Source of the DNA: Parcubacteria group bacterium
GTDB lineage: Bacteria; Patescibacteriota; Minisyncoccia; SW-4-49-11
Length of the DNA stretch: 64,000 nt
Direction: 5' to 3'
NCBI GenBank assembly: GCA_943354045.1
Contig: CALRBF010000001.1
Coordinates: 343,598 to 407,597 of the forward strand
How positions within the stretch are numbered: the stretch's first letter is position 1; the number at the start of each line of letters is the position of its first letter. Of the stretch, positions 1 to 64,000 are shown piece after piece. Made by a program: the position numbers and the translations under genes. The notes below the pieces were generated by a model that saw only the letters and a list, made by a program, of their open reading frames with translations, did no database searches and was not told the origin of the DNA.

Positions 1-299
1 CTTCGGTATTTTCTCAGAATACGGTTCATGATGTCAAATTAACTATACAAGATGATAGTACATTGAGTATTAGTTCTTCTGATTCTCAAGTTGGAGCCAA
101 TACCACCAAATTACCCGTGCATAGTACGGGAGAGACGGGACTTGCTGTTGCCTTTAATTATAATTATCTTTTAGATGGAATACAATTATTTGGTGATAAG
201 CCTATACAATTCAATGTTAATGATACTGATTCTCCTGTTATTATCAAAAGTCCCGATATTCCTGATTTCTTTTATCTTATAATGCCAATTCGAGACTAA
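1..299 (+). CDS. dnaN: DNA polymerase III beta subunit (sliding clamp), C-terminal fragment; 5' end lies outside the window
   Basis: The reading frame is open from base 1. The C-terminal sequence ...AVAFNYNYLLDGIQLF... resembles the DnaN C-terminal domain. Confidence 0.55.
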   Translation, partial: SVFSQNTVHDVKLTIQDDSTLSISSSDSQVGANTTKLPVHSTGETGLAVAFNYNYLLDGIQLFGDKPIQFNVNDTDSPVIIKSPDIPDFFYLIMPIRD

Positions 300-303
300 A
301 TAT

Positions 304-1827
304 ATGTTATCCCGAGTACAATCAGCAGCAACTCTAGGATTAAATGGACAAAGAATAGAGATTGAAGTTGATATGACTCAGGGTTTACCTGGTATTACTA
401 TTGTGGGATTACCCGATACTGCTGTCAATGAGGCAAAAGAGCGTATTCGCTTAGGTCTTAAAAATAGTGGAATTATTCTTCCCCAAAAACGATTTGTCCT
501 AAATTTAGCTCCAGCTGAGGTTAAAAAAATTGGAACAGCTTATGATTTACCCATGGCGGTTGCTATTCTTAAAGCTTTAGAATTAATTCAATTTCCAGAA
601 CAGGATTATATTATTCTTGGGGAAATGGGATTAGATGGTTCAATACGGGGGATACAGGGTATATTACCTATTGCGATATATGCCAAACAACAACATATAC
701 CCTATATTATTGTTCCTGCTGATAATGCTAAAGAAGCCTCCCTTGTAGAAGGTATTACTATTTTAGCAATTAATCATATACAAGAATTAATTGATCATTT
801 TGATATTAAAGTAAATACCCAAATCCAAGCTACTCCTACCTATAATTTTGTGCCTAAGCCCCATATTTCAGATATAGATATGTCTTATATACGGGGACAA
901 AAACTTGCCAAGAGAGCCTTAGAAATTGCGGCCGCAGGAGCTCATAATATATTAATGACAGGTCCTCCAGGAGCGGGGAAAACATTATTATCTCGTACCA
1001 TCCCCACAATATTACCGATAATGGATCGTGAAGAAGTATTAGAAGTTTCACAATTATATAGTATTGCAGGAAATCTTAATTCAGATAATCCACTCATAAT
1101 TAGTAGGCCATTTCGAGCACCACATCATACCGCATCGTCCATTTCTTTAATCGGAGGCGGGAGTTTTCCTAAACCAGGTGAAATTAGTCTTGCTCATCGC
1201 GGAGTGCTCTATATGGATGAATTTCCGGAGTTTCCCCGATTGGTATTAGAAAGTTTACGACAACCATTAGAAGATAGAATTGTGACAATATCCAGGGCAC
1301 AAGGATCTCTCACTTTTCCTGCCGACTTTATGCTTATAGCCAGCCAAAATCCTTGCCCTTGTGGCTATCTTACTGATAATGATAGAGAATGTATTTGTTC
1401 TCAGGCCCAAATTGTACGGTATCAGCAAAAAATATCTGGTCCATTACTCGACAGAATAGATATGATTATTCAGGTAGAAAAAGTCAAAACAGAAGAGTTA
1501 ATTAAGCCAACTGAAGTATTAGAAGAATCATCGGAATCAATTCGTAATAGAGTAGAAAAAGCTCGCGCAATACAAAGACAACGATTTCAAGATATGGGAA
1601 TTAAAACCAATAGTGAGATGAATATAAAACAAATTCAAGAAATTTGTATATTAGATAAAGCTTCACAACATCTTCTCACACAAGCGGTTAGTAAAATGAA
1701 TTTATCCGCCAGAGCCTATAATAGAATTCTCAAATTATCCCGTACTATTGCCGATATCGCCAACTCAGAGAATATTCAAATCACTCATATTGCAGAAGCT
1801 TTACAATATCGTGAAAAAGTTAATTAA
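304..1827 (+). CDS. comM: Mg-chelatase-like AAA+ ATPase, ComM/YifB family
   Basis: N-terminal Lon-like domain, Walker A GPPGAGKT, Cys cluster CPCGY and the YifB C-terminal domain. An intrinsic terminator hairpin follows at 1832-1860. Confidence 0.85.
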   Translation: MLSRVQSAATLGLNGQRIEIEVDMTQGLPGITIVGLPDTAVNEAKERIRLGLKNSGIILPQKRFVLNLAPAEVKKIGTAYDLPMAVAILKALELIQFPEQDYIILGEMGLDGSIRGIQGILPIAIYAKQQHIPYIIVPADNAKEASLVEGITILAINHIQELIDHFDIKVNTQIQATPTYNFVPKPHISDIDMSYIRGQKLAKRALEIAAAGAHNILMTGPPGAGKTLLSRTIPTILPIMDREEVLEVSQLYSIAGNLNSDNPLIISRPFRAPHHTASSISLIGGGSFPKPGEISLAHRGVLYMDEFPEFPRLVLESLRQPLEDRIVTISRAQGSLTFPADFMLIASQNPCPCGYLTDNDRECICSQAQIVRYQQKISGPLLDRIDMIIQVEKVKTEELIKPTEVLEESSESIRNRVEKARAIQRQRFQDMGIKTNSEMNIKQIQEICILDKASQHLLTQAVSKMNLSARAYNRILKLSRTIADIANSENIQITHIAEALQYREKVN

Positions 1828-1881
1828 ATAAAAAAGAGTGAATTTAGACACTCTTTTTTTATTTTCTATAAGAAATGTTAA

Positions 1882-3018
1882 TTATCTAGCTAAAGGATTC
1901 TTTGCTCCTCTTACTTCAAAGTGAAGATGACATCCTGTTGAGTTACCAGTTGTTCCCATAGCTCCAATATATTGACCTTTGTTTACAGAATTTCCAACTT
2001 GTAAATCTCTACTGCTAAGATGACCATAAAGAGTGATAACTCCATTGGGATGAGTTATTTTGATATAATTTCCATACCCACCATTCCATCCATTTTGAGA
2101 AGTAGTGACTACACCTTCAGCTGAAGCATAAATAGGTGTTCCACAAGAGTTACTAATATCCACACCATTATTAGAGTGAATTCTTCCATAATTGGTTCCT
2201 GTGGTGGGAAAAGCAAAATATCCATCATTACTAGAAAGACTAGCTGATTGTACATTGGTAGCGGGAGTTGTTTTTTTTGTAGCTACTTTTTTAGGTTGAA
2301 CTGGAGCTTCGGTTGGGAAAGGTTTTTCCTCATTAGGAATTACAGCATTAGGAATAATAATCGTATTCCCAAGAGCTAAATTATCTCCAATATTATTATA
2401 ATTTCTTATATTTTGCTCTGAAACACTATATTTTGAAGCTAAATCAGCTAAAGATTGTCCTTCTTTTAAAGTAACTTTAATACCATCTTCTGGAAGAATA
2501 TCTAAATTAGTATTAATATCAGGAGTTTTCTTTAAGTCTTTAATATCATTTGCAATAGCAACTGTTTCTGATGATATACCAAATTTTTGAGCAATACTAT
2601 CAATGGTATCACCTGGTTGCACAATATATTCTCGTGTTACAGGAGTAGCAGATTCTTTGGTATATCCTTCAGGTGCATTGAGGGCATTAATAATATTAGA
2701 GTTTACAACAGGAATATCAGGATTAGACTCTTCGTCACTAGGAAGTCCAAGTACTCCATTACCTTGAACTACTCCAACGGATCCAAGAGATGCATCAAGA
2801 GGTCCTCCTAAATTAGTATTAGAAAGAAGAGTTGACCCAAGAGGAAGTTTTCCTGCATAGGCTATATTACTGAATACGACTAATCCTACTACAAGAGTAA
2901 GAATAATCCAACTAATTCTATCTTGGCTATGCCTTGTGGCATTTTTTATGAATCGTGTCACCTGGTTTTTGGATAATTTAAAAACAGACGTACTAATAGG
3001 ATTCTTAACTAAATACAA
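1882..3018 (-). CDS. LysM-domain M23 family metallopeptidase
   Basis: LysM motifs (GDTIDSIAQKFGIS, GQSLADLASKYSV). The C-terminal M23 signature reads HxxxD ... GYGNYIKITH ... GCHLHFEV. An N-terminal TM anchor is present. Confidence 0.8.
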   Translation of the reverse strand: MYLVKNPISTSVFKLSKNQVTRFIKNATRHSQDRISWIILTLVVGLVVFSNIAYAGKLPLGSTLLSNTNLGGPLDASLGSVGVVQGNGVLGLPSDEESNPDIPVVNSNIINALNAPEGYTKESATPVTREYIVQPGDTIDSIAQKFGISSETVAIANDIKDLKKTPDINTNLDILPEDGIKVTLKEGQSLADLASKYSVSEQNIRNYNNIGDNLALGNTIIIPNAVIPNEEKPFPTEAPVQPKKVATKKTTPATNVQSASLSSNDGYFAFPTTGTNYGRIHSNNGVDISNSCGTPIYASAEGVVTTSQNGWNGGYGNYIKITHPNGVITLYGHLSSRDLQVGNSVNKGQYIGAMGTTGNSTGCHLHFEVRGAKNPLAR

Positions 3019-3219
3019 GGAATTCGAACTTCAAAACGGAATAAACAGACGAATGTTTTGATTCAAAATCAACCTTGTCTAATGATTTTAGATTCAAAAA
3101 TAGTATACAATAATTGCTTTAATTTGTCAATAAAAATGCCATAATTTGGCTTATATATTGTATTTTTAATAGTATAAAATTATATATGTGATACAATAAA
3201 CAGGAGAATATATAATATT

Positions 3220-4101
3220 ATGTTACAAAAAGAAAATAATCAGCAAAAAAAGTTGTTTCAGGACAAGTCAATAGCAGGAAAATCTAAACAAAGGACTGCT
3301 ACTTTATGGCATAAATATAACAAAATATTTGCCATTAGTATCATATTTTTGACCTTATCTTGTATATATATTTTTTTAGACAAAAATATATATACAGAAC
3401 AAAATATTATTGTGAATCACAATTATGATACAGGAGATAACACAGAGTCTCAAGATATAAATCAAACCATAAAAGCAAATAAAGAGATTATAGATAATGA
3501 TAATAACACCAAGTATACCAAATTATTACAAGTCATTGCAGTAATAGATGGGGATACCATAAAAGTAAATGATTTAGGAATAATACGACTCATTGGTATA
3601 GATACTCCAGAAACGAAAGATACTCGTAAGCCAATACAATGTTATGGTGAGGAGGCGAGTAATAAGGCAAAAGAATTATTAGATAATCAAGAAGTATATT
3701 TAGAATTTGATTCAGCAAATAGAATAGATAAATATGGAAGAACTCTCGCTTATATATATCGAAAAGATGGATTATTCTATAATGCTGAGATGATAAAACA
3801 GGGTTATGCCAATTCTTATACCAAATTTCCTCATCCTAAACTTGAAGAGTTTAATGAGTATCAAAAAGAGGCTAGAGATAATAATAGAGGATTATGGTCC
3901 CCAAATACCTGTAATGGGGATACAGGTCAGGCTGTAGATGAAAGGTTAAAAGCAGAATTAAATACGCAGAGTAGTAAGTATATTTCGGGATATTGTGATG
4001 TACTTAATACAAAGGGTATGGGTAATTTTACTCAAAATAATCCCAATTATCGGCTTAGTCGCGATAAAGATAAAGATGGTATTGCTTGTGAAATGAATTG
4101 A
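3220..4101 (+). CDS. Thermonuclease (staphylococcal nuclease-like) with C-terminal Excalibur Ca-binding motif
   Basis: SNase motifs DGDTIKV, RLIGIDTPET, YGRTLAYIY. The C-terminal DKDKDGIACE is an Excalibur DxDxDGxxCE motif. N-terminal TM helix. Confidence 0.7.
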   Translation: MLQKENNQQKKLFQDKSIAGKSKQRTATLWHKYNKIFAISIIFLTLSCIYIFLDKNIYTEQNIIVNHNYDTGDNTESQDINQTIKANKEIIDNDNNTKYTKLLQVIAVIDGDTIKVNDLGIIRLIGIDTPETKDTRKPIQCYGEEASNKAKELLDNQEVYLEFDSANRIDKYGRTLAYIYRKDGLFYNAEMIKQGYANSYTKFPHPKLEEFNEYQKEARDNNRGLWSPNTCNGDTGQAVDERLKAELNTQSSKYISGYCDVLNTKGMGNFTQNNPNYRLSRDKDKDGIACEMN

Positions 4102-4103
4102 TT

Positions 4104-4382
4104 TTATGAAAGATTATCAATGGCTTTCGCTAAGATAATATCTTTGTCTGTAATACCTCCAATATCATGTGTACTAAGATAAATTTCTACATAACCCCAA
4201 CCAAGATTAATATCAGGGTGATGCCCTTGCTCTTCGGCAAGTATTCCAATTTTATTTACTAAATCTAAAGCTTCTGCAAAAGTATTAAGTTCAAAACGAC
4301 AAGATAATAAATCTTGATTCTCGGATAATCTCCAATTAGAGTTTAACTCTGATAAAACCTCATTTATATTGATATTAGACAT
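4104..4382 (-). CDS. Pterin-4a-carbinolamine dehydratase
   Basis: EQGHHPDI and STHD motifs typical of PCD/DCoH. Confidence 0.7.
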   Translation of the reverse strand: MSNININEVLSELNSNWRLSENQDLLSCRFELNTFAEALDLVNKIGILAEEQGHHPDINLGWGYVEIYLSTHDIGGITDKDIILAKAIDNLS

Positions 4383-4476
4383 AAGAGTAATAATTATTAT
4401 ATATAGTATATCAAAGTATTATATCTTTACAAAGAGGGGGAAATAGTGTATTGTGGTTTAGGTTCTTTTTATTTAC

Positions 4477-4728
4477 ATGACAAGTACCACAAAGACTTTT
4501 CCAGTCCCAGCAGCAAAGCTAATTCCTTGGGAGGGCTATTATATTTACCCAGATGGTAAAGAGGTAAGAATCTACTTTGACCTCTTACCAAATCAAAAAG
4601 TTGATCTCGATCAGTTTTATGAAGTCAATGAACTCATTGGCACAACTAGCTCGAATAAAATGACTGTTCTTGGGAAGAATATCATTAACTCTAATCCAAC
4701 ACTAACTCATCTGCCAAAAAGCTATTAA
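4477..4728 (+). CDS. hypothetical protein
   Basis: ORF only, followed by a terminator hairpin at about 4745-4775. Confidence 0.3.
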   Translation: MTSTTKTFPVPAAKLIPWEGYYIYPDGKEVRIYFDLLPNQKVDLDQFYEVNELIGTTSSNKMTVLGKNIINSNPTLTHLPKSY

Positions 4729-4777
4729 ATATCTTTCTCTTTTACGCCCGTGCTACTAAGCTAAGGGCTTTTTTCTT

Positions 4778-5968
4778 TTATTTTATTGCCTCTAGCCTAA
4801 AAATTTGGTCACTTTTATCAGTGGGATTACCTCTCCCATCTTTATTAGAAGTACTAAAATAAATATATCCATCAGGTGAGACGGCTATATCTCGGATTCT
4901 ACCTTCAGCTATATTTAATTTTTCATAAGACTTTACTTTTTGTCTAGACTCATCTAAATAAATTACAAATATACCCTCACCTCTAAGACCACCGAATAAA
5001 AAGGTATTTTTGAGACTTGGATATTTATCTTGGGTATAGAATACTCCAGAAGCTGGAGCTACAGCAGGGGTGAATACAAGAAGGGGATCAATAGCCTCAG
5101 GAGTAGAATCGGTATGAGAGACTTTAGGCCAACCATAATCTTTACCAGGGAGAATACGATTGAATTCATCTCCTCCAGCTGCTCCATCGAATAATGAAGG
5201 TCCATGCTCAGTAGAGAATAAAACTCCAGAAATTGGGTCAAAATCTATACCTTGCGGATTACGATGCCCATAAGAATAGACATAAGAATTGCTAAAAGGA
5301 TTATCCTCTGGAATACTCCCATCTTTATTCATCCTTAGAATTTTACCACCTAGTGAATTAAGATCTTGAGCAATTTCTTTTTTGGTAGCATCTCCGGTAG
5401 TTATATATAATTTTTGGTCTGGTCCGAATCTTAGTCTTGATCCCGCATGGAATTTGGCGGCTGGAATTTTGTCTAGGAGTATTTTAAACTCTTTAGCTTG
5501 ATTATTGACATCTGTTAGTCTTACTACTTTTACAAACATCTGATTATTCTCCTCATAGGCTAGAGAAGTGTAAATATAAGGTGAGTTGGGATAATCAGGA
5601 TCCAGTACCATACCCATCAAACCTTCTTCATTGGTCGAACTAATTTCAGAAAATTTATAAAAATTAGATTGAGGTTGAGAGTTTTTGTAATATAAAATCT
5701 CGCCCGATCTCTGAGCAATATACATACTATTCTCAGTCGGGAAAACAATACTCCAAGGCACATATAGATTAGAGGCTACCGCAATATATGTATAATCTAT
5801 ACTTTTAGAAATAGTATTACTATCAACTTCTAATTTAGCGCCAGTTTTAATTTGAGGAGATTGTAGAATAGCAGTATAATTAATCAAAAAAATTGCTAGA
5901 ATAATTATAATAATCCCCAAAACCGAGAAAATAATTAGCTTTTTAGATTTTATTTTGGATTTTAGCAT
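4778..5968 (-). CDS. PQQ-dependent soluble sugar dehydrogenase (YliI/SGDH family), membrane anchored
   Basis: Beta-propeller SGDH motifs (YSYGHRNPQG, GPSLFDGAAGGDEFN, GKDYGWP). N-terminal TM. Confidence 0.65.
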   Translation of the reverse strand: MLKSKIKSKKLIIFSVLGIIIIILAIFLINYTAILQSPQIKTGAKLEVDSNTISKSIDYTYIAVASNLYVPWSIVFPTENSMYIAQRSGEILYYKNSQPQSNFYKFSEISSTNEEGLMGMVLDPDYPNSPYIYTSLAYEENNQMFVKVVRLTDVNNQAKEFKILLDKIPAAKFHAGSRLRFGPDQKLYITTGDATKKEIAQDLNSLGGKILRMNKDGSIPEDNPFSNSYVYSYGHRNPQGIDFDPISGVLFSTEHGPSLFDGAAGGDEFNRILPGKDYGWPKVSHTDSTPEAIDPLLVFTPAVAPASGVFYTQDKYPSLKNTFLFGGLRGEGIFVIYLDESRQKVKSYEKLNIAEGRIRDIAVSPDGYIYFSTSNKDGRGNPTDKSDQIFRLEAIK

Positions 5969-6015
5969 ATTTTTATTAATTTACAATTATTCATATTATA
6001 ACATAAACATATATA

Positions 6016-7149
6016 TTATCTATTTAAATCAAAAGAACCTGATTTTATCTGGGTTTTTATCTCCTCAGAGACAGTAGAATTATTAGCTATATTGGATAAT
6101 ATTGTTTCACGACCAGAATTAGATAAAATATAGGGAATTAGATTTCTAGATTCTAAGGTTATAATTTCATAATTTATATTTTCATTTTCTAGCTTTATAT
6201 TAACAGCAAGTCCTTGTTGAGTATTTTTGGAGAAGGTTTGGTCAAAAATAAAGTTACCTAAAGAATAAAAAATAACTTTATCTTTATATATTTCAATTGG
6301 CTGTATTACGTGGGGATGAGCTCCTAGTACCGCATCAGCACCAGCATCGATGAATTTATATGCTTTATCTTGTTGAGATTTAGAAAAGTTTGTCTTATAT
6401 TCTGCCCCCCAATGAGGATAAACAATAATAAAGTCGGTCTTATCACGGATATTTTTAATTTCATTAACAACACTAGTTGTGTCGGGATTAAACAGTTCAT
6501 GATATCCAATCAGACCAACTTTAAAATTTTCAATAGATTCAATATATGAGAGAGAGGTTTTATTTTTATAGTCACCAAAATATTTTAAATTTTCTTTATC
6601 AAGGAATTCTTTGGTCTGTCTTACTCCTTCAGCTCCAAAATCTAGAGAATGATTATTAGCTAAACTAAAATGTGTAAAACCTAGCTTTTTCAGCTCAGGC
6701 ACAATTTTAGGGTCAAAAGTAAAAGATACATTATTAGGATCTAGTGGTTTAGGATTAAAATTAGTAATACTTCCTTCAAGATTAGCTACAATCATATCTT
6801 TATCTTTGAGGATTGGTGGTATATTAGCAAATAAAGCAGTAGCTCCATTATTATCTATAAATTTTCGAATATACCGATCCAACATCATATCTCCAAAAGA
6901 TAAAATATTAATTGGCTTATCTATTTTATTATCCAACTCTTCAGGTTGGGTATTGGAGTCTTGCGCAGACTTCTTATCTTTTGAATTATCATCTAAAATT
7001 ATATCTGAATTAGATTTTTCCTCTACAGATGAGATAGAATTATTAGCTGTATTATCGATTGGTTTTTGAGAATAATACAAAATAGCAAAAAATAGACTAA
7101 TTATGAAAAATAAGCTAAAAATTAGTAAATATATTTTAGACTTTGACAT
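6016..7149 (-). CDS. CapA/PgsA-like metallophosphatase (poly-gamma-glutamate capsule synthesis family)
   Basis: Motifs LSFGDMMLDR, ANLEGSIT, NNHSLDFG, HWGAEY, GAHPHV, GNFIFDQ. Confidence 0.7.
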   Translation of the reverse strand: MSKSKIYLLIFSLFFIISLFFAILYYSQKPIDNTANNSISSVEEKSNSDIILDDNSKDKKSAQDSNTQPEELDNKIDKPINILSFGDMMLDRYIRKFIDNNGATALFANIPPILKDKDMIVANLEGSITNFNPKPLDPNNVSFTFDPKIVPELKKLGFTHFSLANNHSLDFGAEGVRQTKEFLDKENLKYFGDYKNKTSLSYIESIENFKVGLIGYHELFNPDTTSVVNEIKNIRDKTDFIIVYPHWGAEYKTNFSKSQQDKAYKFIDAGADAVLGAHPHVIQPIEIYKDKVIFYSLGNFIFDQTFSKNTQQGLAVNIKLENENINYEIITLESRNLIPYILSNSGRETILSNIANNSTVSEEIKTQIKSGSFDLNR

Positions 7150-7287
7150 ATTTTTATTAATTTATAATTATTCATATTATAGCATATAAATAGAGAAATT
7201 ATATTATACGATAAGTTCTTTTGTAGAGTATGCCTTTCAGTCGCCCCTACGAAATTTGACTTTTCCCTCTACTACAAAAAATAAAAT

Positions 7288-7845
7288 TTACTCAAATTTA
7301 TCAAAGGTAAAATATTTTAATTCCCCAAGAGGAATATTATATTTTGACTCAATTATCCATTTAGCATTATTAAATATAGCATTTTGCCAAGTATAACCAA
7401 TCAAATTAGTAGCTTTGATTAAGTCTTGTTCCGAGCCAGCTTCAATTTCAAGGTAAGGTGGTATTTGTGGCCAAGTATCAATATCAAAAGCTATATTGTC
7501 TAAGATAAAGGTATGCCTTAGTTTTTGCTGATGTCTAAAAACTTTAAACCCAATATTCTCAAAAAATAATTTTGCCTGACTGTAATTATCAACTGCAAGC
7601 TCAATCTCAGAAGCTCCATCAACACTTTGAGACCTATATTTTTTATAAGTTATTTTGACATTATCTCCAATTTTTCTTATTCTGATAAACTTATTTTCAT
7701 TTCTCCAATCACCATCCCTATCATAAATTATCATCTCATTAATCATAGACTCACCTTTATCTATAGCTCCTAAATCAAGTAAAGTCTGTATTAGGTTTTG
7801 TTTATCTATTTCTAAAAATCTACATTCTATTTCTAGGTTCAACAT
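7288..7845 (-). CDS. CYTH-domain protein (CyaB/ThTPase-like triphosphate tunnel metalloenzyme)
   Basis: N-terminal ExExRF motif (EIECRFLEI), size about 185 aa and a beta-barrel-like pattern. Confidence 0.4.
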   Translation of the reverse strand: MLNLEIECRFLEIDKQNLIQTLLDLGAIDKGESMINEMIIYDRDGDWRNENKFIRIRKIGDNVKITYKKYRSQSVDGASEIELAVDNYSQAKLFFENIGFKVFRHQQKLRHTFILDNIAFDIDTWPQIPPYLEIEAGSEQDLIKATNLIGYTWQNAIFNNAKWIIESKYNIPLGELKYFTFDKFE

Positions 7846-7932
7846 AAAGTTTATAAGTTATTTTGCATAGTACAATCTTAGCACAAATCTAATTGAGGTC
7901 AAATATTAGGGGATTAAAAGAGTTTCTAGATT

Positions 7933-8080
7933 TGTCCTCCTCCGTCCACTCCCGTATAAATACGACAGTGACCACCTCCCCCGAGGGAGGACAGGGATTT
8001 TGTCACTGCCTACCGCAGGCAAGCCTCGCTGGCGAGGGTGGCCGCAGGGCGGGTGTGGACGGGCGACTGTAAGGCCGCCC
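7933..8080. repeat. GC-rich hairpin-dense intergenic island, member of a 3-copy family
   Basis: About 60% GC in a roughly 32% GC context. Multiple short inverted repeats. The motif CTCGCTGGCGAGGGTGGCCGCAGGGCGGGTGTGGAC recurs inverted at 63566-63605. GAGGGAGGACAGGGATTTTGTC resembles 48968-48992. Confidence 0.5.
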
Positions 8081-8090
8081 CTACTAAAAG

Positions 8091-9143
8091 CTAAGCCTCT
8101 AAAACAGTATAAACTAATTCCAAAGGATAATGTTTTTCTTGAATTTGGTTTATGACAGTTTGGATTTTTGACAAAAGAGAGCTATTCTCTTTTGGTATGG
8201 TGAACAAAAGTATAAATGGATTATCTTGATTGATATACTCGCAACTAAATCCTTCAGAGCTAGAGGCTATATCTATTGCTAATTCAATATTTTGCATAAT
8301 TTGGTTAGAAGTTTGTCCACCGGCATAAATATTAAACATTGGAACTTCTAAATTTTCTTCTAATTCAGCGCCATTGAGTAGGGGGTTGAAGTTTACAATT
8401 GCTCCAAAAGCATGATGTAGATTTTTGGAATGTAATTCTTGAAAATGAAAGTGATGTGTTCGGACAGAGACTGCAGAATTTTGCTCTTGTAGTCTAGTGG
8501 TCAGAATACTAGCAAAACCAGAAGCATATTGCTCACTGGCTGAATCTAGGACTTTATCTTGATTTTGGAATTTATCTAAAATTTTACTCAAAACTTGCTT
8601 AGAACTTTTGTTAGTTAGAGTGTGAGCTACGGCTCCACATTTTGAGTGAGATGAGACTACAATTTCCTCAATAGTTGGATTATCTTCACATACAGAGATT
8701 ATATTATCTACCATTTGTAATTTTTCCTCGGCTGACATTAGGCATTCACAACCAGGAATTCCAAGTGATAAAGCATGATGAGAAGCGGTTAAATATTGTA
8801 TTCTCTCATCAATACAAGGTAACCAAATCATTTTTGGCCTTTTTACTAGACTATCTTTGAGAATTTTGTCTAAATGTAATTTGTATGTATACTCTGACTT
8901 ATATTTTGTCCCATCAAGATGCAAAAACCCTTTTACCCCTAAAACTTCAGATACAGGGTTGCTATATAACAGATTATGATAAGTTTGAGCATATTTTGCC
9001 CACTCTACACTACGATAAGAATCACAAGAGTTATCAACAGAATTTGCTGACGATATAATTTGGGCTGGCAAACGAAGAAGTGTGCCAAGAGAAGATATTC
9101 TAGACATAAATAAAAACAAATAATAGGACAAAGCCCAATACAA
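8091..9143 (-). CDS. hypothetical protein with beta-carbonic-anhydrase-like zinc-site motifs
   Basis: CIDER (CxDxR) followed about 57 aa later by HSKCGAV (HxxC), the spacing seen in beta-CA. Long N- and C-terminal extensions. The true start may be an internal Met. Confidence 0.3.
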   Translation of the reverse strand: MYWALSYYLFLFMSRISSLGTLLRLPAQIISSANSVDNSCDSYRSVEWAKYAQTYHNLLYSNPVSEVLGVKGFLHLDGTKYKSEYTYKLHLDKILKDSLVKRPKMIWLPCIDERIQYLTASHHALSLGIPGCECLMSAEEKLQMVDNIISVCEDNPTIEEIVVSSHSKCGAVAHTLTNKSSKQVLSKILDKFQNQDKVLDSASEQYASGFASILTTRLQEQNSAVSVRTHHFHFQELHSKNLHHAFGAIVNFNPLLNGAELEENLEVPMFNIYAGGQTSNQIMQNIELAIDIASSSEGFSCEYINQDNPFILLFTIPKENSSLLSKIQTVINQIQEKHYPLELVYTVLEA

Positions 9144-9261
9144 ATAACAATTATTTTAAGACTTGTCTATTATAAACCTAAGAGGGGGTTTTTGTAAAGG
9201 GTATATATCAAAAAAATAACAATATATATAAATAATGAAATATACGATATAATAAAGTCAT

Positions 9262-9894
9262 ATGAAGTATTTACTTATACATGGATATGGTATTGGTTTA
9301 CAATACTCTTTTTTTAAATCAGCAGAAGGAGAAAATGCTGGTTTTGGAGCTTTTGAGGATTTGATTATAGTGGGTGAGGCGAAAGTTTTTCGTTGGGAAA
9401 TAGCCCGTAAATTAAGTTTTATAGAGTCAATAAACCTGAAACTCAATATAAAACAATATGATATTGAAATGTTAAAGACGGAGAATCAAGAAGTATATGA
9501 TAGCTTACAAAAAGAATTAGAGTCAACAAAACCAGAAATAATAGTTTGTCATTCAGCAGGAAGTTCTTTGTTATTAAACTATCTTACCAATCATATATTA
9601 CCCCCTTCTGTGAAAAAAATTGTATTTATTCAAAGTAATATTTCACAGAATAGGTTGTTCCCAGAATATTTACAAGCAAAGTTACAAAAAAAAGAGATAA
9701 AATTGATAAATATGTACTGTTATTGGGATCAGGCTTTATGGTCTCTCATTTTGATTGGAAGACATATATCTATTGGATTATTCGGGAGTAAAAACACATA
9801 TGTACAAAATATATTCTTCCCCCTATACAAAAGGTTAAATTTACACACATCATCAATTAATGATATCAAAATATTTCCGTTTATTGAGGGGTGA
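9262..9894 (+). CDS. hypothetical protein, possible alpha/beta hydrolase; C-terminus encoded by a dnaE-end-derived repeat copy
   Basis: Nucleophile-elbow-like VCHSAGSS. The last about 20 codons overlap the repeat at 9833-9894. Confidence 0.3.
   Translation: MKYLLIHGYGIGLQYSFFKSAEGENAGFGAFEDLIIVGEAKVFRWEIARKLSFIESINLKLNIKQYDIEMLKTENQEVYDSLQKELESTKPEIIVCHSAGSSLLLNYLTNHILPPSVKKIVFIQSNISQNRLFPEYLQAKLQKKEIKLINMYCYWDQALWSLILIGRHISIGLFGSKNTYVQNIFFPLYKRLNLHTSSINDIKIFPFIEG
9833..9894 (+). repeat. Partial copy (right half) of the about 100-bp dnaE-3'-end-derived repeat
   Basis: TTAAATTTACACACATCATCAATTAATGATATCAAAATATTTCCGTTTATTGAGGGGTGA is near-identical to 11795-11855 and 12674-12734. Confidence 0.85.
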
Positions 9895-9952
9895 AATGCT
9901 TTACAGGAGACAATATATAGCATATAATAGATAAATATTTGTAATATAAGAT

Positions 9953-10963
9953 ATGAGGGTATATCAATTTCTAGAGAAATTATTTGGAATGGTGGGGAAT
10001 ATCAAAATTCATCCAGTAGATTTTAATTTGCCTTGGTATAGTATTTATAAGAGATATTGGGTGAGATTAGGGATGTCTTTAATGGCGGAAGTTATAATAT
10101 GGGTGTTTTTTACTACCCTACCTTTGATTATAAATTATGCGATTAAAACTCAGAACACAACTTTAGTAATATCTTTAGGAATTAGTTTTATAATGTTATC
10201 TATAATAGTTCAGACACATATGAGAAGCTATGTTTTGGCCGAGGCTGGTATTATGGGAAGTGTCTCAAATTCAGCTTATATATTCTTTGTTAAAGTTGAC
10301 CCAATTCACCACAGTACTAGAGAGTCTGGTAAAATTATTTCCAAAATTAATAGAGCCGTAAGTGCTTATGAAAACACCACTGATATCCTAACATTTGATT
10401 TACTACGATTTATAATTCAAATTAGTGTAATTCTAGTCTCATTTATATACTATGACTTCACAATAGGTATTATAGCTGCTGGTAGCTTAATAATAATGTT
10501 AACTATATCTACAATAAGCCAGATTTTTATAGCTAAAAAGGTAACCCCTAAAGATAATGATCAAGCAGATATACAATCTCAAGTTGAGGTAGAGAGTTTG
10601 CAACAAGTTGCTCTAATTCGCTCAAGCTTTGCTACTCCAGAACATATTAAGAAAATTAAAAAAACTAATATTAGAACCGGAGAAGTACAAACAACAGTTT
10701 GGATGAGTTTTATCTCAACAGCTTTTATCCCAAGAGTTTTATACGGGATATTCTTTATGGGCATAGCTTTACTTATTTTAAATCTGGTTAAGATAGGAGA
10801 CTTAGATGTAATTACAGCTATTGCTTTAATTACTATGTATATCTCAACTTATAGTATTGTATTGGCGGGTAGAGATGTTGAAAGATTAGTTTCTAATATA
10901 GAAAAAATCAAAAACCTATACACTTATATTCGAGAATATGGAGATTCTAGTTATCCAGTATAA
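9953..10963 (+). CDS. ABC exporter transmembrane domain protein (6-TM permease half)
   Basis: Polytopic membrane protein immediately upstream of a stand-alone ABC ATPase, with the pattern of a type I exporter TMD. Confidence 0.5.
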   Translation: MRVYQFLEKLFGMVGNIKIHPVDFNLPWYSIYKRYWVRLGMSLMAEVIIWVFFTTLPLIINYAIKTQNTTLVISLGISFIMLSIIVQTHMRSYVLAEAGIMGSVSNSAYIFFVKVDPIHHSTRESGKIISKINRAVSAYENTTDILTFDLLRFIIQISVILVSFIYYDFTIGIIAAGSLIIMLTISTISQIFIAKKVTPKDNDQADIQSQVEVESLQQVALIRSSFATPEHIKKIKKTNIRTGEVQTTVWMSFISTAFIPRVLYGIFFMGIALLILNLVKIGDLDVITAIALITMYISTYSIVLAGRDVERLVSNIEKIKNLYTYIREYGDSSYPV

Positions 10964-10971
10964 TAAATCGT

Positions 10972-11748
10972 ATGCATACAGTTAAGTTAAAAAAATTATA
11001 TTATTCCTATGAGAAGACAAAAGTGTTTCAAAATAATACTCTTGTTTTAGAAGTGTCTCAAAATCAGAAAAATAAATTATATGGAATTATTGGACCCTCT
11101 GGAACAGGTAAAACTACATTATTATCTATATTAGGAGGACAATTAAAACCACAAAAAGGATCGGTATATATTGATGATATTAATATATATGAAGTTGGCG
11201 ATAAGGAGCGGCGAAATATCATAGCGGTACAAATGCAAACAGCTACCGCCCTGAGAGGGACTTTACGCGAGAATTTAGTTTTTGGAATTCAAGAAGATGA
11301 GGTCTTGAATAAAGATGAGTATTTGATTGATGTCTTGAGGCGAGTGGGCTTATGGAGCCTTTTTGAGAATAAAGATGGTCTTGATACTCTAATCGGAGAG
11401 GGTGGTGTTAATTTGTCTGGAGGGCAGAGACAAAGATTAAATTTTGCAGGATTATATTTGAGAGCAAAACATTATAAACCAAGTTTAATCCTAATTGATG
11501 AGCCAACTTCTTCCCTAGATGAAATCAGTGAGCGGGCAATTACTCAAATGATAGATGAATTATCCCAAAAATCAGTCACCTTTGTAGTAGCTCATAGACT
11601 CAAAACTCTAGACCAAGCTGTAGGTATATTAGACACTTCTCTAATCCCAACTTACCCAGAACTCAAATTCTATAACAAAGATGAGTTGATGACAGTCTCC
11701 CAATATTACAGGGACCTCCAAGCCGGCAAAGCTCAGTTGGAGGAATAG
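10972..11748 (+). CDS. ABC transporter ATP-binding protein
   Basis: Walker A GPSGTGKTT, signature LSGGQRQR, Walker B LILIDEPTSSLD. Confidence 0.85.
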   Translation: MHTVKLKKLYYSYEKTKVFQNNTLVLEVSQNQKNKLYGIIGPSGTGKTTLLSILGGQLKPQKGSVYIDDINIYEVGDKERRNIIAVQMQTATALRGTLRENLVFGIQEDEVLNKDEYLIDVLRRVGLWSLFENKDGLDTLIGEGGVNLSGGQRQRLNFAGLYLRAKHYKPSLILIDEPTSSLDEISERAITQMIDELSQKSVTFVVAHRLKTLDQAVGILDTSLIPTYPELKFYNKDELMTVSQYYRDLQAGKAQLEE

Positions 11749-11756
11749 GGTTTTTA

Positions 11757-11855
11757 CTCTGGATTATTGAGAATATATCTCCTCTCTATAAAGTTTTTAA
11801 TTTACACATATCATCAATTAATGATATCAAAATATTTCCGTTTATTGAGGGGTGA
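11757..11855 (+). repeat. Full copy of the about 100-bp dnaE-3'-end-derived repeat
   Basis: Begins CTCTGGATTATTGAGAATATAT, which is the dnaE terminal coding sequence. On the minus strand it still reads ...RRYILNNPE-stop. Confidence 0.85.
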
Positions 11856-11879
11856 TATTCCAGTATAAGAAATCAGTTT

Positions 11880-12596
11880 TTAAATTATATTTACATAAAA
11901 ATATTCCCAAAATGCTTCTAATATACTCCATATACCAAAGCCGAAAAACATCAGCATTACTGAGTTTGCAATAAAGACTAAAAACAGGACTAAAAATATT
12001 ATAATAAGGGGTTTATTGTATAATCTATTATGTCCAACAACTGGATAACTGATATTGTTGTCTAAATCGGAGGTCTTTACAAGGCTAGTATCAAGAGAGG
12101 GTTTTTTGTTACGATGATACAAAATAAATATAGGAACTATAAGAAATGACCATATAAGGAATAATATTATATGTACACCTATAAATATAATAGGCAAGAA
12201 ATTCCAATCATTATTTCCATCAGGAGATAATGTCATAATAAAGCTTAATATTGTAACTATAAAGAGGGCTAAAATACTATCTCTATATCGAGACCAAGAT
12301 ATTGTCTTATAAAACGTCAAAAACCAATAAAGAAACCAAACTAAAGGCAATGTTGCTGCGGCCATAAAGAATATATAATACAGAAAACCTACGTCAAAGT
12401 TAGAGGTAGCACTTATAAACACTAGTGATAAGTATAATATCAGTATAAGGGATATCACCACGATATAATTTTTAGTATACCTATGTATTTTATTTTGATT
12501 AGGAGTAGTATTTGGTGCTTTGCTATAAATATCTTTAATTTCTTGCAAATTACTATTAACTGAGGGTTGTTCCTGATTTAAATTTATTTCATCCAT
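11880..12596 (-). CDS. hypothetical polytopic membrane protein (cassette cargo)
   Basis: Several TM helices. The N-terminus (MDEINLNQEQ...) is paralogous to 12752-13684. Confidence 0.4.
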   Translation of the reverse strand: MDEINLNQEQPSVNSNLQEIKDIYSKAPNTTPNQNKIHRYTKNYIVVISLILILYLSLVFISATSNFDVGFLYYIFFMAAATLPLVWFLYWFLTFYKTISWSRYRDSILALFIVTILSFIMTLSPDGNNDWNFLPIIFIGVHIILFLIWSFLIVPIFILYHRNKKPSLDTSLVKTSDLDNNISYPVVGHNRLYNKPLIIIFLVLFLVFIANSVMLMFFGFGIWSILEAFWEYFYVNII

Positions 12597-12636
12597 ATGT
12601 TTATATTAAATATTACTACTTAAAGAATAACATTAT

Positions 12637-12734
12637 TCTTGATTATTGAGAATATATCTCCTCTCTATAAAGTTTTTAATTTACACACATCATCAATTAA
12701 TGATATCAAAATATTTCCGTTTATTGAGGGGTGA
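12637..12734 (+). repeat. Full copy of the about 100-bp dnaE-3'-end-derived repeat
   Basis: Near-identical to 11757-11855. The left end is a decayed dnaE terminus (minus strand reads LNNQE-stop). Confidence 0.85.
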
Positions 12735-12751
12735 AATCTATTTGTAGGAGA

Positions 12752-13684
12752 TTATTTTCTCCATAGAAAATAAAACAAAAGAGCATCTATTATTGTTATT
12801 ATTAAAGCTACCATCAATACTGCTGAAACGGTAAGATCACCAGCTACTATACCTCCAAGAGATAAAAAGGCAAATCCTAAAAATCCTAATACCAAAAATA
12901 CAGAAATTATAATTCTCAATGTTTTATTAGAGTAACTTTGCTCTTTTATATAGGTAGAGGTTTTAGTATTTGCTGAATCTGTTTGATAATATTCTTGTAT
13001 ACTTTGTATTGGGTCTGTTTTTTTAAAATTATCACTATTTACCATTGATTCAGATTGTTTTGGCTCAAGTTGTATTGATTCATTTTTAATAATATTAAGG
13101 GGTTGAGTTGAAAGGGTTTCCTCAGTAGATCGAGTATTAGTGTCTGTAGATGGAGAGTTTGTATCAGATGTATTAGATATGATGTCTTGATATGAATTAT
13201 TTTTTTCAGATTTTGAAACATCACTATTTTGAGCTTGTTTATTATTTAATAATTGCATTTCAGCATATATTTTGTATGCAGACAATAATATAATAATAAC
13301 CCCAATTATTTTGGGTAATATATTCCAATCACCAAGCAACGATAGAGCTATAATTATACCAGTGACTGAAAACATAGGAATAAAGGCAACTATATTAATT
13401 TTATTAGAAAACGTTGCTATTAATAGAGAAAATATCACACTTGCAAAATATAGAAAAATAAATAAATATATAGGAAATAAAAACATTAATAATATACCAC
13501 TAACTCCATTTTGAAAGGTATTGTTCAGGGTAACATCTAATAAAAACAAAGAGTATAAAGAATATAAAACTAGTAATATAAAGTTTATAAGTTTATTAGA
13601 ATTTTTTTGAGTTAAACTTTCAGTAGAATTTTGATTAGATTTATATTTAGATTGAATTTCTTGTAGAGGGGTAGGATTATCCAT
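12752..13684 (-). CDS. hypothetical polytopic membrane protein with S/T/N-rich linker (cassette cargo)
   Basis: TM helices, low-complexity linker, N-terminus MDNPTPLQEIQ similar to 11880-12596. Confidence 0.4.
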   Translation of the reverse strand: MDNPTPLQEIQSKYKSNQNSTESLTQKNSNKLINFILLVLYSLYSLFLLDVTLNNTFQNGVSGILLMFLFPIYLFIFLYFASVIFSLLIATFSNKINIVAFIPMFSVTGIIIALSLLGDWNILPKIIGVIIILLSAYKIYAEMQLLNNKQAQNSDVSKSEKNNSYQDIISNTSDTNSPSTDTNTRSTEETLSTQPLNIIKNESIQLEPKQSESMVNSDNFKKTDPIQSIQEYYQTDSANTKTSTYIKEQSYSNKTLRIIISVFLVLGFLGFAFLSLGGIVAGDLTVSAVLMVALIITIIDALLFYFLWRK

Positions 13685-13729
13685 AATTTTATCTTAATAT
13701 TATATTTACAGTATATTATCATAATAACA

Positions 13730-16700
13730 CTACTCTGGATTATTGAGAATATATTTGATTCTAGATATAAGTTCTTCGGAATATTGTACTGCAAAATTAG
13801 TGGATTTTATTTGTACATTTGGGCTATTATAATTAGCAACTAGATATACCGGACAATTGCCTCTAGGCTCTCGATTTAATATATCTCTTACTTTTTCCAA
13901 GGAATCCTTAGAGGTATGTGGGGGGATAATAATATTAATACCTACAATTTCCTGTCCTTCAGGAGTTGTGGGGATAGTATTTGGTATACTCTCATCAGGC
14001 TCGGGTATACTAGCTCCAATATCCTCAACCGAATTACCATTATCTTTCTTTTCTTTTGTGGTAATCCAAGTATTTATATCAGTATCAGAGAGAGATTTGA
14101 CTTCTGATACAATAAACTGAGAACTTCCATCTTTATCTTGGCGCTTTCCTTTGAGAGCAAAACCTTTACCAGGGACAATAGCATCAGATATAGGTCCATA
14201 AATACTTGGGAATATAATAGCCTCAATACTATCATTATAATCTTCTAGTGTTACAAATGCCATTTTAGAGCCACTTTTAGTCATAATAATTTTATTCTCT
14301 TTGATGATACCAGCTAAAATCATCCCCGTTTTTCTTTTAGATTCTTTGAGCTCTTTTATACTTGGAAATGCTAAATCTTCTATAATTGTTTTATACTCAT
14401 CGATTGGATGAGCAGAAATCCATAAGCCAAGATAATGATTTTCTAATTCTAAAATTTGATTTAATTGTTCTGTTGGAGAAATCGGGCTATCTACTAAATC
14501 TAATACAGGTGCAGTAGGGGCGGTATTTCCAAATAAAGAATTGGTTGGGACTATGGTATTAATATCAGAAAGTTTTTTGATATATAAACTAATAGTATCG
14601 ATATTTGTGATAAGTATATGTCTTTTCTCTAATTCATCTAAAGCTCCCCCTTTGATTAAGGCTTCTAAATTTTTCTTATTCAATTCTTTTGCTGGTATTC
14701 TTTTGAAAAAATCTTCTAAAGAGCTAAATGGCCCATTATCTATTCGCTCTTGCTCAATATATTCTGCTAAATGGGAACTCATATTTTTGATACTTGCAAG
14801 ACCATAGAAAATTGTAGAATCACTGCCAGAAAATTGAGCTTTGCTATTATTTACATGAGGAGCTTGAATCTTGAGACCTAATTGTCGAGATTCTGTAATA
14901 TCAATAGCGATACGCGTCATATCCTTGGCATCACTATTGAGGAGAGCTACCATAAATTGTAGAGGATAATGTGCTTTGAGATAGGCTGTCTGATAGGCGA
15001 TAAAGGCATAACAAGCGGCATGCGATTTATTGAATCCATAATCTCCAAAAGGTTCAATTAATTCCCATAATTTTTCCCCAACTTGTCTCTCTATACCTTG
15101 TTTAACCGTACCTTCAATAATATTCGTTTTCTGCTCATCCATTAACTCTTTAATCTTTTTTCCCACAGCTTTACGCAAAGTATCGGCTTCTGGTAGCGAA
15201 AATCCCGCCACCGCTTGTGAGGCTTGCATCAGCTGCTCTTGGTAAATCATAATTCCATAAGTTGGTTTCAAAATAGGCTCCAGATTAGGGTGTAAATAAG
15301 AAACCTCCTCCTTACCATGTTTACGAGCAATATAGGTAGGAATAAGCTCCATAGGACCGGGTCTATACAGGGAAACCATAGCAATAAGATCATTAAAGTC
15401 TGATGGTTTTAATCCAATAAGAGCTTTTTTCATTCCCTGAGATTCGAATTGGAATACCCCAGTTGTTTGTCCTTTTTGGAATAATTTATAGGTTAACGCA
15501 TCTTTGATAGGAAGATTATTGATATCAATAATAGTTCCTGTTTGAGATTGTATTAACTCAAGAGTAGACTCAATAGTTGAGAGATTAGATAATCCCAAAA
15601 AATCCATTTTAAGAAGTCCTAAATCTTCAATCGCATGCATTTCATATTGAGTAGTAATAGATGTTTTTCCTCCAGATTCAGAAATTTGTAGGGGAGTATA
15701 AGAGGTGAGTTTTTTGGGAGATATCACCACAGCACAAGCATGGGTGGAAGTATGCCTCACCGACCCTTCTAATTCTTGAGCGGCATCAATAAGAGTTGTT
15801 ACTTTTTCTTCTTGCTCATAGCGAGCTTTGAGTTCTCGAGAATTGGCTATAGATTTAGCAATAGTTTTTTGTTCGATAAGCTTTGCAATAGAATCACATA
15901 GCCCATAAGAATACCCGAGAGCCCTCCCTGTATCTCGAATCGCGGCTTTGGCTGCCATTGTCCCAAAAGTACAAATTTGAGCCACATGATCTTGCCCATA
16001 TTTTTGAGCCACATAGTTAAGTACTAATTCTCTCTTATTATCCTGAAAGTCAATATCGATATCGGGCATAGATACACGGGCAGGATTCAAAAATCGCTCA
16101 AACAAAAGCTGATATTCTAGAGGATCAAGATCGGTTATAGCAAGTAAATAAGCAACCAAACTTCCAGCCGCAGAACCTCTACCCGGCCCTACCAATATGC
16201 TATTACTTTTAGCCCAATTAATAAAATCAGATACAATGAGAAAATAGTCAATATATCCAGCAGTTTTGATAACATCAAACTCATATTCGAGGCGTTCTCG
16301 TATAGGTTTTTGATCTTTGCCTGGATAGCGTTTTACTATTCCATCTTCACAAAGATACCGAAGATAATTCTCATTTGATAATTTTTCTCCTGACTCAAGT
16401 GCAGGTACTTCAAAGGCAGGAAGTTGAATTTGATACAGAGGAATTTCTACATTACAAGCATTAGCAATAGTTCTGGTATTATGAATAGCCTCTTCTGGAA
16501 TATTAAGTTCTTGAGCTAAAGTATATATTTCCTCGGCTGATTTGAGAGAATAATCTTCATAGGCAAAGCTAATACGATCAGGATTTTGAATAGTTGTTTT
16601 ATACTTAATGGCAAGCATAATATCGTGAGCTGTTTTTTGCTCAGGAGTGAGATACATACTTTGCGCTGTTAGAACAAGAGGAATTTGAGCAGATACCCCG

Positions 16701-17248
16701 AGCTCAGTTAATAGGATATTTGCTTTTAATTGGTCAGGGGTATTGATAAGTGGTAAAACTTCAAAATAAAGGTTTTCTTTAAAAATATCTTTATAAGATT
16801 TTACCCAAGCTGAAACTTTGGAAGGGGTATGAATAAGATAAGAGGCGATTTCCCCTGTATAATTACCAGTAAGACAAATAATATCATCAGAATATTGGGA
16901 TAATTCCTCAAAAGAAACATATTTATGAGTATTAAGTCGAACCAGAGAGGCAAGCTCAATCAAATTCATATATCCAGCATAGGATTTAGCAAGTAGGGTT
17001 AAGGAATAGCTTTTATTATCTCCTGCATCAAAGCTTCCAACAGATAGACATATTCCTAATATTGGTTTTATATTAGCTTTTTTTGCTTTTTCATAAAACT
17101 CAATAGCCCCAAACATATTATCCTTATCGGCAAGGGTTATGGTATCAAACTCTAATAATTGAGCTCTTGCAATAATAGCATCAATGGAACCAATGGCCTC
17201 GAGTATGCTGTAATGAGAGCGAGTATTAAGATGGACAAATTCTTGCAT
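13730..17248 (-). CDS. dnaE: DNA polymerase III alpha subunit
   Basis: PHP domain N-terminus (HLNTRSHYSILEAIGSI), polymerase core motifs, OB fold, 1172 aa. The 3' end (13733-13780) is the source sequence of the repeat family. Confidence 0.92.
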   Translation of the reverse strand: MQEFVHLNTRSHYSILEAIGSIDAIIARAQLLEFDTITLADKDNMFGAIEFYEKAKKANIKPILGICLSVGSFDAGDNKSYSLTLLAKSYAGYMNLIELASLVRLNTHKYVSFEELSQYSDDIICLTGNYTGEIASYLIHTPSKVSAWVKSYKDIFKENLYFEVLPLINTPDQLKANILLTELGVSAQIPLVLTAQSMYLTPEQKTAHDIMLAIKYKTTIQNPDRISFAYEDYSLKSAEEIYTLAQELNIPEEAIHNTRTIANACNVEIPLYQIQLPAFEVPALESGEKLSNENYLRYLCEDGIVKRYPGKDQKPIRERLEYEFDVIKTAGYIDYFLIVSDFINWAKSNSILVGPGRGSAAGSLVAYLLAITDLDPLEYQLLFERFLNPARVSMPDIDIDFQDNKRELVLNYVAQKYGQDHVAQICTFGTMAAKAAIRDTGRALGYSYGLCDSIAKLIEQKTIAKSIANSRELKARYEQEEKVTTLIDAAQELEGSVRHTSTHACAVVISPKKLTSYTPLQISESGGKTSITTQYEMHAIEDLGLLKMDFLGLSNLSTIESTLELIQSQTGTIIDINNLPIKDALTYKLFQKGQTTGVFQFESQGMKKALIGLKPSDFNDLIAMVSLYRPGPMELIPTYIARKHGKEEVSYLHPNLEPILKPTYGIMIYQEQLMQASQAVAGFSLPEADTLRKAVGKKIKELMDEQKTNIIEGTVKQGIERQVGEKLWELIEPFGDYGFNKSHAACYAFIAYQTAYLKAHYPLQFMVALLNSDAKDMTRIAIDITESRQLGLKIQAPHVNNSKAQFSGSDSTIFYGLASIKNMSSHLAEYIEQERIDNGPFSSLEDFFKRIPAKELNKKNLEALIKGGALDELEKRHILITNIDTISLYIKKLSDINTIVPTNSLFGNTAPTAPVLDLVDSPISPTEQLNQILELENHYLGLWISAHPIDEYKTIIEDLAFPSIKELKESKRKTGMILAGIIKENKIIMTKSGSKMAFVTLEDYNDSIEAIIFPSIYGPISDAIVPGKGFALKGKRQDKDGSSQFIVSEVKSLSDTDINTWITTKEKKDNGNSVEDIGASIPEPDESIPNTIPTTPEGQEIVGINIIIPPHTSKDSLEKVRDILNREPRGNCPVYLVANYNSPNVQIKSTNFAVQYSEELISRIKYILNNPE

Positions 17249-17378
17249 ATAAAATAAATATTTCCTTTTGTATATTATAGCATATTTATAATGAGGTATA
17301 ATAATGTATTAATAAGATGAGAAACATCGTAGACAAAGAGAAGAGACATGCTATACTAAAGAGAAGAAATAAAAAAAT

Positions 17379-19301
17379 ATGATCAAAGCTAAAAGAGTAC
17401 AAAAAGGGTTCACCCTACTCGAGATATTATTAGTAATAGCAGCAATAGGGATATTAGCGGCAATAATATTGGTGGCAATAAACCCCAATAGACAATTAGC
17501 ACAAGTAAGGAATGCAGAGAGGAGATCAGAAATAAATACAATATACAAAGCCCTAGAACAATATCTAATAGATACAAGGAGTTATCCCACAGGGATAACA
17601 ACATCAATACAAGATATATGTATAAATGGAAACACAACAAATTGTGTAAATTTAGGAGTATTAGTCCCCGACTATATAGCAGCAATACCAATAGATCCAG
17701 GAGGAGGGGCTTATAGAGTGGTAATAAATACAAGTAATAATAGAGTATCCGTATATGCCAGTAATGCAGAACTAGGACAGGGTATAGGTATCAATGACCG
17801 ACCTTGGACCCCTGCAAACATCAGTACGGCGCTTTGGTTGGATGCAGCGGATGCCAGCACGATCACGCTCAATGGCAGCACTGTTAGCCAGTGGAACGAC
17901 AAAAGCGGGAATGCGAAACACGCTACGCAAGCAACGGCTGCTAATCAGCCTGCATACACGGCCAGTGGTTTGAACGGTAAGCCAGTGCTGACTTGGGACG
18001 GAGGTAACGACGTGCTGAACACTGCATCAGCACTCAATCACCCTGTAAGCATCTACTCTGTTGCTCAACTTAGCGGTGCCACGAATTCAACAAGGGGGAT
18101 TGTTGGGTCAGGAAGTCAATCTTATTCCCTTGGCACTCTTAGCTCATCACCTGCTGCGACCTCCGCATATGCACTTTGGAATCCGTTCCTCAACGGCGGC
18201 GCGTACATAAACAACACGGCAACAACAGACCCTGTTGTTCTTGGTAGCACTACCGTTTCCAACGTCGAAAACACTTGGAATACTTATGTGAACGGCAGCA
18301 ATGCTGGGCAGGCAATTTGGGATACTGGCACGCCCGCGGCGCCTGGCTTTATTAGGATCGGCTACAGCGGCGTCGGCAGTGAATATTGGCTGGGCACTAT
18401 TGCTGAAGTAGTTATCACCTCGACAACCCTTTCCACCACCGACCGCCAAAAACTTGAAGGCTACCTCGCCTGGAAATGGGGCTTAACAAATAATTTACCA
18501 GCCAATCACCCATATAAATGGAATGGGACTGAATTTGGAGGAGTAAATATTACAGATACAGATGCCCAAACTTATATTGCAGCGGTAGAAACTGCAGATG
18601 GGCAGTCTTTAGAGAATAATACAAGATTAGCTATTCAAAACTTTATAGTTGGAGCAAAAACAGATGGTATATGGGATGCTATAAAATCATCTAATATACT
18701 AGCAGGAGCCAGAACTTTGACTGGAGCATTAGTACCCTTGAAGGGTACGGCACCGACAAACTTCAACTTTGTAAGTGGAGATTATAACAGGAAGACGGGA
18801 CTGGTGGGGAATGGGAGCACGAAGTATCTAGATAGCAATCGGAATAACAATGCTGATCCGCAAAACAGCTTTCACGTATCTGCGCAGATTTCATCGGCAC
18901 ATTCATTGTTGACGAATAGCACGTATATTGGTGCTGGAAATAGTGTTCCTGGACTTACTCATTTGGGAGCAGCCCGTCTAAGTGGCCTAGACACCTTGTT
19001 TTTTAGAAATCGCAGCACTACCGACATCCAAAGTGGTTCTGCTGGCACCACAGGTTTTATTGGAATGTCTAGACCAAATTCAACATCCATCAACTATCGT
19101 TTTAACTCTACGACCGCAACTGGAGCACTTACATCAGAAACTCCTTTTAACGGTAATTTGTTGATTTTTGGTCGAGTCGTTGGGCAACCATATATTGCTG
19201 GCCGTATCGCCTTCTACAGCATCGGGGAATCCCTAAACCTCGCCCTGCTGGATGCCAGGGTCACCCAACTTATGACAGATTTAGGTAATGCAATTCCATA
19301 A
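17379..19301 (+). CDS. Type IV pilin-like protein with two LamG/concanavalin-A-like domains
   Basis: Prepilin leader MIKAKRVQKG|FTLLEILLVIAAIGILAAI. The C-terminal region carries LamG-like motifs (LWLDAADASTI..SQWNDKSGN, EGYLAWKWGL). GC-rich segments at about 17800-18480 and 18720-19290. Confidence 0.7.
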   Translation: MIKAKRVQKGFTLLEILLVIAAIGILAAIILVAINPNRQLAQVRNAERRSEINTIYKALEQYLIDTRSYPTGITTSIQDICINGNTTNCVNLGVLVPDYIAAIPIDPGGGAYRVVINTSNNRVSVYASNAELGQGIGINDRPWTPANISTALWLDAADASTITLNGSTVSQWNDKSGNAKHATQATAANQPAYTASGLNGKPVLTWDGGNDVLNTASALNHPVSIYSVAQLSGATNSTRGIVGSGSQSYSLGTLSSSPAATSAYALWNPFLNGGAYINNTATTDPVVLGSTTVSNVENTWNTYVNGSNAGQAIWDTGTPAAPGFIRIGYSGVGSEYWLGTIAEVVITSTTLSTTDRQKLEGYLAWKWGLTNNLPANHPYKWNGTEFGGVNITDTDAQTYIAAVETADGQSLENNTRLAIQNFIVGAKTDGIWDAIKSSNILAGARTLTGALVPLKGTAPTNFNFVSGDYNRKTGLVGNGSTKYLDSNRNNNADPQNSFHVSAQISSAHSLLTNSTYIGAGNSVPGLTHLGAARLSGLDTLFFRNRSTTDIQSGSAGTTGFIGMSRPNSTSINYRFNSTTATGALTSETPFNGNLLIFGRVVGQPYIAGRIAFYSIGESLNLALLDARVTQLMTDLGNAIP

Positions 19302-19391
19302 TATGAAATGTTTAATTTTTGCTACAACAAAGTAATATTATAAGAGGGAAATTTTTAGAACAATGTCAGTGGGGGTATTGCCTCTATTAAA

Positions 19392-19434
19392 TGGAGGGAC
19401 TTAAAGCCTCCGCTACAAACATAAACATAATTCA
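19392..19434 (+). repeat. 43-bp direct repeat, left copy, flanking the RhuM cassette
   Basis: TGGAGGGACTTAAAGCCTCCGCTACAAACATAAACATAATTCA matches 20589-20631 at 42 of 43 positions. Confidence 0.85.
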
Positions 19435-19495
19435 AAATTGACAATTCACCATTATTCCCTCCCATGCTATAATACAATAAATATTTATCAATTAT

Positions 19496-20521
19496 ATGAA
19501 TAAAAAAATCCAAAAATCGGATCAAGAGCTACGCCATACACAACAAAATCAGATTGTGATTTATACAGGAGAAGATGGGCAATCTCGTCTAGAGGTAAAA
19601 TTTCAAGGAGAAACAGTTTGGCTAACACAGGCTCAGTTAGTAGACTTATTTCAATCCAGTAAAGCTAATATAAGCGAGCATATCAAAAATATATTTTTAG
19701 AAGGTGAATTAGATAAAAATTCAGTTGTTCGGAATTTCCGAACAACTGCCACAGATGGAAAAAATTATGAAGTAGAACACTATAATCTTGACCTCATAAT
19801 ATCACTCGGATACAGAGTTAAATCCAAAATAGCAACACAATTCCGTATTTGGGCAACTCAACATCTCAAAGAATATATCACCAAAGGCTTCACAATAGAT
19901 TCAGAAAAATTAAAAAATCTAGGAGGAGGAAATTATTGGAAAGAACTTCTAGAACAAATTAGAGATATAAGAAGTAGTGAAAAAGTACTTTATCGTCAAG
20001 TATTAGACCTATATGCAACAGCAATAGATTATAATCCAAACTCACAAGAATCATTAGAATTCTTTAAAACCATACAAAACAAATTACATTTTGCAGCACA
20101 TGGGCACACAGCCGCTGAGGTCATATACCTAAGAGTAGATTCAGACAAGCCATTTGTAGGACTACAAAACTTCAAAGGTAAACAACCAACCCAAGCAGAA
20201 GCAATGATAGCCAAAAACTTTTTATCCTTAACTGAATTAAAAATACTAAATAATTTAGTATCAGCCTACTTTGATTTTGCCGAGATAAATGCTATAGAAC
20301 AAAAGTTAATGAAAATGCAAGATTATATAATAGAATTAGACAATATTTTGCAATCTGCAGGTAGAAAACAATTATTCAATGTAGGTAAAATTAGTAATCA
20401 GGAAGCAATAGATAAAGCAACTACAGAATATAAAAAATATAAAGCCAAAACACTCAGCGAGGTAGAAAAAGCCTACTTAAAATCTATTAAAACCCTACAA
20501 AAAGATATAAAGAAAAAATAA
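19496..20521 (+). CDS. RhuM-family (virulence protein RhuM-like) DNA-binding protein
   Basis: The N-terminus IVIYTGEDGQSRLEVKFQGETVWLTQAQLVDLF...SEHIKNIF...RNFRTTATDGKNYEVEHYNLDLIISLGYRVKS..QFRIWATQ is a strong RhuM signature. Confidence 0.8.
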   Translation: MNKKIQKSDQELRHTQQNQIVIYTGEDGQSRLEVKFQGETVWLTQAQLVDLFQSSKANISEHIKNIFLEGELDKNSVVRNFRTTATDGKNYEVEHYNLDLIISLGYRVKSKIATQFRIWATQHLKEYITKGFTIDSEKLKNLGGGNYWKELLEQIRDIRSSEKVLYRQVLDLYATAIDYNPNSQESLEFFKTIQNKLHFAAHGHTAAEVIYLRVDSDKPFVGLQNFKGKQPTQAEAMIAKNFLSLTELKILNNLVSAYFDFAEINAIEQKLMKMQDYIIELDNILQSAGRKQLFNVGKISNQEAIDKATTEYKKYKAKTLSEVEKAYLKSIKTLQKDIKKK

Positions 20522-20535
20522 GTATGAAAAATACA

Positions 20536-20588
20536 GGCGACTGAAAGGTCACTACTACGAAAAACTATGTCGGCGGGGTCGCCGACTC
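20536..20588 (+). repeat. Short GC-rich repeat (GGCGACTGAAAGG / CTACGAAAAACT family)
   Basis: CAGGCGACTGAAAGGTCACTACTACGAAAAACTATGTCGGCGGGGTCGCCGACTCTACGAAAAACTG. Related copies occur at 7215-7262 (inverted), 31640-31720 and 63841-63920. Confidence 0.6.
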
Positions 20589-20631
20589 TACGAAAAACTG
20601 GAGGGACTTAAAGCCTTCGCTACAAACATAA
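20589..20631 (+). repeat. 43-bp direct repeat, right copy, flanking the RhuM cassette
   Basis: See 19392-19434. Confidence 0.85.
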
Positions 20632-20658
20632 ACATAATTCATAATTAAAAATCACCCT

Positions 20659-21327
20659 ATGAATATACAAACCTTTACTCAAGAAGGAGACTGGATTCAA
20701 GCTAGCACTGAGAAAATTGCTAATAATTTATATGAGCAAATTCAAGCCAAGGGAGATGCAAATTTAGCTGTGTCAGGGGGCACTACTCCTTTTGTGATTT
20801 ATCAGGAATTGGCGAAACAAGCTCTAGATTTCTCACAAGTTGATTTGATTCAAGTAGATGAGCGCTATGTACCGGAAAATAATCCAGAATCTAATTGGAA
20901 AAATGTATCTAAGAGTTTTGAGGGAGTAGATTTTAGACAAACTATTAGATTTGAATATTTAGACCAAATTCAAGACACATTAGCTCTAGCACAAGCCAAA
21001 CTTCCACCACAACTCGGTATCACAATACTAGGTATGGGTATGGACGGACATTTTGCATCACTTTTTGCAGGAGGGGAATATTGGGATAATATATCCAATA
21101 ATAAAGCTCTGATAACGGATGCTCCTGATAATTATATAACTCAGGAGAGATTAAGTCTTAGTCCTGAATATATACTTAATTCGGAGTGTATAATTGTATT
21201 ATTAAAAGGAGAAGATAAATATAATTATCTGATTAATTCTCTCAATCAAAATCATATACCTAAAGAATTTCCTTTACAATATATTGTAGGCCATCCTAAT
21301 TTAGTCATATATTGCTATTTAGATTGA
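20659..21327 (+). CDS. pgl: 6-phosphogluconolactonase (NagB/Pgl/RpiA sugar-phosphate isomerase fold)
   Basis: Motifs LAVSGGTTP, VDERYVP, GMGMDGHFASLF. Confidence 0.65.
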   Translation: MNIQTFTQEGDWIQASTEKIANNLYEQIQAKGDANLAVSGGTTPFVIYQELAKQALDFSQVDLIQVDERYVPENNPESNWKNVSKSFEGVDFRQTIRFEYLDQIQDTLALAQAKLPPQLGITILGMGMDGHFASLFAGGEYWDNISNNKALITDAPDNYITQERLSLSPEYILNSECIIVLLKGEDKYNYLINSLNQNHIPKEFPLQYIVGHPNLVIYCYLD

Positions 21328-21360
21328 TATGTTATACTAAAAACAGATAAACAAAATACA

Positions 21361-22503
21361 ATGACAAAAAATATAAAACAATATCAGTTTATTAGAGCTG
21401 TAGCAATATTATCGGGTACTATTATTGGTGCTGGAACCCTTGCTATTCCTTATACCATTTATTATGCTGGGTATTGGTTAGGAATATTATATTTAGTGAT
21501 ATTGGGAATTGTAATGTTGACATTACATTTAATGCTGGGTGAAGTGAGTTTGAGAACAAAAGGAATTGTACAAGTACCAGAGCTTATAAAAAAATACCTT
21601 GGCAAAAAAGGATATTTATTAGCTATGCTCTCAACAATATTTATCATATATGGAGCGATGACAGCTTATATTAGAGCGGCGGGAGATATGGTTAATGCGA
21701 TAATTCCATCGAATTCCTTTGCATGGTCAATTGTATTTTTTAGTATTGGAAGTTATTTGATTATAAAGGGCTTAAAAGTAGTAAGTAAATGGGAATTGGT
21801 ATTTGGTATAGGTATGCTCCTTATTATTATGACTATATGGCTAAAAGCTATGTATACCCAAAGTATTGATTGGTCTCAATTTTCTATTAATCCAAGTATT
21901 TCATTCTCCCATGCTATTGCTCCCTATGGGATAATATTATTTTCCTATTTTGGGCTTATTACGGTACCACAGCTGAAAAAAATATTGGGAAAACAAAGTG
22001 TTAAAATGAAATCAGCGATACAATTAGGATTATTAATACCAATTCTTCTTTATAGTATATTTGTAACCTTAGTAATAGGAGTGGCGGGATCAGATATTAC
22101 AAAAGTTGCTACCATAGCCCTTGGAGCAAAAATGGGGCCACAGGTACTCGGCATTATTACGGTATTTGCCCTTTTAGCCATGATAACCTCATTTATTACT
22201 ATGGGAATTGCTTTAATAAATTCTTATATTTCTTTTGGTAATATATCAAGACTAACAGCTACCATTATTACAGTAATACCACCTATTGCTATACTTACCT
22301 TAGATTGGGCTGAGTTTGATACTATTATTCGCTATGCGGGAGGAATAGGAATTAGTATAATATCTATACTAATTGTATTAATGTTTTGGCGATCAAAAGT
22401 TACAGGTAAAATAAACCCAGCTTATAGCTTGGGGCATTTGAAATGGGTTGGTATAGGTATGATTGTGATATTTAGTTTTGGAATACTCAGTTTATTCCTG
22501 TAA
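21361..22503 (+). CDS. Amino-acid permease-like transporter (about 11 TM)
   Basis: Polytopic membrane protein. The N-terminus resembles aromatic amino-acid/Aa_trans permeases. Confidence 0.45.
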   Translation: MTKNIKQYQFIRAVAILSGTIIGAGTLAIPYTIYYAGYWLGILYLVILGIVMLTLHLMLGEVSLRTKGIVQVPELIKKYLGKKGYLLAMLSTIFIIYGAMTAYIRAAGDMVNAIIPSNSFAWSIVFFSIGSYLIIKGLKVVSKWELVFGIGMLLIIMTIWLKAMYTQSIDWSQFSINPSISFSHAIAPYGIILFSYFGLITVPQLKKILGKQSVKMKSAIQLGLLIPILLYSIFVTLVIGVAGSDITKVATIALGAKMGPQVLGIITVFALLAMITSFITMGIALINSYISFGNISRLTATIITVIPPIAILTLDWAEFDTIIRYAGGIGISIISILIVLMFWRSKVTGKINPAYSLGHLKWVGIGMIVIFSFGILSLFL

Positions 22504-24525
22504 ATTTTTAATTAAGGATATTTCATCTCGTAAATCTTTTGCTTTCTCAAAATCCAATGCTTGAGCCGCTATATTCATTTGTTTGGTTAATTCTTCTATA
22601 ATAAATTCTCGCTCAGATATATCGAGGGAAGATATTTTTTGCTCCAATAGCTCTTTTTTCTTATCTTTGATAATACTTGACCGTATATCTTTTTTAATTC
22701 CCTGAGGTTTAATATTATGAGCAGTATTATATGTTTCTTGAATATCTCGGCGACGATTAGTCTCAGCAATAGCTCTCTCAATGGATTTAGTTCTTTTATT
22801 GGCATACAGAATAACCTTTCCATTTTGATGTCGGGCAGCTCTTCCAATTGTTTGAATCAGAGAGGTTTCATTACGCAAAAACCCTTCTTTATCTGCATCC
22901 AGAATGGCAACTAATGATACCTCGGGTAAATCCAATCCTTCTCGGAGTAAATTAATACCAACTAAAACATCAAATTCCCCTTGCCGTAATTTGGTGAGAA
23001 TTTCAGGTCTATCTAAGGTATCGATATCTGAGTGTAAATATTCAGTTTTTATATCACGCTCTTTGAGATAATCTGTGATATCTTCAGCCATTCTTTTAGT
23101 AAGAGTTAATATCAATACTCTTTCATCCTTGGCAATAATAGTACCAATTTCCTGAATAATATCTTGAATTTGATTATCTGTAGGTCTAATTTCAATAATG
23201 GGTTCCAAAAGTCCGGTAGGGCGAATAATTTGCTCTGCAATACCATCGGGACTTTCTTTATATTGCTGTAATTCAATAATAGAATGAACAGTATCATTGG
23301 TAGAATGAGCTAATTCATATTCTCCAGGAGTAGCAGAAACATACACAATATGAGGTATTTTAGCTTCAAACTCATAGAATTTTAAAGGCCTATTGTCCGC
23401 GGCAGAAGGTAATCTAAATCCAAAATCAATCAGGTTTTTTTTGCGAGCAGCGTCCCCATTGTGCATACCTCTAACTTGGGGGAGAGTAATATGAGACTCA
23501 TCAACTAAAGTAAGAAATTCATTGTCAGACTCAAGAAAATAATCGATTAGAGTATAAGGAGGCTCTCCCGGTGCACGACCCGTTAAATAGCGAGAATAAT
23601 TCTCAATTCCTTTAGTGAAACCGACCTCAGATAACATTTCTGCATCATAATTCACTCTTTCCTCAATACGCTGAGCCTCTACTAATTTATTGTGCTTTTT
23701 AAAAAATGCTACTCTTTCAGCCATCTCCTCCTTGATAAGGGGAATCATATTATCTACCTTAGTTCGGGTAGAAATCCAATGAGTAGCGGGGAATATTCGA
23801 TAAGAATCAATATACTTGGCAGGAAGTTGTTCCAAAATACTATCCTGATATTCATTATAGGAAATAGTTTCAATAGTATCTCCCCAAAAGCTAATTTTGA
23901 CCAAGCGCTTTTCTCCAGGTTCATGAATTTCTACCACATCTCCCTTGATACGAAAGCATCCCGGTTTAAAATCAATATCATTACGGCTATACTGAATACT
24001 AATCAAAGAGCGTATAAAATCATCTCTTTGAACTTTTTGCCCAATTTCAATAATTACCGATAAGTTCCCATAATCTTCAGGCGATCCAATACCATAAATA
24101 CAAGATACTGATGAAATAATAATAGTATCAGGATTTGATAATAAACTTTGAGTAGCTGCATGACGTAATCGCTCTACCTGATCATTGGTCATCGACTCTT
24201 TTTCAATATACGTATCAGAAGAGGGAAGATAGCTTTCAGGTTGATAATAATCATAATAAGATACAAAATAATGAACATTGTTCTCCGGAAAAAAGTCACG
24301 AAACTCCTGATATAATTGAGCCGCAAGAGTTTTATTATGAGAAATAATAAGAGTTGGTTTTTGATACTTTTCGATCAAATGAGCCATAGTAAAGGTTTTT
24401 CCTGAACCAGTTACTCCCAGTAGGGTTTGATGGGCGCGGCCCTCAGCCAGCCCTCGACTTAATTTGTCGATGGCTTGAGGCTGATCACCTTTCGGCTCAT
24501 AATGAGAGGAAATTTTAAACTTCAT
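22492..24525 (-). CDS. uvrB: Excinuclease ABC subunit B
   Basis: EPKGDQPQAI, GVTGSGKTFT, helicase motifs, beta-hairpin and C-terminal UvrB domain. The start is chosen at MKFKI (ATG at 24525); the ORF track extends to 24567. Confidence 0.92.
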   Translation of the reverse strand: MKFKISSHYEPKGDQPQAIDKLSRGLAEGRAHQTLLGVTGSGKTFTMAHLIEKYQKPTLIISHNKTLAAQLYQEFRDFFPENNVHYFVSYYDYYQPESYLPSSDTYIEKESMTNDQVERLRHAATQSLLSNPDTIIISSVSCIYGIGSPEDYGNLSVIIEIGQKVQRDDFIRSLISIQYSRNDIDFKPGCFRIKGDVVEIHEPGEKRLVKISFWGDTIETISYNEYQDSILEQLPAKYIDSYRIFPATHWISTRTKVDNMIPLIKEEMAERVAFFKKHNKLVEAQRIEERVNYDAEMLSEVGFTKGIENYSRYLTGRAPGEPPYTLIDYFLESDNEFLTLVDESHITLPQVRGMHNGDAARKKNLIDFGFRLPSAADNRPLKFYEFEAKIPHIVYVSATPGEYELAHSTNDTVHSIIELQQYKESPDGIAEQIIRPTGLLEPIIEIRPTDNQIQDIIQEIGTIIAKDERVLILTLTKRMAEDITDYLKERDIKTEYLHSDIDTLDRPEILTKLRQGEFDVLVGINLLREGLDLPEVSLVAILDADKEGFLRNETSLIQTIGRAARHQNGKVILYANKRTKSIERAIAETNRRRDIQETYNTAHNIKPQGIKKDIRSSIIKDKKKELLEQKISSLDISEREFIIEELTKQMNIAAQALDFEKAKDLRDEISLIKNLQE

Positions 24526-24630
24526 ATCTATTAGTATATCATTAAATATTGCGATAGCAATGCTCATAAAAATATATTCACCAAATGAAATATATATGAT
24601 ACAATAAAGTTAACTTAGAATATACTCAAT

Positions 24631-25011
24631 ATGGCAGAAAATAAAAAAACAGTACTACTCATAGAAGATGATATCTTTCTTAGAGAACTAGTTGGTATAA
24701 AATTACGTAAGTCCAAATATCAGGTAACAGAAGCTTCTAATGGTCAAGAGGGATTAGAAAAATTATTAGCTCAAGAATATGATATTGTGCTTTTGGATAT
24801 TATGCTTCCGATCAAGACGGGCTTTGAAGTATTAGAAGAATATAAGAAAAAAAAGCCAGATACTATTAATTCTAAAATTGTAATAATGAGTAATCTTAAT
24901 GAACAAAACTATATTACCAAAGCTTTAAAATTGGGTGCAATCGATTATGTTATTAAAGCACATTATTCTCCCACTGAAATAGTAGCAAAGATTAATCAAT
25001 TATTACAATAA
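24631..25011 (+). CDS. Stand-alone response regulator receiver domain (CheY-like)
   Basis: Acidic pocket EDD, phospho-acceptor D in VLLDIMLP, conserved K, 126 aa. Confidence 0.75.
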   Translation: MAENKKTVLLIEDDIFLRELVGIKLRKSKYQVTEASNGQEGLEKLLAQEYDIVLLDIMLPIKTGFEVLEEYKKKKPDTINSKIVIMSNLNEQNYITKALKLGAIDYVIKAHYSPTEIVAKINQLLQ

Positions 25012-25012
25012 T

Positions 25013-26149
25013 ATGAAAACTTTTCTCAAGCGTTGGAATACCTTAACCACTAAACAAAAATATACGGTATATGGAATTATAATTCTGATAGTGGGAGTTT
25101 CTGGTATAGGAATATATGCTTTTACACGTAGTTCAGACACTTCTTCCGATATAGTTGCCGGTACACAAGATAAAAAAACTGATGCGGCCAGAAATATATT
25201 AAACCCAAGTGAAGAGGAAATTACAAATGCGAGTCCACTGAGTGGTATTCAATGTGATAATTATAAACAAAGACCTGTGGCTGTAATGATGGCGGGAGAC
25301 GCTGTAGCAAGGCCATTATCTGGACTTAGTCAGGCAGATATTGTGGTAGAAATGCCCGTAATAACTGGTAGTGTAACAAGATTAATGGGAGTTTTTGTGT
25401 GTAATCTGCCACAAGAAGTTGGTTCAATTCGTAGTGCTAGACATGATTACATTAGTTTAGTAAGAGGTTGGGATGCCATTTATGTACACTGGGGAGGGTC
25501 TCACTTCGCTCTTGATGAGCTCAAAACAGGTAAGAGATATTCTGGTGAAGATTTAGGAAAAATATCAGATATTGATGCGATGTCATCAAGCGGACCATTT
25601 TTCCGTAAAAGCACAGCCCCAGCTCCTCACAATGGATTTGCTTCCTTACCAAAAGTTCTAGATTTAGCAAAATCTCGAGGTTATTCTCTTACTACTGACT
25701 TTGAGGGATATAATTTTCAAAGTAATCAAAATATTGACTCTGAAAAAGCAAATGCAAAAAATGGAACTTTATATGTAGGGTTTGGAGGAGTGTTCGCAAC
25801 TCGTTGGCAATATAATAAAGATACCAATAGTTATACTCGATATTGGGCTGGACAAAAAGATACTGATAGAGGGAATAATAATGCAGATATTACCCCTAAA
25901 AATATTGTTGTTATCAGAGCAGAGTCTCGACAAATTGAGGGACAATATAATGAGGTTAGTCTTTATGGTAAAGGAGAGGGAAAACTATATCAAAATGGTC
26001 AAGAAAAAACCATTGCTTGGAAAAAAGATGGGTTTAAAGATACTTTGAGATTCTATAATGAAGCAGGGGAAGAAATTGCACTTGTTCCGGGATCAACTTT
26101 TATTCAAGTTCTCGAACCAAATCAAAGTTTGAAATGGGAGCTTAATTAG
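25013..26149 (+). CDS. DUF3048-like secreted/membrane-anchored protein
   Basis: N-terminal TM. The motif RPVAVMMAGDAVARPLSGLSQADIVVEMPV resembles YerB/DUF3048. Probably co-transcribed with the receiver gene. Confidence 0.45.
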   Translation: MKTFLKRWNTLTTKQKYTVYGIIILIVGVSGIGIYAFTRSSDTSSDIVAGTQDKKTDAARNILNPSEEEITNASPLSGIQCDNYKQRPVAVMMAGDAVARPLSGLSQADIVVEMPVITGSVTRLMGVFVCNLPQEVGSIRSARHDYISLVRGWDAIYVHWGGSHFALDELKTGKRYSGEDLGKISDIDAMSSSGPFFRKSTAPAPHNGFASLPKVLDLAKSRGYSLTTDFEGYNFQSNQNIDSEKANAKNGTLYVGFGGVFATRWQYNKDTNSYTRYWAGQKDTDRGNNNADITPKNIVVIRAESRQIEGQYNEVSLYGKGEGKLYQNGQEKTIAWKKDGFKDTLRFYNEAGEEIALVPGSTFIQVLEPNQSLKWELN

Positions 26150-26168
26150 TGATTAGCTTGCGACAATC

Positions 26169-27191
26169 GTGATTATATCAATTTCTGGACCAGATACCTA
26201 TCGTTCAAGAGAAAAACTTTATTCTATACAAGAATTAGGAATTCAGAAACAGGCAAAACAAGAAGTCTTTGATTTTACTGAAATTGTATTGCCAGACACT
26301 CCGGAAATAGTATTGTCTCGATTAAAACAAAGTCTCAATACGAGTTCTTTATTCACTGAAAAAAGATTACTTATTATTAGAGGATTAGCTTCCCTGCCTA
26401 AAGCATTATATACCACAATTAAAAAAAGTTTATCTATTCTCAAAGATAATGCCGATATTATTGTATTATTTTATGATACAGTAAGTATACTCAAAACCCA
26501 TCCACTAACAAAAACTTTAGATCAAGTAAAAGCAAAAAACACAGAATATACTTTTTTATCAGAACCAAAAGTAATAGCCTATATTCATCAAATGAGTTTA
26601 GATCAAGGTATAGATATCAAAAGAGATGGTATTATATATCTTATTTCTTATCAAAAAGCGCAGTATACATTAGCTCAAGAAAAATCAGATAATAGGTCAA
26701 AATCAAAAGCCAATGCCTTTCAAATAGATTTATATGCAATAGAATTGCTCTTAAATACATTATATAACTACTATAAAAATAAGCCTATTACGGTTGAAAT
26801 GCTCAAAGTAATACTCCCACAAGAGCAATCATATAGTATATTTTCTTTAGCTGAATCAATATATGCAAGGAATTATGGCAAATATATAGCAACATTAAAC
26901 TTTCTTCAAAAACAAGGTATAGAAGGGATAAAAGTGTATGGATTATTATTATCCCAAATCAAGACAGCACTTATTATCAAAATGTCTCAGGAAAGCCAAA
27001 AACAATATATTGATTATATAAAAGGTCATCCCTATATACTCAAAATAACTGCTCAGAATATTCAGTCTTGGAACTCTAAAGACCTCAAAAAAATATATTT
27101 AAATCTAATACAAGGAGACTATGAAATTAAATTTGAAGGTAAGGATTCTTATGAAAAACTGAAATCGATTGTCCTACAAATGAATATGTAG
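26169..27191 (+). CDS. holA: Probable DNA polymerase III delta subunit
   Basis: Size and N-terminal pattern are HolA-like. Weak. Confidence 0.35.
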   Translation: MIISISGPDTYRSREKLYSIQELGIQKQAKQEVFDFTEIVLPDTPEIVLSRLKQSLNTSSLFTEKRLLIIRGLASLPKALYTTIKKSLSILKDNADIIVLFYDTVSILKTHPLTKTLDQVKAKNTEYTFLSEPKVIAYIHQMSLDQGIDIKRDGIIYLISYQKAQYTLAQEKSDNRSKSKANAFQIDLYAIELLLNTLYNYYKNKPITVEMLKVILPQEQSYSIFSLAESIYARNYGKYIATLNFLQKQGIEGIKVYGLLLSQIKTALIIKMSQESQKQYIDYIKGHPYILKITAQNIQSWNSKDLKKIYLNLIQGDYEIKFEGKDSYEKLKSIVLQMNM

Positions 27192-27246
27192 TTAAGATAT
27201 ATGATAAAAACTATTTAAAATGTGGATAACTAGTCTATACAAAATC

Positions 27247-27256
27247 GGGGGGGGGG
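27247..27256 (+). promoter_or_regulatory. G10 homopolymer tract in the upstream region of 27292-28443
   Basis: AAAATCGGGGGGGGGGTGATAG. Candidate slipped-strand phase-variation tract. A similar CGGGGGGGGTGGATAG lies at 63752-63768. Confidence 0.35.
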
Positions 27257-27291
27257 TGATAGTATAAGTATATAAAATATAATATAATAAT

Positions 27292-28443
27292 ATGCAATTC
27301 AAAAAAGAATTATTATTAAGCTCACTATTTATCGGAATATTTTTTACATTAACCCCATATAGTAATGCAAAAATTGAATGTAAAAATATTTATGGTAATT
27401 TAGCAGGGGAAACTCCAGCAGATGATGAGCTTTGTCAGGGGATAATATATAACGAAATCCCAGGGAGAGCTTTTCCTAATGGGAGTATTATCAAGAAGAA
27501 AAATTATCCTCAAGTTTATTATATAGAAAATTTTCAAAAAAGAGCAATAGAGTCCCCAGCCTTATTTGAATCTCGTAATTTTGATTGGAATGCTTTAATT
27601 ATATCTTCAGAATGGGATGTAGACCTGATGCAGTTGTCTTATGACTCTACCAATACTTTTATTGGAGAAGATGGAGCTCCACTAACATTTAGAGACGGGT
27701 CATTATTATCTAATAGGGGCGGAGTCTATATTATATCGGATGGATTAAGAAGACCAATAGTATCACCCGCAGCTTTCCTAAGATTAGGATTCAAATGGAA
27801 TAATGTAAAAGCAGTATCAGACGCTGAACTTAATCTTCACCCACTAGGAGAAGCAGTTACTACAACATCTAATTATCCTGATGGAGTAGTGATTAAAACA
27901 GGTGGTGGGAAAATGTATTTAGTCGATGATGATAAAAGAAGATATATCCCATCTCCTTTAGTATTTGATTCTCTATTCAAATGGAATGAAACGGTAGATT
28001 TGTCTTTGGCTGTAGCTCCCGTATATAATCCAAGTGAAAAAGGGGATGTTATTATCCGAGATGGTGTTTTGATATCAGGAGAGGGTAAGGTGTGGGTAAC
28101 AGAATCAGGCAAAAAGATACCAATATATAGCCCAGAAATTTTTGAGAGCCTAGGATTGTCTTGGGGGCAAGTAAAGCCTGCTAGTACTTTTGATATGAAT
28201 AATATCCCAACTAATAATTCGAGTGATTTAGGGAAAAATATAAGGGTTTTTGCAGATGGAACTGCATTAAAATCAGATAGTTCTTCGCAAATTTATTATT
28301 CTAAGGCGGGTATATTACGTCCAATCAATACACCAGAGAGATTTTACTCCCGCTATCAGAATTTTAATCAGGTGATAACTGTACCAAAAAGACTTATAGA
28401 TAAATATCCTATTGGAAGTGAACTTCCTCCAAGTCCATATTAA
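27292..28443 (+). CDS. Secreted protein with five about 48-aa tandem repeats
   Basis: Signal peptide/TM. Repeat consensus G.Y.I..G.rR.I.SP..F.SlGf.W..V..V. Followed by a bidirectional terminator at 28455-28500. Confidence 0.4.
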   Translation: MQFKKELLLSSLFIGIFFTLTPYSNAKIECKNIYGNLAGETPADDELCQGIIYNEIPGRAFPNGSIIKKKNYPQVYYIENFQKRAIESPALFESRNFDWNALIISSEWDVDLMQLSYDSTNTFIGEDGAPLTFRDGSLLSNRGGVYIISDGLRRPIVSPAAFLRLGFKWNNVKAVSDAELNLHPLGEAVTTTSNYPDGVVIKTGGGKMYLVDDDKRRYIPSPLVFDSLFKWNETVDLSLAVAPVYNPSEKGDVIIRDGVLISGEGKVWVTESGKKIPIYSPEIFESLGLSWGQVKPASTFDMNNIPTNNSSDLGKNIRVFADGTALKSDSSSQIYYSKAGILRPINTPERFYSRYQNFNQVITVPKRLIDKYPIGSELPPSPY

Positions 28444-28505
28444 AATAACACTTAATATAACCTAAAAAGCTCCCAAATAAATCGGGAGCTTTTTAGGTTT
28501 AGGAC

Positions 28506-28775
28506 TTATTTGGTATCTAATGCTTGATTAAGTTTGGTCATAAGACGTGATTTTTTACGGGCTGCAGAATTCTTTTTTAAGATTCCTCGTTTAGCAGTCT
28601 TATCAATTGCCTTATAAACATTAGGCATAAATTCCTGAGCTTTTGTAATATCAGTTGAAAGATATCCTATAAACTCCTTTACAGAGTTTTTTAGTCTTTT
28701 CTTTACGATATTATTCTCAGCATTTTTCTTGAGAGATTGTCGATGTGCTTTAATAGCAGATTGTGTAATAGGCAT
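28506..28775 (-). CDS. rpsT: 30S ribosomal protein S20
   Basis: The basic helical protein MPITQSAIKAHRQSLKKN... matches S20. Confidence 0.85.
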   Translation of the reverse strand: MPITQSAIKAHRQSLKKNAENNIVKKRLKNSVKEFIGYLSTDITKAQEFMPNVYKAIDKTAKRGILKKNSAARKKSRLMTKLNQALDTK

Positions 28776-28779
28776 AGAT

Positions 28780-29004
28780 TTATCTGGTTACATAAGGAAT
28801 AATTGATAAAAACCGAGCTCTTTTCATAGACTTGGACAGATTTCTCTGATGATTTGCTCGAGTTCCTGTTCGGCGTGATGCTACGATTTTAGCTTGAGGA
28901 GTTAAAAACATCTTCAAAGTAACTGCATCCTTATAGTCTATTGCAACATTATTAGTGCTAAAATAGCATACCTTAGGGACTTTCTTCTTATTGTTCGTTC
29001 TCAT
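28780..29004 (-). CDS. rpsR: 30S ribosomal protein S18
   Basis: CYFS..IDYKD...LKMFLTPQAKI..RRTG match S18. Confidence 0.85.
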   Translation of the reverse strand: MRTNNKKKVPKVCYFSTNNVAIDYKDAVTLKMFLTPQAKIVASRRTGTRANHQRNLSKSMKRARFLSIIPYVTR

Positions 29005-29018
29005 ACGTGGTAAATTAA

Positions 29019-29495
29019 TTAAAATGGAATTTCTTCTAAATCGATTTCATCCTCATCTAGGTTGACAGTAGGAAGTTCTTCCTGAATGTCAGCTACTGGC
29101 TTTGAGGCGGTAGGCCTAGGAGTGCTTGGTCTAGACGCTGGGCTTGAAGGAGCTCCTGCTCCTGATGAACCCTTTGGTCCAAATTGAAATGACTCAATAA
29201 TAATTTCTGTACGATATTTTTTTTGTCCATCTTGGGCTTCCCATGATCGGGTCTGTAATCTTCCCTCTACAAGGATAAGAGAACCTTTTCTGAGATATTG
29301 GCTAATAGTATCAGCCTGCTTTCCATAAGCTACTACATTGTGATATTCAGCTGTTTCTTGCTTTTGTCCCTGCTTATCAACCCATGTGCGATTGGTGGCG
29401 AGGCTAAAACTTGATACAGATGATCCACTTGGTAAAGCTTTGAACTCAGGATCTTGAGTAAGATTTCCAATAAGATAGACTTTATTTAAATACAT
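29019..29495 (-). CDS. ssb: Single-stranded DNA-binding protein
   Basis: OB-fold motifs LIGNLTQDPE, HNVVAYGKQA; acidic C-terminal tail ending DLEEIPF. Confidence 0.9.
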   Translation of the reverse strand: MYLNKVYLIGNLTQDPEFKALPSGSSVSSFSLATNRTWVDKQGQKQETAEYHNVVAYGKQADTISQYLRKGSLILVEGRLQTRSWEAQDGQKKYRTEIIIESFQFGPKGSSGAGAPSSPASRPSTPRPTASKPVADIQEELPTVNLDEDEIDLEEIPF

Positions 29496-29514
29496 ACAGC
29501 AATTATATTAATGT

Positions 29515-29910
29515 TTATTCAACTTTAGGAGCTTCAGTAGGAGTCTCTTCCTTTGCCTTCTCAGCAATAGCTTCTACGGGGATTTCGCTTAATTTAAGAA
29601 AATCTTTTACGATTAAGAATCGTAGTATAGCAGCTTCTCGAGACAAAGAGCTCTCAAGAGTACTGAGTTTGCTGGGGTCTAATTCAAAAGTAGTTGTGTA
29701 ATAATAACCTTGTCTATAATGCTTAATTGGATAAGCGAATTTTCGAAGATTATTTTCATCGGTACCACCTCTTTCGGCTGAAAATGTTCTCTCGGTCTCA
29801 TTGGGCTTCCCTTCTAGGGATTTGATCTGCTCTGATACTACGGAATTGATAGCAATTTGCTCCTCATCAGTAAGCTCAGGCTTTAGGATATAGGTGATTT
29901 CGTATAACAT
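29515..29910 (-). CDS. rpsF: 30S ribosomal protein S6
   Basis: MLYEITYILKPELTDEE matches S6. The start is chosen at the internal Met, not the extended ORF-track start at 30024. Confidence 0.8.
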   Translation of the reverse strand: MLYEITYILKPELTDEEQIAINSVVSEQIKSLEGKPNETERTFSAERGGTDENNLRKFAYPIKHYRQGYYYTTTFELDPSKLSTLESSLSREAAILRFLIVKDFLKLSEIPVEAIAEKAKEETPTEAPKVE

Positions 29911-30061
29911 TATTCTATACAATACTAATAAACGGACATTTGTCTGTAGATACTCAGACATTGTGAAGTTGAAAGAACTTGCGAAGTTTGTTGTTATTAT
30001 AGCATAAAACTGAATATTTAGCAATAGTAAAGAAAAAACCCTCCAAGTATGGGGAGGGTTG

Positions 30062-30433
30062 CTAATGAGAATTGTGCGATATTATCAGATCAAGATATCT
30101 CTGAATAATTGCATAATGCCTTTCTTGTCTTCCTGTCAGCGTACCTAACTCATCATAATGAAGTGTGAACAATTCATTGATGCGCCTGAGTTGGCCAAGG
30201 ACTAGATGAAATTCACTCTCATTCAATGGTAAGGAATGAAGGGTATATTTTCCTATATGCATAGGCTTTAAAACATTCTGATGAAGTTCCTCAAGAAGAC
30301 TTAACACCTCTTCAGTTACTGGATCTTCTAAATTCCTACGGCTAAAAATCAAGAGATGTTCTCTGATGATATTCTTGGGATTATGGGAAAGAGTAGTTTG
30401 TTGAGGCGGAAAAAGAAACCAGGATTGAGACAT
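30062..30433 (-). CDS. hypothetical protein
   Basis: ORF with slightly elevated GC and no recognisable motif. Confidence 0.3.
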   Translation of the reverse strand: MSQSWFLFPPQQTTLSHNPKNIIREHLLIFSRRNLEDPVTEEVLSLLEELHQNVLKPMHIGKYTLHSLPLNESEFHLVLGQLRRINELFTLHYDELGTLTGRQERHYAIIQRYLDLIISHNSH

Positions 30434-30535
30434 GATTAATAAGGTGCAGAGGAATGCTTTTATTGTATCATATCTCTAGTAAAAAAGCTGAATATATAGT
30501 ATACTGGGGGCTATATAAGAGTTAATTATTATACT

Positions 30536-31606
30536 ATGTCTTTATCAATTGGTATTGTGGGCTTACCCAATGTTGGTAAATCTACTTTATTTCAAACCCT
30601 TACCAAAAAACAAGTCTCAGCTGAGAATTATCCTTTTTGTACTATTGAGCCTAATATCGGTACAGTTCCTGTGCCAGATAGTCGTCTTCAGGCTTTGGCT
30701 GATATTTCTAAATCTCTCAAAGTTTTACCCACCACTATAGAATTTATTGATATTGCGGGGCTTGTAAGAGGGGCGTCCAAGGGAGAGGGTCTTGGAAATG
30801 CTTTTTTAGCTAATATTCGATCAGTAGATGCTATTTGTCATGTGATAAGGAGTTTTCATAATGATGATATTACTCATGTAGAAAATAGAATACATCCCCT
30901 AGAAGACGCAGACATTATTAATACTGAGCTTTTATTGGCTGATCTTGATCAAATTACTAAAGCTTTACCACAAGTTGAGAAAAAAGCCAAGTCAAAAGAT
31001 GCTTTATCCCTCGAAGTATTGCCGATATTACAAAAAATATTACCCCAAATTGAATCAGGAACTGCTATTCGAGATGCGGGATTAGATTCAGAAGAGTTAT
31101 TTGCTATCAAATCATATAGTTTTCTTACCGCAAAGCCAATGCTCTATGTAGTAAATACCGATGAGACCTATACTCTGAATGATGATTTAATACAGTCTTT
31201 GGGTAAATCTATTATCCCACTATCAATCAAAATTGAATCAGAAATTAGTTTAATGGAAGAGGAGGAGCAAAAAGAATATTTAGCTATGCTGGGGCGAGAT
31301 ATAAGTGGACTTGATGTGTTAATTCGGGCAGGATATGATTTGCTTAACTTAATATCTTTTCTTACTACGGGGCCTCAAGAAACCAGGGCTTGGACAGTGG
31401 GACGAGGAACTTTGGCCCCACAGGCTGGGGGAGTAATTCACTCAGATATTGAGCGGGGATTTATTATGGCGGATATTATATCGTATCAGGACTTTATTGA
31501 TTGTGGAGGAGAATCTGGTGCTCGGCAACAAGGTAAACTTAGACAAGAAGGAAAGTCATATATCATTCAAGATGGAGATATATGTCATTTTAAGTTTAAT
31601 GTGTAA
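30536..31606 (+). CDS. ychF: Ribosome-binding ATPase YchF
   Basis: GIVGLPNVGKSTLF, NYPFCTIEPN, DIAGLV and the C-terminal TGS domain. Confidence 0.9.
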   Translation: MSLSIGIVGLPNVGKSTLFQTLTKKQVSAENYPFCTIEPNIGTVPVPDSRLQALADISKSLKVLPTTIEFIDIAGLVRGASKGEGLGNAFLANIRSVDAICHVIRSFHNDDITHVENRIHPLEDADIINTELLLADLDQITKALPQVEKKAKSKDALSLEVLPILQKILPQIESGTAIRDAGLDSEELFAIKSYSFLTAKPMLYVVNTDETYTLNDDLIQSLGKSIIPLSIKIESEISLMEEEEQKEYLAMLGRDISGLDVLIRAGYDLLNLISFLTTGPQETRAWTVGRGTLAPQAGGVIHSDIERGFIMADIISYQDFIDCGGESGARQQGKLRQEGKSYIIQDGDICHFKFNV

Positions 31607-31766
31607 GAGATTCGTAGTGGAGGGATTATACAATTATAAATTATGAATTATGTCGGGGGAGTGTTGCTCCTACGAAAAAATGGAGGGATGCTTCGCCACG
31701 AATGAACAATATAATTCAAATCTCTATAAATTTATGCTATGATAAATACAGATAATCTATAAATCT

Positions 31767-32042
31767 ATGAATTTATCTAAGTATCGATTTGAGGAAATAA
31801 TAAAAAGAGCCTATTTTAGTGGGGGTGGGTTTCTCTCATCTGGAGCTACTAGCGATCAGAAAAAAGAATATATTAAAGCTTTATTTGATGATGCTTTTGA
31901 TCGTTATGGCAAGGATAGAGATTTGGTATCGCTAGAGGAGTGGAATGAGATAAAGGATCATCTTATCTCCAATAAAAAGGATATTATATCCGAGGAAGAT
32001 ATAGAGATATTGGCTAAAGTAATAGAAGAAGAATTAAGGTAA
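31767..32042 (+). CDS. hypothetical protein
   Basis: ORF only. Confidence 0.3.
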   Translation: MNLSKYRFEEIIKRAYFSGGGFLSSGATSDQKKEYIKALFDDAFDRYGKDRDLVSLEEWNEIKDHLISNKKDIISEEDIEILAKVIEEELR

Positions 32043-32048
32043 AATATT

Positions 32049-32291
32049 ATGAAAACAATGGAAGATTATGCTAAAGAGGTTACAAAAAGAGCTGGCATCT
32101 CTGAATTTAGTGATGAAGCAAAAACTGTTCACGAAGAAATATATAGAGTTATGGGTGGGGGTAAGTACAAGCCCTTTAATGCAAATGATTTGGGTAAATA
32201 TGGTAGCACAATTTCTAATAATATCATAAGGACTAATTCACGTCTTGGAACACGGGTTGCTCCTCATCTTTCTAGTGTCTTAAAGAAATAA
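32049..32291 (+). CDS. hypothetical protein
   Basis: ORF only. Confidence 0.3.
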   Translation: MKTMEDYAKEVTKRAGISEFSDEAKTVHEEIYRVMGGGKYKPFNANDLGKYGSTISNNIIRTNSRLGTRVAPHLSSVLKK

Positions 32292-32294
32292 ATA

Positions 32295-33368
32295 ATGACT
32301 CAGGAGCGAGCCTATAATCTTTTAGGTGAAATAAAAGAGAAGTGGAATCAAGTGGAGCTCGGAATACGGCTTGAGGATTTACAAAAAGACTTACAGGAAT
32401 ATACCTTAAAGTCAGAAAACCCTCAATTATGGGATAATCCAGAAGAAGCTCAGAATATTCTCAAATATCTGTCTCATACTCAAAAAAAGATACAAGATAT
32501 CAAAAATATCCCTGAGCAGTTAGAATTTATAGAGCAAATACTATCTGAGGGGGATTTGGATTATGAAGAGGAATTACAAGCTCTTAATAATCTTGTTAAT
32601 GAATATTGGAGAAGTTTATTTTTTAACTCAGAATATGATGCGGGTAATGCTCTGGTCTTTATACAGGCCGGAGCCGGAGGCGTCGATGCCCAAGATTTTG
32701 CGGAGATGATAACAAAAATGTATATCTCATATGCCAAGTCTCGAAATTTTGAGGTAAATGTGATAGAATATATACAAGGCCAAGAGGCTGGAATCAAACG
32801 CTCCTTGCTACAAATAAAAGGTCAATATGCCTATGGAATTTTTCGCCAAGAGCGAGGAGTTCATCGTCTGGTGAGAGTTTCTCCATTTAATGCAGCGGGC
32901 CTCCGGCACACCTCATTTGTGATGGTGCAAGCATTGCCAGAAATGGAAGATATACATTCTCATGATATTGTTATTAATCCAAGCGACCTCAAAATTGATG
33001 TATATCGCTCTCAAGGAGCTGGGGGGCAAAGTGTTAATACTACTGACTCAGCTGTTCGAATAACGCATATACCGACTAATATTGTAGTGGCAATACAGAC
33101 AGAACGCTCTCAATTGCAAAATAAAGCATTGGCAATGAGTATTCTCAAAGCTAAATTATGGGAATTAAAACAAGCTGAGAGAAAACAAGAGCAAGCTGAC
33201 CATACGGAAGATATATCTATTTCATGGGGAAATCATATTCGGTCTTATGTATTGAACCCTTATAAATTGGTAAAAGATCAGCGTAGTGGATTTGAAACAA
33301 CAGATGTAGATGGGGTTTTGGCAGGGAATTTAGAAGAAATTATTACATCAGTGCTTATATCTAAATAA
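32295..33368 (+). CDS. prfB: Peptide chain release factor 2 (single ORF, no programmed frameshift)
   Basis: SPF tripeptide motif and GGQ (RSQGAGGQSVN). Continuous reading frame from MTQERAYN. Confidence 0.9.
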   Translation: MTQERAYNLLGEIKEKWNQVELGIRLEDLQKDLQEYTLKSENPQLWDNPEEAQNILKYLSHTQKKIQDIKNIPEQLEFIEQILSEGDLDYEEELQALNNLVNEYWRSLFFNSEYDAGNALVFIQAGAGGVDAQDFAEMITKMYISYAKSRNFEVNVIEYIQGQEAGIKRSLLQIKGQYAYGIFRQERGVHRLVRVSPFNAAGLRHTSFVMVQALPEMEDIHSHDIVINPSDLKIDVYRSQGAGGQSVNTTDSAVRITHIPTNIVVAIQTERSQLQNKALAMSILKAKLWELKQAERKQEQADHTEDISISWGNHIRSYVLNPYKLVKDQRSGFETTDVDGVLAGNLEEIITSVLISK

Positions 33369-33383
33369 ATATTAATTAGTTCT

Positions 33384-34070
33384 ATGATTTTATTCAAAAA
33401 TGTAACCAAAACATATGGAGAGGAGGAGTCCTTTGCAATTGAAAATATTAATCTCAAAATAGAGGATGGAGAATTTGTAGTTCTTGTTGGGCAAAGTGGT
33501 GCGGGAAAATCCACTCTGATGAAGCTTATTACGGGAGAACAGAAACCAGATAAGGGTGAGGTGTATTTAGGAAAAACTCGAGTTAATGATTTAAGATACA
33601 AAGATTTACCTCAACATAGAAGAGCTTTAGGAATTATTTTTCAAGACTTTAAGCTATTAGCTCAGAAAACTGCTTTTGAAAATATTGCTTTTGCAATGGA
33701 AATATTGGGCAAAGATAGTAATGAAATTGCCCGTAAAGTCCCACGATTTTTGAATATTGTGGGTATGGGAGCTAAGGCTAATAAATTTCCTAATCAATTA
33801 TCAGGGGGGGAAAGGCAAAGAATAGCTATTGCCCGAGCTCTTATCAATGAACCAGCGGTATTATTAGCTGATGAGCCGACAGGAAATCTGGATGTATTTA
33901 ATAGTTGGGATATTGTGAATTTACTTCTTAAAATTAATGAACAACTCAAAACAACTATTATTTTTGCAACCCATAATAAAGAAGTAGTAAACAGTATTAA
34001 TAAACGTGTTATCAGCCTTGATAAAGGTAACATTATTCGTGATAGCCTAGACGGAAAATATATTATCTAA
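33384..34070 (+). CDS. ftsE: Cell division ATP-binding protein FtsE
   Basis: Walker A GQSGAGKST, LSGGERQR, ADEPTGNLD. Confidence 0.85.
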   Translation: MILFKNVTKTYGEEESFAIENINLKIEDGEFVVLVGQSGAGKSTLMKLITGEQKPDKGEVYLGKTRVNDLRYKDLPQHRRALGIIFQDFKLLAQKTAFENIAFAMEILGKDSNEIARKVPRFLNIVGMGAKANKFPNQLSGGERQRIAIARALINEPAVLLADEPTGNLDVFNSWDIVNLLLKINEQLKTTIIFATHNKEVVNSINKRVISLDKGNIIRDSLDGKYII

Positions 34071-34085
34071 ATCAATATAAAATTT

Positions 34086-35015
34086 ATGGACTCATTCTTC
34101 ACTAATATCATACGCAGCATTACCTATGGATTCCAAAATTTTGGGCGTAATTTATTCTTATCTATTGCTACTACCAGTATTATGGTGCTCACCTTATTTG
34201 GGCTAGGATTCTTTATGGTTATTAATCAAATTAGCAGTGATGCTTTAACTAGTGTACAAAATAAAGTAAATATTAGTATATATCTAAAAGATGGTATAGA
34301 ACAATCTCAAATAGATGAATTTCAGAATTATGTAAAAGGTCTCGAAGGTGTGAGAGAAATTGATTTGGTGACTAAAGAAGAGGCCTTAGATAAATTTAAA
34401 GAAACGTATAAAGATAATCCTTCTATTCTCCAATCATTACAAGTATTAGATACTAATCCTCTCCCAGTAACTTTAGTGATTCAGGCTGAAAATAGTAAAT
34501 TTTATCAAAAAATTAATGATACCGTATTGAGCTCACAATATAAAGATACTGTTATTCAAGAAACTGATTTTCAAAAATCAACCTCAAAAGAAATTATTGA
34601 TAAATTAAATAAAATTATTAGTGTAACTCGTAATGTAGGGATTAGTGTGATTGTGGTACTTGCTACTATTGCGGTATTAATTACCTATAACACTATTCGA
34701 TTGACACTCTATTCTTATCGTCAAGAAATTGAAATTATGCGTTTGGTTGGGGCTAGTGACTCTCAAATTAAAGGTCCGTTTTTTGTAGAGGGTATATTAT
34801 TCGGTATATTTGGAACCTTTATCAGTTTCCTCATTCTGTTTATTGTAGTTCTTGCTATCTCAGGACCAATTACTGCCTTTGTAGATGGAGCTCAGTCCCC
34901 AAGTAGCTATGTTCTCGGGAAAGCATTTCTGATTATTGGAGTTCAATTAGCTGCTGGAATAGCTCTTGGAGTCGGAAGTAGTCTTATTGCCATTAATCGT
35001 TATCTAAAAGTTTAA
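34086..35015 (+). CDS. ftsX: Cell division permease FtsX
   Basis: Immediately downstream of ftsE. 4-TM topology with a large periplasmic loop. Confidence 0.75.
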   Translation: MDSFFTNIIRSITYGFQNFGRNLFLSIATTSIMVLTLFGLGFFMVINQISSDALTSVQNKVNISIYLKDGIEQSQIDEFQNYVKGLEGVREIDLVTKEEALDKFKETYKDNPSILQSLQVLDTNPLPVTLVIQAENSKFYQKINDTVLSSQYKDTVIQETDFQKSTSKEIIDKLNKIISVTRNVGISVIVVLATIAVLITYNTIRLTLYSYRQEIEIMRLVGASDSQIKGPFFVEGILFGIFGTFISFLILFIVVLAISGPITAFVDGAQSPSSYVLGKAFLIIGVQLAAGIALGVGSSLIAINRYLKV

Positions 35016-35026
35016 TTTATTTCATT

Positions 35027-35605
35027 ATGCAATTATCTGATGTCGATATAAAGAAAGGAATCGAATTGGGAGATATTATCATTAATGATTTTGATGAATC
35101 TCGTCTTCAACCCGCTAGCTATGATGTTTTGCTTGGATATGAGTTTATGATTTTTAATAGTCACAAATTTGAATATATTGACCCTAAAAAATCTGTTCAT
35201 GAGTTTATGGAAAAAGTTACTTTAAAAGACAAAGATGAATACTTTGTAATACATCCAGGTCAATTCGTATTAGGGGTCACCAAAGATTATTTTGGATGTA
35301 ATGAAAAATATGCCTGCCAAATTATGGGTAAAAGCTCTCTTGCGCGATACGGATTAATTGTACATACCACGGCTGGATTTATTGATCCGGGCAATAGGCT
35401 TAATGCTACTCTTGAATTTGTAAATACTAATACCGTGCCAATTCGGCTTTATCCAGAAATGAAAATTGCCCAAATTGCTTTTTATGAGCTCAAAACCCCC
35501 GCTCAAAATGCTTATGGCTCAGCCTCTCTAGGGAGTAAATATTATGACTCCAGAGGAGTACAAGCAAGTGATATGCATAAAAATTTTGATAATAAAGAAG
35601 AATAA
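35027..35605 (+). CDS. dcd: dCTP deaminase
   Basis: LQPASYDV, the HPGQFVLG jelly-roll core, and an E-containing active-site region. Confidence 0.85.
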   Translation: MQLSDVDIKKGIELGDIIINDFDESRLQPASYDVLLGYEFMIFNSHKFEYIDPKKSVHEFMEKVTLKDKDEYFVIHPGQFVLGVTKDYFGCNEKYACQIMGKSSLARYGLIVHTTAGFIDPGNRLNATLEFVNTNTVPIRLYPEMKIAQIAFYELKTPAQNAYGSASLGSKYYDSRGVQASDMHKNFDNKEE

Positions 35606-35606
35606 T

Positions 35607-37262
35607 ATGGCATATGAGTATTTTACATTCACAGTTTCAGACCCAGATAAAACAGATTTAGTTATTGTCTCAGTGACCGATACTCGTACAGGATATACTG
35701 TCAGAACAGCTCTTCCTAATTCGGGTAAACAAACAGCTTCTATTATGGCTTTTGCCGGAGCAAGATTTTCTCGCTCTGCTTTATCTGCAGAAGAATTATT
35801 CCAAGAAATTCAAGCGGCGGGAAGCAATGCTAATGAAAAATTAGCCAATATATTTCGCAATTATGGACACTCCTCAGTAGCAGATATGGCTCAATTATTT
35901 GCCTATATTGAGCAAATTCCAGATCATTATTCTACTATTTTCTTTAATGAGACTAGTGTAGGAGGTGGGCAGCAGCGCTCAACACGCTATCAAGACTTTG
36001 GGAATAGTAAACCTCTTGGATTAGAGAGTCTGGGGATTCTCTCAGATAAAGAGAATTATGATAAGGTGAATGAATCTCTTTTAGATTTACAACAATATGC
36101 CCTCGATAAATACAAATATTGGCAAGCAGAATTAACTGGCGTCTATATCAAGGGGTATGGAATTGATGAGAATAATAAATCAGAAACGGGCGCCCTCACA
36201 GCTCGGGTATTTGATTCTACCCGATATTTTCTCCCCTCAGGGCTTATGAATAAAACCTCTCTTGCCTATATTACCTCAGCTCGGGAATGGGCCCGACTAA
36301 TTTCTGTTTTTAAAGCCTCAGCTGAGCAAGAATTAGTATATTTAGCTGAGCAATTAGAAGTATTATTTGCCCCAGATGAAGCTTATGCAAAAGAAATTAA
36401 TTATACCGCAGAAGCCCCAGATTTAATTCGCCATACCCAAGCAGATACGATTACTCGTAATAATCTTAGCGAACTCAAAAAATATCTTATTGAAGAGGCG
36501 AATATAGAACAATATTTAGAATTACGCCAGACTATTAGCTATCATAATCTCAATGTTGAATTATTAGATATTAAGCTAAGTGCGGGGTCTAAAATTCTCT
36601 TTCAGCATATTCTTACCCTTTACCCGAATGCAACTGTTAAATCAATATTAGACTGGACCGTCACACTCACAAAAGAGCAAGAAAAAACTATATCTCAAAT
36701 ACTATTCAAAGACTTTAATCATCATAAGCAAATGGGGAATCTATTTAGAGTAAATACCCATAGTTTTGTATTGACCAGTTCTAATTCTGAGCTAAGAGAC
36801 TTAAATCGTCATCGTGCTTGGGGACGATATATACCAACTCTCAATACAGAGAATTATGAAGCGTCATTGTATAATGGATATACGCTACCATTATATCTTA
36901 CCGATAATCCTATATTTTCATCTGTCCGAGAGAAATTCGAGAAGGATTTACAAGGGTATTATGTCAAATTGCAGGACTTTGTTGCACTTACTCGTGAATA
37001 TACATGGTTCCCTCAATATCTCTGGACACAATTATTGCCATTTGGGCATATTTTTATGAGTGTTTTTCATGCTTCTCCAAAAGAAATTAATTATATGACA
37101 CAACTTCGAGTGAGGCCAGGAGGGCATATTAATTATCGCTATTTAGCCTATGAATTAGCACGTCTTGGGGCTGAAAGTGAACCATTATTATCAGCACTTA
37201 TTCCTGATACTATTACAAAACCCGATGCCAGCTCAAGAGAAGAATTTATTGATAGAAGTTAG
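35607..37262 (+). CDS. ThyX-like (flavin-dependent thymidylate synthase family) protein of double length, possible fused pseudo-dimer
   Basis: The first half has H..FAYIE...GGGQQRSTRY (an S-x-RY element). The second half has RHRAWGRY and HASPKEINYMTQLRVRPGGHINYRYLAYELA (ThyX C-terminal R..LR...H..E pattern). It lies immediately after dcd. The start is chosen at MAYEYF; the ORF track extends to 35544. Confidence 0.4.
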   Translation: MAYEYFTFTVSDPDKTDLVIVSVTDTRTGYTVRTALPNSGKQTASIMAFAGARFSRSALSAEELFQEIQAAGSNANEKLANIFRNYGHSSVADMAQLFAYIEQIPDHYSTIFFNETSVGGGQQRSTRYQDFGNSKPLGLESLGILSDKENYDKVNESLLDLQQYALDKYKYWQAELTGVYIKGYGIDENNKSETGALTARVFDSTRYFLPSGLMNKTSLAYITSAREWARLISVFKASAEQELVYLAEQLEVLFAPDEAYAKEINYTAEAPDLIRHTQADTITRNNLSELKKYLIEEANIEQYLELRQTISYHNLNVELLDIKLSAGSKILFQHILTLYPNATVKSILDWTVTLTKEQEKTISQILFKDFNHHKQMGNLFRVNTHSFVLTSSNSELRDLNRHRAWGRYIPTLNTENYEASLYNGYTLPLYLTDNPIFSSVREKFEKDLQGYYVKLQDFVALTREYTWFPQYLWTQLLPFGHIFMSVFHASPKEINYMTQLRVRPGGHINYRYLAYELARLGAESEPLLSALIPDTITKPDASSREEFIDRS

Positions 37263-37300
37263 TTTTTGATTTTTAACCACAATAGGCGTATACTAGATAG

Positions 37301-39028
37301 ATGAAACAAGCTCCCCAAAAGCCAAAAATTGATTTTACTTTTCTCAAGCCATATATAAGTTGGACAATAGTATTAATTATATTCTTATTTTTATCTAATG
37401 GGGCTACTCTTCTAATTCCACGTATATTAGGATCTAGTATTGATAATTTTAGTAAAAATGGAGCTAATTATAATATTAACGGAGATTTATGGCTTTTGGC
37501 GGGAATTGCTGTCGGGATATTAATTCTCACCTTATTACAAACTATAATCAGTGTATATGTAGCTGAGCGCGTAGCAAAGGATTTACGACAAAATTTAATT
37601 CAAAAAATTCTCTCTCAACCTATTAGTTTTGTAAATAAGCGAGAAGTTTCAGATTTATTTACCAATATTACATCAGATACTGAGCAGGTTAAAGATATTA
37701 TTTCCCAGGGATTTGCTAGTATATTCTCAGCTATTATTATATTAATTGGTAGTGTTATTTTACTCTTTAGTATTAATGTGAGATTGGCATTTATTGCAAT
37801 TGTGACCTTGCCCCTTATTATTGCAGTTTTTGCTTTCATTTTTAAAAATATATCTTCATTATTTCGCTCTGCTCAAGAAGTTTTAGGAAATATCAATAAA
37901 GTTATTAATGAAAGTGTTCTCGGTGCTATGTTAATTCGGGTATTAAATGCGCAAAATTATGAAAATACAAAATTTCAAGAAGTAAATATACGAAGCCGTG
38001 ATATTGGATTTAAAATCACCAATTTGTTTGCAAGCCTTATTCCTGCTATTAATTTAGTTTCAAATTTTGCTATTATATCTATTATTTGGTTTGGAGGGAG
38101 GCAGGTAATGGTAGAGGATTTAACTTTAGGAGAATTTAGTGCCTTTATTTCCTATTTTAATCTTTTGATTACTCCAATTTTTATACTGGGATTTGTAAGT
38201 AGCTTTATATCTCGCGGACTTGTATCATTATCTCGTATACAAGAGGTATTACAAGCTCCTGAAGCCCCAGCTATTGATGAGTCAACCTTAATCCGCCAAG
38301 AAGTAAAAGGAAATATTGTGTTTGATAAGGTGTGTTATGAAATTGATGGAAAGTCATTATTAAAAGATATTTCATTTGCGATTAATCCTCAAACCAAAAA
38401 TGCTATAATTGGACCAACAGGATCGGGTAAAAGCCTCATATTATCTCTTCTCACAGGTCTTATTCAGCCAAGTGGAGGACAGATTTTAATAGATGATATT
38501 CCGCTTAATCAATGGGATCCTAAATATATATTTAAAACCATGGGATTAGTATTTCAAGAAAGTATTTTGTTTAATTCTTCGCTTACTGATAATATTGTAT
38601 TTAACCAGAGTATATCAGAAGAAGAACTACAAAAGGCATTAAATACTACCAATGTTTCTGAAATTATAGAGAATCTTCCTAATAAGCTTGCGACGCAAAT
38701 CAGTGAGCGTGGAACCAATCTCTCAGGAGGACAAAAACAACGTATAATGCTTGCTCGCGCCCTTGTGAGAAGTCCTAAAATACTCTTACTAGATGATTTT
38801 ACTGCTCGGGTAGATCTTAAGACAGAAAAAGAAATTATTAGCTCATTATTTACCAATTATCCAGATATTACTCTTATTTCTATTACCCAAAAAATAGAAC
38901 CAATTCAAGAATATGATCAAATCATTGTGATTATGGAGGGAGAACTTTTGGCAACAGGTACTCATACAGAATTATTGAAGTCCTCTATTGAATACACTCA
39001 AATTTGGCAAAGTCAACAAACCACATAA
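37301..39028 (+). CDS. ABC exporter, fused permease-ATPase (half transporter 1)
   Basis: 6-TM domain, Walker A GPTGSGKS, LSGGQKQR, Walker B LLLDDFTA (catalytic E replaced). Confidence 0.8.
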   Translation: MKQAPQKPKIDFTFLKPYISWTIVLIIFLFLSNGATLLIPRILGSSIDNFSKNGANYNINGDLWLLAGIAVGILILTLLQTIISVYVAERVAKDLRQNLIQKILSQPISFVNKREVSDLFTNITSDTEQVKDIISQGFASIFSAIIILIGSVILLFSINVRLAFIAIVTLPLIIAVFAFIFKNISSLFRSAQEVLGNINKVINESVLGAMLIRVLNAQNYENTKFQEVNIRSRDIGFKITNLFASLIPAINLVSNFAIISIIWFGGRQVMVEDLTLGEFSAFISYFNLLITPIFILGFVSSFISRGLVSLSRIQEVLQAPEAPAIDESTLIRQEVKGNIVFDKVCYEIDGKSLLKDISFAINPQTKNAIIGPTGSGKSLILSLLTGLIQPSGGQILIDDIPLNQWDPKYIFKTMGLVFQESILFNSSLTDNIVFNQSISEEELQKALNTTNVSEIIENLPNKLATQISERGTNLSGGQKQRIMLARALVRSPKILLLDDFTARVDLKTEKEIISSLFTNYPDITLISITQKIEPIQEYDQIIVIMEGELLATGTHTELLKSSIEYTQIWQSQQTT

Positions 39029-39030
39029 AT

Positions 39031-40794
39031 ATGTCGAACCAATATAATTTACTCAATTCCACTGAAAGCAAAATACCATCAACACTGGCAGATACTTGGA
39101 GAACCATGAAACCCCTTTTCATAGGAGAGGGCTGGAATATGGTTATCATTGTATTTACCGTACTCATCAATATTGGAACCAGTGTTGCTACACCTTATAT
39201 TATAACCAGAGCTATAGATGGGCCAATTGCTAATAAAGATATACAAACTCTAGGTATAATGTCTGGGGGATTAGTATTATTATTTATCATATCAGCCATT
39301 GCAGCCTATGGACAGGCAAGAATTATGGGATATGTTTCCCAAAGAGTATTATTTCGACTCAGAGGAACAGTATTCTCATCTCTACAAAGTTTACCTATTG
39401 ATTTCTTTAATCGTAATAAAGCGGGGGATTTGATTTCTCGTATTAATAATGATACCAATAAAATTAATCAATTTTTATCTGAGGGTATATTACGATTCAC
39501 CTCACTGTTTTTCTCCTTGATTGGAATCGCAGCTATTATGCTATATCTTAATTGGCAATTAGCGAGTATAGTGCTTTTGCTTACCACTGGTATTATTATC
39601 ATTACCCGAATTGCAACCCCGTATATTGAAGGAATTAATAAAGGAAGCCTGGTAGATCAGGGGTCCTTATCATCTGAAATACAAGAAGGATTAACCAATT
39701 TTAATGCTTTGGTAGCCTTTCAAATACAAGATTATTTTAAAGAACATTTTACCAATATTAGTGAGCGAGTATATAAGTCTAAAATAAAAGCTAATATATT
39801 AAATGATGGTATAGCACCATTATATAATTTTACCGCTAATATAGCGCAAATAATTCTATTAATAGTAGGTATTCGATTTATTTTAGCAGGATCAATCACC
39901 ATAGGATTATTAATTGGATTTCTCGCCTATGCTCAGAAATTCTTTGAGCCATTAAGAATATTAGGTTCTATTGTGGGCAGTCTTCAATCGGCTCTGGCAG
40001 CTTGGGCTCGAGTAAGAGAAATTATCTCACTTGAATCTAATCTGATTATAGAAGAAGCGAATGATAATAGTGACAACAAATCAAATGAATTATTAGCATT
40101 CAAAGATATATCTTTTGGATATGATGAAGATATGATTATTCATAATATGAGTTTTATTTTAGAAAAAGGAAAAACCTATGCCCTTGTAGGTCCAACGGGA
40201 GGAGGTAAAAGTACCACAGCCTCATTGATGGCAAGATTATATGATCCTCAACAAGGCTTAGTCAAATTATATAATAAAGATATCAGGACTTATACCGAAG
40301 AGGACAGAACTAAGATTATAGGATTTATACTACAAGAACCATTCTTATTCACCGGGACAATTGGAGACAATCTTAGATATGGTAATAGCGAATTACTCAA
40401 TAGTAGTGATGAGGAATTATTAGACAAACTCAAATCTCATAATTTGACTGAGCTTATGGATACTTTTGACAATGGTATAGAGACTATTATAGAGAATAAT
40501 GGTATTAGTATTGGTCAAAAACAAATTATCTCCTTTATTCGTACTCTTTTGAGAGAACCTGAACTCCTTATTCTCGATGAGGCTACCGCCAATATAGATA
40601 CCGTAACCGAGCAAAATCTCCAATCCATATTATCTCAATTACCAGATACAACTACCAAAGTTATTATCGCTCATAGACTTAATACTATCAAAAAAGCCGA
40701 TCAAATATTCTTTATTAGTGGGGGAATATTAACTCCAGCCGAAAATTTTGACTCCGCCCTTAATTTAATACAAAATCAAGAAGGGAGAAGTTAG
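39031..40794 (+). CDS. ABC exporter, fused permease-ATPase (half transporter 2)
   Basis: 6-TM domain, Walker A GPTGGGKST, degenerate signature ISIGQKQ, canonical Walker B LILDEATA. Likely heterodimer partner of 37301-39028. Confidence 0.8.
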   Translation: MSNQYNLLNSTESKIPSTLADTWRTMKPLFIGEGWNMVIIVFTVLINIGTSVATPYIITRAIDGPIANKDIQTLGIMSGGLVLLFIISAIAAYGQARIMGYVSQRVLFRLRGTVFSSLQSLPIDFFNRNKAGDLISRINNDTNKINQFLSEGILRFTSLFFSLIGIAAIMLYLNWQLASIVLLLTTGIIIITRIATPYIEGINKGSLVDQGSLSSEIQEGLTNFNALVAFQIQDYFKEHFTNISERVYKSKIKANILNDGIAPLYNFTANIAQIILLIVGIRFILAGSITIGLLIGFLAYAQKFFEPLRILGSIVGSLQSALAAWARVREIISLESNLIIEEANDNSDNKSNELLAFKDISFGYDEDMIIHNMSFILEKGKTYALVGPTGGGKSTTASLMARLYDPQQGLVKLYNKDIRTYTEEDRTKIIGFILQEPFLFTGTIGDNLRYGNSELLNSSDEELLDKLKSHNLTELMDTFDNGIETIIENNGISIGQKQIISFIRTLLREPELLILDEATANIDTVTEQNLQSILSQLPDTTTKVIIAHRLNTIKKADQIFFISGGILTPAENFDSALNLIQNQEGRS

Positions 40795-40856
40795 GAATTA
40801 GGTTCTATGAGACAAAAAAAGAGGGAGTGTTAGCTCCCTTTTTTAGTAGCTCAGAT

Positions 40857-41693
40857 TTATTTTAAGAAACGGATGGTGTCTGTCCAAGATAGTAGTTGTA
40901 AAGATTTATCTTTATATCCAGATGTGGCTCCACCTTCATCAACAGGAGGGTTTTGTATCGCAACATATTTTGAAGAATTAGTCTTATCTAAAAGAAATCC
41001 AGCATTAGCATTTCCGATACCATCACTTAATCTATAATATGGAGCTATATTACATTCTTTTTCATCATCATATTTTGTAAAAATATAGACAGCAGTATAT
41101 TGGTTCGGAGGAGTAAATGGCCCCGCATATCCATCCCTTAAATTCCAGTCTTTATATATATTGCTTTCCTCTTCAACAAAACATTTTTTAGTATTTGGCT
41201 TATTCAGAAACTGTTTTGTTATTGCCTGAGTCAGAGTATCATTTGGATTTTTATCAAACACCTCTAATGACTCTCCGTTTTTATAGCTATATTTTTCAAG
41301 ATATAAATAAACCTTATTACCTTCCTCTTTAACAAGTAGATTTTCATTCGGAGAAGCTAAATAAGTAAACCCAACACCAAGTTTGTCAGAATAGAATAGT
41401 TTAGTGTCTTTAGACTTCTTATCCATCTCAAAGATAGTATTAAGTTCATCTTGAGTATAAACTTTTTCTTTAGGAGCCTCTGGAGTAGGAGCAGGAGTAT
41501 TCTCTACAACAGGAGTTGTCTTTACTTCAGGAACTGAAACAACAGGCTCAATAGGATCAGCTACTTCCTTAGGAGAGAAATAGGGGATACCATATACTAT
41601 CGTAATAGCAATAAGAGCACCAACAATAACCAGAAGCGTAGCTTTGATTAACTCATAACGATGTTTTGGAGAAGTTCCAGGCTCAATTTGCAT
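40857..41693 (-). CDS. hypothetical membrane-anchored secreted protein (tandem paralog A)
   Basis: About 100 N-terminal aa nearly identical to the 41829-42650 product; C-terminal half diverged. Confidence 0.4.
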   Translation of the reverse strand: MQIEPGTSPKHRYELIKATLLVIVGALIAITIVYGIPYFSPKEVADPIEPVVSVPEVKTTPVVENTPAPTPEAPKEKVYTQDELNTIFEMDKKSKDTKLFYSDKLGVGFTYLASPNENLLVKEEGNKVYLYLEKYSYKNGESLEVFDKNPNDTLTQAITKQFLNKPNTKKCFVEEESNIYKDWNLRDGYAGPFTPPNQYTAVYIFTKYDDEKECNIAPYYRLSDGIGNANAGFLLDKTNSSKYVAIQNPPVDEGGATSGYKDKSLQLLSWTDTIRFLK

Positions 41694-41828
41694 ATAGTGT
41701 ATATATTTATTTAATACTATATATATTATATCATGTCTTTTTTAAAAATATAATATTAGGAAACAAATATAAAGAGTAAAATAAAAACACCTTTTGGGAA
41801 GGTGTTTTTATTTAGAAGTCTTATCTAT

Positions 41829-42650
41829 TTATTTTAATATTCTTAGAGAGCGTTCCCAACCTTCATTTCCTAACCCTGAACTAGCTATACTTTCTTGTCC
41901 AATACGAACAAATAGATATTTAGAAGGCACCTTAGAGTCTTCTGAAAAGAATTGCCTACCATTTGTTGCAGCATAGGTTTGTACTTTCTCTGGACAATTA
42001 GTAATACCTCCAAACCAAACATCACCATTAGTAGGAACAGGATAGAATATCTCAGCATAATTATATCCTTTTAACTGTTTTCCAGATGAATCTCCATCAG
42101 TATATTTTTGAGCAAAACATTTTTTGGCATCTACACCACTCAAGAATTCTTTAGTAATAGCTTGCTCTAGAGTATCTTTGGGATCTTTCGTAAATACTTC
42201 TAAATTTACCCATTCTGATTTAGTGCTCCCTTTTTCATAATAGTCTAGAGCAACTCCATTACCTTTCTCGACTGCAGAGATTTCATATATATTAGAAGGA
42301 AGATCTTCTGGTAAACTATAAGTAAATCCAACCCCAAGTTTGTCAGAATAGAATAGCTTAGTACCAGGTTTTTTCTTATTCATTTCAAAGATAGTATTAA
42401 GTTCATCTTGAGTATAAACTTTTTCTTTAGGAGCCTCTTGAGTAGGGACTGGCGTATTTTCTACAACAGGAGTTGGCTTTACTTCAGGAACTGAAACAAC
42501 AGGCTCAATAGGATCAGCTACCTCCTTAGGAGAGAAATAGGGGATACCATATACTATCGTAATAGTAATAAGAGCACCAACAATAACCTGAAGTGTAGCT
42601 TTGATTAACTCATAGCGATGTTTTGGAGAAGTTCCAGGCTCAATTTGCAT
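41829..42650 (-). CDS. hypothetical membrane-anchored secreted protein (tandem paralog B)
   Basis: See 40857-41693. The 5' DNA at about 42398-42650 is near-identical to 41441-41693. Confidence 0.4.
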   Translation of the reverse strand: MQIEPGTSPKHRYELIKATLQVIVGALITITIVYGIPYFSPKEVADPIEPVVSVPEVKPTPVVENTPVPTQEAPKEKVYTQDELNTIFEMNKKKPGTKLFYSDKLGVGFTYSLPEDLPSNIYEISAVEKGNGVALDYYEKGSTKSEWVNLEVFTKDPKDTLEQAITKEFLSGVDAKKCFAQKYTDGDSSGKQLKGYNYAEIFYPVPTNGDVWFGGITNCPEKVQTYAATNGRQFFSEDSKVPSKYLFVRIGQESIASSGLGNEGWERSLRILK

Positions 42651-42744
42651 AGTATGTATATTTATTTAGTACTGTATATAATCTATCATACTATTCCGTA
42701 AACTTCAAAAGCATGTTAGTATAGGTCAGATAATAAGAGTATAT

Positions 42745-43416
42745 ATGCGAATTAATAAGTATTTAGCCGATCAAGATATTTGTTCTCGGCGTGAGGCAGA
42801 TAGATTAATTCAAGAAGGAAAAGTTTTCGTCAATGGAATTGTCGCTGAACTTGGTGTAGATATCAAAGAAGGGGATAAAGTAGAAGTAATAGGATATGAG
42901 AAGCAATACAAATATTATGCCTATCATAAGCCAGTGGGAATCGTATCCCATAGTCCCCAAGAAGGAGAAAAATCCATACAAGATATTACCGACTTTGGAG
43001 ATGATGTATTCCCAGTTGGAAGATTAGATAAAGATTCTCGAGGACTTATAATACTTACCAATGATGGGCGTATTACCAAAAAACTCCTAGAACCAAAAGT
43101 TCAAATGGAAAAAGATTATATAGTGACATTGAATCGGCCTATTTCTCAAGCTGATATTGAAAAATTACGAGAAGGGGTCAAGATTGATACCGGTTATCAC
43201 ACCAAACCTTGTCGAATCAAGCGTATGAGCAATGATACTATCAAGATAACCCTTACTGAGGGCAAAAACAGGCAAATACGGCGTATGGCGAGGGCTCTGA
43301 GGTATAATGTATTAGATTTACTGAGAATACGCATTGGGCATATAGAATTAAACGATATCCCAGAAGGAGGATATCGTAAACTCAGCGAACAAAAATTATT
43401 AGAAGTATTGTCTTAA
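42745..43416 (+). CDS. Pseudouridine synthase, RsuA/RluB family
   Basis: N-terminal S4 domain (RINKYLADQDICSRREADRLI). Catalytic motif GRLDKDSRGLIILTNDG. Confidence 0.8.
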   Translation: MRINKYLADQDICSRREADRLIQEGKVFVNGIVAELGVDIKEGDKVEVIGYEKQYKYYAYHKPVGIVSHSPQEGEKSIQDITDFGDDVFPVGRLDKDSRGLIILTNDGRITKKLLEPKVQMEKDYIVTLNRPISQADIEKLREGVKIDTGYHTKPCRIKRMSNDTIKITLTEGKNRQIRRMARALRYNVLDLLRIRIGHIELNDIPEGGYRKLSEQKLLEVLS

Positions 43417-44216
43417 TTAGCTTCCTCGGCTAGGGTGAATACTTCATTAAGATCAGGATAGGTATGAGTATTTTTATTTAAATCAAATTTCTTTTTATCA
43501 TTAGCTCCCGTGAAATTCTCAAATAATTTGTCTCCCTCAGCAGGTGGGACACTAAGATCTCCTCTATACACAAATTGTCGTACTGGAATAGTAACTTTAG
43601 GAGCATAAGTTGTAGTAGGAAGAATATCTCCAGTAAATCCACAAAGAATAGAGTATTGTCTCTGACACATACTCTGAATACTACTAAAAGTATTAATTAA
43701 TATTAATTTACGAGTTTCTGGTCTCTCACTTGCAACATATACAGCTGGAGAACCTCCCATAGAATGACCTAATATAATAATATTTTTTGGATCAATACCT
43801 TTTGTAGTAACCAAATTATCATAAGCAAGTAAAGCTGCTTCATATACTCCATCAGTATCAGGAGCACCTTCTGATTCATGATATCCAGGATAAGCAGGGG
43901 ATACCACAGTTCCATATTGTACTAAATCAGCAAAGAAATCATTAATTCTTCCTGAATTTCCATGAAGATATAAAATAACTTTATCAGATTGTTTGTTTTG
44001 GTCAAATGTCCACAGAGAAATAGAGCGATTTTCTTTATCTTTTAGGAATTCAAGTTTATATCCAAAATTAGGTACGGGAGCCCAACTAACTTTGTTATTA
44101 AAAATCAGAGCAGTAGATTGGCTTGTCAAATATAATGATGCAAGTAGCCAAAGCAAAATAAGAGTTACAGGAATACCAAGTATCAAGTTCCATTTGCGTG
44201 AATTTGGGCTACTCAT
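43413..44216 (-). CDS. Alpha/beta hydrolase
   Basis: Nucleophile elbow GHSMGG, N-terminal TM, HG oxyanion-like motif. Confidence 0.55.
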   Translation of the reverse strand: MSSPNSRKWNLILGIPVTLILLWLLASLYLTSQSTALIFNNKVSWAPVPNFGYKLEFLKDKENRSISLWTFDQNKQSDKVILYLHGNSGRINDFFADLVQYGTVVSPAYPGYHESEGAPDTDGVYEAALLAYDNLVTTKGIDPKNIIILGHSMGGSPAVYVASERPETRKLILINTFSSIQSMCQRQYSILCGFTGDILPTTTYAPKVTIPVRQFVYRGDLSVPPAEGDKLFENFTGANDKKKFDLNKNTHTYPDLNEVFTLAEEAN

Positions 44217-44271
44217 ATCGATTATATATAGTTATTGGTAAGTGCAGTATCAAAGTACAGAGAGAATGAAA

Positions 44272-44757
44272 TTATTTTTGAGCTTCTTCTAAAGTCTCAT
44301 TATATCTACTAATATTTAGATAATATAATAAATGGAATACTAATATAATAATACTAGGGAATAGCCAAGCAGTATTAAATATAAATACTCTAAGTAGGCT
44401 CCCATCAGCTCCACTGGCAGCATCAAGAACTATCTTAGCAATAGTTGGGAATAAATAATATACTACCGTTAATCCAGTAAATAGGGGGATATTAGTAATT
44501 GGTCTTAACTTCTTAATCCTATTTGGTACATTGGATGACCAAAATAATAAAACAATACCAAGTGTTAAAGCTAAAACAGATGTAATTATCCTAAAGAACC
44601 ATATTATGAGATCGGCATCACTACCACCTGATGAATATCCAAATTGAACATATTGACGCAAAACATCAAATCCATTAATAAAAGCCCAACCTACTACCCA
44701 AAGAATAAATATAGTACGGAAAGTTGATTCAAATCGAGGGCTAAATTCATCAAACAT
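44272..44757 (-). CDS. hypothetical membrane protein
   Basis: 4 predicted TM helices. Confidence 0.35.
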   Translation of the reverse strand: MFDEFSPRFESTFRTIFILWVVGWAFINGFDVLRQYVQFGYSSGGSDADLIIWFFRIITSVLALTLGIVLLFWSSNVPNRIKKLRPITNIPLFTGLTVVYYLFPTIAKIVLDAASGADGSLLRVFIFNTAWLFPSIIILVFHLLYYLNISRYNETLEEAQK

Positions 44758-44834
44758 GGTTTTGGTATTAATTATTATTTTATATTAACCAATTTAATAA
44801 TAAGATAAGTTTATAAATATGTCAATGTGGATAA

Positions 44835-45719
44835 CTATCTGTTAGCTGAATTTACCTTTACAACAGAAACCTCAGCATTTGGCGCCGTGATAGTGATACT
44901 TTGATTTGATTCTAAAGCTATCCCATAGTCAGAACAAGCAACAGATCTTGATTGTGGATCTGTTGGGATGGTATATCCAATCTTTTTAAGGGAGCCAGAT
45001 AAGGAAGTTTCAGCACCCTGTAATATAGAGTATGTACATGGTGTCTCTCCACCAATCCTTAAATTTTGTGGAGTGGGAGAAAGTTTAGGATATGAAGGAA
45101 TTGCTTGAGGGTTTTGATCTTTAAGTATTAATATAGCATTTAAGATAGAATTTACATCTGCCAATCTCTTGGCATCTCTACTCTGTGGAGTTGTACCTGC
45201 AGATGGACTTTCATAATAAGGAATCGCTACTTTGTCTTTGCCAACTAAAAAGGATAATTCATTACTATAAATAAATCCTGATGATGTCTTTGCATAAGCT
45301 CTTACAAAATAGGTGTCGTCTCGATATAAATTATTAGCTGTAGTCTTTGTCTCAGCACCAGACAATACTACGCTCTGATCAGCCTCTATATATGAACTTC
45401 CCCCAAATATTTCAGTTAAAGGAGTGGTAGGAGTACTCTTATCCTGAAGAGATGGCTCTGGATTATTATCATATACAAAACCTTTTTCAATAATTTTTGA
45501 TTGATCTCCATCAATACGTAAAGAAAATTCAGCACTTTCACTGGTATAACTTTTAATTTCTAATAGAGTTACCGTGATATCTTTATTATCAATTTTATTC
45601 TGGTTATTAACTAGTACGAATATTAAAAACACACTAAACACGAAGAAAATAGGGACAAAAATTAATATAATAACAATAGGTAAATTATTTGATGAACTCT
45701 TAGATTTTACTGCAGCCAT
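44835..45719 (-). CDS. hypothetical membrane-anchored protein
   Basis: N-terminal TM, otherwise unrecognised. Confidence 0.35.
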   Translation of the reverse strand: MAAVKSKSSSNNLPIVIILIFVPIFFVFSVFLIFVLVNNQNKIDNKDITVTLLEIKSYTSESAEFSLRIDGDQSKIIEKGFVYDNNPEPSLQDKSTPTTPLTEIFGGSSYIEADQSVVLSGAETKTTANNLYRDDTYFVRAYAKTSSGFIYSNELSFLVGKDKVAIPYYESPSAGTTPQSRDAKRLADVNSILNAILILKDQNPQAIPSYPKLSPTPQNLRIGGETPCTYSILQGAETSLSGSLKKIGYTIPTDPQSRSVACSDYGIALESNQSITITAPNAEVSVVKVNSANR

Positions 45720-46150
45720 ATTTTTTCTGTTTATATTATATATAATAATTATACTATATTATATATAATTGTCTATTGCCCTAAAAATGTGGAAAAGCTC
45801 CATCAATGATGGAGCTTTGGGTTGAGGAATTTATATGAATATTTCATCTATCAAAATCACATTGTTTTTCTAACCAAGAATTTTCTGCAGAACCTATGAA
45901 TACATCTATAAAACCAGACATTTCTCTTACAGGGATCAGGGTAAATGTCTTAAAGCCGAATACTACTTTACCAGCTTTACTGCTCTCAACTCTACACATA
46001 AAAATGGGTCTAGGTTCATCCATAGCTGAAGATTGGTACAACCTTTATAAATTATCACAATTCTAAGATAAAACCAAGTTATCTACCAAGCTCTTGACAA
46101 AGTTTACTGAATGTACTATACTAAATGTATAGTAATTAATTTTATCTATT

Positions 46151-47017
46151 ATGAACAACTTCACCAAGGTTCGTCTGATTAGTAAAGCTACTTTGCAAAC
46201 TATCAAAGATAATCCTCGTATTATATTGCAAGCAATATTTTTCTTTGGTTTAATGCTGGTCCCAATCATAGCTTTATGGGGTTGGTTTATATCCCAATCT
46301 CCAATTGAAGAGTTCACAGAATCGGTTTGGGCTTTTCTGATAATTGCATCTATTGTCTGGGGAGGAGCTATTAGTTACTATTTTGAATTCGTAGCCACAA
46401 GAACACTGTTAAAATATTGGAATCATAAAGCTCAAAAAGTGAATATATTTCCAAAAGTTATGACTTATACCGGACTTAGCTTTGGGTTAAATACATTGGC
46501 AAACTTACTACCAGGAGTGTTGGGTGGGGTATATGGTATGACTGTACCTGCTATTACTTCACTTATCCCAGTCGCTGTATTAGATAATCCCGACAAATCT
46601 ATCAAACAAACATTACAAGACAATAAAGATATGTTTAGTAAAACTGCAGGGTATGCCGTATTCTCCCAAGCCTATTTAACTGTAGCTTCTATAGGGGTTT
46701 TAATACTATATTTAGCTGCTTTATTCATAATAGGGTTTTTAGTATTCTATGGATTAGATGTTAATACGGCTATTATCAATACTCCAGGACTTGATGGAAA
46801 TTGGATTATTACATTTTGGAATAATTATATGATATTCGCTATTTTATCCTTTATGCTGTCAATAGTAGCGGTATTATTCTATAGAGTATTGTCCTCTATT
46901 ATAATCTCTACATCATTATATGTTTGGTATAAAAATGGTAATAATCCAGCAGAGTTTCAAAAAGTTTTCTTAGAAAGAGCTCTAAGTGCAAAAAAATCAG
47001 AAATATTCTTCACATAA
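46151..47017 (+). CDS. hypothetical polytopic membrane protein
   Basis: Multiple TM helices. Confidence 0.35.
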   Translation: MNNFTKVRLISKATLQTIKDNPRIILQAIFFFGLMLVPIIALWGWFISQSPIEEFTESVWAFLIIASIVWGGAISYYFEFVATRTLLKYWNHKAQKVNIFPKVMTYTGLSFGLNTLANLLPGVLGGVYGMTVPAITSLIPVAVLDNPDKSIKQTLQDNKDMFSKTAGYAVFSQAYLTVASIGVLILYLAALFIIGFLVFYGLDVNTAIINTPGLDGNWIITFWNNYMIFAILSFMLSIVAVLFYRVLSSIIISTSLYVWYKNGNNPAEFQKVFLERALSAKKSEIFFT

Positions 47018-47029
47018 ATTATCAGAAAT

Positions 47030-47410
47030 ATGGAATTATCAAAGCAAGAGCAACAATTATTCAATGGTTGGAAGCAAGTCTTTATGAAAAGTATGTCAAC
47101 TTTTTGGATATTATTTAGCCTAAAATCTAAGCCCAAAAGAGTAGATGAGATGGAGGTGTTTATGGCGAGTTATAGTCAAAATAATTTTCAAATAGATAGA
47201 ATGAGTCTATATAGAGCCCTGAGAAAACTCTATGAATCAGGTCTCGTGATTTATGAAGACAAACATAATCCCTCAGGACCAAATTGGAAAATATATAGTT
47301 TAACAACAAGGGGAGTAAGCCTATTAGAAGTATTTATTTCAAAATGTATTAAAGAATCTCTCCTAAACCCATTGATAATACAAGAGTTAGAACTCGATAT
47401 ACTCAAATAG
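47030..47410 (+). CDS. PadR-family transcriptional regulator
   Basis: Winged-helix motif MSLYRALRKLYESGLVIYE. Confidence 0.55.
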   Translation: MELSKQEQQLFNGWKQVFMKSMSTFWILFSLKSKPKRVDEMEVFMASYSQNNFQIDRMSLYRALRKLYESGLVIYEDKHNPSGPNWKIYSLTTRGVSLLEVFISKCIKESLLNPLIIQELELDILK

Positions 47411-47412
47411 TT

Positions 47413-48564
47413 TTATGCTTTTTTGATCTCTCGGCGCAAATACCCAGGAATATGTATCAGAATTTCATAAGGAATAGTATCGCACATTTTCGCTATAGCA
47501 TGGGCAGAAATAGGGGAGGAATTGTCATTACTGATAAGCGTCACGATATCCCCAATTTGAATATTCGGTATATGAGTAATATCAATAGTAGTAATATTCA
47601 TACTAATGCGACCAATAATGGGGCATAATATTCCCGCTATCTCCACCTGTCCGATATTAGATAATCTGCGATCGACTCCCTCAGCATAACCAGCGGGTAT
47701 AGTCGCGATTAACATATCATTTTTGGCAATAAAGGTATTATTATATCCAACGGTATCACCTTTTTTGATAACTTTTATGCCACTAATGATAGAAGTAAGT
47801 GAGAGAACGGGTTTCAGTGAGAGTTTATTATTTTCAATAATACTAATTCCATATAATCCTAAACCTAATCGAGCAAGATTATGATGAGATTTGGCGGTAT
47901 GTATAAGCCCAGCGCTTGCTGATATATGATAATATGTGAGATCAGGAAAGGCAGTTTCAAAAAACCGAATACTTTGTTCCCATTGATTTAATTGAGCTTG
48001 ATTATATGTACTTATCTTATTATCCGCATCAGCAAGATGAGAGCATATACCTTGTAATTGTATAAAAGAATTATTTTTAATAATAGTAATAGCTTGATGA
48101 ATTTCAGTCGGTAATAAACCCTGCCGATGCATACCAGTATCGATTTTGAGATGTATAGAGATAGGACGCCGAATACTATCATTAATTCCTTGTAATTGCG
48201 CCAAACTTGTCACGGTAAAATATACATTTTTGAGGCGAGATTTTTTGATAATTTCAGGCAAAATATACCCAATAATGAGAATAGGGGATTTGATAGCGTT
48301 TTGCCGCAGGGTCAAAGCCTCATAATAAGAGTCTACAATAAGGAAGGGGGCATTAGGGGAGTCCAATATATGAGCAATAGGAATAAGTCCATGCCCATAA
48401 GCATTGCTTTTGAGTACAGGCGCAAATTGTATATCGGGATAGGCTTGTCTATATTCTCTCAAATTATGTAATAAGGCCGCCCCATCAATATGTACCGTAA
48501 TCAATGGGCTTATACGGGCAGAGAATAAAGATTTAATATAGCGAAAAGGGGATAATATATTCAT
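47413..48564 (-). CDS. alr: Alanine racemase
   Basis: PLP-binding VLKSNAYGHG and C-terminal beta-domain motifs. Confidence 0.85.
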   Translation of the reverse strand: MNILSPFRYIKSLFSARISPLITVHIDGAALLHNLREYRQAYPDIQFAPVLKSNAYGHGLIPIAHILDSPNAPFLIVDSYYEALTLRQNAIKSPILIIGYILPEIIKKSRLKNVYFTVTSLAQLQGINDSIRRPISIHLKIDTGMHRQGLLPTEIHQAITIIKNNSFIQLQGICSHLADADNKISTYNQAQLNQWEQSIRFFETAFPDLTYYHISASAGLIHTAKSHHNLARLGLGLYGISIIENNKLSLKPVLSLTSIISGIKVIKKGDTVGYNNTFIAKNDMLIATIPAGYAEGVDRRLSNIGQVEIAGILCPIIGRISMNITTIDITHIPNIQIGDIVTLISNDNSSPISAHAIAKMCDTIPYEILIHIPGYLRREIKKA

Positions 48565-48635
48565 ATAAGTAATATCAGTATAGACTTTTTACTCCTTATC
48601 TGCAAGCTTAAGCTATAATATATTGTCGTAATCTA

Positions 48636-48664
48636 TTGACAAAATAGGGTTTTTGTGGTATATA
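48636..48664 (+). promoter_or_regulatory. Consensus sigma70-type promoter (TTGACA - 17 nt - TATATA)
   Basis: TTGACA at 48636-48641, a 17-nt spacer, TATATA at 48659-48664. Drives the GC-rich non-coding region. Confidence 0.5.
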
Positions 48665-48671
48665 TAATAGT

Positions 48672-49066
48672 GTAAATTTGCTCTTTGCAAATGGCCGACA
48701 TCTCTTTCACAGCGTCCTCGGACTCGGAAAAGAGAGGGGAGAAAGTTCAACTCCCCCCCTTCCTCAAGGTGAATCGGGATCGGGTGAAGCTCGACCCTCC
48801 CCTTCCTCCTCGGAGGAAGGGGACGCTCTCATGGAGGGCTTTCATTGGGATCTCCGCTGCTTTGGCTGCAGGAGGTCTGATACTGGGGGATCGATGGGGG
48901 GCTCCAGTCCCCATTACCATCATCCCCCATCAGGGGAATGTCGGAGGGGTTTCAGCAACACCCTCAAGGGAGACAGGATTACCCCGTGTCTCACAACCCT
49001 CCCCCGAAGTCTACCAAGACTGAAGGAACTCTCATCTTAACTTAGCCCCCGCATTTGCTGGGGGCT
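48672..49066 (+). ncRNA. Candidate structured non-coding RNA (about 395 nt, unknown class)
   Basis: Consensus promoter upstream. An intrinsic terminator (GCCCCCGCA..TGCTGGGGGC plus T-tract at 49045-49075) downstream. About 58% GC. Many hairpins (CCTTCCTCCTCGGAGGAAGG, GAGACAGG..CCGTGTCTC). No plausible ORF; translations are low-complexity G/S/P-rich. Confidence 0.4.
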
Positions 49067-49075
49067 TTTTCTTTT

Positions 49076-49435
49076 CTAATGATTTCTGATTACAATTTGT
49101 TTGTCTATCTCAGTCGCTTGGAATATTCTAGCAATTTCATCAAATAGACTTTTGGCATTGTCATCATTATCTTTGGTATAATTACAGGTAAAAACATTCA
49201 AACTCACATATCCAAATTCTGGCCAAGTATGAAAAGTAATATGGGATTCAGCCAAGACCACTGCTCCGGTAATCCCAGGCTCAAAAGAATGATAATAACT
49301 TCCAAGCTCATGAAAGCCATATTTTTTAATCAAAGCAGAAATTTGTATCTTTAATTCCTCAGTTTTCAAATGAACCAAAAAAATATTATCAATACCTTTT
49401 AAATCTCCAACAATCTCTATACCCAAATTTTTCAT
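49076..49435 (-). CDS. speH: S-adenosylmethionine decarboxylase proenzyme (small SpeH/SpeD type)
   Basis: AESHITFHTWPE with the pyruvoyl-forming Ser, about 119 aa. Confidence 0.8.
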   Translation of the reverse strand: MKNLGIEIVGDLKGIDNIFLVHLKTEELKIQISALIKKYGFHELGSYYHSFEPGITGAVVLAESHITFHTWPEFGYVSLNVFTCNYTKDNDDNAKSLFDEIARIFQATEIDKQIVIRNH

Positions 49436-49519
49436 ATATTTAGTATATTATTATTTTTACAACCGCTTTATCATAATATATTATAAGTAAAATAACAAGA
49501 GTAATAAAAAAGGAAGACT

Positions 49520-50284
49520 TTAGTAGCCTTCCTTGGGGGAGGTTGTGTAGGCCACGCCATTCATAGTAGGGCGCACTGTTTTGGGTAGTGACACTCTATT
49601 GCGATGGGGGCTACAAGTTAGTGTATGTGCATTTCTTATCATTTCTGTTCTTAAGTCTGGGAAGGGGATTCCCAAGATTCCTTTATCAGGATTGGGTGAC
49701 ACCCAATCACTTAAATGGTCGCAATATAGACTATGCCTATTAACAAAGCATTTTTGAGTACGCCCATATTGCAAAGTTACCCAGCCATCTGGGGTATTAA
49801 TACGACGCTCTCCTTTATCGAATACAACCACTAAATCGAAATCACTATTAAATATGTTCCTTGCGCTGTGGAGATTAGGTATATATAATAATGTTAAATC
49901 TCTCACAGTCATCACTACAGATTTTGGGTTTGTTGGATGTGTCTGAATATCAGCAATAGGTATGTATCTAGGGCTTGATATAATTGTGTTGGATATAACG
50001 CAGTATTTACCCATCCATTCTATATGAATTGATGGATTTATGAGTAGCATGCATTTACGTATTCTATCTCTTATATATCCATTTGGATTGCCGATAAACT
50101 CAAACTCAATCAATAAATAATCAAGAGGAAGCTTTTGTGTCGTTTTGAGTTCATTGAAAAATCCTTCAATCTCTTCTGGTAGCAACTGTATTATATAAAA
50201 GTAATAGAGTTGATTGAAACATGGATTTTTTCTTAGTCTCATGACAAGTCTCTGTTTGTGAAAGGGCAAATACATAAATATCAC
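49520..50284 (-). CDS. hypothetical protein
   Basis: ORF with moderately elevated GC and no recognised motif. Divergent from the ADO gene. Confidence 0.3.
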   Translation of the reverse strand: MIFMYLPFHKQRLVMRLRKNPCFNQLYYFYIIQLLPEEIEGFFNELKTTQKLPLDYLLIEFEFIGNPNGYIRDRIRKCMLLINPSIHIEWMGKYCVISNTIISSPRYIPIADIQTHPTNPKSVVMTVRDLTLLYIPNLHSARNIFNSDFDLVVVFDKGERRINTPDGWVTLQYGRTQKCFVNRHSLYCDHLSDWVSPNPDKGILGIPFPDLRTEMIRNAHTLTCSPHRNRVSLPKTVRPTMNGVAYTTSPKEGY

Positions 50285-50455
50285 ACAATTAAACTTTTGT
50301 CAATAATTAGTGCCAAATCTATTAAAGAATATATACAAAAAAAGCAAAATATCCTACAAAATACACATAAGATTTATTTATTATAATTATATACAAAACA
50401 AAATAAGAGGCGTATAATGAAAATGCCCCTTTAGATTTTTATCCAGCATCTAATT

Positions 50456-51157
50456 ATGACCCACACTGCTCTTTCTCAAGATGATGCCGTTCTTGACTTC
50501 ACCACTGCTGCCTACAAGGATGCCTACAGCCGCATCAACGCCATTGTGATCGAGGGCGAACAGGAAGCTCACGACAACTATCTCGCCCTTGGCACCCTGC
50601 TGCCCGAGCAGGCCGAGGAGTTGGACCGGTTGGCGCGGATGGAGATGAAGCACCTCAAGGGTTTCACCGCTTGTGGCGCCAATCTGGGGGTTGAGGCCGA
50701 TATGCAATTTGCTAAAGAGTTCTTCTTTCCCCTACATAATAATTTCCAAACGGCCTTAGCCGAGGGTAAATTGGTAACCTGTTTGCTGATTCAAGCTATA
50801 CTTATCGAGGCCTTCGCCATCGCTGCCTATCATATTTATATCCCGGTGGCCGATCCGTTTGCCCGGAAAATCACCGAGGGAGTGGTGAAAGATGAATACA
50901 CACATCTCAATTATGGTCAGGAATGGCTCAAGGCTCACCTTGAGGAGTCCCGTGCGGAACTGGAACAAGCCAATCGCGACAATCTTCCCTTAATACGGTT
51001 CATGCTCGATGGCGTGGCTGCCGATGCCGCTGCTTTGGGTATGGACAAGGAGGACCTGATGGCCGACTTCATGACCTCTTATCAGGAGGTGCTCACCGAA
51101 ATTGGTTTCACCTCCCGGGAGATTGCCCGGATGGCCGCTGCTGCTCTGCTCGGCTGA
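50456..51157 (+). CDS. ado: Aldehyde-deformylating oxygenase (cyanobacterial ADO, ferritin-like di-iron)
   Basis: Matches the cyanobacterial ADO family as recalled from memory: [78 protein letters not shown]. About 55% GC, well above the surrounding sequence. Confidence 0.85.
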
Positions 51158-51295
51158 CCCACAACTCAAACCATACCTCTTCTTGCATTAGCTAGAAGGG
51201 GTTTTTTATAAATAAGATGAAGAAATATCGTAGACAAAACAACTATAAATAGTTATAGTTACAATAGAATAATAAAAATAATTGTTTCATACTAT

Positions 51296-52021
51296 ATGGA
51301 TAATGTGTATCAACCAATACATACTTTAAAATTAATCAGTGAAAATGTATGGATTGTAGATGGCCCTATAATACATTTTTATGGAATGCCGTTTACGACA
51401 CGTATGGTGGTGATAAGACTTGTCAATAATGATATTCTCATACACTCTCCAATTAATTTGACCAGTTCTCTCAAAAAAGAGTTAGATGAGTTAGGCAATG
51501 TCAAATATCTAATCTCACCGAATAAAATTCACTATTGGTATATACAGGATTTTCAAAAAGCTTATCCGGAAGCTATTACTTTTGCTAGTGATGGAGTGCA
51601 AAAGCGAAGTCAGCAAGCAGGGCAATCAATACGATGGGATAGGGAATTAAAAGATATAGATCGGGATTATTTCCCAGACTTAGAAATTCTGCCTATGTCT
51701 GGTAATAGATTTATGACTGAATATACTTTTTTTCATATCCCTAGTAAATCTTGGATTGTGACGGATATCATAGAAAACTTTGAGCCTAATAAAATCAATC
51801 CATTTTTTAGAATTTTAGCCTATTTAGGAGGGGCTTTGCACCCAAATGGCGGTACAACGAGAGACCAGAGAACATTATTCTGGGGTAATCATCAGCTATT
51901 AAATAAATCTATAGACAGAATTAAATCATTGAGTCCTGATAGAATTATAATGGCACATGGTAAAATATTAGATCAAGACATAGCCTCCGAGCTAAACAGA
52001 ATTTTTGCCTGGGTTGGGTGA
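51296..52021 (+). CDS. hypothetical protein (DUF4336-like, tentative)
   Basis: Size about 240 aa. Assignment from memory of the DUF4336 family; weak. Confidence 0.3.
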   Translation: MDNVYQPIHTLKLISENVWIVDGPIIHFYGMPFTTRMVVIRLVNNDILIHSPINLTSSLKKELDELGNVKYLISPNKIHYWYIQDFQKAYPEAITFASDGVQKRSQQAGQSIRWDRELKDIDRDYFPDLEILPMSGNRFMTEYTFFHIPSKSWIVTDIIENFEPNKINPFFRILAYLGGALHPNGGTTRDQRTLFWGNHQLLNKSIDRIKSLSPDRIIMAHGKILDQDIASELNRIFAWVG

Positions 52022-52130
52022 GATGGGGGAGGGCTTTGTCTCTTTGTTCAATATAGTTAGTTATAATATATTGACAAAATGGGAGAAATATGATATTGTC
52101 TTTAGGCAATTTCTCAGGTAAACCTGTACT

Positions 52131-52406
52131 ATGACAACACTAAACCCACAAGATTTAGTTGAGTTCAATATCAATGAAGATGCTTACGGTCAAATCACAG
52201 ACGAAGGATGGAAACATTTGGAGAATACTGTAGGTGAAGATTACATTAAAAATTGCATCAAGCCAAGAGCTGTAGAGATTAATGGCGAAGTGTGGTATGA
52301 ATTGCTACTATGGAATTGGTTTGCATTATTCCCAGTTAAAAATGGTGTAAGATTACTTTTTGGTACTCGTATTCTATTTAAGAAATCAGATTTCAATTCG
52401 CTTTGA
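52131..52406 (+). CDS. hypothetical protein
   Basis: ORF only. Confidence 0.25.
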   Translation: MTTLNPQDLVEFNINEDAYGQITDEGWKHLENTVGEDYIKNCIKPRAVEINGEVWYELLLWNWFALFPVKNGVRLLFGTRILFKKSDFNSL

Positions 52407-52596
52407 GTTGCCATTGCTAGTCCAATAATTAAGAAATCCCTCTATCTTCAAGGTGGAGGGATTTTTACTTGTCTACAATCCCAAAAACAGCTTGTTATAG
52501 GTGCTTTGTATCCAATACACATAAACTTAGTATGGATTTATGTTACATGATATAATAAAACTATATTTACAAACCCCAAATTAATAAAGAAGTAAG

Positions 52597-53229
52597 ATGA
52601 ATATAACTATCATAGGGGCTTCGGCTGGAATAGGTTTAGAAGCGGTAAAAAGGGGATTAAATAGAAATCATTCTATCACAACACTTTCTCGATCTGAAGT
52701 TGAAATCGAGGATAAAAAATCATTAACAATGATACTTGGTGACGCCACCAATAAAGCCGACCTAATACAATCAATTCAAAATGCAGATGCTCTCATTATA
52801 ACATTGGGGACGAGACAAAGTATGAAGGCTACCACGCTTTTTTCAGATTTTGCAAAATTAATTGTAGAAATAGATAGAGAGAACAAAATAGATATTCCAG
52901 TCATTTTGGTTACCGGATTTGGAGCTGGAGAAAGTAAAAATTATGCCTCTTGGCCTGTAAAGATATTTTTGAATTTTTTCTTAAAAGATGTATATGCCGA
53001 TAAAACTAAAATGGAAGAAATTATCACTAACTCAGATCTAAATTGGACAATTGTGAGACCAGGCAGGTTATTAGATAAAGAATTAACAGAAAAATACCAT
53101 ATTGAAAATAAATTATTCAAAGGAATTAAAATTGGCGAAATTAGCAGAGCAGACTTAGCAGACTTTTTGATAAAACAGGCAGAAAAACAAACTGAATTAA
53201 AAAAATATATTACTATATCTGAAGAGTAG
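52597..53229 (+). CDS. NAD(P)H-binding protein (atypical SDR, NmrA/BVR-B-like)
   Basis: Rossmann motif IIGASAGIGLEAV at the N-terminus, about 210 aa. Confidence 0.6.
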   Translation: MNITIIGASAGIGLEAVKRGLNRNHSITTLSRSEVEIEDKKSLTMILGDATNKADLIQSIQNADALIITLGTRQSMKATTLFSDFAKLIVEIDRENKIDIPVILVTGFGAGESKNYASWPVKIFLNFFLKDVYADKTKMEEIITNSDLNWTIVRPGRLLDKELTEKYHIENKLFKGIKIGEISRADLADFLIKQAEKQTELKKYITISEE

Positions 53230-53240
53230 GATAAAGTAAA

Positions 53241-53325
53241 AGCTAAATATGAGGGGTTTCGAACCTTTGAGTGGGGGATATAGTGTTTCCCCCGTACCCC
53301 CCTCACTATAGTTTTGGAGGTTTGT
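53241..53325 (+). repeat. Copy of 'element E', a tRNA-3'-end-like repeat (GTTCGAACCTTTGAGTGGGGGATATAG...CTCACTATAGTTTTGGAG)
   Basis: Near-identical cores at 58409-58500 and 59133-59225. This copy lacks the CCGGAGCCA end. Confidence 0.7.
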
Positions 53326-53393
53326 AAAAATTTAGATAAAAATACCGGCATACAATATTGTATGCCGGTGAGTATGATGAAGTTGGGACTTAA

Positions 53394-54812
53394 CTAGTTC
53401 ATGGTACGAACTCTATTTCTTACTTCTGCAAAAGTGGTTTCTCGTAGGAGATTCCCATTCTCAAAAACAGGCTGTAATAGATTTGGGGTATTGAGCTTGA
53501 TAGCCTCTTCTTCTCTTACTGTGCGATAATGACCGTCAGTATGAATAAGTGCGAGGCGCCCAGGCTTAGACTTTTTCCCAGGATCAGTTACGGGATCTTT
53601 GAGAACATCGTGCCAGGTATTATCGCGAAGTATAGCCGAGGCTTTTATCGCAAACTTTTGTGTATCACGATTAACCTTTTGTAGTAATCCACCACCCGAT
53701 CCAAATGCCAAGTTGTCAGCGGACCAACCAGCTTGCTCTATTGAGAAAAGAATTTTTCTCAGCATTTGATAGTCAATACCATCTCCTTGAATGATACGTA
53801 CTTTGGGGTTTAATACCCAATAGCCTTTATCATTTTTACTCTTTCCAAAATACTGGGCGAGTAGTTCAAGAACTTTTAGTACAACTTCAACTGGTTCTCC
53901 ACTGTCCGGGCGAATTACGAGCACTCCATCTCTTGCAAGCACCTGATCACGGAGTTTTGTCCCCCATAATTCAGAGCAAGCATGATAAATGTCATAGCTG
54001 TCACTCACTACGGCAACGAGGCCTTCTGGGAATTGATTGAGCATATTTCGATAGGAATCTATCTCATGCTCTTTACCCCAGCTTGTTACGGTGCTGTGCT
54101 CTGCTGCAGGTATGGAAAATCCCGCCATAGGCTCTTGATAGTAACGGCGAGCATAAATGATGCCCGCATAGGTGTCACTGCCAGAGAAAGCTGTTAAGTG
54201 GGCCATACCACCAATGCCTGCCGATTCAACCGAGGTTGAACCACGAAAGCCAAAATCATGTACTTTGAAATCAATGCCTGCAGGGTCACCCGTCTCTAGG
54301 AGAGACTGATAAACTGCATTACGCATTTGCCGGCTTTGAGTGGCAATGGTTGTTGGATACCATACTAGGGAGAGAATAGTCTCGAGGTAATTAGTAATCC
54401 ATGGTAACTCCGGGTCAGTATTCTCAATGGTCATGAGTACATTTCCTGTGGGGACGGTTAATCCCTCAGGAACTGCAGAAATGCGTACAGGTAATTTCCC
54501 ATTATGCACTTCTACGATTCTCTTCCAGCCATTTTCATTGAATAGCTTATCATTACCGAAATGGAGAGCATAATCATTTTTTGCTTCAGCTATATCTTCC
54601 AGAGCAACTCGTTTTCCAACAAGATATTCCATGAGATAGTATTGAAGGCCAAAAAATGTAACTTCTGGGAAAACTCCACCACGACTCTCAAAAAAGGAAT
54701 ACACCTTTTGAGTATTGGGTGGATATTGTTTCCAATGAGTAAATTTGTAGCTATCGGAAAGAAGAATGGTGTTCATGATGCCGCGCAGATTGAGGGTGTT
54801 TTGTTGAAGCAT
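53394..54812 (-). CDS. nadV: Nicotinamide phosphoribosyltransferase
   Basis: N-terminus NTILLSDSYKFTHWKQYPPNTQKVYSFFESR matches the NAMPT family; about 470 aa. Confidence 0.85.
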   Translation of the reverse strand: MLQQNTLNLRGIMNTILLSDSYKFTHWKQYPPNTQKVYSFFESRGGVFPEVTFFGLQYYLMEYLVGKRVALEDIAEAKNDYALHFGNDKLFNENGWKRIVEVHNGKLPVRISAVPEGLTVPTGNVLMTIENTDPELPWITNYLETILSLVWYPTTIATQSRQMRNAVYQSLLETGDPAGIDFKVHDFGFRGSTSVESAGIGGMAHLTAFSGSDTYAGIIYARRYYQEPMAGFSIPAAEHSTVTSWGKEHEIDSYRNMLNQFPEGLVAVVSDSYDIYHACSELWGTKLRDQVLARDGVLVIRPDSGEPVEVVLKVLELLAQYFGKSKNDKGYWVLNPKVRIIQGDGIDYQMLRKILFSIEQAGWSADNLAFGSGGGLLQKVNRDTQKFAIKASAILRDNTWHDVLKDPVTDPGKKSKPGRLALIHTDGHYRTVREEEAIKLNTPNLLQPVFENGNLLRETTFAEVRNRVRTMN

Positions 54813-54822
54813 GATAATCTCC

Positions 54823-55734
54823 TTAGAAACAGTGTTTGGGGTTGTTCTGAATAAATTGCAGGAGCATTTCTCCTAGGGGGATATGGCTTGGGATAAGATT
54901 CTCCTTAAAGGTATCAAGAGATATCCAATGAAGTTTATCGATATCATCGCCAGGTTCAGGTCGCCCAAAAATGTAGCGAGCTACAAAAAAACGAGTCATA
55001 ATACCGTCTCGCGTTTTTTTATAACGCCAGTCAGTAATACGGGTAGATCCAAGATAATGCCAATCAGCAACCTCAAAACTACCAGCCTCTTCTCGTAATT
55101 CTCGCTTAGCCGCAGCTTCATCAGAGATGTCTGTGTTATCCACAAATCCTCCGAAAAATCGAAACTTACCTTCATCCTGATATTTTTCCGCAAGTAAAAC
55201 CTGACTAGGTCTTATAACTGCAATATCAACCGTGCTATAGGTTTGGGGTGGGCGATTTTGTACTGCATGAATAACTCCCTGTCTCCAGGCGGTGGATTTA
55301 CCAATACGGTCACGAGTTATGGTGCGATACTTTGTCCCATTATAATCCCTGTAATTAGGAATGGTGATTATTGGATAACAACCACTATAATAGGGGATAA
55401 ATGAATCTCGGCCACCATAAAGTGTTACTATCGAATTTCTTGCAATACCAGCTATAAGATGATCAAGTTGCCGAGACCAAATATAGTCACTTGGATGATC
55501 AAACTGCTCAAGAATAATCGCATTTGGATATTCTTGAGCAATCATCTGAGCCCTGGCTGCAAAAGAAAGGGGGTCTTTATCTGAGGCAAGTCCACGGCTA
55601 CTACCAAGAATAATAAGAAGTCTCTCATGCTCAGACATAGCTGCCTCAATAATTCGATGATGTCCTGGATGTAGTTTTGCCACTTGAAAGCGACCAACTA
55701 CCACTCCAAGAGATGAGGGGGGAAGAACTACCAT
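54823..55734 (-). CDS. nadM: Bifunctional NMN adenylyltransferase / ADP-ribose pyrophosphatase (Nudix)
   Basis: Nucleotidyltransferase motif VVVGRFQVAKLHPGHH (HxGH). C-terminal Nudix box GGFVDNTDISDEAAAKRELREEAG. Confidence 0.8.
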   Translation of the reverse strand: MVVLPPSSLGVVVGRFQVAKLHPGHHRIIEAAMSEHERLLIILGSSRGLASDKDPLSFAARAQMIAQEYPNAIILEQFDHPSDYIWSRQLDHLIAGIARNSIVTLYGGRDSFIPYYSGCYPIITIPNYRDYNGTKYRTITRDRIGKSTAWRQGVIHAVQNRPPQTYSTVDIAVIRPSQVLLAEKYQDEGKFRFFGGFVDNTDISDEAAAKRELREEAGSFEVADWHYLGSTRITDWRYKKTRDGIMTRFFVARYIFGRPEPGDDIDKLHWISLDTFKENLIPSHIPLGEMLLQFIQNNPKHCF

Positions 55735-55762
55735 AGGATTACCATTTGTGAAAGAACATTAA

Positions 55763-55849
55763 CACTACTTAGTGTAACTAATACATTTAGTAAAGTTAAA
55801 AAAAGAAGTGTTAATTTAGATAGTGTATCAAATACAATAAGTATTGTCA
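55763..55849. promoter_or_regulatory. Candidate NrtR operator(s) upstream of nadM-nadV
   Basis: Perfect palindrome ACACTA-CT-TAGTGT (55763-55776). The 19-mer ATACAATAAGTATTGTCAA (55831-55849) recurs inverted at 56635-56653 in the nrtR/pnuC divergent region. Confidence 0.4.
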
Positions 55850-55880
55850 AATATATAAAAGGATTATGGATATAATCCTT

Positions 55881-56585
55881 TTATAGGACTTCTATTTCTT
55901 CAACTTTTTTTGAAGTCATACGATATAATTCTGCTGGTCGAAAGGCTCCATTTGCTCTTTTTTTACCAGTAGATTTTACAATATCAAGCTTGAGTATTTT
56001 TTTACGAAAATTACGTCTATCGAGATCATTTCCCAATATACTTTCAAAAGCTCTCTCTAATTCAGTAAGCGTAAATTCACGAGGAAGTAGTTGTCCTATT
56101 AGGGTAGTATAATGGACGCGAGAAGCCAATCTCTTTAATGCTGTTGCGAGAATTTCATCATGATCATATGCCAAATGTTTAGCAGTATGTACCGGTGACC
56201 AATAAATTGATCCTTTACTATCCTTTTCTTTAGTAGTTAATTTATCTTCTGAAATTAATCCAATATATCCAACAGCCACAACTCGTCCACGTGGATCACG
56301 ACTAATATTACTAAATGTAAATAGTTGCTCTAAATATACTTTTTTTGAATTAATATATCCTTTTTCATCAATAATACGGCGAGCTGCTTCTTCTGCAATT
56401 TCATCAGGACGAATAAGTCCACCAGGTAATCCAGGCTGATGTACAAAGTGTGGGGGACGATTGACTGTCATAAGTCTGACATATAAAGCCCCATCAAATA
56501 TAGTAAAAAGGACAATATCAGTAGCAAGTATTGCAAAGCGTAATGGGGTAGGGTTTTCTGGAGAATTAATAGGAGATTTTTTCAT
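55881..56585 (-). CDS. nrtR: NrtR-like Nudix-related transcriptional regulator of NAD metabolism
   Basis: N-terminal Nudix-like domain (GLPGGLIRPDEIAEEAARR, degenerate Nudix box). C-terminal winged-helix domain. Located between nadM/nadV and pnuC/nadR. Confidence 0.65.
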   Translation of the reverse strand: MKKSPINSPENPTPLRFAILATDIVLFTIFDGALYVRLMTVNRPPHFVHQPGLPGGLIRPDEIAEEAARRIIDEKGYINSKKVYLEQLFTFSNISRDPRGRVVAVGYIGLISEDKLTTKEKDSKGSIYWSPVHTAKHLAYDHDEILATALKRLASRVHYTTLIGQLLPREFTLTELERAFESILGNDLDRRNFRKKILKLDIVKSTGKKRANGAFRPAELYRMTSKKVEEIEVL

Positions 56586-56634
56586 ATAAACTCACTTTAT
56601 CATGCGATATTCTAGATGTCAATAATACAATAAC

Positions 56635-56668
56635 TTGACAATACTTATTGTATATAGTACACTAAGTA
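56635..56668. promoter_or_regulatory. Candidate NrtR operator in the nrtR / pnuC-nadR divergent intergenic region
   Basis: TTGACAATACTTATTGTAT (56635-56653) is the exact reverse complement of 55831-55849. TACACTAAGTA (56658-56668) matches the half-site at 55766-55776. Confidence 0.4.
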
Positions 56669-56692
56669 TATTATTAATTTAATTGTATCATT

Positions 56693-57397
56693 ATGACTAC
56701 TGATATTCGTCCTATAAAAGCTCTTATTGGAACTAGATATGAACATATTGAATCTGTGAAGGTAGCCGTGGCTATGGCTATAGTTGTATTCATATATGAA
56801 GCTATTTCATCATTTATTATACCAGATTTCCAACTAAATTGGTTTGAAATTATTGGTACTTGGACTGGACTTATATGTGTTTGGTTAGCAAGAACTCAAA
56901 ATATCCTTACATGGCTGTGGGGAATTATAAGTGTTGGGCTCCTTGGGTATTTCTTTGCCACAATAGGCCTTCCAGGACAACAATGGCTAAATTGGGGATA
57001 TTTCCTTATTATTCAGTTTTGGGCCTGGCCTCAATGGGCTTTTGGAGGTAAGCAAGCAACTGTACTACCTGTTACTCTTCTTACCAATAAAGCAAGATTA
57101 ATTCTTCTAGCAATAGCTTTACTAGCTACAGGTGTTATTTATTTTTTGATAGATATTATTGTCCCCGGATCAACTCTCCCATTATTGGATGCAACTGTTG
57201 TCGCAAGTAGTATAGTGGCTCAGTATTTACTTGGTCTCAAAAAAGTAGAAAGCTGGGTATTATGGCTAGGACCAGTTAATCTCCTCTCTATTATATTATT
57301 CTTTATAGCAGGGGCGTATACGGTAATGGCTCTCTATATTGCTTATTTCATCCATGCTATATGGGCCTTAAGAACTTGGTATCAAGAAGCGCGTTAA
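56693..57397 (+). CDS. pnuC: Nicotinamide riboside transporter PnuC
   Basis: 7-8 TM, W-rich motifs (WLNWGYF, QFWAWPQW) typical of PnuC. Confidence 0.8.
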   Translation: MTTDIRPIKALIGTRYEHIESVKVAVAMAIVVFIYEAISSFIIPDFQLNWFEIIGTWTGLICVWLARTQNILTWLWGIISVGLLGYFFATIGLPGQQWLNWGYFLIIQFWAWPQWAFGGKQATVLPVTLLTNKARLILLAIALLATGVIYFLIDIIVPGSTLPLLDATVVASSIVAQYLLGLKKVESWVLWLGPVNLLSIILFFIAGAYTVMALYIAYFIHAIWALRTWYQEAR

Positions 57398-57407
57398 TTA
57401 TACGAAT

Positions 57408-58373
57408 ATGTTTTACAATGGACTTGTAATTGGTAAATTTTACCCACCACATAAAGGACATAAATTCCTTATTGATACGGCGCAAAAAATGAGTGAAAAT
57501 CTAACCATTATTATTTGTGCTAAAGATAATGAAACTATTCCAGGAACTTTACGAGCGCAATGGCTATCACAAATACATCCTAAAGCTAAAATCATATTGA
57601 TCAATGATAATAAATTGGCTGATGATGATTCAGAAGGTTGGGCAAAATATACTGTAGATATACTAGGATTTGTACCAGATGCTGTTTTTACATCAGAAGA
57701 TTATGGAGATCCATATGCTCATTTTATGGGAAGTATACATGTACTTGTAGATAAAGAGCGTGCCACTATTCCGATATCAGGGACATTGGTGCGTAATAAC
57801 CCTACAAAATATATAAAATTTCTTGAACCAAATGTGAGAGCATATTTTACAAGAAGAATTGTAGTATTAGGGGCTGAATCAACGGGTACGACAACTTTAG
57901 CTAAAGCATTAGCACAGTATTATAATACGGTATGGGTGCCTGAATATGGACGATATTTTAGTGAAGGAAAACGTTTTGTAGGATATGGTGAAGGGGATTG
58001 GACTACTGCAGAATTTGTAGCTATTGCCAAAGCCCAAGCAAAATTTGAAGATTCTCTCGCTGAATCAAGTAAGGGGATAGTGATTTCTGATACTGATGCT
58101 TTTGCTACAGCTATTTGGCATGAAAGATATTTAGGTTTTCGTGCTCCAGAAGTAGAAGCAATCTCCGCTAATAGAAGAGTAGATCTCTATATAATAACAG
58201 GAGATGAAATTCCTTTTGAAGATGATGGACTTCGCGATGGGGAAAATATTCGACATGAATTGCACCAACTTTTTATTCAGCGTGTCATAGAAAGTAAAAA
58301 GCCATATATTATAGTACAAGGTAGTGTAGAAGAACGGCTACAAGTTGCGGTAGAGGCTATATATAAACTTTAG
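57408..58373 (+). CDS. nadR: NadR-type NMN adenylyltransferase / ribosylnicotinamide kinase (no HTH domain)
   Basis: HxGH motif GKFYPPHKGH; P-loop GAESTGTTTLAKALA of the RNK domain. Confidence 0.8.
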   Translation: MFYNGLVIGKFYPPHKGHKFLIDTAQKMSENLTIIICAKDNETIPGTLRAQWLSQIHPKAKIILINDNKLADDDSEGWAKYTVDILGFVPDAVFTSEDYGDPYAHFMGSIHVLVDKERATIPISGTLVRNNPTKYIKFLEPNVRAYFTRRIVVLGAESTGTTTLAKALAQYYNTVWVPEYGRYFSEGKRFVGYGEGDWTTAEFVAIAKAQAKFEDSLAESSKGIVISDTDAFATAIWHERYLGFRAPEVEAISANRRVDLYIITGDEIPFEDDGLRDGENIRHELHQLFIQRVIESKKPYIIVQGSVEERLQVAVEAIYKL

Positions 58374-58382
58374 GAAATATAA

Positions 58383-59106
58383 AAGAGGAGACAAAAACCT
58401 CCTCTTTTATATTTTGGCTCCGGAAGCTGGACGACGTTCGAACCTTTGAGTGGGGGATATAGGTACTTACCTCACCCCTTTCTCACTATAGTTTTGGAGA
58501 AATGAAAAAGCCCCCGCAGTGGCGGGGGTGTGTGCTGAGTAATTGCTACTCAGGGGGTTTTCAAAGTTTCCCCAAGTTTTTGGCCTACTTGATGTAATGC
58601 GACAGCTGGCCACAGTGCAGTTGTACCTAGACCTATCACTAGTTGGGATCTAGATAGCTCTCCTTTCGGGAATTCTGGGCCAAAGGCACCTATACCGACG
58701 GAAAAACCGACCCCCAGTAGTGAGTATGACACTGAGTATGACACCAATACGATCCATGGAAATAGATCGATGGACTTTGCTGGTGCTTCTGGAGCAGTGG
58801 GGGTTGGGCTCTCAGTAGTCATTGGGAATAACGAACATTAGCAAGAATAACATACCACATTTTCCCAATTTTGTCAATATCAAACAACATTATATTCTAA
58901 CTTATACTTTACTTATATATAAACCAAAAAACAGCTAAAATAAGCCGTTTAAAGGGAGCGGGCTCCGCGAGTAGGATTGCAAACCAGTCGTGAATGAGAT
59001 TCACTCCTTGGAACCACTCGGTTCCAATACCTCCACCACGGGAAACTCCCGTTTCCCGACCCCTTCCCCAGGTTCTCATCCTACTCTCTCAAAAGACAAG
59101 AAATAT
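58383..59106 (-). repeat. Tandem unit A (724 bp): terminator + tRNA-3'-end-like element E + small 2-TM ORF + promoter + pseudo-3'-exon fragment
   Basis: Near-identical in organisation and sequence to unit B (59107-59889). The terminator AAAGAGGAGACAAAAA(C/T)CTCC..TTTT is identical to the one following the real tRNA at 59890-59916. Confidence 0.75.
58550..58822 (-). CDS. small hypothetical 2-TM membrane protein (unit A)
   Basis: 90 aa. N-terminus MTTESPTPTAPEAPAKSIDLFPWIVL and C-terminus ALHQVGQKLGETLKTP are identical to the unit B paralog. Own terminator hairpins downstream. Confidence 0.4.
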   Translation of the reverse strand: MTTESPTPTAPEAPAKSIDLFPWIVLVSYSVSYSLLGVGFSVGIGAFGPEFPKGELSRSQLVIGLGTTALWPAVALHQVGQKLGETLKTP

Positions 59107-59889
59107 AAAAGAGGAGACAAAAATCTCCCCTTTTATATTTTGGCTCCGGAAGCTGGACGATGTTCGAACCTTTGAGTGGGGGGTATAAGTACCTACCTCA
59201 CCATCTCCTCACTATAGGTTGGGAGAAATAAAAAGCCCCCGCAGTGGCGGGGGTGTGTGCTGAGTAATTGCTGCTCAGGGGGTTTTCAAAGTTTCCCCAA
59301 GTTTTTGGCCTACTTGATGTAATGCAACAAATGGCCACGCAGCGGTGATACCTGTTATCACTACTGTCTGGGGCAGTGTGAGTAGTTCTTGCGGGTATCT
59401 TGAACCTAAGATACCCTTGGTAAAACCTATTCCCAGCATTGTGTATGATGCCAATACGATCCATGGAAATAGATCGATGGACTTTGCTGGTGCTTCTGGA
59501 GCAGTGGGGGTTGGGCTCTCAGTAGTCATTGGGAATAACGAACATTAGCAAGAATAACATACCACATTTTCCCAATTTTGTCAATACCAAACAACATTAT
59601 ATTCTAACTTATACTTTACTTATATATAAACCAAAAAACAGCTAAAATAAGCTGTTTAAAGGGAGTGGTCTCCGCGAGTAGGATTGCAAACCAGTCGTGA
59701 ATGGGATTTACTCCTTGGAACCACTCGGTTCCAATACCTCCACCACGGGAAACTACCATTCCCATCAATCCCCCCACACCCCGTCTCGGACACCTACGGT
59801 TTCCGACACTCGGAGTAAACTCCTCGCTGCCTTCCTGTCCAGGGGGACTGATACCCCTTCCCCAGGTTCTCATCCTATACTCTCTCAAA
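59107..59889 (-). repeat. Tandem unit B (783 bp), paralog of unit A
   Basis: See unit A. Confidence 0.75.
59275..59529 (-). CDS. small hypothetical 2-TM membrane protein (unit B)
   Basis: 84 aa, paralog of 58550-58822. Confidence 0.4.
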   Translation of the reverse strand: MTTESPTPTAPEAPAKSIDLFPWIVLASYTMLGIGFTKGILGSRYPQELLTLPQTVVITGITAAWPFVALHQVGQKLGETLKTP

Positions 59890-59974
59890 AGATAAGAAAT
59901 ATAAAAGAGGAGACAAAAATCTCCCCTTTTATATTTTGGCTCCGCGAGTAGGATTCGAACCTACGACCAATCGG

Positions 59975-60530
59975 TTACACCTTATCCAAGTATTTCTACA
60001 AGGCGTGGACTATATCATCATCCATCATAGTGATGGAGCGAGGCGCTTCCACTGTATTGCTACAATGTACTCCCTTGCGGGATAGTCTCTGAACCTTCCT
60101 GAGATTTCTCAGGCTTGGCTGCTGATTTCCATAATGTTTCCATCTTAGGGTTCCAGCAATTCACCTCGTGTTTCAACTTCTGTTACCAGAAGAAGCTGCA
60201 ACTAGACCCGCATGAATTTCTTTGTGGCAGTTAGAGCATACCAATACACATTTATCGAGTTCATCTTTCATTTTATCCCAAGATCTTGTAATTCCTTTAT
60301 AGGATATTCCAAAGTCTTTTTGATTGGGATCAGTGTGATGAAATTCTAATGCATCTGTACAGGTATTGTATCCACATAAGGAGCATTTATCTCCCAAGTA
60401 AGATACAGCTTTTTTCTTGAGAAGTTTTCTTCTCTGAGAAACTGCATTTTTAAGATATTCAGCACGATCAGAATATTTTCTTTTGCCAGGCATACTAATA
60501 TAATTAGGTGTACGATGACTCAAGAAGGTA
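59975..60530 (-). mobile_element. Group I intron (about 556 nt) carrying an HNH homing endonuclease ORF
   Basis: Conserved R element GGTTCAGAGACTA (60083-60095, minus) and S element GATATAGTCC (60007-60016, minus) form P7. A candidate IGS GCAGCC is complementary to the exon end GGCUGU with a U-G wobble. Confidence 0.7.
60173..60493 (-). CDS. HNH homing endonuclease (intron-encoded)
   Basis: CSLCGY..EFHHTDPN..CVLVCSNCHKEIH is an HNH/zinc-finger motif. The start is chosen at MPGKRK; the ORF-track start at 60535 is the tRNA anticodon GTG itself. Confidence 0.7.
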   Translation of the reverse strand: MPGKRKYSDRAEYLKNAVSQRRKLLKKKAVSYLGDKCSLCGYNTCTDALEFHHTDPNQKDFGISYKGITRSWDKMKDELDKCVLVCSNCHKEIHAGLVAASSGNRS

Positions 60531-60616
60531 TTCACAGCCGACTGCTCTACCGCTGAGCTATCGCGGAATTAGATTTGAAAGGTACTTGTATATTGTACCG
60601 AATAAGAGAGATATAG

Positions 60617-61141
60617 TCAAGATAAGGCTATAAGGTATTTAGTTGCTCTTCCGGATATTGATTTATGAGTATCTTTTTGGAATTTTTGAAGTCTTGGAAT
60701 AAGCCATTCAGTTAATGGGGGATTATCTTTACTCCAAGTGAATAATGTCTCCATAGTGGTATTGATTACAATCCAATCCTTATGGGTATCGAGATTATGT
60801 TTGAGATGCTGTATGGCAAGGTCTTTTTGTTCTATAGTTAGAGATGGTGATAATAATCGAAATAGGGTAGCTAAAGTCCATTGGGTGGATGCTTGATTAA
60901 TCTTGGTAATTTTTGAGAGTAATATATCGGTGTATGGATATATCCAGTCTGGATGTTCTTTGCATATGCGTTTTAGGGCATTAGAAACACGCAGTCTTAC
61001 CACTTCATCAGATGATGAATAGGTGTCTAATAATTCGGCTACTCTTTTTTTATCTTGAAGTATTAACTCTACCACTTCTAATGTTCGTCCCAGTGAGTTT
61101 GGGTGGCCACCTGTTAACATTTTTTCAAATGATTCACTCAT
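60617..61141 (-). CDS. DNA alkylation repair protein (AlkD/AlkC-like HEAT-repeat glycosylase family)
   Basis: MSESFEKMLTGGHPNSLGRTLEVVE... resembles the DNA_alkylation family. The start is chosen at the internal Met to avoid overlap with 61172. Confidence 0.55.
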   Translation of the reverse strand: MSESFEKMLTGGHPNSLGRTLEVVELILQDKKRVAELLDTYSSSDEVVRLRVSNALKRICKEHPDWIYPYTDILLSKITKINQASTQWTLATLFRLLSPSLTIEQKDLAIQHLKHNLDTHKDWIVINTTMETLFTWSKDNPPLTEWLIPRLQKFQKDTHKSISGRATKYLIALS

Positions 61142-61171
61142 AAGAATATAGATACATGATATACTAAATAT

Positions 61172-61678
61172 ATGGTAGCATATACGATTAAAAAATCCAA
61201 TAAAACAAAACGAGTTAGTATTCGTATTAATGCGAACCGTGAAATTATTGTTGCTATTCCCCCAAGAGTGCCACAATATATTGCGAAGCAATTTGTAGAA
61301 TCTAAGCAGGATTGGATACGAGAAAAATTAGCTACTATCCCGGAGAACGTCTATACTGAGCAGCATTATCAGGAGCATAGGGATAGGGCGAGAATTATTA
61401 TTACAGCCAGAGTGGTATATTGGGCCGAAGTTATGGAGCTTAGTTATAATCGCTTGAGTATACGGCATACTACTACTCGTTGGGGTAGTTGTTCGAGTAA
61501 GCGTAATCTCAATTTTTCTTATCGGCTTATGTTTCTGGAGCCTGAATTGATGGATTACGTGGTAATACATGAGCTTGCTCATCTAGTCGAGATGAATCAT
61601 TCGGTGAGATTTTGGAATATTGTTGCTCAATATTGTCCTGATTATAAAATTTTGAGGGGCTTATTAAGAAAAGTATAA
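61172..61678 (+). CDS. YgjP-like metal-dependent hydrolase (DUF45, zincin HExxH)
   Basis: VIHELAHLVEMNHS is an HExxH motif; size and pattern match DUF45/YgjP. Confidence 0.65.
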   Translation: MVAYTIKKSNKTKRVSIRINANREIIVAIPPRVPQYIAKQFVESKQDWIREKLATIPENVYTEQHYQEHRDRARIIITARVVYWAEVMELSYNRLSIRHTTTRWGSCSSKRNLNFSYRLMFLEPELMDYVVIHELAHLVEMNHSVRFWNIVAQYCPDYKILRGLLRKV

Positions 61679-61707
61679 GTCAATTGCTGTATCATTGATA
61701 TTATGCT

Positions 61708-62193
61708 ATGATGAATCTATATGATAAGAGAAAATATATGCCTACAGTTGGAGAATTAGTACCAGATTTTACACTACAAGATCAAGAAGGGAAGTCTCAT
61801 ACTTTGTCACAATATCGGGGTAAAAAGGTGGTATTATACTTTTACCCAAAAGATATGACTCCGGGATGTACTGTTCAGGCTGAGGGTATGCGAGATTCGA
61901 TGAATGATCTTGAAGCCAAGGAGATTGTAGTGCTCGGAGTAAGTGTAGACGATGTAAAATCCCATAAGAAATTCGTGGAAAAACATAATCTTAACTTCCC
62001 TTTACTGGCCGATACAGATAAAAAAGTAGTAGAGGAATATGGAGTTTGGAAAGAGAAATCTATGTTTGGGAAAAAATATATGGGTATACAGCGAGATACA
62101 TTCCTTATTGATGAGGAGGGTAAGCTTATACAACATTTTACAAAGGTTAATCCTTTGAAGCATGCCGGGCAAGTATTAGAAGTATTGTCTTAG
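61708..62193 (+). CDS. bcp: Thiol peroxidase Bcp (peroxiredoxin)
   Basis: FYPKDMTPGCT active-site motif. Confidence 0.8.
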   Translation: MMNLYDKRKYMPTVGELVPDFTLQDQEGKSHTLSQYRGKKVVLYFYPKDMTPGCTVQAEGMRDSMNDLEAKEIVVLGVSVDDVKSHKKFVEKHNLNFPLLADTDKKVVEEYGVWKEKSMFGKKYMGIQRDTFLIDEEGKLIQHFTKVNPLKHAGQVLEVLS

Positions 62194-62205
62194 AGTAAAT
62201 TTGTT

Positions 62206-63498
62206 ATGCCAAAATTCCAATTACCATCTGGATTTATTGAATATACTCCTGAAGAGCAGGTGAAATTTAATTATATATTGGATACTATTCGAGAAGAATA
62301 TGAACATGCAGGATTCGCTCCTATAGAGACGGCTTCTATTGGATATTCGGAGGTAATTCTCGCTAAAGCTGGAGGAGAATTAGATAAAGAAATATATCGT
62401 TTTCAAAAAGGGGATAGAGATTTGAGTTTACGCTTTGATTTGACGGTGCCATTAGCTCGCTACATAGCTGAGCATAATCGTAATATGGTGTTACCTGCCA
62501 AAATATATCAAATTGGCAAATCCTGGCGAGCTGAAAAACCACAAAAGGGGAGATATAGAGAATTATATCAGGCTGATATCGATATTATTGGTAATAATAG
62601 TAGGCTAGCTGAGGCTGAGATGTTGTCTGTTATTCAGAATGTTTTTGCAATTTTAGAATTGCCAGCAATTACCTTTAGAGTTAGTAATCGTAAAATTCTT
62701 GCGGGGTTATTGGATTCATATGGTATTACCGATATAGCTTCAATTCTGAGAATTGTAGATAAAAAAGCTAAATTATCTGAGGCGGATTGGATACAAGCTC
62801 TCAGGGATATACAAACTCCAGATTTAGCAATAGATACATTATTAAGTTTATTTGAAAATGGGAAAAATAATCAAGAAATAGGTAAATTATTACAGCAACA
62901 GAATATCGATAATAATTTGTATCAAGAGGGAATACAAGAGCTTGAAGAATTTGTTAAATATTTAGAGTTATTTCACGTTAAAAGCTATGTTATAGATATC
63001 TCGATTGTAAGAGGGCAGGATTATTATACAGGAACAGTATTCGAGAGTTTTCTTGCAGGACTAGAGTCTTTTGGAAGTATTTGCTCTGGAGGTAGATATG
63101 ATAATTTGGTGGGACATTATATCGATACTCCTATTACGGGATTTGGAGCTTCTATTGGAGTAAGTCGTCTATTTGGAATTCTGCGAGAACAGGATTGGTT
63201 CCAAGAAATTCAATATGGAGATACTACTAAGATAGGCGTATTCCTATTAAATGAGGATACTGTGGAGGATGATATCAAGTCAATTATTGCACTCCGAGAT
63301 GAGCAAGGAATAGCTTTTGATTTATATCCAGAAATTACCAATTTCAAAAAAGCCTTACAATATGCTAATCGTAAAAATTATACGGAGGCTATATTCTTTG
63401 GAGCTGATGAAGCGAAAGCCGGAGAGGTACTTATTAAAAATATGGAATCAGGAGAGCAGGTAATTGTATTGGTTGGGGATTTGGGGGAGATTGAGTAA
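62206..63498 (+). CDS. hisS: Histidyl-tRNA synthetase
   Basis: Class II motifs: LRFDLTVPLARY (motif 2 region), GGRYDNL (motif 3), C-terminal anticodon-binding domain. Confidence 0.85.
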   Translation: MPKFQLPSGFIEYTPEEQVKFNYILDTIREEYEHAGFAPIETASIGYSEVILAKAGGELDKEIYRFQKGDRDLSLRFDLTVPLARYIAEHNRNMVLPAKIYQIGKSWRAEKPQKGRYRELYQADIDIIGNNSRLAEAEMLSVIQNVFAILELPAITFRVSNRKILAGLLDSYGITDIASILRIVDKKAKLSEADWIQALRDIQTPDLAIDTLLSLFENGKNNQEIGKLLQQQNIDNNLYQEGIQELEEFVKYLELFHVKSYVIDISIVRGQDYYTGTVFESFLAGLESFGSICSGGRYDNLVGHYIDTPITGFGASIGVSRLFGILREQDWFQEIQYGDTTKIGVFLLNEDTVEDDIKSIIALRDEQGIAFDLYPEITNFKKALQYANRKNYTEAIFFGADEAKAGEVLIKNMESGEQVIVLVGDLGEIE

Positions 63499-63502
63499 AA
63501 AT

Positions 63503-63920
63503 CACCTCCACCCCGTCAGGCAAGCCTGACACCCCTCAAGAGGGGGGTCTAAGCTCAGTCCACACCCGGCACTCCGTGCCACCCTCGCCGGCGAGGTACA
63601 GTATATCTTGTCCTCCCTTCTACCCACGGCAGATAAATGGGGGGGCGGACTTTAGGTCGGAGGTGGACAGTATTTTGTAGCGGAGTGGTTTAGTGTTATT
63701 TTGTCCCCCTTCGCCTGCCTGCGGTAGGCAGGGAGGGGGGAAGCCTGAAAGGCGGGGGGGGTGGATAGATCTTTAATTATTTAATATGTTAAAAACAAAT
63801 CCACCCTCCCCCTACGGGGACTCCCCCGCCTAAATAAATATAGGAGGGACGAAAGCCTCCAAAGGAGGATAAATATCAAAGGCGACTGAGAGGCTGCCCC
63901 TACGACTCCCCCTCCCATTC
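63503..63920. repeat. GC-rich hairpin-dense island, composite of family motifs
   Basis: 63566-63605 is the inverted copy of 7987-8021. TGCCTGCGGTAGGCA is the inverse of TGCCTACCGCAGGCA at 7975-7989. CGGGGGGGGTGGATAG resembles 27246-27262. The 3' part (63841-63920) belongs to the GGAGGGAC...GGCGACTGAGAGG...CCCTACGA short-repeat family. Confidence 0.5.
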
Positions 63921-63970
63921 TAAATATCATGTTTTTATGATATAATAGTACTAATAGGTCATAAAATTAT

Positions 63971-64000
63971 ATGAAATTAATATCGTGGAATGTAAATGGG
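63971..64000 (+). CDS. xth: Probable exodeoxyribonuclease III, N-terminal 10 codons only
   Basis: MKLISWNVNG matches the Xth/APE N-terminus (MK..S.NVNG). Truncated by the window end. Confidence 0.4.
   Translation, partial: MKLISWNVNG

Follow-up and report, generated by a model that had tools for sequence, protein, structure and literature searches.

Aldehyde-deformylating oxygenase (ADO) converts a fatty aldehyde to the Cn-1 alkane and formate, using O2 and four electrons, and in the AAR-ADO pathway the gene of the acyl-ACP reductase (AAR) normally lies directly downstream of ado. The enzyme has been described as unique to cyanobacteria (PMC3903477). The occurrence of an ADO-like reading frame in 64,000 nucleotides of DNA from a Parcubacteria group bacterium (contig CALRBF010000001.1; this whole stretch is called the window below) raises the question of whether the gene truly belongs to a non-photosynthetic Patescibacterium, how it came to be there and in what state it is kept.

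A full-length ADO of foreign composition

50456..51157, plus strand: ADO coding sequence, 233 aa, identified by family profiles, di-iron ligands and structure match

The preliminary description of the window, made without database searches, had proposed that the 233-aa product is a cyanobacterial-type ADO, with a near residue-for-residue match over the di-iron helices, and comparison with protein families and solved structures bears this out: the reading frame encodes a full-length ADO. The Pfam profile PF11266 (Ald_deCOase) matches with an E-value of 2e-114 and 381 bits (cut-off 28), covering 218/218 profile positions, and the NCBIfam equivalog TIGR04059 gives 387 bits against a cut-off of 222.65. 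The closest solved structure is the Prochlorococcus marinus MIT9313 ADO (2OC5/4KVQ; E 5e-112, 76-77% identity), and the nearest named proteins, from Cyanobium, Vulcanococcus and Synechococcus, are 80-87% identical. The four peptide strings quoted in that description (19, 12, 15 and 20 letters) are found at residues 20-38, 63-74, 111-125 and 135-154. Alignment to the E/H ligands of the di-iron centre, on which the assignment had been made to hinge, locates all six in the window protein (E35, E63, H66, E118, E147 and H150); they are present in all 10 CPR alleles and invariant in 82 cyanobacterial ADOs. Their counterparts in P. marinus numbering we take to be Glu45, Glu73, His76, Glu128, Glu157 and His160, that is, two E-x-x-H motifs and two further Glu. 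Moreover, the window protein has no change at the 125 positions that are invariant across the 82 cyanobacterial enzymes. The AF2 model built from a 41-sequence alignment (pLDDT 89.3) predicts eight helices in a ferritin-like fold and superposes on 4KVQ with a TM of 0.92-0.96 and an rmsd of 1.0 Å; its top 26 Foldseek matches are all ADO crystal structures (TM 0.88-0.98, rmsd 0.9-1.5 Å). Structure prediction from the single sequence was poor (pLDDT 54) and was replaced by the alignment-based model.

The composition of the gene is foreign to the window. Its GC is 0.536 and its GC3 0.62, against a GC of 0.349 for the whole window and a GC3 of 0.24 ± 0.053 for the other 55 ORFs of at least 110 aa (z = 7.1 for ADO). 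These values agree with the roughly 55% GC and GC3-rich codons claimed earlier; the low-GC host claimed at the same time also stands, at the measured window value and not at the 32% then given. The AT-rich patch placed at 50700-50790 is real (GC 0.445 in bins 50700-50899, 0.42-0.43 in gene nt 226-315). The neighbouring genes, said to be atypical as well, proved to be ordinary, with GC3 z-scores of 1.7 (49520-50284), 0.8 (DUF4336 gene), 0.0 (NAD(P)H-binding gene) and 0.2 (AdoMet decarboxylase gene). Compared with cyanobacterial ADO, the window protein has a shortened, lineage-specific N-terminus, and GC3 is lower, 0.46-0.73 among CPR alleles vs 0.75-0.85 in cyanobacteria.

A cassette resident in CPR genomes

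50482..51165, plus strand: stretch similar in nucleotides to picocyanobacterial DNA (blastn), marking the extent of the foreign segment
50390..50418, plus strand: promoter-like site TATACA-17 nt-TATAAT, 10/12 matches in a consensus scan, putative promoter
51176..51207, plus strand: terminator-like hairpin with an 8-bp stem (cctcttct/agaagggg), 10-nt loop and T6, putative terminator
49520..50284, minus strand: divergent upstream neighbour, 254 aa, no family match, 100% nt-identical in locus L003
51296..52021, plus strand: downstream neighbour, DUF4336 protein, 241 aa, host-like composition
52597..53229, plus strand: NAD(P)H-binding atypical short-chain dehydrogenase (PF13460), 210 aa

When the 64 kb window was compared by blastn with 85 cyanobacterial loci (ADO and its immediate flanks), matches were obtained at 50482-51165 only, and no remnants of AAR or of cyanobacterial intergenic DNA were found. 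Conservation among CPR flanks reaches the ADO start and stop codons. An AT-rich stretch of about 70 nt upstream of ADO, in which the promoter-like site is found, is conserved in CPR loci L003, L007, L008, L009, L012-L014 and L018, even where the gene further upstream differs: in L007 a CMAS-type methyltransferase takes the place of the 254-aa neighbour, and in L008 a 52%-identical homologue of this neighbour adjoins ADO, with the CMAS gene beyond it. The hairpin, which a simple terminator scan missed because its loop exceeds 8 nt, starts 19 nt past the stop codon and is likewise conserved across CPR loci. In most of the full-length CPR loci, L012 and L014 excepted, the PF13460 gene follows the ADO cassette at a distance of no more than a few kb; one might speculate that this dehydrogenase works with ADO. 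Whether the DUF4336 neighbour might be a co-transferred cyanobacterial gene was also considered; its nearest named non-CPR homologues are found in cyanobacteria (43-45% identity) and also in Alphaproteobacteria.

The cassette recurs well beyond this one contig. A 982-nt stretch comprising the gene and its flanks is identical in three assemblies (the window, Logan ERR3997377 and ENA MEHR18-3), two other ADO alleles are each identical across 3-4 assemblies, and at least nine further independent contigs or MAGs carry diverged alleles in this syntenic slot. The same slot with conserved promoter and terminator flanks is seen in L003-L014, L018, L088 and the P0007 contig. Alleles were sorted as CPR or cyanobacterial by their flanking genes and GC; sorting by N-terminus failed, P0007 and P0011 having cyanobacterial-looking N-termini yet a CPR context. 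Several species of the lineage have the cassette, with dS between their flanking genes reaching 0.2-0.4, and one related species (L015) is without it. The window contains host housekeeping genes (DnaE, UvrB, SSB, S6, a peptide-chain release factor and HisRS), and the four closest genome records, retrieved via the alanine racemase gene in the flank, are without exception Patescibacteria MAGs, in keeping with the early placement of this ADO in a reduced, non-photosynthetic, low-GC genome. MAGs of the clade are labelled Paceibacteria, Paceibacterota or Saccharibacteria, and bin names that begin with ME2003 and ME2015 point to a lake series covering several years.

Other candidates in the window were tried and rejected. 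The GC-rich island at 48680-49040 has no Rfam match even at E ≤ 1 as a structured RNA, and the blastn comparison with the 85 loci shows that it does not come from cyanobacteria; locus comparison identifies it as a hypervariable small membrane-protein gene with conserved promoter and terminator, whose product has 2 homologues among 5.8 billion sequences. A cyanophage origin of the NAMPT/NadM island (53.4-55.7 kb) was dropped because the island is only about 50% identical to NAMPT of many unrelated phages. A phage or plasmid vector for ADO found no match in phage, plasmid or IMG/VR collections.

Mosaic structure, selection and origin

50498..50613 (gene nt 43-158), plus strand: recent Cyanobium-type tract, 3 mismatches in 116 nt to cyanobacterial L019
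50683..50783 (gene nt 228-328), plus strand: AT-richer tract, GC about 0.42, common to CPR alleles L007 and L008
50936..51157 (gene nt 481-702), plus strand: 3' segment in which six CPR alleles, the window included, form their own clade

Around ADO, most of the flanking DNA is practically the same sequence in the window and in L003: most 250-nt bins between 43.5 and 50.3 kb, and all but two between 53.3 and 58 kb, are 100% identical. The two ADO genes, in contrast, share 82.5% nucleotide identity, with a dS of 0.86. The suggestion that the gene is mosaic inside was confirmed both by max-chi2 tests and by conflict between segment trees, on assembled contigs and with all sequences being metagenome assemblies. 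Nt 48-225 of the window gene are L019-like at 26/30 informative sites vs 21/124 outside this region, with a permutation p ≤ 0.003, a level attained in four triplets. The AT-richer tract, which is the patch pointed out in the preliminary description, has 63-78% identity to any cyanobacterial gene and agrees with L007, not L009, at 35/35 informative sites; it is one of the tracts that are older and have moved toward the low GC of the host. Within the gene, similarity to cyanobacterial sequences is lowest in nt 481-600 (best match 72-83%), and the six-allele CPR clade receives an NJ bootstrap of 99/100 in nt 481-702 and 0/100 in nt 46-450. A protein phylogeny had been suggested earlier; NJ bootstrapping does not recover the CPR alleles as monophyletic (0/100). 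In allele L009, nt 85-452 are 97% identical to cyanobacterial L019, whereas in nt 481-600 no cyanobacterial gene exceeds 80% identity to it. Tracts have also been exchanged between CPR alleles. The gene thus combines unhost-like composition, phylogenetic nesting in the donor group and host-type flanks, as expected of donor-recipient transfer, with significant intragenic mosaicism and tracts near-identical to present-day donor sequences, as expected, at the level of assembled contigs, of gene conversion.

Amelioration and constraint are both visible in the CPR alleles. Sites with A/T in the CPR allele and G/C in its cyanobacterial counterpart are more frequent than sites of the opposite kind, by about 3:1. 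The pN/pS ratio is 0.19 for CPR alleles vs 0.18 for cyanobacteria, and 0.26 in the CPR-resident 3' segment vs 0.25-0.30 in cyanobacteria. Judged from these ratios, ADO evolves under purifying selection in CPR alleles; the low dN/dS is in part a legacy of the cyanobacterial donors and does not stem entirely from the CPR lineage. Alleles L012 and L014, in which amelioration has gone furthest, have 4-6 changes at positions invariant in cyanobacteria.

These observations have to be set against explanations in which the gene, or its mosaic structure, is a product of assembly. The preliminary description had allowed for a chimeric assembly or contamination, and cyanobacterial reads joined into a low-GC contig could account for the sharp GC step at each end of the gene; picocyanobacteria also co-occur in the same sample series (GROS21-1). 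Such joining would hardly yield the same gene and flanks in three assemblies from different sources, nor the same filled slot in so many related contigs and MAGs, nor flanks that are conserved CPR sequence up to the start and stop codons. Furthermore, near-identity to a cyanobacterium had been named as the sign of contamination or very recent transfer, and the whole window gene is only about 79% nucleotide-identical to the closest sampled cyanobacterial genes. Chimerism and contamination are therefore refuted, and their probability is now negligible. A subtler form of the argument accepts a CPR-borne gene and ascribes the mosaics to assemblers that switched paths or merged bubbles and so mixed the true CPR allele with an abundant cyanobacterial one. 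All data are indeed short-read assemblies, in which switching of graph paths could in principle create false mosaics, and donor-type cyanobacteria live in the same lakes. However, each allele is reproduced with no differences in 3-4 separate assemblies, the window allele in sources with different assembly pipelines; the window and L009, which stem from sample series with different names, show the same three departures from L019 within the tract; the ADO allele of L003 type is combined with one or the other of two neighbouring small-ORF cassettes (L003 vs L005); and CPR alleles have exchanged tracts with each other too, a setting that offers no abundant cyanobacterial path. Artefactual mosaics are accordingly improbable.

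Two biological alternatives were weighed as well. A single ancient transfer, followed only by recombination among CPR alleles and uneven amelioration, with the cyanobacteria-like tracts held by strong constraint, would agree with the insertion site and flanks common to all alleles, with the CPR-specific 3' segment of the six alleles, with the conserved active site encoded by the central region, and with the lack in L012 and L014 of any tract more than 92% identical to a sampled cyanobacterium. It is nevertheless unlikely. Nucleotides 181-450 of L009 are 95-100% identical to L019 or L048, synonymous sites included, against a median of 70-87% over 82 cyanobacterial genes, and identity of this region to other CPR alleles falls to 83-88% in several of the intervals scanned; L009 and L048 share an exact run of 119 nt between genomes of 36% and 68% GC. 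Monophyly of all CPR alleles is not recovered, and L012 and L014 themselves are 86% identical in amino acids to a Cyanobium-type sequence vs 72-77% to other CPR alleles. The other alternative, that ADO is a decaying, non-functional relic still present only through recent acquisition, can call on the missing AAR partner nearby, a 3'-terminal frameshift in L013, the loss of the cassette in L015 and a dN/dS of 0.31 between L012 and L014. Against it, all 10 alleles are free of internal stops and keep every ligand, pN/pS matches that of cyanobacteria even in the CPR-specific segment, the gene has its own conserved predicted promoter and terminator, and it has been kept across several species whose flanking genes have diverged to a dS of 0.2-0.4. 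A relic is thus very improbable.

In the history that probably underlies these data, the gene came from picocyanobacteria by an ancient transfer, has stayed functional since and has been renewed repeatedly through homologous recombination with DNA from picocyanobacteria. The earlier proposal of a recent transfer from a high-GC cyanobacterium is upheld as to the foreign, picocyanobacterial source, but not as to one recent event, given the overall divergence from sampled cyanobacterial genes (about 79% identity), the spread of the cassette over several species and the mosaic structure. According to the proposed history, ADO would have been acquired from freshwater picocyanobacteria of Cyanobium/Synechococcus type by a bacterium ancestral to a small freshwater clade of Patescibacteria, and the gene would now have a fixed place in the chromosome, flanked by a promoter and a terminator of host type. 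Two processes acting in opposite directions would give it its patchy composition. AT-biased mutation pressure in the CPR genome would slowly lower its GC. Conversely, imported DNA of picocyanobacteria, as well as other CPR alleles, would repeatedly replace parts of the gene by homologous recombination, since the resident copy has not lost its similarity to the ADO genes of cyanobacteria, and each such replacement would bring GC-rich sequence back. This would account for the highly divergent mosaic alleles in genomes that are nearly identical elsewhere. The likely route of uptake would be the natural competence known in Patescibacteria; Saccharibacteria are naturally competent, their recombination of homologous DNA is comEC-dependent and com genes are conserved across CPR (PMC10633639). 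Genes for a type IV pilin-like protein and for a secreted nuclease of SNase type are present in the window itself.

Putative chemistry and biological meaning

The cyanobacterial loci L016 and L019 (67-69% GC) have the order ADO-AAR-accA, unlike the window locus. The absence of an adjacent AAR, already remarked upon in the preliminary description, extends to the whole 64 kb window and to CPR loci L001-L015 (syntenic loci of about 20 kb), where tblastn with the L016 AAR gave no match (best E > 3). The cyanobacterial pathway draws its electrons from a ferredoxin/FNR-type supply; neither a plant-type ferredoxin nor a flavodoxin nor a CxxCxxCxxxCP motif was found in the 64 kb of the window. The acidic helix-7 surface of ADO binds AAR (PMC7089970), and the window allele keeps the same acidic residues as the donors (E199, D200, D204 and E211); this retention may reflect recency alone, because the region is 95% nucleotide-identical to cyanobacterial sequences. 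Given that it is 76-77% identical to enzymes that have been characterised and that purifying selection is as strong as in cyanobacteria, the window enzyme most likely still deformylates fatty aldehydes, releasing alkanes and formate in a reaction that depends on O2 and a reductant. Its aldehyde substrate would not come from an adjacent AAR; candidate sources are aldehydes from scavenged lipids or from lipid oxidation.

The fold, the six ligands and the 125 invariant residues are thus those of the cyanobacterial AAR-ADO system typified by P. marinus MIT9313 PMT1231 (PDB 2OC5/4KVQ). Cyanophage psbA and psbD offer a parallel for the mode of evolution, since they reportedly swap segments with host genes by intragenic recombination and have patchy GC (Zeidner et al. 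2005; Sullivan et al. 2006). In both cases a gene of cyanobacterial origin lies in a genome of very different composition, under purifying selection and made mosaic by repeated exchange with the donor. The recipient here differs in being a cellular, ultra-small bacterium, and the likely route is natural transformation, not co-infection. The gain of metabolic genes by CPR genomes from other bacteria is also described for Patescibacteria (PMC10633639; PMC12455944). In the literature searched, no report was found that Patescibacteria have ADO or any donor-homologous locus that is overwritten recurrently. Recurrent gene conversion from a donor can hold a transferred gene far from the composition of its new genome, and such a gene looks 'recent' by GC though long resident.

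The conservation and selection of ADO in ultra-small heterotrophs, uncoupled from AAR, raise the question of how aldehyde and electrons are supplied, and of what use alkanes or the removal of aldehydes may be to a cell that presumably scavenges its lipids. To our knowledge, the hosts of most Patescibacteria are not known. Tracts that are 97-100% identical to specific Cyanobium-type lineages provide a testable, sequence-based pointer to a partner or a source of DNA. The record of recombination points to frequent encounters with DNA of picocyanobacteria, which would fit an epibiotic, predatory or scavenging association; free environmental DNA would leave the same signal as physical association. 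It is conceivable, and we put it forward tentatively, that the clade lives on or feeds on picocyanobacteria, that ADO serves as a homology anchor overwritten via competence, and that the enzyme handles host-derived aldehydes without AAR. If this were true, the ADO locus would be a readable record of the Cyanobium lineages that each CPR strain has recently contacted. A cell without lipid synthesis of its own would then convert fatty aldehydes from its host to alkanes, or else render them harmless, and this would be the first ADO-dependent chemistry outside cyanobacteria.

An aldehyde-deformylating oxygenase in a patescibacterial genome

The open reading frame at 50456-51157 (+) encodes 233 aa, and the product is a plain member of the aldehyde-deformylating oxygenase (ADO) family. 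Its match to Pfam PF11266 (Ald_deCOase) is full-length (E 2e-114), it passes the NCBIfam equivalog TIGR04059 (387 bits, cut-off 222.65), and the closest solved structure is the Prochlorococcus marinus MIT9313 enzyme (2OC5/4KVQ; E 5e-112, 76-77% identity). The six di-iron ligands of the P. marinus enzyme, mapped via the alignment to E35, E63, H66, E118, E147 and H150, are all present. A structure model built from a 41-sequence alignment (pLDDT 89.3) superposes on ADO crystal structures with TM 0.92-0.96 and rmsd of about 1 Å. The cyanobacterial-type identity proposed in the preliminary description is borne out by these family and structure matches and by the ligands, and the four peptide strings quoted there all occur in the translation. 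The gene is markedly foreign in composition: GC is 0.536 and GC3 (GC at third codon positions) 0.62 in a window of GC 0.349, and the 55 other ORFs of at least 110 aa in the window have GC3 0.24 ± 0.053, placing ADO at z = 7.1. The neighbours, also thought atypical, have GC3 z-scores of only 0 to 1.7.

The genome is patescibacterial, and ADO is a true part of it. Cellular genes in the window include those for DnaE, UvrB, the DNA polymerase III delta subunit, SSB, ribosomal protein S6, a peptide-chain release factor, FtsEX, YchF and HisRS; a type IV pilin-like protein, an M23/LysM peptidase and a secreted SNase-type nuclease are also encoded. An alanine racemase gene lies 2 kb upstream of ADO. 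As a query against one genome per species it retrieved four MAGs at 88-95% identity, whose labels are Candidatus Paceibacteria, Paceibacterota or Saccharibacteria and no others.

The identical ADO protein is found on contigs from three sources (NCBI, Logan and ENA), and the window, L001 (Logan) and L002 (ENA) show no difference across 982 nt of ADO plus flanks. Diverged alleles (73-89% aa identity) occupy the same slot in the related CPR (Patescibacteria) loci L003-L014 and L018, bounded by an AdoMet decarboxylase gene on one side and downstream DUF4336 or NAD(P)H-binding genes on the other; the shorter contigs L088 and P0007 have CPR context on one side of ADO only. Two flanking elements are conserved in all CPR loci:

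50390-50418, promoter-like site TATACA-17-TATAAT, within about 70 nt upstream of ADO
51176-51207, 8-bp hairpin plus T6, within about 50 nt downstream of ADO

Both flanks are kept in CPR loci even where the next genes differ. Cyanobacterial ADO flanks have no sequence in common with them, and in a comparison with 85 cyanobacterial ADO loci, similarity to picocyanobacterial DNA in the window is confined to 50482-51165. The identical multi-source allele, the shared slot and the conserved flanks therefore exclude the assembly chimera or contamination initially considered. In L015, a more distant relative, the cassette is absent and a truncated DUF4336 gene at the site suggests that it was lost.

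Mosaic alleles and their cyanobacterial donors

The window and the CPR locus L003 are near-identical genomes locally, with the ADO gene standing apart.

Nucleotide identity between the window and L003
Upstream 254-aa gene: 100%
PadR gene: 100%
288-aa membrane-protein gene: 99.8%
Alanine racemase: 99.3%
250-nt bins: 100% for most in 43.5-50.3 kb and all but two in 53.3-58 kb
ADO: 82.5%, dS 0.86

Sliding windows against 82 cyanobacterial ADO genes revealed tracts of near-identity within far more divergent sequence. Counted within the coding sequence, nt 85-452 of the L009 allele are 97% identical to Cyanobium-type L019, with a 119-nt exact run shared with cyanobacterial L048, and nt 481-600 reach at most 80% identity to any of the cyanobacterial genes. 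There are three mismatches between L003 and L048 at nt 235-335, and three between the window and L019 at nt 43-158 (50498-50613), the whole gene being only 79% identical. The AT-richer internal patch noticed earlier is real (nt 228-328, 50683-50783; GC about 0.42). Its identity to the CPR alleles L007 and L008 is 91-98%, and along most of the patch identity to cyanobacterial genes does not exceed 78%; it is therefore an older, ameliorated tract.

By maximum chi-square, four of four parent/recombinant triplets lie at the permutation floor (p <= 0.003); in L009, for example, informative sites are cyanobacterial-like at 67/68 inside nt 90-447 against 16/66 outside. In NJ bootstraps the CPR alleles never form a single group (0/100). 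Six of them, including that of the window, form a clade at nt 481-699 (99/100) and not at nt 46-450 (0/100), where L003 and L009 group with cyanobacterial L019 and L048 (64/100). L012 and L014 have 85-86% aa identity to a Cyanobium-type sequence and 72-77% to other CPR alleles. The suspected internal mosaicism is thus upheld by near-identity tracts, chi-square tests and segment-specific clades, and the gene is a recombination hot spot. These data point to a fixed site filled once and then overwritten several times, in part or in full, from cyanobacteria and also between CPR strains.

Sites with A/T in CPR and G/C in cyanobacteria exceed the opposite kind by about 3:1 in ADO alleles (96 against 31 for the window and L019). 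Cyanobacterial ADO genes have GC3 of 0.75-0.85; CPR alleles have 0.46-0.73, with the lowest values in L012 and L014, both without a recent tract. AT-ward drift opposes cyanobacterial overwriting, and the patchy composition of the gene is therefore that of an age-stratified mosaic.

Since the data are assembled contigs and not reads, assembly artefact remains a caveat as a source of such mosaics. However, every allele recurs with zero differences in 3-4 separate assemblies, and the sources of the window allele used different assembly pipelines. Moreover, the small-ORF cassette beside the L003-type allele occurs in two different versions, and three differences from L019 inside the tract are common to the window and L009, whose sample series bear different names.

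The donors are freshwater picocyanobacteria. The nearest named proteins are from Cyanobium, Vulcanococcus and Synechococcus MAGs (80-87% identity). Cyanobacterial status of the comparison loci was verified by gene context: L016/L017 and L019 have the order creatininase-ADO-AAR-accA-SDR-folE (AAR, acyl-ACP reductase; GC 67-69%), and 79 further loci from a metagenome scan have flank GC of 58-72%. Some share sample series with CPR contigs (GROS21-1, KRAE22-1). No contig with ADO was found in phage, plasmid and IMG/VR collections.

Neighbouring cassettes and other loci

Several further features of the window deserve mention:

3220-4101 (+), secreted SNase plus Excalibur nuclease
17379-19301 (+), 640-aa protein carrying the N-terminal methylation motif of type IV pilins, unusually high GC (0.448; GC3 z 2.6)
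48636-49066 (+), another GC-rich island (GC 58%), flanked by the genes for alanine racemase and AdoMet decarboxylase
49076-49435 (-), AdoMet decarboxylase gene, adjoining the ADO cassette
51296-52021 (+), DUF4336 gene
52131-52406 (+), small ORF
53394-58373, NAD salvage island (NAMPT, NadM-like/Nudix protein, NrtR-type regulator, PnuC transporter, NadR-like kinase)
58380-59830, tandem duplication (unit about 710-725 bp)
59986-60224 (-), group I intron (Rfam RF00028, 73 bits), with flanks 59930-60290
60173-60535 (-), ORF with a CxxC...HH...CxxCH pattern

The pilin-motif protein and the nuclease could be part of a DNA capture or uptake machinery.

The AdoMet decarboxylase is unusually divergent between near-identical backbones (88% aa identity to L003, dN/dS 0.59; 76% aa to L012 and L014), alanine racemase being 90-99% identical in the same comparison; the hot recombination region therefore reaches beyond ADO. 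The GC-rich island has counterparts in L005, L007, L008, L009, L012-L015 and L018. Its gene (ATG at 48691) encodes 110 aa, Pro-rich, with one predicted membrane helix and the motifs LPPFLK and LDPPLPPR. Strains share its near-perfect promoter (TTGACA at 48636-48641, 17 nt, TATATA) as well as its strong terminator at 49044-49066, the coding interior being hypervariable or non-homologous, and the entire cassette is duplicated in L008. The protein has only 2 homologues among 5.8 billion proteins, and the island has no Rfam match. Between the DUF4336 and NAD(P)H-binding genes, otherwise near-identical strains carry unrelated small ORFs (the window ORF and L003 11657-11929 (-), without alignment across 52050-52550). 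The region 48.6-53.3 kb is a patchwork of replaceable cassettes. Named homologues of the DUF4336 protein outside the CPR group include those of Scytonema hofmannii, a Microcoleaceae MAG and a Cyanobacteriota MAG (43-45% identity) and also Alphaproteobacteria/Rhodospirillales MAGs; an old cyanobacterial origin is possible.

The NAD salvage island is about 100% identical in L003 and L004; L007-L010 and L018 have SOUL, GrpB or other genes in its place. Its NAMPT gene, with raised GC (0.43, GC3 z 2.3), is about 50% identical to that of many unrelated phages. The tandem copies (89-97% identical, GC 0.42-0.46, above that of the genome) each encode a small membrane-like protein that begins with MTTESPTPTAPEAPAKSIDLFPWIV (58550-58822 and 59275-59529, both on the minus strand) and end in tRNA-3'-end-like sequence. 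The intron lies directly upstream (minus strand) of a tRNA-like T-arm/acceptor/CCA end (gtaggttcgaatcctac...gcca, about 59933-59967). ARAGORN called no tRNA across the 64 kb. The locus looks like an intron-split tRNA gene, and the ORF overlapping the 5' side of the intron may encode a homing endonuclease. Intron-split tRNA genes are reported for Patescibacteria (bioRxiv 10.1101/2025.07.03.662931).

Selection, function and DNA uptake

Sequence comparison argues that the ADO protein is maintained under selection. Among 10 CPR alleles none has internal stops and all retain the six ligands, and the window protein has no change at the 125 positions invariant across 82 cyanobacterial ADOs. Pooled pN/pS values are 0.19 (CPR alleles) and 0.18 (cyanobacteria); the CPR-specific 3' segment gives 0.26 (cyanobacteria, 0.25-0.30). 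Mild signs of relaxation are seen in L012 and L014 (4-6 conservative changes at cyanobacterial-invariant positions; dN/dS 0.31 between them) and in L013, where a frameshift alters the final few residues and extends the protein by a 13-aa tail from conserved downstream sequence. L014 carries T149A beside ligand H150, and L008 carries D200A in the helix to which AAR binds in cyanobacteria.

An intact ADO sits in its own transcription-unit-like cassette. As the preliminary description had remarked, no AAR partner is adjacent; none was found within the 64-kb window or in the syntenic CPR loci L001-L015, nor was ferredoxin or flavodoxin found in the window. In the S. elongatus complex, acidic helix-7 residues of ADO bind AAR (PMC7089970); they are kept in the window protein, but this stretch is itself recently cyanobacterial-like. 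As is usual for ADO, the enzyme would deformylate fatty aldehydes with the help of O2 and a reductant. In place of an adjacent AAR, the aldehydes might be supplied by an unlinked reductase, scavenged host lipids or, in an oxic and illuminated habitat, lipid oxidation. The flexible, strain-dependent neighbourhood encodes a CMAS-type methyltransferase, SnoaL, SOUL and MAPEG proteins, an NAD(P)H-binding atypical SDR, an alpha/beta hydrolase and a peroxiredoxin, each in one strain or another; this is a hint of lipid or redox housekeeping, though no proof of it.

Natural transformation is the likely route of recombination. Exact runs with cyanobacterial ADO genes measure 56-119 nt, which would probably suffice to seed homologous (RecA-type) recombination. 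Saccharibacteria are naturally competent, with comEC-dependent integration of homologous DNA, and com genes are conserved across CPR (PMC10633639).

ADO has been described as unique to cyanobacteria (PMC3903477), and its presence in Patescibacteria differs from that description. No literature linking the two was found, and a large freshwater-CPR survey makes no mention of ADO. Cyanophage psbA and psbD, which trade segments with host genes, are the nearest behavioural analogue, sharing segment exchange. That a clade of lake Patescibacteria has an ADO which is conserved, under selection, without AAR and repeatedly rewritten by picocyanobacterial DNA is well supported on assembled data; the physiological role of the enzyme and the implied physical association with picocyanobacteria are hypotheses. 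The interest of the finding exceeds that of a simple foreign gene: a resident ADO keeps getting rewritten by picocyanobacterial DNA.

Follow-up and report, generated by a model that had tools for sequence, protein, structure and literature searches.

Genomic islands linked to tRNA genes, of the kind mapped by Islander and TIGER, grow by tandem accretion. In integrons the gene for the IntI integrase adjoins the array, and the attC sites carry inverted R''/R' core sites. The tycheposons of Prochlorococcus, reportedly described together with decayed cargo arrays by Hackl et al. in 2023, are said to be defined by recombinase and replication modules of their own. Repressors of the NrtR family are released by ADP-ribose. 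Described NrtR sites are palindromes of 21 bp built around a GT-N7-AC core (Rodionov et al. 2008, PMC2330246). Phage nadV–nadM pairs, including the NARP2 NAD-reconstitution pathway, have been described (PMC13464706; PMC9503650), and like the present locus they lead from nicotinamide to NAD in two enzymatic steps, by way of NMN. Our main reading, to which we give a probability of about 0.6, is that the NAD salvage module described below is a long-resident, exchangeable cassette of a tRNA-Asn array punctuated by a repeat, element E, with no recent import from phage; the pathway is a known one, and the cassette array around its genes is the interesting and only partly understood part.

The cluster lies in a 64-kb stretch of DNA that was analysed as a whole (hereafter the window, to which all coordinates refer). 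An earlier note on this DNA had named five salvage genes and their pathway, and both were borne out by open reading frames and by Pfam and NCBIfam domains. On the minus strand stand nadV (53394..54812; nicotinamide phosphoribosyltransferase, Pfam NAMPT_N and NAPRTase, 622.6 bits against NCBIfam PRK09198 with a cut-off of 405), a nadM-type gene for a bifunctional NMN adenylyltransferase and Nudix (ADP-ribose pyrophosphatase-like) protein (54823..55734; Pfam CTP_transf_like 22.8 bits, NUDIX 49.7 bits) and nrtR, encoding a Nudix-related repressor with a winged-helix DNA-binding domain (55881..56585; Pfam NrtR_WHD 84.4 bits, NUDIX 29.2 bits). The plus strand carries pnuC, for a nicotinamide riboside transporter (56693..57397; Pfam NMN_transporter, 72.6 bits against TIGR01528 with a cut-off of 42.45), and a nadR-type gene (57408..58373; Pfam CTP_transf_like and AAA_28) for an NMN adenylyltransferase with a ribosylnicotinamide-kinase-like domain and no HTH, the product of which matches the NadR structures 9x6f, 8x7f, 1lw7 and 6gye in the PDB. 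NadV and PnuC clear the equivalog thresholds of NCBIfam; the appropriate models also pick up the NadM-, NrtR- and NadR-like proteins, at scores below threshold. NadM scores under the cut-offs of the PRK05379 models, with GRFQ..HPGH and RELREE motifs found by reading its translation, and NrtR reaches 129.6 bits against ‘ADPR responsive transcriptional repressor’, short of a cut-off of 400. The NadR P-loop reads GAESTGTTT, with threonine in place of the usual lysine, a variant also kept in the Campbellbacteria homologue; because the kinase P-loop lacks this lysine, the nicotinamide riboside branch may be non-functional as written.

Three transcription units are predicted: nrtR alone, nadM–nadV, closed by an intrinsic terminator on the minus strand (53344..53369; an 11-bp stem, then a T-run), and pnuC–nadR. 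Since a conserved 21-bp operator, TTAGTGTA-N5-TACACTAA, overlaps the promoters of nadM and pnuC, the predicted control of both by NrtR, already proposed for the cluster, is well supported. A motif search placed two predicted operators on the nadM side (55769-55789 and 55820-55840, span 55769..55840), the second overlapping the spacer and −10 of the predicted minus-strand nadM promoter (55850-55822), and one on the pnuC side (56645..56665), a perfect match to TTANTGTA-N5-TACANTAA that overlaps the spacer and −10 of the predicted plus-strand pnuC promoter (56635-56663). The motif has six matches in the window against 1.1 by chance, with the top three all in the nadM and pnuC promoter regions, and five further lineages also have it ahead of nadM, pnuC or nrtR; it precedes nadM in L007, L009, L098, L099 and L100, and the lineages in which it recurs include some with a NadV only 66–81% identical. 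Judging from protein families and operators, NrtR would bind the 21-bp palindrome and cover the spacer and −10 at both promoters. NadV would turn nicotinamide into NMN, from which NadM would form NAD with its NMNAT domain, its Nudix domain probably serving to remove ADP-ribose; nicotinamide riboside would be imported by PnuC, then turned into NMN by the kinase domain of NadR and into NAD by its NMNAT domain. On these grounds we infer that the cluster gives this CPR/Patescibacteria bacterium a self-contained NAD salvage module under the control of a repressor.

As in the NrtR regulons described previously (Rodionov et al. 2008, PMC2330246), the repressor joins a degenerate Nudix domain to a winged helix, the operators fit the 21-bp palindrome with a GT-N7-AC core, the targets are nadV, nadM, pnuC and nadR, and nrtR is divergent from pnuC–nadR, as in Hahella. 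Unlike in those regulons, the host here belongs to the CPR, both amidated salvage routes lie within one 5-kb cluster without prs or pncB, and NrtR, NadM and NadR fall under equivalog cut-offs, NadR with its lysine-to-threonine change. The nadM–nadV pair likewise differs from phage pairs in standing within a host regulon alongside repressor, transporter and NadR, with no phage context and with phage NadV at most 53.6% identical to its own.

On sequence grounds the host is a low-GC CPR/Patescibacteria bacterium, as the best matches of its HisRS are CPR MAGs (94%, 81% and 70% identity), in agreement with the reduced-genome organism supposed beforehand; a cyanobacterial host was rejected, the HisRS matches pointing to CPR. 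The earlier note had put the GC content of the cluster at 42–45%, above background, and had seen in it a horizontally acquired island. The cluster span has 38.4% GC against 34.2% in the remainder of the window, and that range describes nadV (43.2%) and nadM (42.0%) only, with nrtR (34.8%), pnuC (37.3%) and nadR (35.5%) below it, so that the claim was overstated. Codon usage is native in all five genes (codon-usage distance z<0.8), which speaks against a recent foreign origin; GC3 is under the genome mean in nrtR and nadR, and in nadM and nadV it exceeds that of the adjacent genes, both here and in all other CPR lineages examined, perhaps because this gene pair was transferred separately at an earlier time. 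The closest relatives of NadV are those of other CPR bacteria (64–81% identity), ahead of the best phage protein (53.6%) among the 2019 phage records that match it. The genes pnuC-nadR-nrtR-nadM-nadV are also clustered in the complete Campbellbacteria genome CP064977. At fourfold sites, divergence from L007 is 0.10–0.20 in the cluster and 0.14–0.29 in its flanks, and from L102 0.095–0.25 and 0.06–0.28, synonymous divergence of the cluster being in step with that of the flanks in both; joint divergence of cluster and flanks is thus a feature of three lineages. No integrase or other recombinase was found among the 46 window ORFs scanned, which cover nearly all of the window's ORFs of at least 150 aa, nor any recombinase within 10 kb of the locus in relatives. 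Given native codons, a CPR-nearest NadV, the Campbellbacteria cluster and flank-matched divergence, the claim of recent acquisition did not hold up, and these comparisons do not support an import of the cassette from phage or a distant donor; the cassette appears instead to be an old resident of the genus that at least one lineage has lost or had replaced.

The array is anchored on a minus-strand tRNA-Asn(GUU) gene (59937..60567), in which a group I intron (60533-59978; Rfam RF00028, 73.3 bits) separates a 5′ exon (60567-60534) from a 3′ exon (59977-59937), the exons being read from the sequence; inside the intron is a minus-strand HNH ORF (60493-60173) with a weak Pfam match. ARAGORN reported no tRNA in the whole window, missing this gene because the intron with its HNH ORF splits it; L001, L007, L013 and L102 have at this site a 75-nt tRNA-Asn without an intron. 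As the gene stands 1563 bp from the nadR stop codon, with two small cassettes between, the statement that the cluster abuts a tRNA locus was true in substance.

Repeat alignment defined three plus-strand copies of element E. E1, which marks the distal end of the NAD cassette (53258..53319, revised from 53241-53325), is left-truncated, lacking about 20 nt (TGGCTCCGG...) present in E2 and E3; full-length E2 forms the proximal boundary (58417..58499, core 58437-58499), and E3 (59143..59225, core 59163-59225) is preceded by a copy of a terminator hairpin, T1 (59101-59140). E1 and E2 lie on the same strand and agree letter for letter over two blocks, 26/26 and 18/18 nt (chance expectation 0.00 and 0.07 matches), with about 84% identity over 63 aligned core columns (manual count). 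The elements noted on both sides of the cluster are thus direct repeats, and the third copy makes them not specific to it. Their supposed likeness to a tRNA 3′ end is weak: E2 and E3 share with tRNA-Asn just its last 8 nt (CGGAGCCA), the reverse complement of which, TGGCTCCG, begins E2, plus a GGTTCGAA motif, and an Rfam search of the element gave no match. Its folding energy is nothing unusual, and its weak consensus hairpin has no covariation-supported structure. E consists of two nearly invariant boxes, GGACAATGTTCGAACCTTTGAGTGG and CTCTCACTATAGTT, around a variable spacer, and the boxes stay nearly invariant across lineages with YgjP proteins merely 67–70% identical. It always points the same way with respect to the tRNA, regardless of how neighbouring genes are oriented, and it usually lies between or next to terminators. 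E was not found elsewhere in the 64-kb window outside the array, its pattern was not found in viral contigs, and 7/7 metagenome matches map to the same region in relatives. An island-specific att pair was rejected as an account of E, which punctuates the whole array.

This hypervariable array extends from the tRNA-Asn(GUU) 3′ end to a DUF4336 gene. Copies of E lie between cassettes in the window (three), L001 (three), L007 (five), L102 (four), L095 (five) and further lineages, with different cargo between them in every lineage, and they bracket the NAD cluster in the window, L001, L007 and L102. Comparison thereby shows the NAD module to be one cassette of the array, with E, about 85 nt long, at each cassette boundary. 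The cluster is accessory, as a check for its presence in relatives brought out: in the congener L013 it is missing between DUF4336 and tRNA-Asn, an absence shown for that locus alone. Between the window and L001–L006 the left flank (52509-53271) has 37 mismatches in 763 bp (4.8%) and the NAD block (53272-58402) has 0–4 in 5.1 kb (about 0.08%); against L002 only, 58403-58507 has 14 in 105 bp (13%). Between two strains, the E1-to-E2 block is almost identical whereas both flanks differ by 3–13%. The nearly identical tract ends at 53271, inside E1, and at the edge of E2, with dense differences from L002 from 58403 onwards; homology to L001 stops at 58422. Because L001–L006 were chosen for a NadV protein identical to the window's and are all metagenome assemblies, in which repeats can cause a jump from one strain to another, contig choice or assembly could account for part of the sharp step in identity; the other four cluster genes show zero synonymous differences in this comparison. 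We infer that the cassette has been exchanged as a unit between co-existing strains, with breakpoints in or next to E.

Like tRNA-linked islands, the array is a variable region running from a tRNA 3′ end, with accessory blocks delimited by repeats that carry tRNA 3′-end sequence and with content that differs between close relatives; unlike them, it has no integrase that we found, only 8 nt of tRNA in E, a repeated unit that includes the terminator downstream of the tRNA, native composition and small blocks of one to few genes. With tycheposons it has in common small cargo units between partial-tRNA repeats, accumulating beside tRNA genes as hypervariable islands of a streamlined aquatic bacterium, but the lineage is another, no recombinase or replication modules were seen here, and E showed no relation to such tycheposon att sites as could be compared. 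Integron arrays also have a single conserved site per cassette, in the same orientation at one locus, and shuffling among strains; here, in contrast, no IntI gene lies beside the array, E shows no visible R''/R' core sites and a weak hairpin without covariation, and the cassettes have their own promoters and terminators, stand in either orientation and hold up to five genes.

Were the cluster a recently acquired integrative island, brought into a tRNA gene by a phage or integrative element with E1 and E2 as attL and attR, the flanking direct repeats, the nearby tRNA-Asn gene, the GC of nadV and nadM above that of the genome, the frequency of nadV in phages (2019 records matched) and the lack of the cluster at this locus in L013 would all be expected. 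We nevertheless regard this as largely refuted and very improbable, given E copies away from the cluster ends and a tRNA portion of 8 nt only, native codon usage, NadV identity of at most 53.6% to phages against 64–81% to other CPR, viral contigs without the E pattern, joint divergence of cluster and flanks in L007 and L102, and no integrase found in the window or the flanks of relatives. An ordinary vertical operon, with E a passive REP- or terminator-associated repeat and the identical block arising from contig choice or assembly, fits the native codons and flank-like divergence, the terminators that usually adjoin E, the same cluster in other CPR bacteria with neither E nor a tRNA nearby, and the picking of L001–L006 by identical NadV protein. 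It is unlikely, however: E is seen in one array only (in the 64-kb window, and in the same region for 7/7 metagenome matches), its boxes are nearly invariant although YgjP is just 67–70% identical, its orientation follows the tRNA independently of neighbouring genes, E-to-E cargo varies in every lineage, and selection by NadV leaves unexplained both the zero synonymous differences in the other four genes and the steps at E1 and E2.

A possible, if somewhat doubtful, alternative is an undescribed site-specific cassette system at tRNA-Asn that recombines at E, with E acting much as attC or a tycheposon att site does and with the recombinase encoded at another place in the genome or by a helper element. 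A single E of constant orientation at each cassette boundary, the nearly invariant boxes GGACAATGTTCGAACCTTTGAGTGG and CTCTCACTATAGTT around a variable spacer, cassette positions that vary among strains, breakpoints at E and further tRNA-Asn 3′-end repeats in the array (the S element, with 18 nt identical) all point that way; but about 64 kb of sequence here and the flanks of relatives showed no recombinase, a reading of the consensus reveals no inverted core sites of the integron type, the consensus fold is weak and without covariation, and homologous recombination between conserved E and terminator sequences predicts the same pattern. Since the boxes hardly vary and E always points the same way, we lean slightly towards site-specific recombination at E, by a recombinase encoded elsewhere, over homologous recombination. 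Against the long-resident, exchangeable cassette that we favour stands the search for a recombinase as its engine of mobility, which turned up none in the window or within 10 kb of the locus in relatives.

Directly after nadR comes the hairpin T1 (58374..58413). The bidirectional terminator downstream of tRNA-Asn exists in three near-copies, of which this is one; a terminator scan listed the copies at 59101-59140 and 59897-59936 and not this one. ORF calling and a promoter/terminator scan delimited a minus-strand small-ORF cassette (58511..58950) with a promoter (58877-58849), a 90-aa membrane-like ORF (58822-58550), a terminator (58528-58511) and the T2 terminator (58950-58929), all on the minus strand. 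The S element, a GC-rich folded repeat on the minus strand (58961..59088), ends in 18 nt identical to the tRNA-Asn 3′ end, and a second copy with an insertion lies at 59668-59884. A second small-ORF cassette (59275..59529, minus strand, 84 aa) is a diverged duplicate within a tandem unit of about 726 bp, and L001 carries the cassette found here at 58511..58950 at another position.

On a genomic reading, the NAD cluster—five genes lying between two copies (E1 and E2) of a direct repeat of ~85 nt, element E—is a long-resident but dispensable cassette of an E-punctuated array anchored at a tRNA-Asn gene. All five genes named in the earlier note are present, with the domains it had claimed recognised by Pfam: nadV (53394-54812, minus strand; NAMPT_N and NAPRTase), a nadM-type gene (54823-55734, minus; cytidylyltransferase-like and NUDIX), nrtR (55881-56585, minus; NUDIX and NrtR winged helix), pnuC (56693-57397, plus; NMN_transporter) and a nadR-type gene (57408-58373, plus; cytidylyltransferase-like and AAA_28). 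NadV and PnuC pass curated NCBIfam equivalog thresholds and the NadM-, NrtR- and NadR-like proteins hit the right models below threshold. NadV scores 120.4 bits against PF18127, 198.8 bits against PF04095 and 622.6 bits against PRK09198 (cut-off 405), which identifies it as a bacterial NAMPT; PnuC scores 124.4 bits against PF04973 and 72.6 bits against TIGR01528 (cut-off 42.45), the scores of a genuine PnuC. In the NadM-type protein both Pfam domains exceed threshold (NMNAT 22.8 bits versus 21; Nudix 49.7 bits versus 21.1) and the motifs GRFQ..HPGH and RELREE are readable in the translation; all PRK05379 equivalog models score it far under their cut-offs (54 bits versus 449). By its domains it is an NMNAT-Nudix fusion, predicted to act as a bifunctional NMNAT / ADP-ribose pyrophosphatase.

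NrtR combines the Nudix-like and winged-helix domains of its family (PF00293, 29.2 bits; PF21906, 84.4 bits against a cut-off of 27), with 129.6 bits against its NCBIfam equivalog (cut-off 400). The NadR-type protein has the two-domain architecture, matches four solved PDB NadR structures, carries the NMNAT HxGH signature as HKGH and scores 207 bits against TIGR01526, under the cut-off of 341; it has no HTH domain and is therefore not a repressor. Its Walker A motif, or P-loop (residues ~155-163), reads GAESTGTTT where GxxxxGK[ST] is usual, so that Thr replaces the catalytic Lys. The same substitution occurs in a Campbellbacteria NadR homologue (54% identical), and the remaining domain is highly conserved. 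Judged from sequence, one regulated unit is predicted to encode both the nicotinamide and the nicotinamide riboside routes to NAD, as had been proposed; this reading of the biochemistry is solid and not new.

Control of the cluster by NrtR is well supported by predicted operators. A 39-nt sequence found upstream of both nadM and pnuC includes an imperfect palindrome of 21 bp, TTAnTGTA-N5-TACAnTAA, with six matches in the window where 1.1 would be expected. The best three (56645-56665 with no mismatch, 55820-55840 and 55769-55789 with one each) all fall in the cluster's two promoter regions, where the sites overlap the spacer and −10 of the TTGACA-17-TACACT promoters of pnuC and nadM. Five related loci (L007, L009, L098, L099 and L100) have the motif again upstream of nadM, pnuC or nrtR; the last four encode a NadV only 66-81% identical to that of the window. 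The window operators fit the published description of NrtR sites, palindromes of 21 bp with a GT-N7-AC core (Rodionov et al., PMC2330246). By analogy with the family, ADP-ribose would relieve DNA binding by NrtR.

E1 (53258-53319) and E2 (58437-58499) lie on the same strand and share exact blocks of 26 nt and 18 nt, beyond chance, so they do align as direct repeats bracketing the cluster. A third copy, E3, lies at 59163-59225. E2 and E3 are parts of a tandem unit of ~726 bp, each unit opening with a bidirectional terminator hairpin (T1) and then TGGCTCCG, the reverse complement of the last 8 nt of tRNA-Asn. Across copies, E has a variable spacer flanked by two boxes that hardly change, GGACAATGTTCGAACCTTTGAGTGG and CTCTCACTATAGTT. 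ARAGORN finds no tRNA or tmRNA in E, Rfam gives no match (at E ≤ 5, noise alone), single-sequence folds are unremarkable (z between −0.2 and −1.8) and 23 aligned copies yield a weak consensus fold (−6.2 kcal/mol) with a covariation term of −0.1 and no covariation support, results on which a tRNA, tmRNA or known RNA was rejected. Read by hand as a cloverleaf, the minus strand of E fails to form the T-arm and acceptor pairings. A phage attP was rejected as well, the exact pattern occurring in no IMG/VR viral contig.

Two further repeated features share this stretch. A small cassette, duplicated in the window (58483-58900 and 59209-59607) and found in related locus L001 at 12322-12739, encodes a membrane-like protein of 84-90 aa (MTTESPTPTAPEAP...) that matches no family and has its own promoter and terminator. 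The S element, a GC-rich repeat at 58961-59088 and 59668-59884 (the second copy with a ~90-nt insertion), folds far better on the plus strand than shuffled controls (z = −4.25), matches no Rfam family and recurs in L001 and L002; 18 nt of its closing stem at the element's end are identical to the tRNA-Asn 3′ end.

For comparison of the array across relatives, we took contigs encoding an identical or near-identical NadV together with genome contigs found through HisRS. The array runs from the 3′ end of tRNA-Asn(GUU) to a DUF4336 gene and its flanks are conserved: genes for ADO (aldehyde-deformylating oxygenase) and DUF4336 on one side; tRNA-Asn, a 174-aa ORF, YgjP, AhpC and HisRS on the other. 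Between these flanks, every lineage compared is different. The window has two small-ORF cassettes, the NAD cluster and then a gene for an NAD(P)-binding protein; L001 has a 103-aa ORF and a GrpB pair ahead of the NAD cluster, with the window's 90-aa ORF cassette elsewhere in its array; L007 has five additional genes past nadV; L102 has yet another cargo set. The cluster occurs in the window, L001-L006, L007 and L102 but not at the L013 locus, where other genes stand instead, among them one for a rhodanese and one for a 434-aa protein (read by eye as probably resembling M16 peptidases); presence in relatives, which the earlier note had proposed to check, is therefore sporadic. An E profile places one copy at each cassette boundary (five in L007, four in L102, three in L001, five in L095), always in the same orientation relative to tRNA-Asn, and the NAD cluster is E-bracketed in all four array lineages that carry it. 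Seven metagenome contigs matched the exact E pattern, each of them low in GC and derived from the same region of related genomes; more distant CPR (candidate phyla radiation) bacteria with the NAD cluster have neither E nor a tRNA beside it.

Between the window and L001-L006, the left flank (52509-53271) differs by 37 mismatches in 763 bp (4.8%). The NAD block (53272-58402) differs by 0-4 mismatches in 5.1 kb, about 0.08%, a figure to be read in the light of L001-L006 having been retrieved for a NadV protein identical to the window's and of the tendency of metagenome assemblers to switch strains at repeats. Beyond it, 58403-58507 carries 14 mismatches in 105 bp (13%) against L002 only. On the left side, dense mismatches end at 53271, inside E1, and homology to L001 ends at 58422, which is TGGCTCCG at the start of E2. 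At fourfold sites the flanking genes differ by 6-36%, except YgjP (0/60), and the five NAD genes at two of ~700 sites. This is the signature of an E1-to-E2 unit that would have been recently exchanged or swept between otherwise diverged strains.

The proposal that the cluster is a horizontally acquired integrative island leaned in part on a GC content of about 42-45%. That range is right for nadV (43.2%) and nadM (42.0%), in which the excess lies mostly at first codon positions, and wrong for the other three genes and for the cluster as a whole (38.4% versus 34.2% in the rest of the window). GC3 is 0.36 in nadV, 0.29 in nadM, 0.15 in nrtR and 0.17 in nadR against a background of 0.25 ± 0.07, the only elevated values being those of nadV (z = 1.6) and, to a small degree, nadM (z = 0.6). 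None of the five genes has an unusual codon-usage distance (z = −0.06 to 0.71), so composition is native. A higher GC3 in nadM and nadV than in nrtR, pnuC and nadR recurs in every CPR lineage examined, reaching 0.88 and 0.71 versus 0.31-0.35 in L099; the pair lies at 53394-55734 in the window, 5079-7404 in L099, 9074-11419 in L009 and 1873-4208 in L100. Its excess may stem from expression bias or from an older history that the pair does not share with its neighbours. Phage had been raised as possible nearest relatives of nadV and nadM; after near-identical contigs, the closest NadV proteins are 81%, 77% and 76% identical (the first two from L100 and L009, contigs of 54-56% GC), followed by Parcubacteria-group CPR bacteria at 64-69%. 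CPR bacteria (64-81%) are thus closer than phage, and with the best phage match just 53.6% identical, a phage origin of nadV was rejected. A complete Campbellbacteria genome has pnuC-nadR-nrtR-nadM-nadV consecutively, and subsets occur in two other CPR contigs. Fourfold-site divergence from the window is 0.10-0.20 in the NAD genes and 0.14-0.29 in the flanks for L007, and 0.095-0.25 and 0.06-0.28 for L102; because NAD-gene divergence equals that of the flanks, the cluster was at this locus before the window, L007 and L102 split. Native codon usage and divergence matching the flanks are findings that the earlier note itself would have held against a recent foreign origin, and that origin fails.

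No integrase was seen that could have moved an island: the 46 window ORFs scanned (almost every one of ≥150 aa, plus cluster-adjacent ORFs), the Pfam lists for ±10 kb of L001 and L007 and the relatives' cargo yielded no recombinase domain. As candidate att sites, E1 and E2 are direct repeats; E2 contains just 8 nt of tRNA-Asn and E1 none, and E bounds every other cassette, not only the NAD cluster. Recombination in or next to E would move cassettes between strains. Since no recombinase was found, this movement would depend either on homologous recombination between the conserved sequences of E and the terminators or on a recombinase gene located elsewhere; we lean slightly towards a site-specific process, because the E boxes are near-invariant across lineages and orientation is fixed. 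That E is the recombination site of an undescribed CPR gene-cassette system at tRNA-Asn, in which a recombinase encoded elsewhere would insert, excise and swap self-contained cassettes between strains, is a tentative proposal to which we give a probability of little over one in five. Were it true, cassettes would range from single small ORFs to a five-gene NAD salvage regulon, the system would be the functional counterpart, in ultra-small bacteria, of integrons or tycheposons, and E would show how very small genomes shuffle accessory functions.

Among known systems the array comes nearest to accretion-built tRNA-linked islands, the cargo arrays of tycheposons, and integrons, but with no recombinase found it belongs to none of them. 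Integrons have the IntI tyrosine recombinase and attC sites with inverted core sites, whereas here no recombinase was found and no R″/R′ inverted core sites are visible in the E consensus read by eye. With tRNA-linked integrative islands the cluster shares adjacency to a tRNA 3′ end and sporadic presence, but differs in that no integrase was found and in its native composition. Overall, the pathway is a textbook one, seen here in a new host group, and its cassette context is a variant of known island architectures; the novelty lies in the setting, a repeat-punctuated array without a recombinase at a tRNA gene. A literature search on nicotinamide phosphoribosyltransferase in the candidate phyla radiation found none, and nothing relevant for Patescibacteria. 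With their minimal metabolism, CPR bacteria are believed to rely on other cells for cofactors. As the NAD unit is optional and passes between members of a freshwater CPR genus, the ability to scavenge NAD may be a tradable trait of individual strains and not a fixed core function.

The cluster does lie beside a tRNA gene, as had been stated: two small cassettes separate the nadR stop codon (58373) from the 3′ end of tRNA-Asn (59937). ARAGORN called no tRNA in the window, the split tRNA-Asn included; Rfam placed a group I intron at 59986-60224 (minus strand), and reading its flanks reconstructed a 75-nt tRNA-Asn(GUU) from a gene at 59937-60567 (minus). The 5′ exon (60567-60534, minus) ends in U, the 556-nt intron (60533-59978, minus) ends in G and holds an HNH homing-endonuclease-like ORF (60493-60173, minus), and the 3′ exon spans 59977-59937 (minus), the split falling after the second anticodon base (CUGU/UAA). 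The intron is polymorphic, occurring in the window, L002, L095 (HNH 81% identical) and L094 (no HNH match) and missing from L001, L007, L013 and L102, which have an intronless tRNA-Asn at the same site. A small free-standing GIY-YIG nuclease gene lies directly upstream of the intronless tRNA-Asn in L001 (3764-4027) and L102 (3202-3441); it is missing from the window, where the HNH-bearing intron stands instead.

The guess of a reduced-genome organism was right, since the host is a CPR bacterium and not a cyanobacterium. HisRS (62206-63498) is 94%, 81% and 70% identical to those of CPR MAGs labelled Saccharibacteria/Paceibacteria, with Clostridia next at ~45%, and DnaE fits generic, not cyanobacterial, models. 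A cyanobacterial host, suggested by the 34% GC and by the ADO gene (50456-51157, plus; TIGR04059, 387 bits), is ruled out by HisRS, DnaE and the composition of ADO. ADO is the cyanobacterial alkane-synthesis enzyme. Its best solved relative is that of Prochlorococcus MIT9313 (E = 5e-112), and the gene, also present in L001, L007 and L013, is a compositional outlier (GC 53.6% and GC3 0.62 versus 34% and 0.25 for the genome) with no acyl-ACP reductase gene adjoining it. A picocyanobacterium seems to have donated it fairly recently, which may hint at a host association. Elsewhere in the window, a RhuM-family 'virulence protein' gene (19496-20521, plus; Pfam 327 bits) adjoins a gene of unusually high GC (44.8%) for a 640-aa pilin-like protein (17379-19301).

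Follow-up and report, generated by a model that had tools for sequence, protein, structure and literature searches.

Islands that are anchored at tRNA genes and contain partial tRNA remnants have been documented, e.g., the tycheposon islands of Prochlorococcus (bioRxiv 10.1101/2020.12.28.424599), as have elements that are flanked by att sites, have no integrase and accrete in tandem (CIMEs, PMC5704250). In Patescibacteria, group I introns at position 35/36 of tRNA-Asn(GUU), some of them with HNH genes, have already been published, together with the finding that standard tRNA finders miss such genes (PMC13011429). Our analyses of the window (the whole 64-kb stretch of DNA studied here) indicated that the region behind its tRNA-Asn(GUU) gene is probably the tRNA-proximal part of an island that varies between strains and is anchored on the 3' end of that gene, with att-bounded cassettes that have no integrase and are shuffled at repeats composed of partial tRNA and terminator sequence. 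The host is a Patescibacteria (Parcubacteria/Paceibacteria-type) population. Patescibacteria genomes are tiny, and to our knowledge little is known about gene exchange in this group.

The anchor gene is on the minus strand and is split by an intron. Its 34-nt 5' exon (60534-60567), which ends in ...GGCUGU, matches the intron-less tRNA-Asn of three related loci (L001, at 1634-1708, L006 and L038), and as the ARAGORN call for these intron-less alleles is Asn (gtt), the anchor was assigned as tRNA-Asn(GUU). A promoter-like sequence, TTGACT-17-TACAAT (60620-60592, minus strand), is located ahead of the gene. Comparison with the intron-less allele placed the group I intron at 59978-60533 (minus strand), at position 35/36 of the anticodon loop; it matches Rfam RF00028 at 59986-60224 (73.3 bits) and contains an HNH endonuclease ORF (60173-60493, Pfam E-value 4e-4). 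With a group I core, the 35/36 insertion and an HNH ORF, the gene is exactly of the published class (PMC13011429), which was described without the downstream array or the elements E and X reported below. ARAGORN finds no tRNA in the window because the intron is 556 nt. The 41-nt 3' exon (59937-59977, minus strand), ending in ...CUCGCGGAGCCA, is the anchor of the island (core O), and the array directly abuts this complete exon, leaving the tRNA gene intact.

Behind the split tRNA gene on the minus strand are two blocks (796 and 726 bp), both with the order terminator T, element X, terminator tX, promoter, small-protein ORF, hairpin H and element E. The two tandem units reported in the preliminary description, and the parts listed for them, were all present on this strand. 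T is a 40-nt palindromic, bidirectional intrinsic terminator found immediately after the CCA of the tRNA (copy 3, 59897-59936), in an identical copy (40/40) at 59101-59140 (copy 2), and as a GAGGAGG variant at 58375-58414 (copy 1) that also terminates the convergent NadR-like gene; the start-to-start distances are 726 and 796 nt. The hairpin behind the real tRNA does, as had been noted, recur in the units. The second terminator, tX (59636-59657 in unit 2 and 58929-58950 in unit 1, both minus strand), is in relatives the native terminator right behind the tRNA. Each small-protein gene has its own promoter-like sequence, in agreement with the earlier proposal: TTGACA-17-TATGTT, with 10/12 matches in both cases, at 59556-59584 for ORF2 (TG-extended) and at 58849-58877 for ORF1 (with an upstream TG), again on the minus strand. 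H (59229-59274 in unit 2 and 58503-58549 in unit 1, minus strand) comprises a hairpin and an intrinsic terminator (59236-59253 and 58511-58528, respectively), whose sequence in both units is CCCCCGCCACTGCGGGGG and a T-run.

Identity between the two units was uneven, at 100% for T, 98.5% for tX and promoter, 80% for the ORF, 98% for H, 89% for E, and 93% for X if an 89-nt insertion in the X of unit 2 (59764-59852) is left out. This insertion chiefly accounts for the 70-nt difference in unit length. The units are mosaic, with flanks that are 98-100% identical versus an ORF center of ~46%, and are not recent copies of each other, which argues against amplification alone as their origin. Each is bracketed by identical 48-nt repeats of CGGAGCCA and T, so that copy number can change by recombination between the repeats.

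ORF2 (59275-59529) and ORF1 (58550-58822), both on the minus strand, encode proteins of 84 and 90 aa, each with two hydrophobic helices. The identical termini and diverged center that had been described for these proteins were evident, as residues 1-26 and the last ~17 residues are identical, whereas the center has ~46% nucleotide identity over ~100 nt. Searches of the small proteins produced no significant Pfam (none at gathering score), PHROG or PADLOC match, and the family was represented by only 6 clusters among 5.8 billion proteins; the idea of toxin/immunity-like or holin-like cargo received no support from these results. Other cassette ORFs also had no Pfam match that reached gathering score.

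Element E is present at 59141-59226 (E2) and 58415-58500 (E1, 89% identical to E2), both on the minus strand, and consists of a conserved arm (AACCTATAGTGAG...CCCCCCACTCAA) and a degenerate tRNA-Asn 3' end (AGGTTCGAAC...CCGGAGCCA). It carries the tRNA sequence AGGTTCGAA...CTCGCGGAGCCA; the core common to E and the tRNA is only 8-12 nt, plus the T-loop, and the 3' strand of the T-stem is broken by a 5-6-nt insertion. The preliminary description had considered E a mimic of the tRNA 3' end and proposed a check with tRNA covariance models. Copying of tRNA sequence was upheld, but no tRNA-like or other significant fold was detected: the fold z-score was -0.9, the consensus fold -2.8 kcal/mol, ARAGORN called nothing and Rfam gave no tRNA match at E<=10, and E was rejected as a tRNA mimic or structured RNA. 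An E profile search of the 64 kb identified nothing beyond E1, E2 and a truncated copy at 53258-53318 (minus strand, E-value 1e-15), which has the arm and GGTTCGAA without the CGGAGCCA end. A fourth, degenerate copy at ~52010-52058, consisting of two 11-nt matches seen by eye to which the E profile is blind (E>10), is not claimed. Two further ideas, that E derives from the intron 3' end and exon, and that CTATAGTGAG is a phage-type promoter, were considered from the sequence only and dropped, the resemblance being too short.

Each unit had also been described as having a deletion-carrying copy of the tRNA 3' exon. Such a copy, AATCCTACTCGCGGAGCC, is present and matches the tRNA at 18/18 positions in unit 1 and 17/18 in unit 2 (GGAGAC), with the T-loop GGTTCGAATCC changed to GGTTTGCAATCC, but it forms the 3' arm of X, a larger structured element that was missed as a unit (X1, 58955-59100; X2, 59655-59896; both minus strand). 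X is a 135-nt element without an ORF; X2 additionally has the 89-nt hairpin insert, and its 3' arm is AATCCTACTCGCGGAGAC. The 5' arm is an inverted copy, and the 3' arm a direct copy, of the tRNA-Asn T-arm/acceptor segment, and together they form a closing stem around three hairpins, one of which has a GNRA loop.

X is conserved in structure. In the aligned elements 96% of cells were paired, compared to 30-49% in slid controls, and hairpin B had four pairs with compensatory changes, involving three pair types. The loop of hairpin A varied inside the GNRA pattern (GGGA, GGAA and GAGA), and nearly all one-sided changes were to G-U on the tRNA-sense strand. The fold z-scores, -3.3 for the sense and -5.9 for the antisense strand, did not tell the strands apart by thermodynamics. 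Rfam searches, at gathering thresholds or E<=10, matched none of X, E and the GC-rich composite hairpins to a known RNA family.

Elements of the X type also adjoin tRNA-Ala(GGC) in four loci (L011, L046, L047 and L049), where the arms correspond to tRNA-Ala and direct repeats of the tRNA-Ala 3' end, 17-40 nt long, flank the elements; the tRNA-Ala site is cleanly empty in L015. The X core was found away from tRNAs as well, and also without tRNA-like arms. The 89-nt insert of X2 has a 13-bp terminal stem, folds at -39.9 kcal/mol, and has copies in L026, L031, L037 and inside the tRNA-Ala X of L011, yet is missing from the X2 of the 99%-identical L005 and L011. Its terminal inverted repeats, multiple copies and presence/absence polymorphism are those of a MITE; there was no clear target duplication at its flanks, and no transposase was found.

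Comparison of related loci, which had been proposed as a check on copy-number variability, showed that strains 97-99% identical to the window differ in exactly this region, in both the number and the content of the blocks. L005 reproduces the two-unit array at 99.4% over 1416 nt, and L007, L008 and L011 also have both units or the junction between them. In L001 and L002, by comparison, the tRNA is followed by tX-103aa-E, tX-262aa-GrpB-E, T-X and T-NadR, in that order, while L006 has ORF1 in the tRNA-proximal unit and L011 has T' after the tRNA where the window has T. Within the species, some contigs have the ORF1 module in the array and others have it 6 kb off. The site is empty, with the tRNA directly followed by tX, in L001, L012, L015, L046 and L047, and occupied by T-X in the window, L006, L031 and L038; the order tRNA-tX-promoter-ORF-H-E was found in L015, L016 and L046. 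In L001 the direct repeat with the tRNA 3' end reaches 58 nt, T included.

The 55 non-redundant junctions freely paired three left ends (tRNA, X and E) with five types of terminator on the right, T, T', tX, tX2 and one more, and the switch in identity was always at ...CGGAGCC(A). The tRNA-3'-end repeats, which had been interpreted as the scar of serial integration or amplification, behave as attachment-type repeats of a variable island, but amplification is insufficient by itself. Some breakpoints are inside modules, such as a hybrid T'-X in L011 and an ORF1 followed by an E2-type E in L006, indicating that ordinary homologous exchange contributes.

The island had not been recognized beyond the array, and reaches at least 53.26 kb. 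Its next segment, between E1-T and the truncated E, is an NAD-salvage gene set (NadR-like, PnuC, NrtR, NUDIX and NAMPT; 53394-58373) that is missing from the matching island of L012 and partly missing in L018. A second variable cassette slot (52059-52508, plus strand) contains a 91-aa ORF with a related promoter in the window, the ORF1 module in L001-L004, and nothing in L012 and L020. E brackets unrelated cargo in both gene orientations, including NAD salvage, GrpB with a nucleotidyltransferase-like gene, peptidase M16/NUDIX, a ricin-type lectin and glycosyltransferases. Upstream of the array are a 174-aa ORF without assignment and genes for YgjP-like, AhpC and HisRS-like proteins.

The absence of an integrase, remarked on in the preliminary description, was borne out, as no integrase, transposase or other recombinase was identified in the Pfam-scanned or precomputed gene calls, which cover most window ORFs of >=120 aa, or in 20 ORFs adjoining E or X at other loci; several neighboring proteins have no annotation. 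Only one protein family recurs near E or X, with three copies of 244 aa, also without annotation. No integrase was seen beside the array in other strains, where every contig with the upstream 174-aa gene stops within the array, and no related autonomous element with the same att specificity was seen in about 400 kb of related loci. A phage or plasmid source of E and X was rejected, as viral contigs contain neither the X core nor the E 3' 18-mer; the tRNA-Asn 3' 22-mer matched only tRNA genes of unrelated, high-GC or jumbo-phage contigs.

We propose that a cassette of this island would have an intrinsic terminator (T, T', tX or others) at its start and a partial copy of the tRNA-Asn 3' end at its finish. 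That end may be of type E, in which a conserved ~45-nt arm and a decayed T-loop-to-CCA copy would close a cargo cassette, here a small membrane-protein gene with its own promoter and in other strains and species unrelated genes, or of type X, structured, ~135 nt and ORF-less. The junctions of partial tRNA and terminator would act as attachment-type repeats at which recombination inserts, deletes, duplicates or swaps whole cassettes, and the 0.75-kb units would be two diverged copies of a composite of T-X and tX-promoter-ORF-H-E. Homologous exchange and gene conversion between common modules may account for the mosaic identity. As for the recombination chemistry, we infer a recombinase that is not local: the 18-58-nt repeats would be acted on by a site-specific enzyme in trans or by host recombination. 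Given that E and the tRNA have a common core of only 8-12 nt, slippage or illegitimate recombination, and not a dedicated enzyme, could be the source of some junctions.

A simpler account would be plain local tandem duplication, by unequal crossing-over or slippage, of a block comprising the tRNA 3' part, T, X, tX, the ORF and H, with the tRNA pieces being passive junctions and no cassettes being mobile. The identical 48-nt bracketing repeats would support unequal crossing-over, the tRNA-tX-promoter-ORF-H-E order of L015, L016 and L046 could be ancestral, and deletions between short direct repeats can yield several of the observed junctions. We nonetheless consider this account unlikely, as E and T-X recur around unrelated cargo at many loci and in many species, the ORF1 module occupies two different sites among strains, the X elements at tRNA-Ala have arms matched to their own tRNA, and the two units are mosaic rather than evenly diverged. 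That the array is an expanded or chimeric repeat created by assembly, which the preliminary description had named as refuting its reading, is almost certainly wrong. Contigs of many samples do break within the array, as expected for a repeated, heterogeneous locus, but the units differ at ~13% of positions and encode different proteins, and contigs of several other samples span both units and the junction at 99-100% identity.

Other explanations center on X, whose structural conservation exceeds the need of a passive attachment scar and in this respect stands against the island interpretation. X, and perhaps E, could be chiefly a functional non-coding RNA by tRNA genes, e.g., a processed 3'-trailer that mimics or pairs with the tRNA T-arm and acceptor strand, the repetition then resulting from gene duplication and not from function as a recombination site. 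The excess of paired cells, the compensatory pairs of hairpin B, the drift to G-U on the tRNA-sense strand, the persistent GNRA loop, the intrinsic terminator tX behind X, and the X core away from tRNAs are all consistent with an RNA. This appears improbable to us, however, since the stretch between T and X has no promoter-like sequence, a strong terminator immediately precedes X, the strands are not distinguished thermodynamically, X is presence/absence polymorphic with direct repeats in an insertion-like manner, and X has no Rfam match and E no fold. Quite unlikely, in our estimation, is that X represents a family of structured elements without ORFs, which would home to various tRNA genes at their 3' ends, incorporate both strands of the target T-arm/acceptor segment as their own closing stem, and serve as a folded-DNA (attC- or CTX-phage-like) or RNA-guided substrate for an unlinked host enzyme. 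The related notion of an integron-like or guide-directed system, in which X folds as ssDNA or RNA into a duplex mimicking the tRNA T-arm core site and an unlinked host recombinase inserts cassettes at tRNA 3' ends, seems very unlikely. In its favor, the T-arm/acceptor segment of the tRNA is present as both strands in folded X, which has an imperfect center and a variable distal structure, the arms co-vary with the neighboring tRNA (Asn versus Ala), and the cassettes are small, integrase-less and arrayed from a fixed anchor. Yet no candidate for the recombinase was found, E, which is more common than X as a cassette end, is unstructured, the cassettes have their own promoters and occur in both orientations, unlike classical integron cassettes, and the X core also exists without tRNA-like arms.

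Under the cassette island interpretation that we favor, coexisting strains of one population swap cassettes of 0.2-5 kb at a tRNA gene, with no recombinase found nearby; membrane proteins, glycosyltransferases, peptidases and NAD salvage genes are among the cargo. Searches for such islands in other genomes can use E, X and the CGGAGCCA core as landmarks, and the natural variants of the locus lend themselves to read-level studies of how islands turn over in a population. X itself is a conserved, unannotated structured element that is open to testing. Were it a folded or guide-type recombination site, it would represent a new route of cassette capture, and if it homes to tRNA 3' ends, genome-reduced Patescibacteria would have an integron-like, tRNA-anchored cassette system with no dedicated integrase nearby.

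Compared to known systems, the locus resembles integron arrays and integrase-less attC clusters in having small cassettes that extend from one fixed anchor and in the conserved recombination-type element at the end of each. Both include cassettes without an ORF, and X is, like attC, an imperfect palindrome with variable distal structure. In contrast to those arrays, no IntI gene or attI was found next to the array, the anchor is a tRNA gene, E is unstructured, and the cassettes have their own promoters and terminators and occur in both orientations. The X core and the X2 insert are also similar to MITEs and the GC-rich palindromic clusters of AT-rich genomes, being GC-rich hairpins in a 35% GC genome that are nested and presence/absence polymorphic, but differ from these in having no known transposase and no evident target duplications, and X at tRNAs differs in its long target-matched arms.

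There are also parallels with CIMEs and tycheposon islands. As in CIMEs, att-flanked units stand in tandem at a target gene's 3' end, attL-/attR-type repeats are kept, genes for integration and transfer are absent, and the composite arrays have complex gain and loss; unlike CIMEs, no integrase-bearing partner or conjugation link was seen, and element size is lower by one to two orders of magnitude. Like tycheposon islands, this island starts at a tRNA 3' end, has segments parted by partial tRNA copies and content that varies between close strains, and contains miscellaneous niche cargo in a streamlined host genome with few other mobile elements. The tyrosine or serine recombinase and replication module that are the hallmark of tycheposons were not found in the window or by E or X elsewhere; the cassettes are far smaller (0.19-5 kb), the partial tRNA copies are joined to an additional conserved arm in E and to a structured body in X, and the host is a member of the Patescibacteria. 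The insertion at the 3' end, the direct repeats of the tRNA 3' end, and the occupied and empty sites are those of a tRNA-targeting island, although no integrase of its own was found in the ORFs examined. Islands anchored at tRNA genes are a known kind, and what is new here is one that varies without an integrase and includes a previously undescribed structured element, X, that is also found by tRNA-Ala.

The best-supported reading of the locus is a tRNA-Asn-anchored flexible island of integrase-less cassettes with attachment-type partial-tRNA/terminator repeats at their bounds, and the two-unit array is the tRNA-proximal end of this variable island. The array features and the tRNA-Asn(GUU) locus are all on the minus strand of the window. 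The tRNA 5' exon (60567-60534) and 3' exon (59977-59937) are separated by a 556-nt group I intron (60533-59978; Rfam RF00028, 73 bits) containing an HNH ORF. Both the identity of the tRNA and the splice points were assigned because an intron-less allele occurs in the related contigs L001 (1634-1708), L006 and L038. ARAGORN called no tRNA gene in the 64-kb window (1-64000), despite this one intron-containing tRNA, because the intron interrupts the gene; the anchor tRNA of the island would escape standard annotation. The intron belongs to a class, found at position 35/36 of tRNA-Asn in Patescibacteria and sometimes with HNH, that has already been published (PMC13011429). The intron and its HNH gene were present in some strains of one population (window 59978-60533) and lacking in others (L001, L006, L038), which suggests ongoing homing or loss. 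Directly upstream of tRNA-Asn, the intron-less strains carry an 87-aa GIY-YIG ORF and a ~90-nt structured leader (L001 1262-1633, the same in L002; also L046 1963-2226), and beyond these, 15 nt of the tRNA 5' end (AATTCCGCGATAGCT) occur a second time. The tRNA-Asn gene is in this way the target of two endonuclease-type elements.

On the 3' side of the tRNA are two blocks, each comprising, in order, a terminator (T), a structured element (X), a second terminator type (tX), a promoter, an ORF, a hairpin with terminator (H) and a cassette-end sequence (E); a third T closes the array. Every part named in the preliminary description was found. The identity between units was mosaic: 100% for T, 98.5% for tX and promoter, 98% for H, 93% for X (leaving out an 89-nt insert in X2, the X of unit 2), 89% for E, and 80% for the ORF, falling to ~46% over its central ~100 nt. 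A 300-nt stretch was 97% identical between the units, which points to gene conversion. The two-unit order was reproduced in contigs from other samples (L005, L007, L008 and L011), which rules out an assembly artefact, a possibility raised earlier. The units are best supported as diverged tandem copies of a composite, (T-X)(tX-promoter-ORF-H-E).

The encoded proteins, ORF1 and ORF2, have two hydrophobic segments and conserved termini, with indel lengths in multiples of three, and in a set of 5.8 billion proteins their family accounts for just six clusters. They had no Pfam match at gathering score and no matches in PHROG or PADLOC; nothing favored the toxin, immunity or holin role once suggested for them. 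In L015, L016 and L046, the gene next to tRNA-Asn-tX on its 3' side codes for a homologue, a gene order that looks ancestral.

Contigs 97-99% identical to the window diverged precisely at the array region. In L001 and L002, tX directly follows the intron-less tRNA, and the order is tX-103aa-E / tX-262aa-GrpB-E / T-X / T-NadR. The ORF1 module (promoter, ORF and H; 97.6% identical) is 6 kb away in these strains, with the NAD_binding_10 and DUF4336 genes on either side. The corresponding slot in the window (52059-52508) holds an unrelated 91-aa cassette in the opposite orientation, whose promoter (TTGACAAAATGGGAGAAATATGATAT) is related to those of ORF1 and ORF2, and in more distant relatives the slot is empty. 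Another similar promoter-like stretch was seen at window 48609-48661. In L006, the unit next to the tRNA contains ORF1, with an E of the E2 type after it; in L011, the terminator T' replaces T after tRNA-Asn and the array has no 89-nt insert. Related species had the same junction grammar with other cargo, including a 118-aa ORF, lectin, NUDIX and peptidase M16 (L012), a 4.4-kb glycosyltransferase/kinase set (L031, L037), and the order tRNA / tX-ORF78-E / T'-X / tX-ORF189-E / T-NadR (L046). In the window, E1-T on one side and a truncated E (53258-53318) on the other enclose the NAD-salvage cluster.

Farther from the array, the M23/LysM peptidase and glucose/sorbosone dehydrogenase genes (window 1882-3018 and 4778-5968) are replaced by other sequence in the same-species contig L022, and these look like further variable spots. 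An aldehyde-decarbonylase-family gene is in the window at about 50.5-51.2 kb, and a heliorhodopsin gene (L011 2091-2927) is just past the window end, a few kb from the locus.

E is conserved over about 85 nt, with an arm (AAACTATAGTGAGAG...GGGGTAA...CCTATATCCCCCACTCAA) followed by AGGTTCGAAC...(C)TCGCGGAGCCA. This second part is the T-loop-to-CCA segment of tRNA-Asn, in which a 5-6-nt insertion destroys the T stem. Having neither a tRNA-model match nor a significant fold (single copy z = -0.9; consensus of 18 copies, -2.8 kcal/mol), E did not bear out its initial description as a tRNA mimic; it behaves like the end of a cassette or an attachment arm.

X spans ~135 nt, and its 5' arm and 3' arm (CTGGTTTGCAATCCTACTCGCGGAGCC) pair with each other as a closing stem around three internal hairpins. 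The 5' arm, GAGAGAGTAGGAT(T/G)(C/A)GAACC, repeats the T-arm/acceptor region of the tRNA in inverted orientation, with a match that reaches 19 nt in L033 and L037. Paired cells made up 96% in the X structure versus 30-49% in slid controls (14 distinct copies), and nearly all one-sided changes were to G-U, on the tRNA-sense strand. Among 16 core sequences, compensatory changes were seen at four pairs of hairpin B, with as many as three pair types, and hairpin A had a coordinated A/T insertion and loop variation within GNRA. Thermodynamics did not tell the two strands of X apart, no promoter-like site was found in the T-X interval, and X had no match in Rfam. The insert in X2 (window 59764-59852) is a GC-rich module forming a hairpin whose terminal stem has 13 bp; it recurs in L011 (1322-1418), L026, L031 and L037 and is polymorphic, being missing from contigs 99% identical to the window.

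An X-type element also follows tRNA-Ala(GGC) in the same-species contig L011 (1250-1558, minus strand), about 4.4 kb past the window end, and in three more species without the 89-nt domain (L046; L047 9756-9985; L049 9786-9990). Its core is that of the tRNA-Asn X (GGGAAAGGGG, hairpin A, hairpin B), and its arms match tRNA-Ala (5' arm ATCGAACCAG, an inverted T-arm; 3' arm CCGGTTTGTATCCCAGTACGGTCCA). In L011, the 89-nt module occupies another position relative to hairpin A than in X2, and a 40-nt direct repeat, made up of the 3' part of the tRNA from its T-loop onward and 24 nt of downstream flank, lies on both sides of the element; such repeats were 17-40 nt across contigs. L015 (1915-2040) has a clean empty site. 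The T-loop change GGTTCGA to GGTTTGY is common to the Asn and Ala elements. E and X modules are GC-rich spikes in the window (34.9% GC). Other GC-rich intergenic blocks (200-400 nt, 54-57% GC versus 35% for the genome) were seen at window 48678-49071, 63456-63925 and 7916-8122, L046 10675-11050 and L049 18290-18520; none matched Rfam, and some are long composite hairpins with an X core, which lacks tRNA-like arms at L046 10814-10884 and L049 18317-18360.

Collecting every ...[CG]GGAGCC-type site with a tRNA-, X- or E-like left flank gave 55 distinct junctions. Nearly all combinations of left type (tRNA, X, E) and right type (T, T', tX, tX2, a fifth terminator) occurred: tRNA/T, tRNA/T' and tRNA/tX; E/T (8), E/T' (6), E/tX (6) and E/tX2 (5); X/tX (8) and X/T (2). 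Between close strains, identity reached the core from either side and then switched, as in E1/T-NadR and tRNA/T of the window versus X/T-NadR and tRNA/tX of L001. An intrinsic-terminator hairpin follows almost every core, and an element that rebuilds the 3' end of a tRNA gene on insertion has to bring one with it. Such a pattern arises when attachment-type recombination takes place at the 3' end of a tRNA; here tRNA/tX would be attB, tRNA/T attL, E/tX or X/tX attR, and E/T attP-like.

E and the tRNA have just 8-12 nt of core in common, which is not enough for homologous recombination to work efficiently; the repeat that X and the tRNA have in common measures 18-58 nt. Not all breakpoints were at the core, and some fell inside modules (the hybrid T'-X of L011; ORF1 with an E2-type E in L006), and these, with the 97%-identical stretch, indicate that homologous exchange acts as well. 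In the best-supported reading, unit number and content change through recombination at the partial-tRNA/terminator repeats, to which homologous exchange between shared modules adds. In agreement with the preliminary description, Pfam scans or precomputed gene calls, which covered the majority of window ORFs at least 120 aa long, showed no recombinase or transposase family. Both the enzyme that would act here and the part played by X are inferred.

In the genome collection, the related contigs carry the MAG labels Candidatus Paceibacterota, Paceibacteria or Parcubacteria. The closest analogues on record are tRNA islands that retain partial-tRNA remnants of serial integrations (bioRxiv 10.1101/2020.12.28.424599) and att-flanked elements that lack an integrase and accrete in tandem (PMC5704250). 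Compared with these, the host phylum, the miniature cassettes, the lack of a visible recombinase and the structured X with its tRNA-specific arms are new here.
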